The translations under genes were made by a program, and so were the position numbers. Of a stretch of DNA of 37,717 nt, positions 1 through 37,717 are shown in pieces (position 1 is the stretch's first letter; every line of letters starts with the position of its first letter). The stretch comes from Lenisia limosa (Eukaryota; Protista; Breviatea). The notes beneath the pieces were generated by a model. The model was not told the origin of the DNA. It saw nothing but the letters and a program-made list of their open reading frames with translations, and made no database searches. The stretch lies in contig LPNZ01010503.1 in NCBI GenBank assembly GCA_001655205.1, positions 1 through 37,717 of the forward strand, written 5' to 3'.

Positions 1-339
1 AGACCATAATTGTATAGTATTTTACCCTTAGGGCACCACCCCGTGGCGAGCTGACCCGAATTTTGGAGTACCTGGAGATCAATCAGATCTTCCATTTTTT
101 GGGTGTTTCTTTGTTTTAATCCCGAAAAAATCCCTCATTCTTCTCACAACTGTTTAATATTGTGAGTAGTTTTTTATTGCGCTTGTTATGTTTTAAGAAT
201 CGGGAAGTGCCAAAGGCGTATTTTTTTGATTGGTAGATCATATATTGTTGAAGTGATTGATACTATTGGGGTGTTCAGCCAACCACCTGCAAACAATATG
301 AAAGCCAAAAAAAAGGAAAAGACAGAGGGGCATGGGATA

Positions 340-3300
340 ATGGAGAAGAAGGACAACTCTCGTCACCTTGGTAAGATCAGAGAATATTCTTCTTTCACAC
401 TCTTCTTCCGATCTTATGTGTTACCGAAATGTAGGAGTGGCATTTGGCCTGATTCTACTGTCCCTTATTCTTGGTTTCCGGACCTTTGTACAAGGCTTCT
501 TCAATGTCCACATCATCCCGTCCGAGCAACTGGCCGTGGACTTCCTCCCTGTGATTCCCGGTACTAATGTTTCAGACGTGGGGGGAGTGTTCAGTCAGGT
601 TTCTTTTTAAACTTCTATTCTGCCTCAACCCTACTTCTTATCCTGTATGGGTGGTGGTTTAATTGAGGATTCTCCGACCAGGGTACTTGCGCCATTATTT
701 TTTTTAAAAAAAAAATTGTTTGATACAAGGGAAACAAATACATGAGGACCATATGTCGGGGAAGCGTCTTGAAGCATTTTGGGGGCCCCTCTCTGAGGAG
801 GTACAGGGGCCAGCCTTCTTCAACGGCAACTGCCGTCATGGTCACTTAAACCGCCGCCAACTCAACAGCCACCAAAGTGTAAGAAAATATGACCTCTGGC
901 GACCTGAAATCTCAATCCTCCCACCCGAGGAACCTACACTTGTGGAACTGAATATCGAATAGTTTTAAATAATTTAAATCATTTGTGAACAATCCCTCAC
1001 CAGCAGATCATGTGGAGGGACATTCTCGGACACGATTCGTGAGATAAAGAGGTACTGCGCATAGAGACGGGGACAGTGGCACGGGCATATGGCGATCTTG
1101 ATGACGAAGGAACAGAATGAAACTTATTCGAAAAATATTCTCTACAAATGTCACAGAAACACAGAAACCAATTTTTCAAACATACGTGATTAAAACCCAA
1201 GAAATTGGATATATCCAGTTAAAGTCATCTGGAGTTAAAAAAAAAAAGTAAACAAAACCCTTACTTTGAAAAAAGGGGGTCTAAAAGCTCTAAAAGCCAT
1301 CAAAATCCCAATCATTAATAATCTCAGCTTGAACTTCTTCATGATTGCGATGATGATAGTCGTCATTGGCATGGCCATCTCTTAAAGCACCGTGTAGTGA
1401 GAGTTGTTCAAACACTTCTTGATTGAGAATTGTTCCAAACGATGATTCGACGAGCCACATATCAAACTCAAGAATGAAGCATCGAGTCGTAGGAACACCA
1501 GGTCTGAAGTCGAGAAAAACAGCAATAGAAGTGACATCTGAAGCACTTCTCTTAACTTTGCCCCTTATTGGGGTGGACTGGAAGGACAGACAACTATTGG
1601 CTGAAAGGAATCGCTGGATTATTGCTTTTTACTGTGGCTAAACTGTAATAAGAATAATAGCCTACAGAAAGATGTAAATACACCTGGGTTAAACCACCCA
1701 TTTTCCCCCTTCATGTACCTTTTCTTCTCTTCATGAACATCTTCATTTGTTTTATTGCGTACTTGTTCATTGTTCACTCTACCGCGGAAATGCGAACTCA
1801 GTTCTTGTTCATTTGTGTTCTCAATTCTCTGAATAGACATCACCCACCACCTTCATTGATTCGTCGTCACGTTTACCCTTTACACTAGTATCCACCTTGT
1901 CACATCTTTATTGTACTCTCACCCGCCCAGCCCATAACACCTTCCTACTCGCGGTCAATTCTCATGCTTGTCGATGCTGGAAGGGCCGACTTTACCCTGT
2001 CTTCACTGAAGGGCCTTGATTGCGATGAAAGGTGTTGGGGTGCTTAACTTAAATAGTTACAGCTGCAGCTCTGGATTTTCAGACAAACTATTTGATACCA
2101 TGATTTACTCCCGTCAGCACGGACAACGCACGGCACCCGAGTATTGACATGCCCTTCACGCACAACCTGCTCTGTTCCGGTGCCGCAAGAGGCCACGTGG
2201 CACGTGCACGTACCCCAACAGTGACACTGCCCAGAATTAAGGTATGGCTCTACAGCAGAGAAGAAGAATGAATAGTATTCAGAACACGTTGAAACAGCAA
2301 TAATTGGCTCAATATTATGTACAAATGAGCTACTATTATGAAGAATCTCTTCTCTGTTACTTCGGATCATCCCAGCCTGTTGCTAAATACCCTGAAATTG
2401 ATGTTTGGGACATCCGATTTTGCATTGCACTTTTTACCTCCAGGCAATGATGGGAGGCGTGGTACCGTCCTTCACAGACCTGGTTGTCAACCTTGCTGCT
2501 TCTGGCATGTCCGAAGAGGCCATCCCCACGCTCATGGCGCGGCAGAACCGGACGTGTGTCTTCCATGGCGATGACACCGTGGGAATGCGGGAGCAAAATA
2601 ATGCAACTATGGAGGGAAACTAATTTTAAGTTGGATCATCAGAATGAGGTGCTGACACTTGTTCACAATTTAGTGGGACAAGCTCTTTCCTGGTTCATTC
2701 GACCCCCGATCAAAGCCCACGTCGTCATTTTTTGTAACGGTAAGAGGGTCAGCATTAAACGGATGGAGTTTAACAAATAAGCGTATTGTTGTTCTTGGAT
2801 CCAAGTGAATCACTCCATGGATGTTAACCCCCCAGGACACAGTGACTGTGGACTCCAATGTGACTCGCCATATTCCAAACGAAATGGAGCACTTTGACTT
2901 TGGCATGCTTGTGCTGCACTATCTTGGTGTCGACCATATCGGCCATCTTGAGGGTCCCGACGGGCCAAGAATGGCTCCAAAGCTCCGCGAAATGGTTGGC
3001 CTCAGTTTCCAGTCAAAGGTGACATTGTAGGATGGCATCTTCCAGCAACTCGTTGAGGGAGCAGAGGCGTTTGACTCTAAGGTGGGGGATGCTCACTGGC
3101 AATATTGTTTTCTTCCATTGTGTCGCTGTCTAATGAGCAGTCTGGGGAGCTGCCAACTCTTGTCATCATGGCGTCCGATCATGGTAGGCTCCAATTCTGT
3201 CAGTACCGATCATAGTAATATTTTATCTACAACTTGTGGGCTCTTACACGTTTGGGTTGTTTTTGTTTTTGTGTTTTTGTCATCTGGCTTTTGTCTAGTT

Positions 3301-6300
3301 TTAGCGTTGGTTGCTCGTTCTTCATCGAAATTTCCTTCGTTTTACTCCCCCCTCCCAGGAATGTCAGATATGGGCAACCATGGAGGCAGCTCCGAGCCTG
3401 AAACTGCTGCTTTCATGATCCATTGGTGCGTGAACCCATTTGATTTGTTACTATGATAATTAGATATTGTCCTCATTGTTTATGATCACCCCTCAGGTCC
3501 AAAAAGTCTGCTGAGCAGATGCTGCCGCCCGGAGATGAGGAAGTGCCGCAGGTGAGTTCAGTTCCGGTGGAATATCTAAATATGAGACTATAATCAAATA
3601 TTGACATTATGGTGTGGACGACTACCATATATACAACCTTTTTACCATTTCTACAAACTACATAACTGCAAATGACCCAGCAGGGTAGTTTGGCTTCAGG
3701 CCTCTCCGCAGCCCTCGGCCTTCCGATCCCCTCAGCCAACACCGTGTCCATACCAAGGAGCATCATCCGCCTCTTGCCGCCCAGCCACGCCTTGAGGGCT
3801 CTTCAGGTTCGCTTGATCAGCCCTTTCTAGAGGCAACCGAAAATATCTCTTCTTTCAACATATCATATACTATATATATGTATGATCCCAATGATGATAC
3901 TATTGTCCATATTGAAGATGTTGTGAAGAAGAGTTATTGAGTATGTGCTATTAATGCCATATTCTTGTCTCACACTGGCAGCTGAACAACCATCAGCTCC
4001 TTCGCCTGCTCAAAATCTCATCCCCAGAAAACTGTGGGTCGTGATGCAAAATATTGTTACGCAATCCACTTGAGGACCCAATTTCAATGGAAATTTCATT
4101 GCGAACTGAAGTTTACTCAGATGTTCAACATATAAATGCTCTGATTCTTAGTATTCCATAACCGCCACCCCCCTCAGATGAGACCCATACAGAAGCGTTG
4201 AAGAAAGCTGAAGACAAACATGCCTCATGGAACAAAGAGCCCTCAGATGAATGTTGGCGCTCATCCTGGTTATATTGATATTGGCACTTTATATTCCTTC
4301 AATGCTTTTGTTTCAGTCCTTCACTTTAGCCTACAACTGACCACTACAGCATTCAATAAGGCTTGCGATGCGTACTACAAGTCTATGGAACCCATTTGTG
4401 AATCCCTTTCAGGTTGGCCTTAGTTTCGGCTTTATCCCGTGTTTACTTTTAAGCCCAAAAGAGCAGCCTCTTGATTGTGCCGCTTTTCTCCGGTCTCTTA
4501 TCAATGCTCTTCGCAGTAGTTGCGGCGGTTATTGCTGCGGCCGGCCTCATGGAATCGGAAGTGCGTTGATTAGTTGGATCTTTATAAACCTTGGGGCTTG
4601 ATGTTACCCTCACTATGCAGTTGTCGGTGTGTACCTTCGGCGTCAATGGACTGTTGACCGTTCTGGCTGGCGTGGCCTGTGAAGTAACTCGCATTCTCCT
4701 CATTGACAGTGATGATACCCTCTCCAGTGGGTGGGGACCGTGCTTATGCTAATCAGTATCCTTTGTAAGTGTGATGGTGGAGGCCACGTTACTATTTTGC
4801 CTCAGCTTTAATTCGCTTACGAGAGCAGTGTTAAGCCTGTCCCTTGGTATGATGGCCATGGTTGTACCCGTCATGGAGTATTCCCTGTCTCCAACCACCT
4901 TTTGGCGAATGCCGAATGAAATCAAATCCAACTTTGTAGGCTCGAAGGATGGTAATATACTTTGGATAAATGTGCAATGCATGATACATACTTTTCTAGC
5001 CCCATCCTTATAGTGTGATTAATTCTGTGTACCTTGCACCACCCCACAGAACCACTTTATTATACTAACAGACATCATTCATTACATCTTCAACGGTGGT
5101 CATCTTACCCCCCTCCCCCAGTTGACCATTATCTGCGTGGTGTCATTCTTGATGTACACTGGATCCCTTGGAAGCAGCAGCTTTGTAGAGGAGGAGCACC
5201 AAATGGCTTACTTCATGTCCACTACCGTCATCATTGTCATTTCCCTCAACTATTTCTCGAGTGAGCCCAATGTCAATGGGCTGCATTTCCTACGGAAAGA
5301 TGACTGACCCCCCCCCCCCCNNNNNNNNNNNNNNNNNNNNNNNNNNNNNNNNNNNNNNNNNNNNNNNNNNNNNNNNNNNNNNNNNNNNNNNNNNNNNNNN
5401 NNNNNNNNNNNNNNNNNNNNNNNNNNNNNNNNNNNNNNNNGATTTTGTAACCCCCTTTTGACATTGGTTTTGTGATTTGTTTTATCCATCTGATCAATTT
5501 CTTTTGGTTCCTGTGTTTTGAAATGTTTTGTTAACAGAAATGATTTTAAGTTTTTGTTTGTTTCATAAGTTCTCCCTTTCCAACAGGCTCATGAACCAAA
5601 CCGGAGACAAGTGGCTTGGAGCGCCAGACTTCTCATCGTTCCTCCTTGGGTCCGAAATGGAATCGACACTGCAACGTCTTCTCATTATTGCCACCTACGT
5701 GCCTGCCTTTTTGAGTGTGCTCTGCAGTGTGACCGGTGCAGGATTGTCGCTCTTTGTTGCTGTCCCCTTGGCAGCCATGAGCGCTTTCGTGTCTTCGGAT
5801 CTTCCGCTATGCTGGTTTGCAGAGTTGTCAAGAGCTTTCCATCTTGGTCTCAGATCCAGTCACAACCCCTTTACGTATTTAGGGCTTCGTCTGAGAACTG
5901 CTGGGAAAGTCTCAAAGTGATAGTCTCTTTGTTAGCCCTTTCTGCCTGCTTGGCTTTCTTCAAAAAGAACAAAGTAAGATACACACTACTCCTTTATTCT
6001 TGTCACTCACCTACCAGATGACTTACCTCGGATTCACCATTGCCTGTCTTCGTCTTCTTGCCCTTTACCACAAGCCGAGTGTGTTGGGGGGAGCTCTATC
6101 ATCTTGGCAGATACCGCCATATTTCTGCTCATCTGATGTGATACATTCTTATCATTTGTTTGACGCCTTTCAGCGAATGCAGTGCTGCTTATCTTCATTA
6201 TGGGTCCCTTGGCGATCCTGGCTGCTAAGCAGGTCATTAAAACTAAAAGGTGACTCAGGGTTCCTGTCATTAACAGTTCTTCTGTCTGTTAACTTTTCTA

Positions 6301-6967
6301 GTTTGATTATTGTGTTTATGTGCAGCCCATTAGGCCAATTGTAATAATTCAGTTCGCCGATAGTGATAATCACAGTCTTTTGGTGGTTGTCAAGAGCGTC
6401 ATACTTCTTCATTGGTACGTCTGATCTTACTTTGCAATTATCTCCTTTCTGCGAATGAAAAATGCAAATCAAGGCTTTTTGAGATTATGCCCCTCACCAC
6501 CCCAGGTAACTCAAACTCTATATCTCGCCTCGACTTCTCTGGTGCGTATTTGGGCATCGACGACTTCAACGTCTTTGCGGTCGCTATGTGGGGGACTGGT
6601 TTGACGTGTCCCTTCACACCGGCTAGCTACATTCTTATGATGCCCATACGTTATATTTCGCGTTTAAACTAACACACACAGTCAGGGCCTGCTTCAAGTC
6701 TACAGCGGACCTATTCTCATAGCAATTGCTATATCGGGAGAGGTCTGCCACTTGCCTAATGGGGCGGTTCTCCTTGCTTTCGGCCTCATTGCCATCCGCA
6801 CAGTGGTGGCCTTGGTGTACAGTGTCATTCTTCTGGCTTGCAAGGATCATTTGTTTATTTGGAGCGTGTTTTCTCCGAAAATGGTTTTTGAGGGTGCAGA
6901 GATTTTGGTTCTTCTTGTCCAGCTTTTCATTATTTCTTTGGTCCAAGGTGTGTTTACCGGAAAGTAG
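340..6967 (+). CDS. PIGG: GPI ethanolamine phosphate transferase 2 (PIG-G/GPI7), multi-exon (about 25 exons)
   Basis: Manual splicing keeps frame: exons 340-370, 435-598, 1931-2031, 2118-2241, 2444-2578, 2674-2739, 2836-2994, 3031-3081, 3141-3183, 3359-3425 and onward. The product carries the family motifs ILMLVDAGR, PTVTLPRIKAMMGG, FHGDDTWDKLFP, SFFVTDTVTVDSNVTRH, LHYLGVDHIGH, SDHGMSDMGNHGGSS, LGLPIP, SSFVEEEHQ, NQTG, GNSNS and HLFIWSVFSPK. It ends at TAG 6965-6967. The gap at 5321-5440 probably hides an exon. Confidence 0.95.
842..1840 (-). CDS. Candidate spliced antisense gene nested in PIGG intron 2 (hypothetical protein)
   Basis: Three consecutive canonical minus-strand introns: 1264-1229 (GTAAGG...TTAACTCCAG), 1185-1142 (GTATGT...TTTGTAG) and 1000-948 (GTGAGG...ATTCAG). 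One frame stays open across them for about 97 codons (DFNWIYPISWVLITEYFSNKF...WRRFK*, TGA 842-844). A 113-codon open frame lies at about 1300-1640 and an ATG exon at 1840. No homology recognised, and the 5' exons are not cleanly joined. Confidence 0.4.
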
Positions 6968-7038
6968 CCTGTGGCCGGCTTGCTGTATTTAAATATATTT
7001 TCTACTGTTTCAACAAATGAGGTAGTCACAAAGCAACA

Positions 7039-10024
7039 CTAATTTACAACGAGGGGACACACAACGACGTCATTATCCATTCCAGCGTATTGGCCGTAGT
7101 TCAGGGAAAGATCACTCGAACCATTCGAACCGATGAGAACAGTAGATGCTGGGAGGAGCGGGGGTAAAGAATAACAGTTACCATGGGAGAATCAGTGATT
7201 GAAGGGAACAACGAAATAATTACCAACCCGGCGCCAACTCAAGGTTTGTGGATTTGTATCGAGAGATGAGGAGGAGTCAAGCTCATACGTCTGTGTTGTT
7301 CTGCTGTTTGTCTAAATAGTTAAGAACGGAAAGAACAGCATAAAATTGTCACCCACATAAAGCTGTAGAATAGTTCTTTTTTCATTTGTTGCTCCAGACG
7401 TTCTGCTGATGTATGTCACGGCGTACACGCCTCGTTTGAACGCAAAATCCGGACCAGAGGTGTTGATGCTTGTCGAGTTGCCGGCAAGATAAGGCAGACT
7501 GACGCGTTAGTGGTTCAATGATAATGGTTTGTTTTTGAAAAGCACCCCCTCCCCACGTTGAGTTTGCGACTACTGTGTTAACATCAAGGAACCCTGACGT
7601 GGAGGTAAGGGTCACAGACGCACACCCGTAATCATCTAAGTTGTCAGCCAAGCAGGGCTAATCGATAGTATAAGTAGGGTCAAAAACAGAGACATACCAT
7701 TATCAGGGTGTTTAGATATGACCTGTTCGAAGTATGATGTCTTGGGGGCCTTGACCAGAGCCTGGATTGTGCCTCCTGCTGCAAGCTCAAATGTGAAGGT
7801 CTGGCCTGTCGGGAGTGAAACAGTACACTTTCCTTTGGGTTCACACTGAGCACTGAAGTGCAGGGCTTACCTATTGTGACTGCTTGGTCATGACGATGTA
7901 ATAATACCTCTGAATTGTCATAAAAATATACTAAGGGTATTTTGTATTTCTCATTGCTATATACATGTATATAAGAAGGCTAGTAGAAAAGGGAACGGAA
8001 CTGTTTTGAAAAAAGAAAGCAGTGCAAGAAAAGGACAGACATCACCCACCTTGGTCATTGATAAGGATTTTCACCTCGATGGAAGTGTCATAATTCCCAT
8101 TCAGCTGATATAAATACCTGCAGGGTGAGCTCCAAATAGGTCAACGGATAATGATGTACACCTTTAAACAGCAGCTGTAACTCACTTTCCAGACTTGGGA
8201 GCAGTGAAAATGCTGGCCTGGGCTGGAGGTACAAGAACTCCTGACCTGAGATGTTATCCAATCATATTTGAGGAATGATAAGGCTTTTGTCCTCGGAGAA
8301 GACTTCAATAAAATATGTAGTAATATCCTATGATGAACATTCTTCATGCCTTCCAAACTGATACAGGTAGAAAATGAGTTGAATTGGGGAAAATATATGA
8401 TATATTACCCCCCCCCCCAACGGTGTCCTTTCTGCCGCGCTAAAGCTGGACCATGTTCCATCGAAATCCGTGAATGTTGATACTCCGAAAGCCTCAACTA
8501 CACACGTAATTGGTTGTGCACAAACGTTTCATTTAATAGACAGTATTATACAATTTACTAATGATCCAAATAATATGCAATTGAGGAAATCCAGAGATTT
8601 TCTGACCCACATACTTGGGTTAGCTTTGACAACTCCGGCCACTCCTTTGTCATTTGAGTTTGTTGACAGGGCGAAACCAATAATCGTGCCTGCATGGTAA
8701 CTGATTCGACTTGCCAGCAAACACGCAGACCCACCTTTTGTGAAGTACCTGATAGAAGAAGCTCCAGCGTCAGGCCACCCACGCCCAACTGCTACAAACG
8801 ATATCAATCAGCAATAAGTACCCGACTGATTGACACCAGATGGTCGAAAGAAGACCTTAAAATCAGTAATATGCACCCACCATAATTAGTGGAGGAAAGA
8901 GGGACTGGGTCTAAGACTCGGCTAGCCCCCGGGTACTCCCTGGTGTAATAGCAAGACTTGTGAACGTCTGGAGGAGATACTCTACTCAGTCAGTTTGGAG
9001 CGGCTTCAAGTACCATTTGACGCTTTTGGGACATGGGTTAGCACCAAACCTGGTGTTATGGGCTCCATAAACGGTGTAATAGCCATCCTCATCGATTCTG
9101 AATGTTTGACTGTCCGCTAACAAAAGACCGTTTTGGAACCTGAGGATGTTAGGCTTCGTAACTACAAATATAGAAGAGCTACCAGAGTTTCCAGTATCCC
9201 TCAAATCCGCTCTCTTGAGATGAACATCACAGTGACCCCCCTCACGCAGTGGTAGTGGCTGCAACGTACATGGACCCAACAGCAGTGGTTCCGTAATTCA
9301 TATAGAACACCCCACCCAGACGTGTCTCGTCTTCTTCTGAAAAATCAATTGTCGTAATCGAAAACTACTTTGGATATGATAGATAGATTGTTCACAGTAT
9401 TGCTTAAGTCATAAATCTTTATACACCTGAATAAGGAGTTGATTTGATCAGAGACTCGACCCCCCCCCCCCNNNNNNNNNNNNNNNNNNNNNNNNNNNNN
9501 NNNNNNNNNNNNNNNNNNNNNNNNNNNNNNNNNNNNNNNNNNNNNNNNNNNNNNNNNNNNNNNNNNNNNNAAGCCGGCCGTTTTTGAGACTAGAAAGTCA
9601 GCGCCATCGGAACTGGACGGAACTTACACAAGAGTTGCAGTAGCACATGAATTCTCTGCTGATTCTTCGAGGATTAACTCTGTCACACCATTGATAGACA
9701 GTCCTAAACAGTCACGGATGTCTTTGGGGGCTAGTACTGCGGAGGGGTAAATATTAACTGATTGCGCCAACCCTCCTTATCTTACCGCTATTGGAGATTC
9801 TGACAGCGGCAATGGAAAGTCCAATGAAACTGAATAACGTGAGAATGGGCAAATTGATGAATCATCCATCCCGTCTTGAATGAATTGATAAAATTACAGT
9901 GCAGTGGATATCCAAAAATTACACATAGGAAATAGGGGTCAGATACTATTAATCAAAGTTACACCCTTATATTTAACAAATAGTAGCGAAACAAGGCTCA
10001 CCAGAGGAAAAGAAGCGCTACCAT
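7039..10024 (-). CDS. Secreted protein of unknown function, multi-exon, with a possible vWD-like segment
   Basis: The spliced N-terminus MVALLFLC|FIGLSIAAVRISNS|VLAPKDIRDCLG is a signal peptide (ATG 10024). Downstream exons are beta-rich (PLPLREGGHCDV..., YLYQLNGNYD, AQCEPKGKCTVSL...) and the last exon is STVLIGSNG...CPLVVN* (TAG 7039-7041). CVVEAFGVSTFTDFDGTW...GQEFLYLQ (about 8200-8510) loosely resembles the FGDPHxxTFDG...GEFxL start of vWD domains. The gap at 9472-9570 interrupts the gene. Confidence 0.75.
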
Positions 10025-10186
10025 TCCGAACTCTTTTCTTGACTCTTTTTAACTTTTTTATCGTTTTAATGCAGTTTATCTGTTTATCTGCTACTGTTTC
10101 GCTGTTACTGTTTCTGCATTTTCTGCTTTCACTGCTAGTGCTTTTGTTTTCTCACAGCGCACCCGGCGCACCCGTGGCGCCAAAGC

Positions 10187-10217
10187 AAATTGGATAGATC
10201 AAAGATCTATCCAATTT
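10187..10217. promoter_or_regulatory. Perfect 14-bp inverted repeat with 3-nt spacer carrying mirrored CCAAT boxes, centred in a divergent promoter
   Basis: AAATTGGATAGATC-AAA-GATCTATCCAATTT, read directly. Its centre (10202) is almost at the midpoint (10196) of the divergent ATGs at 10024 and 10368. A regulatory role is inferred. Confidence 0.6.
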
Positions 10218-10367
10218 TTTGTGCTTATTCTGGCCTCCCTTGCATCTCCCCTCCTCTTGTGTTTTCCAAAGTGTATTATATTTATTATTATTTTTAATAA
10301 ATAACTAAGCAACGGCCTCTTGATAAACTCACTTTCACTCCCGTCTCCCGACCACTCACAACCCATC

Positions 10368-13158
10368 ATGAGAGCATGGCTCCTTCTCCTCTTGGCGGTT
10401 CTGCCCCTCTCTTTTTCCGTCACCTTTGTAAGCTTTTTGGGAATAATAGATGTCATGGCGGTTGGGAGAAATGTGATGGTTTTTTTTGAGGCTGAGGATA
10501 TGTGACGACCGCAGATAGTGGACGAAAGACACCCCATTGAGAACGCTTTGGCCCAGGCCGAAGCCGTCATGTTTGATGAAGTCGTCATCAAAATCGCAGC
10601 CGGACATTATGTGTAGGCTGAGAGGATTATAAGCAAAGAAAATATTACGTGTAGTATTTTATTGGCTTTGACGGGGCACTGTAACATTCTGCTACAAGCT
10701 ATAGGTTCATTATCGATATCCTTATCATCTGCTATCATGGTGATAAAACCGTTAGCAAAGCGGAGTATTGGCTCAGCCGCTATAACACAGTAGGGTCAGT
10801 GTCCCCGTGGAACTCTTTGCTGATGTGTTCCTTGAGGGTGTTGGTGACGACAAAACAACACTGGAGTTCAAGGCGGAATCTGGTGGGAAGATCATGTGAT
10901 TCCAAACCCATCAAATCAGACTTCTTACCATGCAGCATCGATGAGTGCCTTCAATTCAATGGGACGAATCATGTTCCAATCCATGACGTTCAGAATGAGC
11001 TGCCCCACAGCCGTACCCNNNNNNNNNNNNNNNNNNNNNNNNNNNNNNNNNNNNNNNNNNNNNNNNNNNNNNNNNNNNNNNNNNNNNNNNNNNNNNNNNN
11101 NNNNNNNNNNNNNNNNNNNNNNNNNNNNNNNNNNNNNNNNNNNNNNNNNNNNNNNNNNNNNNNNNNNNNNNNNNNNNNNNNNNNNNNNNNNNNNNNNNNN
11201 NNNNNNNNNNNNNTTCACACTTATGAACAAATGATACTGTGCGTTTTTGATTGCATTTCACTCTTATTGTTCATGATATTTTATATATTACCTCCGCCGG
11301 TTAATTTTGCTGCTCCTCCGTAGATAGCGGCCTTCTTTCACTGTAGACAAAACGGTGATTGAAGTATACCTGCTTTGGTTATTGTACCCAGATATATTTT
11401 ATTAACCTCTGCAGGTACGTTGGAGTGATGGGATGCAGTGCTGCAGAAGCGACTGACCTGGGCTTTGNNNNNNNNNNNNNNNNNNNNNNNNNNNNNNNNN
11501 NNNNNNNNNNNNNNNNNNNNNNNNNNNNNNNNNNNNNNNNNNNNNNNNNNNNNNNNNNNNNNNNNNNNNNNNNNNNNNNNNNNNNNNNNNNNNNNNNNNN
11601 NNNNNGTTGTCGGTGGCGGCGCCGTATTCAACAATGTCAAGGTATTGGCGGTTCCAATGCCTCAGAAATGAGGAATTACAAACACAATAGTTGTATTACT
11701 GTGAGATGTCAATTGTCTAATCAAACAGGTTGTGAATTTGACGCAGCCTTTGTTGTCTCTTTCAGGTCTCAATCAGTTCTCGGGCTTTCTCACTGTGGTG
11801 GGTTGATGTGGGCTACCGTATCCCAATTAGCATCTTGCAAGAGTACTTTTTGAGCCTGTTGATTAACTGAGTAGAATGATCTTGATATTGAGGCTACCAG
11901 CGTGTCGAAGCCCCTTTTTGATGTATCCAATACCAATGTTGACGTAAGCGTCCGGGCATGGTGCCTTTCCTGACCAATGCAGGTCTCACGTGTTACGCTC
12001 AACACCACTTCTGTCGGCGACCACGCAGCGCTCTTGTGGGCTTGGGGGGGGGGGCAATTGAGTGATGGAACATTATTACATGTATCATATCCCACAAAAT
12101 TCAACTTGCCTTCCCCAGTATTTAGGAAATTGGATGAGCTGTTAATGGCGATATGGAAGCTCGGCCATATTCCTTGGGATAGAGCTTTTATGCATCCATC
12201 CCAACGTGCTGCAAGTGACATATGTAGTGATTTTGATACCGTGACCGGTACCATTACGGACATCAAATCCCTTTCCAAAACGCCTTTCCCTACTCTTCAC
12301 GGCTACATTGTGGGTCCGTTACACTCTTCGGCCTTCGTTGTAGCTTTATCTGTGGCGCACTTCACAGTAGTATTGCTTTACAGGGCTAATATGATTTGGT
12401 ATAATAATGGTATTGAGTGCATTCCTTCTCTTCATATTGTGATGTAGGATGACATCACAATGACCAACTTGGACTTGACTAATGGCGGAATTGATGTTAT
12501 TCGGTAGGGGGTCGTTCAGTGATCATTTTGAATTTTACATGTAGTATTATACCCCAAGTGTGAAGTCTTTTAACTGTTTGCACAGAAAGATGTGAAAGTG
12601 TGACTTTTTAGAGGAGGTTTAAGTTTGACTTTTTAGTGGAGATTTAACCGTGCAAAATGCAAAGATTGTTACCACGTCTCCTTCAGCTGTTATTGTCAAA
12701 GAGACCAAGGTTGGATTAAAACTGGGTTGACCTTTCTGCTCCATTACCAAGTACTTGAGGTTCACTATTCCCCAGCTTAAGATGACCAATTCTGGTCTTT
12801 CTTCATCTGATGTTTGTCTGAGTCTGCAACAGGAGGCGTCTGCTGATATCGAAGCTGACCTTGCTCACTGCCAACTGGGGTGGGCTTGTGCCCAATAGGA
12901 ACATGATAACTGGTCTTAAGATCCTGCCTGGATTAACACTTCAGTGTTTCTGCTGACAATTCTGAGGCCAAGCTAAAAGTAACTCTGGTGAGAGAGGGGG
13001 GGGGGGGGNNNNNNNNNNNNNNNNNNNNNNNNNNNNNNNNNNNNNNNNNNNNNNNNNNNNNNNNNNNNNNNNNNNNNNNNNNNNNNNNNNNAACATTTCA
13101 GCTTGACGTGCAGACGGAGTGTGAAGCGTCACATGGAGGGTCATGTACTGACGTCTGA
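10368..13158 (+). CDS. Secreted pectin-lyase-fold (right-handed beta-helix)-like protein, multi-exon
   Basis: Signal peptide MRAWLLLLLAVLPLSFSVTF. It is followed by IENALAQAEA...VIKIAAGHYVVSVPVELFADVFLEGVGDDKTTLEF, which matches the IxLxxGxY...LxGxG...TxL cap of beta-helix proteins, then GGGAVFNN (11612-11635) and N/D-rich beta-strand exons. The last exon is TECEASHGGSCTDV* (TGA 13156-13158). Three gaps lie inside the gene. Confidence 0.75.
12601..12647 (+). repeat. Intronic tandem duplication, 2 copies with 25-nt period
   Basis: TGACTTTTTAGAGGAGGTTTAA (12601) and TGACTTTTTAGTGGAGATTTAA (12626). Confidence 0.8.
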
Positions 13159-13239
13159 TGGCCGTCGAGCGTATTATTGGTTTTGTATTATTTACCTTAT
13201 ATTGGTAGGGTGACTTGTTGAAATAGAATCAGGTGATAT

Positions 13240-16200
13240 TTATTTTACCACAACTACAAAAAGTTCTTCGAAAAGGACATTCTTGTAAAAGATGCCATAA
13301 GAAGTTAAATGGGGTGGTACTGTGTTGACAAACTGCATTCTACAAGTGTCAGATGACGGCCCTCTGAAGGAAAGAATCATACCATTACCGTCCCCTAAAA
13401 GGAGGGGTTGACTGGCTATCGTGACCTTTCTCGACGGTTTTGGTCGCGCCTGGTGCTTCGAACTGGGCAGGCGAGCCGCATGGCCATATTGGCATAAGGT
13501 CGCTTCCACCGCTGTTGAGTTAACCATGAAGACACCCACAAATTGCAATGCCCCTCATCCCCTCCTCACCAGGGGTATCGCTTTTATTTGACCAGTAGTC
13601 TGTAAACCCAATGTTCCGTTTTGAAGCCGGGGCCACCCCCGGGTTCCGGACAATGGTGTATGCCTTTTGCCATCTGAAGGGTCAGCCGTTAACCATATAT
13701 TTGCCACGTTCACACCTTTTACGCGCTTTCTGTGCCGGTGTTTTGTAGTCTGTTCGCACCTAAAATAAGATGTGAACAATAGAATAATAATATATATGAT
13801 ATCTATATATGATATGTAGAAATGAGAAAAAATTTTAAGGTATTAAAAATCAGCAAACCTGGCAAACATCTCGATGATGAAGGGCTTCTAAAAGGGTTAA
13901 TAGCAGGTGGGATAATCGGTTCTTTGGTGAAGAATGAAGATAATAAAAGATGTCTGCAACAATGGAGGGAAATGTGCAAACCTCTAAACAAGACGGCAGT
14001 GAGGGCAATGACAGCAGGGTGTGTGTAGCGGTGGTGCAGTGTCACAACTGCCATGACTGAAGGGTCAGTCATTTCCTTCGTTTCCATTGTTATGTGGGAT
14101 AGTGATAGGATAATATCGGCAAAACTTCTCCATACATATTTTGAACCCAGCATCGAAGGCAACAGTAGCATCGTCTGATGTAGCGGCAAATGCCTTGGTA
14201 ATGTCCATTCGCGGGAATCGGAAGAAGAACTGCAACTATTAGCCTGGGTTGAAACCATGAGGCTTCAAGAATCAAGTATTGTTCACGAATCGCTGGTCAC
14301 AAGAAAGCAAACCTTGCTAAGCCCAAGGATGAAGGTCACAATTGCGGTCATAAGCCCGCCAAGGGTGTTGAAGAAGACACCAATATAATCAACAAGGACG
14401 TATGCCTGGAAGCTGGGGGGGGGGGTGATTTCCCAATCATTAATCTGATAGGAAAGCACAGTTCTCCAAAGCATGTTCACCCCTCCAAAAATTCTTCTGT
14501 TATAGATCTTGAACTAAACCCAAGCACCCCACCCCCTAACTATCGGACGCGTTCATGGCCGTCACATAAACAATACTTGCCGAATACCATCACAACAATT
14601 CGGTACAGTGCAGTACCCGATACTAAACAAGTTAGCGAAGATGAAATGAGCCCATGAACGAGAAAGTAGGATAAGCCCCTCCCTCCCACAAAGAAGGATA
14701 AGAACGTGTTTGGCATTGTTGAATGCCTGGCTAACGTAGTTGTCAGGTAGGAAGAGATATGCCAAAACAAGGCAAGTCAGAATGGTAAGGAGAAGTATCT
14801 AAAACAGTAACACAAATCCAATGTGACATATAGTTCAACTACAATACAAAATGTGATTGATGGTTATCGCTGCATCAAAGCTCACCTGAAAGATAACAAT
14901 TCGGGCAACTTGGTAGCCTGTGTACTTCATTGCAAGGTGCGGACCAAACGTGTCCCTTAGAAGTTAGGTGATTTGGCCACTTTGTCAAAGGGCTTCATTA
15001 TGATGCCAAGAATGCCTGTTTCTATACAACAGATACCCCACACTTCCCACCTGCTCCGGTACCAGTTCTGTCCCATTCGCAAGGCGAACGACTGTTAAGT
15101 GAGTCTCGGAAAACCAAAGAGGATACTGTAGTATTCAACCAGCATTCGCAAACCTTCCTCTTGAAGTTCCTGGCGACAAGCAGCCAGATAATGAGGGTGG
15201 ACGCCGTGACGGCGTAGAAGGCGATGGTGGTGGCAAAGTGGACGTTTCTCTGGAGGTCATCCATAAAGCCTGCTGCCTGGGACTGTGATTTCATTGCCAT
15301 GATTTGGATAACAACCAAATGATAGCATAGAAGTCCATGATTAAAACAAGATCCCCCTCACGTTGCCCTTGCCATTCTGCATGAACACCAGCATGACTTG
15401 AGAGTTGAGCGGCCGACCGCCCAATATGCTCGGTACTATACCGAAGACCTGTGGCCGGTAAGAACAATGCGGGGAGGAAAATAGAAAAAGAAAAAAAAGA
15501 AAAAAAAGAAAAAAAAGAAAAAAAAGAAAAAAAAGAAAAAAAAAGAAATGGCGAAGGAGAGGGAGAATCGAACTCCTGCCCATCACTGGACCAATGGCTT
15601 TGAAGGCCATCCCCCCGGCCACGGGGGCTCACTCCTTCAAAAAATATACCAGCTCGGATTATCTCTATATACTTTGGCGTTTCAAAAATGGTCGTTTTTA
15701 ACTGAATGTTTTTCGATAAACACATTTCCTGTCCTTTCAAAAGTACAAATTCCCACAACCCAATGCATCACGTGACCCTCAAATGTCCCTCCTACACCCG
15801 TAAAAAGCTCTTCAGTTCTGCCAACCTCCCCCCCCTTTTTTTTAATTGTTCTTTTGTGTAGTCAACCGCTGGACCTCTATGATCTTAGTTTCAAGAGAGA
15901 CTTTACTGCAAAAAAGTTATTGTCCTTTTGTTTGCCTTTTGTTGTTTACTGCCTCCTTTTCAAACCGCCATGGTTTATATTTCCCTTATTTTGATGGTGC
16001 AACAAACATGTTTCACAGTAAGATAATAACGTTTTNNNNNNNNNNNNNNNNNNNNNNNNNNNNNNNNNNNNNNNNNNNNNNNNNNNNNNNNNNNNNNNNN
16101 NNNNNNNNNNNNNNNNNNNNNNNNNGTTGGCTGTCCCATTAATGACCTCAATGGTTGTGTCTGGGCAATCAGAGAACAGGCGATACTTTGATCAACAAAT

Positions 16201-19200
16201 GCCAATAAAGACTGGAGAAACATTGACCCCACCAATTGTGTTATAGTTGTCCAGAACAAACTCCTGCGATTGCAGAACAGTGTCAATAATTGTCATTTTG
16301 GATCTTTCGATCTGAATGTCGAACCACATCAAACCGCACATGATGAACATGTAAAATAATAGGGTAATCTAAAGCAGTCAGGAAAAGCTCATCCAGGGGT
16401 CACAGTACTATATTTTTTGGAGACATGCCAGGAGATACATATGGAAGAGCTAAATATTGCAATTCTCAGCATCATATTGAACAACCATTACGGTTCATAA
16501 AAAAGAGAGTAAAATTATCAACAATCAATGGGCTAATCAACAAAAAGAAGTTTCATGTGGGGAATGAATGGAATTATAACTTACCACAAGGGATATCACG
16601 GCAGTGTAAACGAATCTTTGGGGGTATTTGTAGCTGCTCGATGTGAACTAAATTATCAGTGTCATTGAAGAAAGGCCCTGGAAATTGGCATAATAAGCTA
16701 CAGACGATCCTCTTGTGTAATCTTTTAATACATGAGCTATGAGTCTGTATGAATCCACAATTTTCCCTCATATGATACCTCTCAAGGAGACAAAGTGCCA
16801 AAGGACACCCCTTACAAGCTGCTTGAGATTGCGTGGCTTGGTCCACAGCATGGACTTGACGGAAAGCTTGATAGACCACCATGTTGCTGTCAGGAATCGT
16901 GAGACTGCTGAGAGGTCGTGGAAAGGGTCCTGCTTTGTGACTCTCGGGTTCATTGCACAGAAATCATCATCATGCCCCCCCCCCCCCCCCCNNNNNNNNN
17001 NNNNNNNNNNNNNNNNNNNNNNNNNNNNNNNNNNNNNNNNNNNNNNNNNNNNNNNNNNNNNNNNNNNNNNNNNNNNNNNNNNNNNNNNNNNNNNNNNNNN
17101 NNNNNNNNNNNNNNNNNNNNNNNNNNNNNNNTCATCAGGCGATGTGGAGGAAAGGTTGAGCGTGTACAGAATTTGCCTGGGGGCGGGGTTATGCTGTCCA
17201 ATGTTGATTAGAAGACCGATGAAGAAAAGCCTATGCCACTCACGTTCTCAGCTTGGTGACATGAGTGATCTTGGCTGGCTGGGGGAGGGAGCAGAGGCTG
17301 CGAGCCGCAATAAGATGGTCCATTGGTAAGGCCACACGAGGGTCGCTGTAGCTTAGTAGGGCGTCCTATAGAGTCAGCTCAGCACGGACCTGTCCTACCC
17401 TTTCCCTCTTCACGGATTTGATGTTACGGTTTGAAGCCTCAGCAAGCATTGTTGTTGGGTACGTGCTCTGTTGCGTGAAAGATGTCCAAGCAGTGTAAAG
17501 TTGAAGGGGCTTTTCCCTTTTTGTGCGAAGCCATTGAACACATAGAAGAACAAAAGGACAATAACGCTACTTGTTATTTTTCATTTCCACATATTGATAC
17601 CAATCACAATCGAATGTTCAATTAGCTCTTCTGAGTATCTTTACCGCCCCCCCCGCACTTACCCTGCTGTTCTCACGGTACTTGGAATTCTGTAACGGTC
17701 AAAAGGGACAAAGTATTATTGAGGAGTTGGTTCGTATTGGTCAAGCAAAACAACAAGTTAGATTTGTCTCCTGTTGGAATGTATCGAAATCTTCTCATAA
17801 CTAAGCTAACCTCCATATCACCATCCTACCTTCCGGTCGCAATAGTAGGTCCATTGTGCAGCAGCGAGGAGGACAAGCATGGCAATGGAGGCCATGTACA
17901 CCAAGTCGTCCAACACCACAACAAAAATGTCTGACATGAAACTAAAAAGCATGAAAATCATCCAGTTATAGTGCAGGAGAGTGGCTGATTGTAGATATCG
18001 ATATATCATTTATTTGGCGTAAAAAACTCACTTGTCATGCGTGTAGATTACATAGAGCGAGTACATCTGCTTGAGAGCAACAAAAATAGCCACAGCAAAG
18101 ACAGCTAAAGTGTAAAATATGAGAGCATGTCATTTATTACCAGTTGAGGGTTTCATTGATCCGAATAAGTTTGAAGACATGTTCAAAATCTCATTAAAAA
18201 ACCGAAATGAAATTTTCGTTTCCTGAGGCCCACCAATAGAGTTACTTTTCAGGTTAGCCACATGTCCAACAAAGCCAAGAAGGGCTGAAAACAGCAGACG
18301 AATGGATATGTCATCTGGGGGTAAAAACCAGCTTTGGAGGGCATTCATATCAAAGAATTTGGTCAGTTGAGTGAATTGTTGAATACATTAAACGTATACA
18401 CATATGGTATAACAATGAAACACATCTTGAGAGGGTCCTACTTAGGGTACTTGCAACAGGGATATTGAGGTTTAGCACATTGACTGGGTGGGACAGTTCA
18501 GACTCTATTCCCGCCACTGTAAACCTGAAAGTTTAATTTCATATGAATACTTCTGTAGGTCTTACCTGAATTTGTAGACTCCACTTCCACCACTTTGCAA
18601 ACTAAACCAGTAAACCTTCCATCAAGCTATTCATCTTCTGTTGCTATTCACCCTGGTCCGAAAAAGGTGGGTAGAAAGCTGAAATAGCCGAGAATATAAT
18701 CTTGACCATGTCTTCAACTCCCCCAGCCCACTGGAGATTGCTGAACGTGAAAACCCCGTCATCATCGGACACCAGGCTATCAAATACGATCCTCACTGCA
18801 GCCTTCTTAAATTCTCCATCGCTGTTCTGAGGGGTCAATACACCCAGTGCCACACCTCCTTATAGGCTTGAACACTGATGTCCCAGTTTTTCTGGATCAG
18901 ATCGAGTGCAGCTCGAGGCTTCTTCTTCTTAATCGTGTCAAAGTCGTAAATAATCTAAACAGTGAGGTTGAAGACAAATCAAATCCATAATATTTATGAT
19001 TATAAATGAACTAGGGCTGCAGACCTGAACGATTGGCTGAATCATGTTGGGGTCAATCGCTTCGCTATTGGATACGTAGCTCTATACAGTGAGGGGAAAC
19101 GTTCTTGTACGGGCGATGTCAGATACCATAAAACAATAATAAATAGTGTCCAACATACAATAGTTCCTTCTTTAACACGGGGTTGCGTTGTGATGTTGAC

Positions 19201-22200
19201 GCTTTTAATGGGGTTGAGTAGCTTGAATGATTTTGATCTAAAGATTGAGGGGCGAAATCTCTTATGATTCTTATTGTTGTGTTTGTTAAAAAGAAAATTT
19301 GTAAAATTTATTTCAGAAATTAATTATACATTAATATTTGCAATTAGTTCAAAATTAAATTTGTCAATTAATATTCTCCAAAATAATATCACGAACAGTT
19401 CTTTTGGATTGTTCCAGAACAAATATAATAAATTCCAAAAACTTCCAGAACATTGGGGTTTTCGAGTTGATTGTTTTTCAAAACAAAAATAAGATAAACG
19501 TTCTGTATTTCTGATTGGTTTATTGCCTGTTCAGAATGAAAGGGGGCAAATGGTGACAGTTAACCAATAACAACAATATTGTTGAAAATGAACTGATTGA
19601 AATAATTTTAAATTAATTTCGAAAAAATTATAAATTAATTTCTCCAAAAAAAAAAAAAATTAATACAATTGAAAAGATTAATTCAAAGAATTAATTGGAC
19701 CGACTTCTAAAAATTTGATTGTTTTCAATAGTTATTAGGTTAGCAATCAAAACGGTTTTTTGATAAAGGGTCTTACTGGGTTGATGTTCGGGTGCTGTCA
19801 ATTGCCAAATAGTACTGACCTACTCCGTCAGTGAAGAGTCCAAATAAGAGATGAAAGAAGACTGCCAAGGCCCACCCGTGTTGCCAGAAGTGAATTGAAA
19901 TGGCGTTGCGACTGTGGCAACTACTGTTCGAGTGGACAGATTGGCAAACGTTCCAACTGGTGCAGTCAGTGTAGTATGGAGGAAGGCAATTCAGAGGGCA
20001 AACAAATAAGGAAGATTCATCATTCCTCAATTGGCATGGGCAAATAGGTTCCTCTGTTTTTTCATACGTTTCTTGGAATCTCGACAGATCTATAATCGAT
20101 AAGTAAGCAAGGGAGGTTACAACACATCAAACACTCATTATCCCAGCCCACTGCAATACACTGCTCGGGATTCTGCATGGAGTTCAGTGGGTCTAAATGG
20201 TCACAGAATTTCAACATATACACTGTAAATAAACTTGTTCAGTGTATACAATGCAATATGTCGTCTGAATTGCTCTAAACCAGATTGGTCTATTGTGACC
20301 CCTCATGCCTGAGAAGTCAAAGTTCTGTCGCGATAAGCAGTCCAGGCAGCCCTATGTAGTAAGCGTCCATTATTTGAACAATATGATATGTTTTTGGACA
20401 AAAGTCCTTATCATTGCTTAGACACATTGCTGACCGCTGATCTTTGGACGACAGGATGGGCGGATACTCGGAGGACTTCGGTGTAGGACGGAACCCCATT
20501 GGACTGCCAGGTGAGACTCAAAAAGAGTGTCAACATGTTGTTAGTAAACATAATACAATCCCACCATTTTGCCTGTGATTTTGAGGAACGGTTCTGGCAG
20601 TCCGACCACGAAGACATTCGAGGGACCTGAAGAGTGAAGGCAGAGACCCTCAACGTACCAGTGGACGACTGTGGTGACGTGTTCTGCAGGGAGTCGGCTG
20701 AGGACTAAAGAGGTTAGGGAAGGGGAAATGTGATGGAGAATTCTGTGAACACAAAACACCCTCGCCAGCTTACTCGGACTTCTAAAGTGACGTAACTGTC
20801 GCCAATCATGGAGTTTTTGATATGCGCATGCTTGAAGGCAACCTGATATGACCGTTCCAAGAAGCTAGTGCTGAACAGAGTCGGCATGCTCGTTTTCGTC
20901 ACCCCGCTCTCATCGAGCATTCCAAACGCCATGCCCATAATGGCTGCGGAGATGGTTAAGTCCCTTAATGGATTCTATTAGCGAAGGAAGAATACCCTTA
21001 GCCCACCATTCTCAGGGGCAGACTGCGCCTCAGCGTTAATTGAAATGTATGAGAGTGAGATGCTTTCCTCCAGGCAGGTTTGGCCTACAGTTTGGATCAG
21101 AAGGGGCTTGAAATACCTTGTTCGTCTTTGCAAATCGTCTCAAATGACGCAAGTTTGGGGAAGGGGACCATTGGCGGTGCAGGTCTAGGCTTGTCAATGG
21201 AATATTAATAGCAGAGCTTTGCTACCTTTTATTATCGTACTAGCGATAAAATGTCACAGCTTACCCAGAAGGAATCTTGGTAATGGCACTGATCAAACGC
21301 GATTTGGCAACAATTTGCTCTGTTGTTGGAATGCAGTCCTTCTTGAAAGCTATACACAGTTCCAGGGTATACTAAGCAATCAGATGAAGCAATTTTTTTA
21401 GCTTTTCAAAAGACGATTACCGCCCGTCCAGCAATACAGAGTACCTCAATACTATCGACATTTTATGAGTCTCACCGTTTCGCCAAGGTTAAAAGGATCC
21501 TGGATTGAGTACAAATTGACAGTGGCGGTTGGGTCGAGGAAGTCTGTCATGAGAAAGCCCGAAATGGACGCCACGTCGGAGGCGTCGTTGATGTTGATGA
21601 ACCGCATCTGGGGCATTAAAGGAGTACAGGTTGGCGATGAAATGCACATGTGCTTACAAGAACAGGGGAAGAAATCGAAAGCACTTGCGACGTGTTCAAA
21701 CTCAACTGCGGTAAGACTCCTGTAATACTGAGTTACATACCAACAGACGCCCAAAGCAAATATGTCACTTGATTCCGAATTGGCCCACCACAAACCTTCC
21801 AAATACGGTAACACGGATGTACTATTCTCTGGCATTTCCTTAAAGAGTTATAGCGAGAAGACATACTAATCATATACAACTTGCCCCCTCCTCACGAATT
21901 CATAACTCGTAAATTCAAGATCTGTGTGATCTTCGAACTCAAAGACAAACGTCCTAGATCAGGATTACAGTTACCGGGTTAGACAAAAGAATACTTAGTG
22001 TGTTTGTACTCAGTTAGCACACTGAATGGGAAACAACACACAAACAAATGAAAGTACAAATGATACAGCATATAATATTAATCATCTCATTGATGTATAC
22101 ATACATATCTATATGCTATGAAAAACACACATCTACCAATGTGATCAATATTTATTATTTTGTGCATTTTCTACACGGCTTTGCCTTACAATCCGATCCA

Positions 22201-25200
22201 GTCGACAACAAAAGAGAGGTGCAGGTTTCCCGGGGATCCTTGCTCCTGTGTGAAACCAAAAGATGCGGTAGAGTTGTGTGTTCTGATATCCACATTTATG
22301 TCCGGAGAATCAGATCTAGACGGTTGAGACTATCGGAAAAGATACACTCAGAAGAACGATTTCAGAATAGTGGTGCAGTTATCACTTACAATCCTATTGA
22401 TCTGCGCAAAATAGCTTACATTTGAGAATGGTATTTGGGCTCAAAAAGGGCGTCGGCAACCGTTATTTCAACTTCTTGTCCGTCTAACAATTAAAAAGAT
22501 TTGGGGCAAACCTGTTGTATTGAATATCATATCATATACTATCTATAATTTATTATGATGAAAGATGAACGCAAAATCAAACTCTTTTCTTGAGCCCACC
22601 ATCTTCGCGTTCCAGTTCAAACGGCAGCGTGGCTACGGTCCCGGTTGAAAAGGGCGTTGAGGGCTTCCGGATTTTATAACTATGCACTGACTGTTTCAAA
22701 GGCATCGTCTTGGTATCTACGGTATTAGAGGCAATGATAATTCAAAACGTGGAAAATGAACATTTTGGTAAACCCCCCGGAAAAGATTTCTTAAATTCAT
22801 TTCAGAAAATATACCACGATTCCAAGATTGTGTTATGCCGAGTCTTGAGCCCCAAACGCACAAAGATTGCTCAAAATGCCAACATCTGATCCGTCAAACT
22901 CCTTCTTCTCATGTACACTACAATGGTGACAAAAGTGGCATTTGAAAACGATGAACGGCGAAAAAGAGAATATTTCACGAGAGCTTCAATCCACGATTGA
23001 GCACTCCCGAAAGATTTTGAATATCCACTCTTTTGGAACAAAGGCGAAGCTCTACATTTTACAGTAGCGCTGAAGGCATTTCTCTAAGATGGAGGACAGA
23101 CACCCTTGGTAATTATCAGCCCCCCCCCCCCACCACGCAACAGNNNNNNNNNNNNNNNNNNNNNNNNNNNNNNNNNNNNNNNNNNNNNNNNNNNNNNNNN
23201 NNTACCAAAGTCCTCTGATAGGTTAATGTACGAAGGCCGAGTCTATGGTGAGAGTGGATTCCTTTTTCCAGTGAACCTCGTAAGTTTGTATGGATGAAAG
23301 TACCCACTCGTTTCAATAGGAAATATTCATAATTTATGCCAAAATATTCGTCTTTCTATCATCGTCAGAGCGGAAAAATTATTCCCTGCATACTTGAAGA
23401 TATGTGGGTTGAGAGCTCAGTAGCCTAGAGCAGTGAGGTACACTTGGACAAGAATGGTCATCACACAAAGAGGAGCTTACATTCAAAGGTTGACAGAAGA
23501 GTTTGAAGTACGTAATTGTCCAATCCCGAGGTTCGCTCTACATTCTTTACTTCCTACATTTAAAGGCCATGGATATTCAATACAGCACGGTACTATCTCA
23601 GATGGAGGGGCTAACGTCAGAAAACTTGACTGGGCTTGTACTAAGGAAGCGACTGAGGATACAGACTTCTGCTTCTCCCTCGGGGTCTGATTCGTTCAGA
23701 GTTGTCACCTGCATGGTGAGAGAAGTGATGCGATTAAGGAAAGATGGAGATATTGCAGAAAAAGACAAACAATCGAGAGTTGCGAACAATAGCAAACATT
23801 TATTTTGAAGCTAAAGTCCATGACCGATGTGAAGGCAATTGATGGGGACTCATCCTCAACAGTCATTGAATAAAAATTCCTGGGGATGTAAGGTCAACGA
23901 CAAACTGAAATGAGAACAGTTTTCTGTAAACAACACCCACGGCTTGGTACTGCGAGTCCTTTTGAAGGAAACTGCAACTTCCCGAGATTCTTGAACAACA
24001 TTTCCTCCAACGAGTGCCTGGAACTGAAGAAATAAAAATATCATTAGAATAGGTAACAACATTCAATCATCGAGGCCAACCTTTATCAGTGGCTCTTCAA
24101 GAAGCAACAAATCCGTGTACATTAGAGTAAACTCAACAATGGTGTCGCCCTAAAACCTTCAATTGACCCATAAAGAAACGTAAAATGCAGCAACATAAGG
24201 AAGATCTAAGATATGATTTCACCAATAACGTCCATACATATAATGAATCTTGTTGGAAGAAAACACCTTCAGGGGTCACAGCTTGCACAACAACTTCCGC
24301 AGCAGCATTTGTTGCAACTGGATGGTGAACATAGGACAGAATACTAAAGGCGGTTTCCCGAGAAATGTCATTACCCTCCCTCCTTATCTCAAATAAGCTT
24401 GAAATATATGGAACGTTAAGAAAGACCACTTGAAAAGGACAATAGACAAACCCTTTCCATTGACGATGGGAGTCACTGAAACCTGGATTGGGTCCGTCTG
24501 TGAAGTCAAAACTGAAGTAAGTACCGTACCAAATCGAAGACGTCCATACTGCATCTTGAACCATCCCTATAAGGCGACAGCAAAGAACATCCGTCAAGCC
24601 CAGTGATCCCCAAAGTGACGTCACTAACGGACGGAGCAATCGTCATGTCTATTCCCTAGTGAATCAGCCTTTAAAATAAACAACTCGCATATGTCATCAA
24701 ATGCATAAACCGTTTCAATATAACCCTGACATTTGAAGCAACACCTTCCGCGAAAACTTTCAGAATCACGTTTCCGGTGGCTCTGGGGGGGGGGGTTAGG
24801 ACAGGGCTAATACTGTTAATTGTTGATGCATCCAAACATACCCAGATTGAGTAACTTCGAGGTCTGTATGGACTTCTCCATTCTCGTCAGTTACCCACGT
24901 ACCGAAATTCTGAGCCAGTAAGGGGGAAAGTTGCATACAGATCTTTGGTTCACCCCACTGACTGTAATTTGCTTAAAGTACTTGGAAGGCGTCTGACTGA
25001 TGAAATAATCTTGGTTCACTCCATGAGGTGTGTCTAAAAATAATTTTTACAAAACCTAATTTAGAGCATCATTACTAGAAAGAGGACAATGTTGTAATCG
25101 GGCAATAAAAGAAACAGCTTACAGTAAGAGGCGAAGTCAAAGTATACCAAAGTGTTAGGCAAAGGAGTTCCAACAGCATTCGTTACCTGTATACCATTAA

Positions 25201-27568
25201 CGATGCACAGATCAATTGGAACGAAACATACAACAACTAGCCAAAACAGAAAAATTGCGCAGGTGGAGGAGTTGGCTAATTACGTACCTTCGCTGAAACG
25301 GAGAAGGGAGTAAGGCTTTTAATGACCTTTTTGTCGTGGAGGGTGAGTTTAATCTGTAAGTAAAAACACCAACCAACGAAATATACTCCAAAAAAGGATA
25401 TTTTGCCTGTCATGAAATGGGCAATTCTCCCTCCAAACCTGTTGTACCCTATGGGGGACTACATAAGGGGGAAGTTCAAAGATCTGCTTATCGGCTGTAT
25501 CAGCGGACAGCTCGCCAATAATTATTTTGACAGCCTGGTGGTGAGCGGGGAATATTCTGGCAGCTTAGCATCTTAAAAAGCAGGAAAGTATATTTCTTAG
25601 AACCTGATAAATCATTAATATGATATAATAAATAGCCTTTAGAATTATGTCGGTAGCTGAGCGCGCTCATCATATAATACTCTTCCCACAAATCGTGACG
25701 ACGCAGCACCACGGGGTATTGGGGCCAATTCAGCCATTCCATTCTTATCAGACACAGCAAATGAGTTATTGAGGGTGGCTAAAGTGGTAAAACCACAAAT
25801 CTCGGTTTCTTTGAGGCGTCATACCATAGTCTGGAATGCCCATCAGGAGGCTGGTTGCCGCTTCACTAAAGGCCTCCAAAGCAGAAACAGTAGCCCCTTC
25901 CAGTGGCTCTCCAAACGTGGTTCGGACTTGGACCTGCGAAGTTATCAGTCACTTGGGTTCTAACAGTAGGTTAGATCAATAACTTATCATAGATGATGTA
26001 TGACTAGCATAATATTATCATAAGTATGTGCGAATAGTACATACATAGTAGAAAAAAAAAAAAAAAAGCAANNNNNNNNNNNNNNNNNNNNNNNNNNNNN
26101 NNNNNNNNNNNNNNNNNNNNNNNNNNNNNNNNNNNNNNNNNTCTCAAACACATACTTTAATCGGGTCCATGGGTACATTGAAGCCATTAAACTTGCCATG
26201 GTCAAGAATCTCGATTTCGGCAGCTTGGGAGACTGAAGAATGAGAAGAGTTTAATAATGCTGTTTGTTAATTGTTTAAGTCCATTGACCATCTTTCAATT
26301 AATTGTTTAATTTTGAGCATTCAGAACAAACCTTGCTACAGTGCCCTTCACCCCATCTCTACCTAAACTAATTTCAAAAGTGGCACAAGGGAGATTGTCC
26401 TCGTTTTCATGAGGGACGGGCCGAACAGTCATTTCGTACACGCCGGACGTTCCGGACTTGAAGGAAAGATCGGGAAACTCAACAAACTACAGCATGACGA
26501 CAGTGGACAGAGCCCACCCCAATGTTGTCCGTTGTACGCCGGTTGCCTTCCATAAGGGGAACACAGAAGCTGTCCACTGAACTGGCCATTGAGGTGCCTT
26601 CTAGGCCTCCCACCAAGTCTGGATGTTAGGTTAGCTGTGGCCAGGTTTGGCTACATTTTCAATGTTACACATACGAAGAAATGACTATTTAATAATGATA
26701 CGCTCAGAGATTTTCAACAGCCCACTGCAAATGGGCTGGATCATGGCGGACCGCGCGGCCGTCAGTCTTGCCGTCACTTCAACCTCGCGGCTGGCCACCC
26801 CAAACCCCTCCGAGTTAAGCAGGAATCCCTGAGCGGGGTAAATCGGTCTGTTCGGTCCTGATGTCAACCTCAATCCTTAGCACAAGCCTCACCGAAAGTG
26901 GTAACGTGGCTCGTGTGATCTTGGATCCCAGAATGTGTTCACCTTTGGGCTTGATGGAGATGGACACCTGAGTGGTCACTTGAAACCAGTCCATTTCAGC
27001 GCCTAACCGACGATGGCGATGAAACGTCTCCCTTGGTCCTTGAGGGGTCGAAAATGAAGGGGGGAAGAACATCTGATAAAGTAACAAAAAAAATGAGTTT
27101 CATGCAGTAAAAACCAGAACTCTCTATACAATTCCTGTAATAGAGTCTACCAAATGGCATATTAACGGACCTAACAGACAGGGGAGATTCTATTATTTAA
27201 TTTAGGGAACAATGAGTATGAAGGAGGCTTGTCCAATTCCCCATGAAATGCCGTTCCCAATCCTTTGTTCTAAAGCATCCTGCAACCTTGCATGACGCTC
27301 AAGATGACCAGCAGGAAGAAGGCCACAGTCAACGGCCTGTTCAACACCCGCTCCGTCACAGTGTCGCATACCGGCTGAAGGGTTAGCAAGGGAACAAAAC
27401 TGCTGGTTTAGAAAAATGATAATAGACATTTATAGAAAAACTAAGCCATTTTGGATGATATTCTGTGAACAAAAGGAGATTTTCCATTGTTCATCTGAAG
27501 ACAGCAGAGGTGCAGCAAACCGGGTCAATAGGCAACTTGCTTGTCTTAAGATATCGTAACATTGTCAT
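13240..27568 (-). CDS. Giant STRA6-like (RBP_receptor family) multipass membrane protein with a roughly 1,400-aa Ig-like/beta-sandwich ectodomain; roughly 2,000 aa and more than 60 exons
   Basis: STRA6-family motifs occur in the expected order after splicing: YKYPQRFVYTAVISL (about 16590-16650), MKYTGYQVARI (about 14890-14930), FKIYNRRIFG (about 14480-14510), DYIGVFFNTLGGL, FFRFPRMD...FDAGFKIF...HRYTHPAVIAL (14020-14200) and QKARKRWQKAYTIVRNPG (13635-13730). Upstream exons continue without an evident gene break to a hydrophobic N-terminal segment (TVAFFLLVILSVMQG, about 27290-27340). Both ends are uncertain, and a few junctions were not resolved or lie in gaps. Confidence 0.85.
15490..15547 (-). 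repeat. 9-bp tandem repeat (TTTTTTTTC)n, about 6.5 copies; Pol III terminator T-runs and polypyrimidine tract
   Basis: GAAAAAAAA repeated on the + strand with G at 15490, 15499, 15508, 15517, 15526 and 15535. It begins immediately 3' of the tRNA-Sec CCA and precedes the acceptor at 15449. Confidence 0.85.
15549..15638 (-). tRNA. tRNA-Sec: tRNA-Sec (anticodon UCA), eukaryotic 9/4 fold, with genome-encoded CCA
   Basis: GAAGGAGTG-AG-CCCCCG/TGGC/CGGGGG-GATGGC/CTTCAAA/GCCATT-G-GTCCA/GTGA/TGGGC-A-GGAG/TTCGATT/CTCC-CTCTCCTTC-G-CCA. This gives a 9-bp acceptor stem (one U-U mismatch), a 6-bp D stem with 4-nt loop, a 6-bp anticodon stem with the CUUCAAA loop, a long variable arm, a 4-bp T stem and a G73 discriminator. 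Length is 87 nt plus CCA, followed by T-runs. Confidence 0.95.
15666..15671 (-). promoter_or_regulatory. TATA box of the tRNA-Sec gene (-33 to -28)
   Basis: TATATA(GAG) on the minus strand 28-33 nt upstream of tRNA G1. This matches the known external TATA-dependent Pol III promoter of tRNA-Sec genes. Confidence 0.6.
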
Positions 27569-27699
27569 TACCAGTGAGGTATACACAGGAGGTGATGATG
27601 GCTACCGAGAAACCACCATTTTCAAAACATTGCTGTTTTTGGACAGGATTCTTATTGTATTTGATTTGTAGTAATGTGAATAATATGATTTAAGAGCAT

Positions 27700-27712
27700 C
27701 CAATCATCCAAT
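27700..27712. promoter_or_regulatory. Tandem CCAAT boxes upstream of the STRA6-like gene
   Basis: CCAAT-CAT-CCAAT lies about 130-145 nt upstream of the putative ATG at 27568, in the intergenic region. Function is inferred. Confidence 0.35.
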
Positions 27713-28040
27713 AAGCGGAATCTGAGGCCAAGACGAAAAACAGCAAAGAGAGGGCGGCGGCGGCGGGACACTTCGGATTCAATTTACGTGTTTTCTTTTG
27801 CAGTTTTTTTTCTTTTTTTTTCTAAATCAAACAGAAATCAATAAAATAGACCGAAAATAGGCTCACAACATGTCTCTGTGTTCCAGTGTTGCAAACATAA
27901 CAATGTTCATATGTTCAATATGATAGATTGTCCATCAAACAGCATACAGCATATTTTCCTATGGTTATGGAGTTATGGTGATGGTGCGGATAGCAAAACA
28001 AGATGTATCGGATCAGCAAAGACGAGGCTTCCCGTTGTCC

Positions 28041-31000
28041 TTAGAGGACCCATTGTGAGATCTTGTTAATTGCGTCAATGCTACAATGTAAGAAGATAAA
28101 AAACGGTCGAATGTTTTTAATTAGAATTTANNNNNNNNNNNNNNNNNNNNNNNNNNNNNNNNNNNNNNNNNNNNNNNNNNNNNNNNNNNNNNNNNNNNNN
28201 NNNNNNNNNNNNNNNNNNNNNNNNNNNNNNNNNNNNNNNNNNNNNNNNNNNNNNNNNNNNNNNNNNNNNNNNNNNNNNNNNNNNNNNNNNNNNNNNNNNN
28301 NNNNNNNNNNNNNNNNNNNNNNNNNNNNNNNCAGGACATCCGCGAAGGTCCACACACTACAATCGAATAAGCAGACAGAAGGCAGGAAAACGAATAATAA
28401 TAGAATTGTTTCAAAAAAACGAAGAAAATCAAACTATCCTATTACATGGTTACTATAATACCCCCCCCCCCCNNNNNNNNNNNNNNNNNNNNNNNNNNNN
28501 NNNNNNNNNNNNNNNNNNNNNNNNNNNNNNNNNNNNNNNNNNNNNNNNNNNNNNNNNNNNNATCCTTGAGGAAAGAGTAAGGATTCATTTAGGTCCGAAA
28601 AAAGACGGAATTCCCATTAGTTCGGTACCAAAGGAGTAAGGGTAGGGCTTCACTTCAGTTCATCATCGAAAACGGATATTTTACCGGTCTTTTACGAACC
28701 GAAGTGAAGCCCTCAGTAAGGGAGGTGATGACAGGGGTGGGGGTCCAACAAGAAGAAGGGAAAAGAAATACAAACAAAAGACCCCCTTCATACCTGGGAG
28801 CCGCAAGCGTTGACAATTTGGCTGAGGCCCTCAGCACGCTCCATGCCGCCGTAAATGAGGTTCATGGACTTGACAGTGGGGTGCATGGGCTGAGGTGTAA
28901 AACATCACTAATTAGATTTGAAATTGTGCTGAATAGTAGTTCTTGTTGCCATTAGCACGCAGAAAGCTGTGTGCACAGAGTTGGCAAATGAATTAATATT
29001 ATACTATAAACCAATATCTCTTATTAGCGTGTAACTACAACTCTTTTCAAACTGTTAGATACAACCCTAAATTTGATAAATCTAACATCTATGTAGACCT
29101 TTCCTTCATAACTCTGAGATACGCGACCTAATTGTATCCCGGTTTATCTTTAATGTTCTTCACTTTCGGTTTCAAAAAAGACGGAATCCTCGATAAATCC
29201 TCGACAAATATCGATATGTACCGCTTCATTGGGACCAAAAGTGAAGACGTAAAAGAAACAAAGCCTACGATGTTGAAGACGGCCTTGCACTTGTTGAGAT
29301 GCCAGTCGAGGGTGAGGTACTTGGAGCGGACACGGTGGTGCTCAGGGGCGTTCTGGAAGTAGGCCACTTCGCTACACTTCTGCCACCACCATTGGCCTAG
29401 GAGTGTGACACAAGACCTTCATGCAATTGGTTACAGACTCTTTAGCCATTGGACATGTGTCTTCACCTCCCTTCACCTCCCTCCCTCCCCTCCCTCCCCA
29501 CGGTAGTTCATGGCAGCGGTGGGGGTCAGGATGCGGTGCCACTTGGTGGAGTAGTTGTTGGGCTCTCCGAAGTCCTTGTAGAAGAAGTTGAAGAGGTAGT
29601 CTGTGGAGGTTATGACCTGCCATCATGCATCTTCGGCATCCATTATATAAATAATAAATAGACGGTCAAAAGGAGCTTTGATTTCATCATTTGTTCGTGC
29701 CTTTACACCAATATTCTTCGTCGAGATTTAATTCGTTCCTTCGATTGTATTTCCTGATAAAATGATACTCCCCACCCTTGTAAGCTGCCATCAGCTGGTC
29801 AATGCTACCGTCAGTCTTCTTAAGAGGGGCGCAGAGGGCGTCAGGAGATCCGTATCTACAACAGTTATGAAGTGTCGGGTGTGTCTTTGTTGTACAGTAA
29901 CCGCTGGATCTTTATGATAGAGGTTTCACTGCAAAGAGTAACAAAGACCAGAATCCAGAGGACTAATCAGCTGGAATAGGTCTGCGGCAAAAAAAAAGAG
30001 AGGTAGGTCCGACTATAGTCAATGCGCGACCCACTGGAATCCGAGAGCCATAGCGTCGGCCATGAGGTACCAAAAGTCCATCTCATCCACGTCATCAACC
30101 TTCAGGGCGGCACGCAGCGCGTTGAAACGGGTCTGGACAGACAGTTAGAATTGATGATGCACCCCCCTCTCTATCACTATATCACACCATATTAATGAAG
30201 AGGTCGGGAGGATTGAAGTTTGCTGTCAGCNNNNNNNNNNNNNNNNNNNNNNNNNNNNNNNNNNNNNNNNNNNNNNNNNNNNNNNNNNNNNNNNNNNNNN
30301 NNNNNNNNNNNNNNNNNNNNNNNNNNNNNNNNNNNNNNNNNNNNNNNNNNNNNNNNNNNNNNNNNNNNNNNNNNNNNNNNNNNNNNNNNNNNNNNCTCAT
30401 GTGGTTGGCACAGATCATGCCGGCACTGGCGCGGATCTGTTGGTCGAACTCAACAAAGCTGCGGGGTGAGGGAAGGTGCTATAAAATTGAATTGTACAAG
30501 ATGTACCATGAACGAACCTTATTTCACAATCCACTCAAAACCTCTTTACCCCCCCCCCCCCNNNNNNNNNNNNNNNNNNNNNNNNNNNNNNNNNNNNNNN
30601 NNNNNNNNNNNNNNNNNNNNNNNNNNNNNNNNNNNNNNNNNNNNNNNNNNNNNNNNNNNNNNNNNNNNNNNNNNNNNNNNNNNNNNNNNNNNNNNNNNNN
30701 NNNNNNNNNNNNTACACGTTCGGGGTACTTCTGCATCCTTATTAGAGCTCGATAGTAAGAAAATACAGTAACATTAAATGCAATAAAAGCTTGGAATACA
30801 AAAGAAGGGTTCAATAAAACAAAATTAAAATGCATATCCCACCTGTCTCATGAATGAGGAAAGAGCTCCGGGGTAAGAGCCACCAACAGTCACCCATTTG
30901 TTGTTTCCCTAAAAGTGTCAGTGATAGGCTATTTTTCAAAAAAAAAAAAACCACAAAGAAACTACACAAAACCCTAATAAATAGTGTTGTTCACAGGCAG

Positions 31001-32342
31001 CGATTGTACCACATCATACCTTGCCACCATGCTCCATAAGGACGGACTCAATTGACTGCATGAAAACATTGAGATCCTCAAGAGCTGAAGAGTGAAATTC
31101 ATATCTGTATTGACATTGGCTAATGATTTAAATTAGTTTCATTATATGTATATACATTTATGAAATAGATCATTTCAGTACAACTATAAGCAAACAGCCC
31201 CCCCCCCCCATTCTTATACCATTGCTGATGGTGAGGNNNNNNNNNNNNNNNNNNNNNNNNNNNNNNNNNNNNNNNNNNNNNNNNNNNNNNNNNNNNNNNN
31301 NNNNNNNNNNNNNNNNNNNNNNNNNNNNNAAGAAGCTCGTAGGGGAGGGAACTGGTTGGTAAGGGCTTGGCTTATGACAATAGAACCATTTTTAATCTAT
31401 TCAAAAAAAAAAAAAAGTCTTAAAACAGAAATTCAAGCAAAGTCAAAACCACCGTCATTCAGCCCCTCGAGAAATTTAGAGCTCTCTTTGTTTGTCACCA
31501 TACGGACATTTCAGTTGAACAGATCCTATCACCCCCTCCAATCACCTCCCCAATATTCACAGTACCCGTATCAATTCAGCCCCTTACGTTCCGTAATAGC
31601 GATGTTCGAGGGCAACAACTCCGGCACTACACTCAGTGAGTGCGAGGCAAAACGAAACGAAGAGTGTTTTAAGTGAACGATAAGACCAGCAAATTGAAAA
31701 GATAAGCACAAAAAAACTTACAAAAAATATCATAAAAACAGTATGGATTGGTTGAAGTTTAGCATGATATTATCTGGTCTAAAGACTCTGAGCGACATAC
31801 CCAAGCTTCTTGGCAAGAGTCTCAGTCATCCAGCTCTTGGAAATACCACGGCACTCGGCTAAAGCAGTCATCTTTAGTCACTAGAAAAAAAGGTGTGCAA
31901 AACACCATGAGACCAAGGAACTGTAGAAAGAACGAGATCATCCTCTCTATTAAATTTGCTGCTATCGATGGTTTTTTAAAAATTCTCCAAATCCGCCAAA
32001 AGGGAAGAGAGAGAGAGACCCTCAGCACCTTCACCACAGATATACATGATCATGGGTCCGTTGACGTCGTGCATGTAGTCTAAGTTGGTCCAATAACGTT
32101 GGTTAAAAAGACTGATGAAGTTAAAACTAAAGCAGGGCATAATAACACCAACCCAAGGTTAGGGAAGTCGTGAGAAATCTGTTGTCTGAAGATAGATTGC
32201 TGGCTATCCATAAGAGGCTCTTCTACATGGGTTAATGCCTATATTCACCCCTAACAAGCAGACCGATAGCCCATTTCGGCTTAGTGTGGAAAGCCGCTGT
32301 CGCCGCAGCAATAAGGATACAAAACAAGAATACACTTCTCAT
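28041..32342 (-). CDS. Secreted serine carboxypeptidase, peptidase family S28 (lysosomal Pro-X carboxypeptidase-like)
   Basis: Signal peptide MRSVFLFCILIAAATA (ATG 32342). Family motifs follow: FRQQISHDF..LFNQRYW, GPMIMYICGE, GVVALEHRYYG, ALEDLNVF, the nucleophile motif WVTVGGSYPGALS (about 30865-30890), FVEFDQQI, DFWYLMADA..FQYG, WWWQKCSEVAYFQ, NLIYGG...NACGSQ|D(PW in gap), CVDLRGCP and INKISQWVL* (TAA 28041-28043). Confidence 0.93.
28643..28714. mobile_element. 72-bp MITE-like foldback element with 8-bp target-site duplication (hAT-like), in an S28 intron
   Basis: Arms are AGGGCTTCACTTCAGTTC (28644-28661) and GAACCGAAGTGAAGCCCT (28696-28713), 17/18 complementary. An identical AGTAAGGG flanks both sides (28635-28642 and 28715-28722). 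TAGGG-type termini with an 8-bp TSD are typical of the hAT superfamily. Confidence 0.55.
29158..29246. mobile_element. Degenerate relative of the same foldback element in the adjacent S28 intron
   Basis: CTTCACTTTCGGTTTC...GGGACCAAAAGTGAAG inverted ends resemble the 28644-28713 arms. It also shares an exact 14-mer, AAAAAAGACGGAAT (29174-29187), with 28598-28611. No TSD is visible. Confidence 0.35.
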
Positions 32343-32721
32343 TCTGTCTCTTTCAAAAGTGATTTGAAAAAAAAAAAAAATTATTTTAATACACACTGGT
32401 CCAAATTATTAAGCTGGGCGGATGGGCAGATTTTTTGCATCATGTTTGATGATTATCACATGAAAAAGGGTCAATGGGGAATGTTGATTGTTTTTTATTA
32501 TTATGTAAATTGACTGATTGATAACTTGGTAACAAGTTTGTGCTGAGTTCGCGTTCGCAACAAGGCAACAAGGTTGCAAGGTCATGCTGGATGGAGTAAC
32601 GTTCACAACTCGTGAAACAGGTTCCGACTGACACTACATTACATAACCAGATTACAATCCAAAACAGCACTCAATCATGCTGAAACTACGATGACTAAAT
32701 AACACTTGTTCTGCAGATGAG

Positions 32722-34542
32722 TCACTCAATAGGGTCTTCAATTTCTTTCTACAGGAGTCAGAGCGCTTGCGGAAATAAGAATCTCATAACTAGATAATCT
32801 TAGCAAAGTAAGAGCAGAATTCAAGCAAAAACAACAAATTACTGAATTATTTATGCTACATAATTCCAATCTGAACGCTTAACAACAATCAAAGGTTCAA
32901 AAGAGGGATATTTCAAGAAAACAAAACACAGGGCTGCCTACTAATAATTCTTGCTTCTTAGCCTGACGCGCCTCCCTCTCTTCAATTGCCTGGGACGGTG
33001 AGAAATAAGAATCAGTAGTAAGTATCTGGCCAAAACTGTCCATATCATGAAGAGACATTGGATTATAGCGTAATATTAAATAACTCCATCATTTGTTTAC
33101 ACAGTCTTATGGAGTAGTGTATTACCACGCGATACATCCAATAATAATTCCTTGATCAAGGGGAGTACAAACCACAATGAACTGTCACAAAATGCAAATC
33201 ACCATACCGCTTCAACCTCCTCAAACGTGCCCTCCTCAATTGCTGCTGCAGAATCCTCTGTTTCCTCCTGATCCGTCTTACGTAAAATTCCCATGTTGAA
33301 ATGTGAAAAGAAACAACAGTGAGTATTGATGTAGAAATGGTCAATATATATGTGTAATGGGGGTACGGGTTCGTTTATTTCAGCTCAAAAATGTGCCAAA
33401 GCTGAATCGTGGTGTGTGGCAAAATAAACATGTTAATGAGTATAAGTTTGTATGTTATTAGTCATTTTCCCCAAAACCAGTATGTTAGTCAGGGATGCGA
33501 TGGTGTCGGCTTCGACTTAGTACAAATTTGTATTATGACGTTTCTACATAATACATGATATGTACATGTACCTCCACCCACGAGTTCGGAAACGAAGAGA
33601 ATGGCACCGCCTCTCAGGATATGCACTCCCATCGGACTGTCGTAGTACTTATTTCCGGCCACTCGTCGCTCTACCACGTCTTCGAGCACCAGATTAACTA
33701 ATAGCGTAATTGGGGAATTGGAATGGAAGCAAACCAATTAGGGTACCCAAATTAAGAATCCAAAAGAGATCCAGCTAAATGTTAAGAGTGACCATCTGAC
33801 CGTTTGGTAAGCGAAGGAAGCCATTTTTTTATGGAATCAGTATATACCAAGGCTAATTAACATGGGCTGAAATATGGCTTCACCTTACCAAAACAACAAA
33901 TAAAAACATAACCCAATTCTCTGTTTGTCTTTTCAATATGTTCTGACTTATCCAACTTTTGGCACAATAGATTATGCTAAATTGCCCAGATTTTCAAGTT
34001 CGTACACACTATAATCAATCTCAAAAGCAAAACAGTCTGCTACTGACGGCTTCGGCTTGAATTCCTTTTCTCATTTTACTAATCAGAATACCGAACATCG
34101 GCGAACGCTTACAGTATTGGTCAAAGCTTCTGAGGATACCACGATAGATGCTACCATCTCCACAGGTCACCATTATTCGCTCTAGAGAATGAAAACTGGA
34201 GTGTCATGGAATCAATAATATAGGGATCAATTAGTGGGATTATGCAGTTTGGACGAAGCGGTTTAAGGGCAAACAAAACAAGCACTCAGAGGATTTGGAT
34301 GCTTGAAAAGGAAACAAGAAGAAGAGCAGCCCCCCATCAAAGCGATGATCTTAATTATTATACATAAACAATAAAATAAGAAAGAGATCTTTTAAATTCA
34401 AATAAATATATGCAAAACAGATAGTCTTATCAAAACTAGACGTCAGAAACAAAGGGCGCCAACTATCAATGACTTGGATCAGTGACGTGCTCCCTGAAAC
34501 ACCGACGGTCACCATGTTTTTATCTACCATTGCAGCATTCAT
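32722..34542 (-). CDS. LSM1: Sm-like protein LSm1 (mRNA decapping activator complex), 6 exons
   Basis: Spliced product: GSTSLIQVID|KRIMVTCGDGSIYRGILRSFDQY|FNLVLEDVVERRVAGNKYYDSPMGVHILRGGAILFVSEL|EETEDSAAAIEEGTFEEVEA|AIEEREARQAKKQELL|KEIEDPIE*. It has Sm1 and Sm2 motifs plus an LSm1-type acidic C-terminal helix. The stop position is moderately certain. Confidence 0.85.
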
Positions 34543-34836
34543 AATGGCGTTGTTTAAGGCGAGGTAGAAGGGCTGGTGATGAAGTTAGGCGAACACAATG
34601 AAAATATACAGACAAGGGGCGGTGATTGAATTTTCTGATTCTCTTTTGATTCTCTCAACTAACTACAGTTGAACTACAGTTGTGTTCAGGTTAAACAGAC
34701 AAAGAAAAGGGATTAATCCACACAATTATATATTATTGTATACATACCCCAGAACAGACATTTTTTATAACCCAATTTTCAATTTTTCGGCCCTTATTCC
34801 ATTGTGTATAGGTTTAAACTTGCGCACTGTGACATA
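34543..34836. promoter_or_regulatory. Bidirectional promoter region between LSM1 and DDX56
   Basis: 294 bp separate the divergent ATGs. The region contains the direct repeats AACTACAGTTG x2 (34661-34682) and TGATTCTC x2 (about 34636-34654). Confidence 0.55.
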
Positions 34837-37717
34837 ATGGTACCAGATGTTAAGGGTAAAAAGGCGGCAAAGGGTGTCAAGGTTGACAAGAAAGCTAAGA
34901 AGAGACCCCAGCCTCAGAAGAAACAAAAGAAAGCACCTGAAGCAGAGGAACCCACAGGGATTGAAGATATTTTGACCTTTCCTGAGTTGAATCTTGATCC
35001 TCGCCTGCAGGTTAGCCGGTCCTGCTGTTGTATTTACCGCTGTTTAGAGCGCCATTGATACATTTGGCTTCAAAGAAACAACACCCATTCAAGGACAGGC
35101 TATTCCCCTCTCATTGGTTGGTGCTTCTTTTATGAATGACCCCCCCCTCTCTCTCTCTCTTTCTTCTTCAAATAGAGCCCAAGGATTTTTTTAATCGTAT
35201 TTTGGTCTGTAGCTTGTCCCTCACTATCATTATCAACCCAATGTGGTTGCATGTCACCACCATAATTGTCACCCGGTTTTGAAATAGCATCATTTAACCG
35301 ATAACCGTGGTAGTCTGGTCGCCATGTTCTCCTGAGAGCCCCCACGGGGTCGGGGAAGACCTTCGCATATCTCTTGCCGCTTCTCAACAGTCTTCTTTCA
35401 AAGGAAGACGAGGTTGGTTTGGACAAATAGGGGTCAGATAGTACCGGATTTTTCGTTGCTTTTGTTCATCACAATTTCCAGGTCAAATCTGGTGTCGGTG
35501 CAGTGATCCTTGTCCCCACCAAGTGGGCATCGAGTGGTCTTAACTTGTTTCGAGAATCGTTTTTTGTATCATCCGGATAGAAATAGCAACTTGGCTATCA
35601 ACCCTCACCATCATACGTAACCTAAAAACCATCATTATAGCCCTTATTCATATCCCCCCACAACCATCACACAACATCACACACCAAAGCCCTTATACAT
35701 GCGCATACCCCATCACCATCAGACAAATGCATTGAACCCACAAATACCATATACCTACCTACCCCCTCTCCTTTTGTTTGTTTGGAGATTATTCGTTACG
35801 TGATTTGTACCTTTACGTCAATATTCTTTATCTAAATATCCCCTAACCATCAGGGAGCTCTGTCACCAGGCTCGTGATGCCTGTAAGTCCCTGCTCAAGT
35901 TCTGCCCACAATGGATGACTGTCGCTGACCTTGCTTCACCTGAGGAACTTGCGGCTATGAGGTGGGGCATGTAGGATAGTTTGCTGGTTCATTTTGCTTA
36001 ATACCTTCTTGGCAAATCTGATATATCCTCACCCTTATAAATCTTTGATAATCCTTGATAAATCCCTGAAAAATCCTTGACAAATCCTTGATAAATCCTC
36101 ATCTTTGATGATTAATCCTCGGTATGGACGTTTTATGAGCCATTTGCTATTGGAGAAAATATATTTACATATTACAAAATGGTATTATTTGACAACCACA
36201 ATCGAATGCTTTTAGGCTTACGGAGCGTAAGAAAGAATGGCACAACTGTCATTATCGATAATATCTCCTTCGCTTGGGGAATGCATGTGATCCTGAGTGG
36301 TATAACGTCCACAGAGCCACAGCAGTCTCTACCCCCACCATCATCACTGCCACCCCCTCCGCCCTCCGCGCTCAACTCAAAGATCAGGTGGGTGGTATTG
36401 ACGGGGGCAGTTTATATTATAAAACAAAGAACTGAAATAAACAAGAAGACGAAACAATTGATTTCTGTATGGGGACACTGTTGCCATGCCCATGTTCTGT
36501 GTGACCACGCAGACCCTCTCCCTCCGCTCATCTCTCCGCTTCCTTGTTATTGACGAAGCCGATCTCATCATGACACACGGCTACGAGGAAGACCTCTATG
36601 GTTGGTGCGATAAGTATTTTCTCCCTTTTGCAAATTCGCAACAATCTCTGTTCTAACATCGGATAAAATCCACCCTAACTTCAACAGCCATTCACAAGGA
36701 CGTCCCCTCCCTCTGCCAAACTTTCCTGGTGTCAGCTACCCTCCCTGAGGTCTGGGGCCCTTTCTATGCTATATTCTGTCTTGGTGGAGTAAACACATTG
36801 TACAATGCTTGGACATGTAACCATTTTACCAGTCGCTTCATCCAACGTGAATGAGGACGATACATATTTGTCTTCCCACCCCAACTTACTCCTTTAGGAA
36901 GTTAAGGCTCTTCAAACGCTTGTTCTTAAGGACCCTGTGGGTTTTGGGCGAAGTTGGATTGGACTGGTATGTCCTTTGTTGTTTTTTTGCAACGTTATAG
37001 AGTTGAACCCCCAGAGAAGGGGAGTCTTGAGATTTCCATAGTGTTGATATTTTGAGGGTGTTCATGGAAATTGTGGAACAAAGCAACAGTTTAACAACTT
37101 TTAACTGTGTTCCTGTTTGAAAAAAAACTATATTGTTGACAAAAAACTAATTGTCCGAAGGTGACCGTATTTGTGAAGACCCGGACACGACATGCCAAAA
37201 AAGGCAAGTTACGCGAATCCGTCGTTAGATGCGGTGAAATCGAAAAGTACATCGTGGCCTATAGTGAGAGGGTGTCTTTTCTTTTGTGTGTCCGTGTGGT
37301 TTTTTTCTTTATTTGTGAAATACAGCAGAAATATCCAATTTTACTTCCCCCAGTTCTGTTCAAACTCAAGCATCTCCACGGCAAATCCCTGGTCTTTGTG
37401 GATACGGTGGATACCGCATACAGGTCTGGCAAGACACCGCATATGATAGTTATTACCACTGCCATTTATAGTTCAACGTCCCATTTCATTGTTTACATGA
37501 CATATTTCGCGTTTAACTCTTTAGATTCAAGTTGTTTTTGGATCGTTTCGCCGTCAAATCCGCAGTACTCACTGAGCTAATGCCGATGGACATGAGGTAA
37601 TTATGAGGGTGCCTTCTTTCTGTGTTGAAAATGGCCGAGTTTGGAGCTGCGCTGCTAATTGATAGCCCTATATATTGATAACGAAAACAAAAGCATCCCG
37701 CAACCCTTGTGTATTGC
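34837..37717 (+). CDS. DDX56: ATP-dependent DEAD-box RNA helicase DDX56/Dbp9 (60S biogenesis); 3'-truncated by the window end
   Basis: Q-motif FPELNLDPRL...FGFKETTPIQGQAIP, Walker A ARAPTGSGKTFAYLLP (about 35335-35380), AVILVPTKELCHQ, TATPS, LVIDEADLIMTHGYEEDL (DEAD at 36552), QTFLVSATL, and LFKLKHLHGKSLVFVDTVDTAYRFKLFLDRF, which is diagnostic for DDX56/Dbp9. The last exon identified ends at 37596. Confidence 0.93.
36037..36100 (+). repeat. Intronic minisatellite, about 6 imperfect copies of ATAAATCCTTG
   Basis: ATAAATCTTTG/ATAATCCTTG/ATAAATCCCTG/AAAAATCCTTG/ACAAATCCTTG/ATAAATCCTC in a DDX56 intron. Confidence 0.8.

Follow-up and report, generated by a model that had tools for sequence, protein, structure and literature searches.

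The window, that is, the whole analysed stretch of 37,717 nucleotides of Lenisia limosa DNA, includes an intron-rich, eukaryotic locus with a gene on the minus strand. The ab initio gene model comprised 79 exons encoding 1,808 aa, and many of its small exons are uncertain. The features of the locus, in the direction of transcription, are as follows.

27521..27568, minus strand: candidate initial coding exon of 16 codons, with its ATG at 27568-27566 and a GTTTGC donor at 27520 (sequence and gene model)
27287..27374, minus strand: N-terminal hydrophobic exon, LTVAFFLLVILSVM, putative signal peptide or signal anchor (19-aa stretch with hydropathy 2.0; splice sites seen)
18442..27072, minus strand: ectodomain, about 50 short exons, ~1,130 aa (gene model; many small exons uncertain)
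26072-26141 and 23144-23202: N gaps inside the ectodomain span
25825..25933, minus strand: exon opening with VQVRTTFGEPLEGATVS, the first motif quoted in the first-pass annotation
18442..18805, minus strand: last beta-type unit (exons 18805-18732, 18601-18566 and 18524-18442; gene model)
18315..18441, minus strand: putative 127-nt intron between the last ectodomain exon and the first membrane-helix exon
17830..18314, minus strand: exons of membrane helices 1-3 (18314-18141, or 18314-18234; 18104-18032; 17941-17830)
16648..17829, minus strand: poorly defined, presumably cytosolic stretch with N gap 16992-17131 (gene model)
16233..16647, minus strand: membrane-helix exons 16647-16585 and 16368-16233, aligning to positions 293-341 of the family profile
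15283..16232, minus strand: loop region that separates two helices in the STRA6-like part (model exons unreliable)
13982..15282, minus strand: core RBP_receptor-like exons 15282-15154, 15091-15051, 14955-14886, 14798-14690, 14622-14588, 14513-14313, 14229-14136 and 14056-13982
13570..13887, minus strand: cytosolic tail exons 13887-13859, 13759-13716 and 13673-13570, the last carrying KARKRWQKAYTIVRNPGV
13240..13569, minus strand: coding end, either by read-through to the stop at 13522-13520 or by two extra tiny exons to TAA at 13242-13240

The loop region 15283..16232 contains N gap 16036-16125, a T-rich microsatellite and an embedded selenocysteine tRNA gene with anticodon TCA (15553..15638, minus strand), which lies inside an intron or loop region of the STRA6-like gene and on the same strand. 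The tRNA gene was called by ARAGORN and matched Rfam RF01852 with 72.5 bits (E 3.9e-13).

Hydropathy analysis identified one N-terminal hydrophobic segment, then none for ~1,130 residues, followed by a cluster of 7-8. STRA6 has an extracellular N-terminus and an intracellular C-terminus, and the layout of signal, helix-free stretch, helix cluster and cytosolic tail is topologically compatible with it. The locus is expressed: of the words sampled, polyA RNA run X1 contained 22% for 13240-16035 and 8% for 17140-23139, and words from both the ectodomain-side and the STRA6-like parts were thus present in polyA RNA.

The large ectodomain was without membrane helices, rich in S, T and V, and contained 10 Cys. 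The first-pass annotation had put it at ~1,400 aa; the large region was recovered, and its size in the gene model was about 1,130 residues. The peptide strings quoted there were read on the minus strand where they had been placed, with VQVRTTFGEPLEGATVS starting at 25933, VSDKNGMAEL near 25755-25726, VTNAVGTPLPNTLVYF within exon 25186-25123, and VTDENGEV near 24894. Their interpretation as Big_1/invasin signatures was not supported, as 10 ectodomain pieces returned no Big_1 match at E<=1 in Pfam searches. The sole Pfam match was to CarboxypepD_reg (PF13620) on the VQVRTTFGEPLEGATVS exon, and it was sub-threshold (E 0.12; 13.2 bits, cut-off 32.3). The last beta-type unit, reading ...VSDDDGVFTFSNL / HLQSGGSGVYKF / RFTVAGIES..., had a weak, likewise sub-threshold match to NOMO2 (PDB 9c7v_B, E 0.53), and no PDB match was obtained for two further motif-bearing ectodomain pieces. 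By eye, the same unit resembles D-x-x-G-x-F-x-F...G-x-Y, the pattern of CarboxypepD_reg/NOMO-type sandwiches. Internal repeats or periodicity were not found in the ectodomain by BLAST.

Relatives of the C-terminal part were fished from metagenome contigs with a degenerate DNA pattern encoding W-x-x-A-Y-T-h-h-x-N-P-x-h. The pattern derives from window positions 13635-13672 and occurs once in the window (0 expected). In the contigs it matched 89 loci, 55 of them with R or K just before the W, and all 18 long ORFs tested from the fished loci belonged to PF14752 (E 6.7e-06 to 3.9e-109). A family HMM was built from 18 ORFs, of which 16 were Pfam-checked; when the HMM was built without the motif, it was still matched by 31 of the 49 fished matches with an upstream ORF of at least 60 aa.

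Against this HMM, the top three matches among 1,803 six-frame pieces of the window were all in the STRA6-like gene, and seven pieces of the gene matched in profile order. The gene model that predated knowledge of the family scored 92.2 bits (E 2e-30), and the refined spliced model 95.8 bits (E 1.6e-31) over profile positions 293-624. The isolated C-terminal stretch reached 100.7 bits, compared to at most 4.4 bits for 490 scored shuffles and -2.6 bits for the reversed sequence. With the motif taken out of both profile and query, 67.5 bits (E 5.8e-23) and an hhalign value of 97.4% were retained, compared to 99.0% with the motif in place. Detectable RBP_receptor homology begins at the helix of 16233..16647 (profile 293-341), after which the exons of 13982..15282 align without rearrangement to profile positions 344-~565, corresponding to approximately residues 353-560 of zebrafish STRA6.

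Judged by its sequence, the C-terminal ~410-residue module truly belongs to the STRA6/RBP_receptor family (PF14752), although it is highly divergent, with an identity to the family of only about 20%. The similarity had been annotated over roughly 650 aa; it was upheld for the last ~410 residues (16647-13570), and 18314-16648 gave no match to the family profile. Neither membrane helices 1-3 (18314-17830) nor any other part of the gene had detectable similarity to the N-terminal half of the profile, nor were the three helices similar to the RBP_receptor profile at all. Single exon pieces returned no RBP_receptor match in Pfam, and STRA6 was not found by phmmer searches of PDB with exon pieces, so that family membership rests on the custom HMM of PF14752 ORFs and the spliced model that matches it.

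The last of the cytosolic tail exons (13673-13570, KARKRWQKAYTIVRNPGV) matched BP2, the calmodulin-binding helix of zebrafish STRA6 (PDB 5K8Q), with 10 of 20 positions identical by our own count in the comparison with 5SY1 and 5K8Q_B. One fished relative, L007, aligned to zebrafish STRA6 (5SY1) with E 1.1e-28, and its motif aligned weakly to the 5K8Q chain B peptide (E 0.48). 5K8Q is named as the calmodulin complex with STRA6 BP2 (PMC10871162). The module thus ends in a predicted cytosolic helix of the BP2 calmodulin-binding type.

The ectodomain and the STRA6-like part probably belong to a single gene. The exon chain from 18601 to 17830 is in frame, has canonical splice sites and lies on the gap-free block 17132-23143, so that the last exons of the outer domain and helices 1-3 share one block. 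The first-pass annotation of one frame-consistent gene was not confirmed for the model as a whole, in which all four N gaps fall between exons. As gap 16992-17131 intervenes, the STRA6-like part, located beyond it, is tied to the ectodomain and helices 1-3 through the scaffold join.

It is possible, but unlikely, that two or more adjacent, co-oriented genes are present, a secreted beta-rich protein that ends near 18352 or after helices 1-3, and a separate RBP_receptor-family protein. Without splicing, the last ectodomain exon would read on to a stop at about 18352, and the first membrane-helix exon shares its frame with an ATG at about 18347; however, this stop and ATG would be only about 5 nt apart, and the whole 127-nt segment 18315..18441 is intron-like, with a GTAGGA donor, a pyrimidine run and CAG acceptor, and a GC content of 37.8% (validated exons 47.6%, introns between them 39.6%). 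The missing family similarity of helices 1-3, and the poorly modelled stretch 17829-16648 with its gap, would allow a break after helix 3. Such a family member would nevertheless begin at the profile-293 helix without an N-terminal membrane domain, which could hide only in a gap of an estimated 140 nt, and the odd number of helices ahead of a cytosolic stretch fits the STRA6 topology.

Less likely still is a scaffolding artefact that made a chimera of the giant gene by wrongly joining, at one or more N gaps, blocks of separate loci such as paralogues. The gene has four gaps. Long homopolymer C runs, suggestive of contig ends of low-quality sequence, adjoin several of the window's gaps, two of which lie in the gene (one gap adjoins an A run). 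Against this, the coding sequence in every block is of the kind expected there, on the minus strand and in the right order, and profile positions are colinear over gap 16036-16125 (293-341 upstream, 344-624 downstream), the one gap of the four that allows this check; even if paralogues had been mis-joined, the family would still have this architecture. That the STRA6 resemblance is a chance or compositional likeness among membrane proteins, and the gene an unrelated multi-pass protein, is very improbable and close to refuted by the shuffle, reversal, motif-removal and colinearity results and by the 92 bits of the model built before the family was known, despite the low family identity and the lack of Pfam or PDB matches for single exon pieces.

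We lean, with a fair margin of doubt, towards a single expressed gene of many exons that encodes a membrane protein of roughly 1,800-2,000 residues with a four-part layout. The protein would start with a signal peptide or signal anchor, followed by an extracellular region of ~1,100-1,400 residues that is beta-rich and free of membrane helices, then by three membrane helices of no recognised affinity and a cytosolic stretch, and finally by the C-terminal ~410-residue STRA6/RBP_receptor (PF14752) module closing with the BP2-type cytosolic helix. STRA6 is a dimer with bound calmodulin and transfers retinol into the membrane from a carrier outside the cell. By analogy, the module may be under Ca2+/calmodulin control and handle a small hydrophobic ligand at the membrane, and the large outer domain may supply docking, capture or adhesion in cis. 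The host organism is presumably without RBP4, and a built-in capture domain may stand in place of the soluble carrier.

In comparison with STRA6, the C-terminal ~410 residues align to the profile of its Pfam family, and conserved elements follow in the same order: L-R-x-G, GYQ-A, the last membrane helix with N-x-L-x-G-x-M-x-A, R-x-D-I/L-S/T, F-D-x-G-F/Y, H-P, and the BP2 helix, which in both proteins contains R-W-x-x-x-Y-T-h-V-x-N-P. STRA6 is 670 aa long with a short N-terminal outer part, whereas the Lenisia protein has ~1,100-1,400 residues ahead of its membrane part. Its N-terminal membrane domain is not recognisably related to that of STRA6, the region of the RBP4-binding loop holds a gap and the tRNA gene, and in a unicellular host a vertebrate-type RBP4 carrier would not be expected. 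RBPR2/STRA6L is the second vertebrate RBP4 receptor and belongs to the same Pfam family. It is described as having, like STRA6, a soluble C-terminal domain inside the cell and a predicted 9-11 membrane helices (PMC11050646). At about 70 kDa, it has no large ectodomain.

Among beta-sandwich proteins, NOMO/CarboxypepD_reg arrays share V-x-V-x-x-x-x-G-x-P-h-x-G-A-x-V and D-x-x-G-x-F-x-F-x-x-L with the Lenisia ectodomain, where both recur, but no repeat periodicity was detected in the ectodomain and the similarity matches are sub-threshold. NOMO, a BOS complex subunit, has a single membrane helix and is located in the ER.

No database protein like the Lenisia protein was found by exhaustive phmmer and word-based searches, and no description of a large ectodomain joined to a STRA6-like module was found in the literature. 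Three other architectures carry only the PF14752 C-half (from about 386-435 to the end) with the same terminal motif: DOMON and cytochrome b561 in the environmental P0002/L087, kinase, thioredoxin and cytochrome b561 in P0004 (EukProt), and an unrelated N-terminal part in the 909-aa P0003 (MMETSP). In P0002, a beta-sandwich outer domain, DOMON (below the Pfam cut-off), likewise precedes the C-half. None of these has a helix-free outer domain of >1,000 residues, and their pairwise similarity to the Lenisia module is low (12-15 bits). The N-terminal modules joined to these C-halves differ, so that the C-half acts as a portable unit. The ectodomain-plus-STRA6-module would be a new arrangement within the already known RBP_receptor family.

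The probable giant gene on the minus strand (27568-13240) ends in a module of approximately 410 residues, for which homology to the RBP_receptor family, at approximately 20% identity, can be taken as established on the basis of profile comparison. The window is eukaryotic with a GC content of approximately 42% and very short exons and introns, and the gene appears in it as dozens of short stop-free pieces, which the refined ab initio splice model joins into 79 exons encoding 1,808 amino acids. The four peptide strings quoted for this gene in the first-pass annotation were recovered from the minus strand, each where it had been placed.

The family was reached through a motif in the exon 13673-13570 (minus strand), which reads ...RWQKAYTIVRNPGV, where RWQKAYTIVRNPGV itself corresponds to 13673-13632. 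Based on this string, W-x-x-A-Y-T-h-h-x-N-P-x-h was encoded as a degenerate DNA pattern of 38 bases, which occurred once in the window, where none was expected, and retrieved 89 metagenome loci (L001-L089), most of which carry R-x-R-W-x-L-A-Y-T-L-x-x-N-P-x-L close before the end of the ORF. The R/K-W context was found in at least 55 of the 89 pattern matches (e.g. L005:2187-2264, L071 and L066), and 31 of the 49 testable matches were confirmed by a family HMM free of the motif. Two fished loci presumably resemble mammalian STRA6 ends. All 18 long fished ORFs that were scanned were assigned to Pfam RBP_receptor (PF14752), with E-values from 6.7e-06 down to 3.9e-109, and the metagenome locus L007 matched the zebrafish STRA6 structure 5SY1 with an E-value of 1.1e-28. 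The L007 motif could also be aligned, weakly (E-value 0.48), with chain B of 5K8Q, a peptide of 29 residues; 5K8Q has been identified as the structure of calmodulin bound to BP2 of STRA6 (PMC10871162). Counted by hand, the window motif and zebrafish STRA6 agree at 10 of 20 positions. Since the window motif aligns to both 5SY1 and chain B of 5K8Q, the BP2 complex, it is, as far as alignment can tell, a BP2-type helix corresponding to the calmodulin-binding BP2 helix of STRA6; the C-terminal cytosolic helix with the signature R-W-x-L-A-Y-T-L-x-x-N-P-x-L, a feature of RBP_receptor membership, is accordingly present in the window gene.

The BP2-type motif is conserved sharply enough that one DNA pattern pulls mostly RBP_receptor genes from metagenomes, and it may be in calmodulin binding that the family is most conserved. 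One of the fished loci (L082:41-1078, plus strand) has an RBP_receptor C-terminus and the BP2-type motif, followed by a weak PDZ match (E-value 6.4e-4, below cut-off).

For the family HMM, 18 environmental ORFs were used; 16 of these were compared with PF14752, and every one passed. In a search of the complete set of 1,803 pieces from the six reading frames of the window, the top three matches of this HMM all fell in the giant gene, and seven gene pieces between 15357 and 13523 were colinear with profile positions 302-367, 393-423, 419-444, 488-525, 526-546, 547-562 and 603-624. The first ab initio splice model, which predates knowledge of the family, scored 92.2 bits (E-value 2e-30), and the refined model 95.8 bits (E-value 1.6e-31), with profile positions 293-624 aligned to residues 1375-1787 (window 16647-13570). 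With the HMM built here and the spliced model, the C-terminal half of RBP_receptor (roughly PF14752 positions 330-605) is matched significantly. The isolated C-terminal stretch scored 100.7 bits, against at most 4.4 bits in 490 scored shuffles and -2.6 bits when reversed. Because the family had been chosen by the motif, the comparison was repeated with motif and tail cut from both family and query, resulting in 67.5 bits (E-value 5.8e-23) and an hhalign value of 97.4%, compared with 99.0% when the motif was included. The profile is colinear across the gap 16036-16125, which falls in the region equivalent to the RBP4-binding loop.

Three clear membrane helices are encoded upstream of the module (18314-17830, minus strand). 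In comparison with the N-terminal half of the profile, the region 18900-16650 gave no piece better than an E-value of 23, with an hhalign probability of 0.1%. The earlier assignment of the gene to the STRA6 family therefore stands for the C-terminal module, with and without the motif (95.8 and 67.5 bits), but does not extend to the first membrane helices, which the profile does not match. Coverage by Pfam is confined to the C-terminal half also in divergent accepted members, i.e. the metagenome loci L077 and L087 (the latter being database protein P0002) and the database proteins P0003 (909 aa, from MMETSP) and P0004 (from EukProt), and because these share the trait, the unmatched N-terminal membrane domain does not exclude membership of the module.

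In the model, the ATG exon 27568-27521 is followed by a single N-terminal hydrophobic segment in exon 27374-27287, and then by approximately 1,130 residues without a membrane helix, in which Ser, Thr, Val and Ile are abundant, Cys is scarce and nine N-glycosylation sequons occur. Strand-like motifs recur, e.g. in the last unit ...VSDDDGVFTFSNL / HLQSGGSGVYKF / RFTVAGIES, and the ectodomain is probably a beta-rich stalk of sandwich type. The Big_1 (PF02369) signatures that the first-pass annotation had read in the four strings were not recovered, as ten ectodomain pieces including all four motifs produced zero matches at E-value ≤1, in a search of low sensitivity owing to the short exons. CarboxypepD_reg (PF13620) on 25769-25948 (E-value 0.12; 13.2 bits, below the cut-off of 32.3) and NOMO2 (9c7v_B) on 18647-18859 (E-value 0.53) were both sub-threshold. 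In PDB searches, the pieces 25648-25818 and 24799-24972 returned zero matches, and the piece 25825-25948 one weak, unrelated match. No internal repeats were detected in the ectodomain by self-BLAST. Matches of 18647-18859 to designed armadillo-repeat proteins were rejected as repeat-inflated, at about 8 bits per repeat.

In and around the locus, the following additional features were identified.

15553-15638, minus strand: selenocysteine tRNA gene, anticodon TCA (ARAGORN and Rfam RF01852, 72.5 bits)
about 2800-7000, plus strand: GPI ethanolamine-phosphate transferase-like neighbour (PIGO_PIGG pieces with E-values 1e-4 and 8e-3, Phosphodiest piece with E-value 0.09; sub-threshold exon pieces)
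about 34800-37700, plus strand: DEAD-box helicase-like neighbour (DEAD piece with E-value 0.0066, containing VIDEAD; sub-threshold exon piece)

The selenocysteine tRNA gene lies inside the giant gene on the same strand, in the loop region of the STRA6-like part, and is adjoined by a (T)n-C microsatellite at about 15480-15545. Introns down to 36 nt are apparently used (14445-14480 and 18105-18140, minus strand), with alternative models only approximately 3 bits apart. Several of the N gaps in the window (e.g. at 5321, 9472, 13009, 16992, 23144, 28473 and 30562) are flanked on one side by 11-17 consecutive C (or G). The contig ends look like homopolymer sequence, possibly an artefact of sequencing chemistry, and for this reason the bases adjoining the gaps are not trustworthy.

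It is fairly probable that the whole locus is a single gene, with many of the small exons of the model being uncertain. All four N gaps of the locus lie between model exons, and on the gap-free block 17132-23143 the ectodomain exons connect to helices 1-3 in frame through canonical splice sites. The last ectodomain exon and helix 1 are separated by a segment of 127 nt, and the alternative is that two genes meet there, since the segment offers a stop followed by an ATG 5 nt later; against such a break, it has a GTAGGA donor, a pyrimidine run with a CAG acceptor, and a GC content of 37.8% versus 47.6% in validated exons, and judged by these signals it looks like an intron. For the single gene, the STRA6-like part lies beyond the gap 16992-17131, and its tie to helices 1-3 therefore depends on the scaffold. 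The polyA RNA run X1 contained 22% of the sampled words from 13240-16035 and 8% of those from 17140-23139, shares which fit a spliced, 3′-biased transcript and are no proof of a single one.

Judged from domain coverage, the RBP_receptor C-terminal half acts as a unit that can be moved between proteins, because in L077, L087/P0002, P0003 and P0004 Pfam covers this half only, with other front ends in some of them, and fusion to yet another front end is therefore plausible. In L087/P0002 (L087:93-3968, plus strand) and P0004, cytochrome b561 is followed by only the C-terminal half of RBP_receptor. An additional sub-threshold DOMON match was found in L087/P0002, and additional protein kinase and thioredoxin domains in P0004, which may be a merged gene model. 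In the cytochrome b561 fusions, the STRA6 core may serve a redox-linked function; no description of proteins combining cytochrome b561 with the RBP_receptor C-half was found in the literature. A narrow database search for giant RBP_receptor proteins returned none with a giant ectodomain, only the DOMON, cytochrome b561 and kinase fusions and a rotifer protein of 1,922 aa, which has three separate PF14752-matching stretches and no recognisable big ectodomain. The retrieved Atlas clusters with PF14752 were 580-830 aa in length, except for one cluster of a 126-aa fragment and one CCDC180-type cluster of 1,899 aa.

Searches with single pieces of the gene returned little. Pfam gave nothing above threshold for 20 stop-free pieces, neither RBP_receptor nor Big_1, phmmer against PDB with four C-terminal exon pieces did not retrieve STRA6, and an ESM Atlas search with one exon was uninformative. 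For exon 14565-14798, a word-based protein search produced zero matches, and the sole match in an exhaustive phmmer search of 1.84 billion representatives, the bacterial protein P0001, was rejected as spurious and repeat-inflated after sequence reading and Pfam. A word-based metagenome locus search with exon 14313-14513 gave 396 pattern matches, none of which was confirmed. When all pieces of the gene were compared with the 89 fished loci by tblastn, only the motif exon and one weak match of the last-membrane-helix piece emerged, with no close relative. One ORF of the window had no entry in a search for encoding contigs.

To our knowledge, work on STRA6 has been confined to its role as the vitamin A receptor of vertebrates, and our literature search turned up no publication on relatives of STRA6 outside the animals. 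STRA6 forms a dimer that carries calmodulin; it extracts retinol from RBP for transfer through the membrane. Its 2016 structure paper reportedly describes nine membrane helices and one intramembrane helix, with the N-terminus outside and the C-terminus inside. Hydropathy of the protist model indicates 7-8 hydrophobic segments after the ectodomain, three of them ahead of the cytosolic stretch, and two gaps may hide more. The predicted layout would be coherent with STRA6 topology, with the outer domain outside, an odd number of helices before the presumably cytosolic stretch and the BP2 helix inside.

By analogy, the C-terminal module of the protist would act on a hydrophobic ligand and be controlled by Ca2+/calmodulin, and the built-in outer domain would supply docking or adhesion. 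The role of the calmodulin tightly bound to STRA6 has been called enigmatic (PMC5954442). As a tentative and rather doubtful extension, the STRA6/RBP_receptor C-module with its BP2 helix might be an ancient portable eukaryotic unit, older than animals and RBP, that in a flagellate lineage acquired a giant extracellular domain for capture or adhesion within the same protein and gave rise to paralogous receptor-transporters for hydrophobic ligands, controlled by Ca2+/calmodulin; if true, this would hint at what the vitamin A receptor did ancestrally. With a family of these proteins in a single unicellular species, one could ask which function the fold had before RBP4 arose. Because the BP2 helix is sharply conserved, yet found on a protist protein with what is probably a wholly different, giant outer part, the comparison with STRA6 suggests an essential ancestral core made up of calmodulin control and the C-terminal membrane part, with ligand capture as an exchangeable front end.
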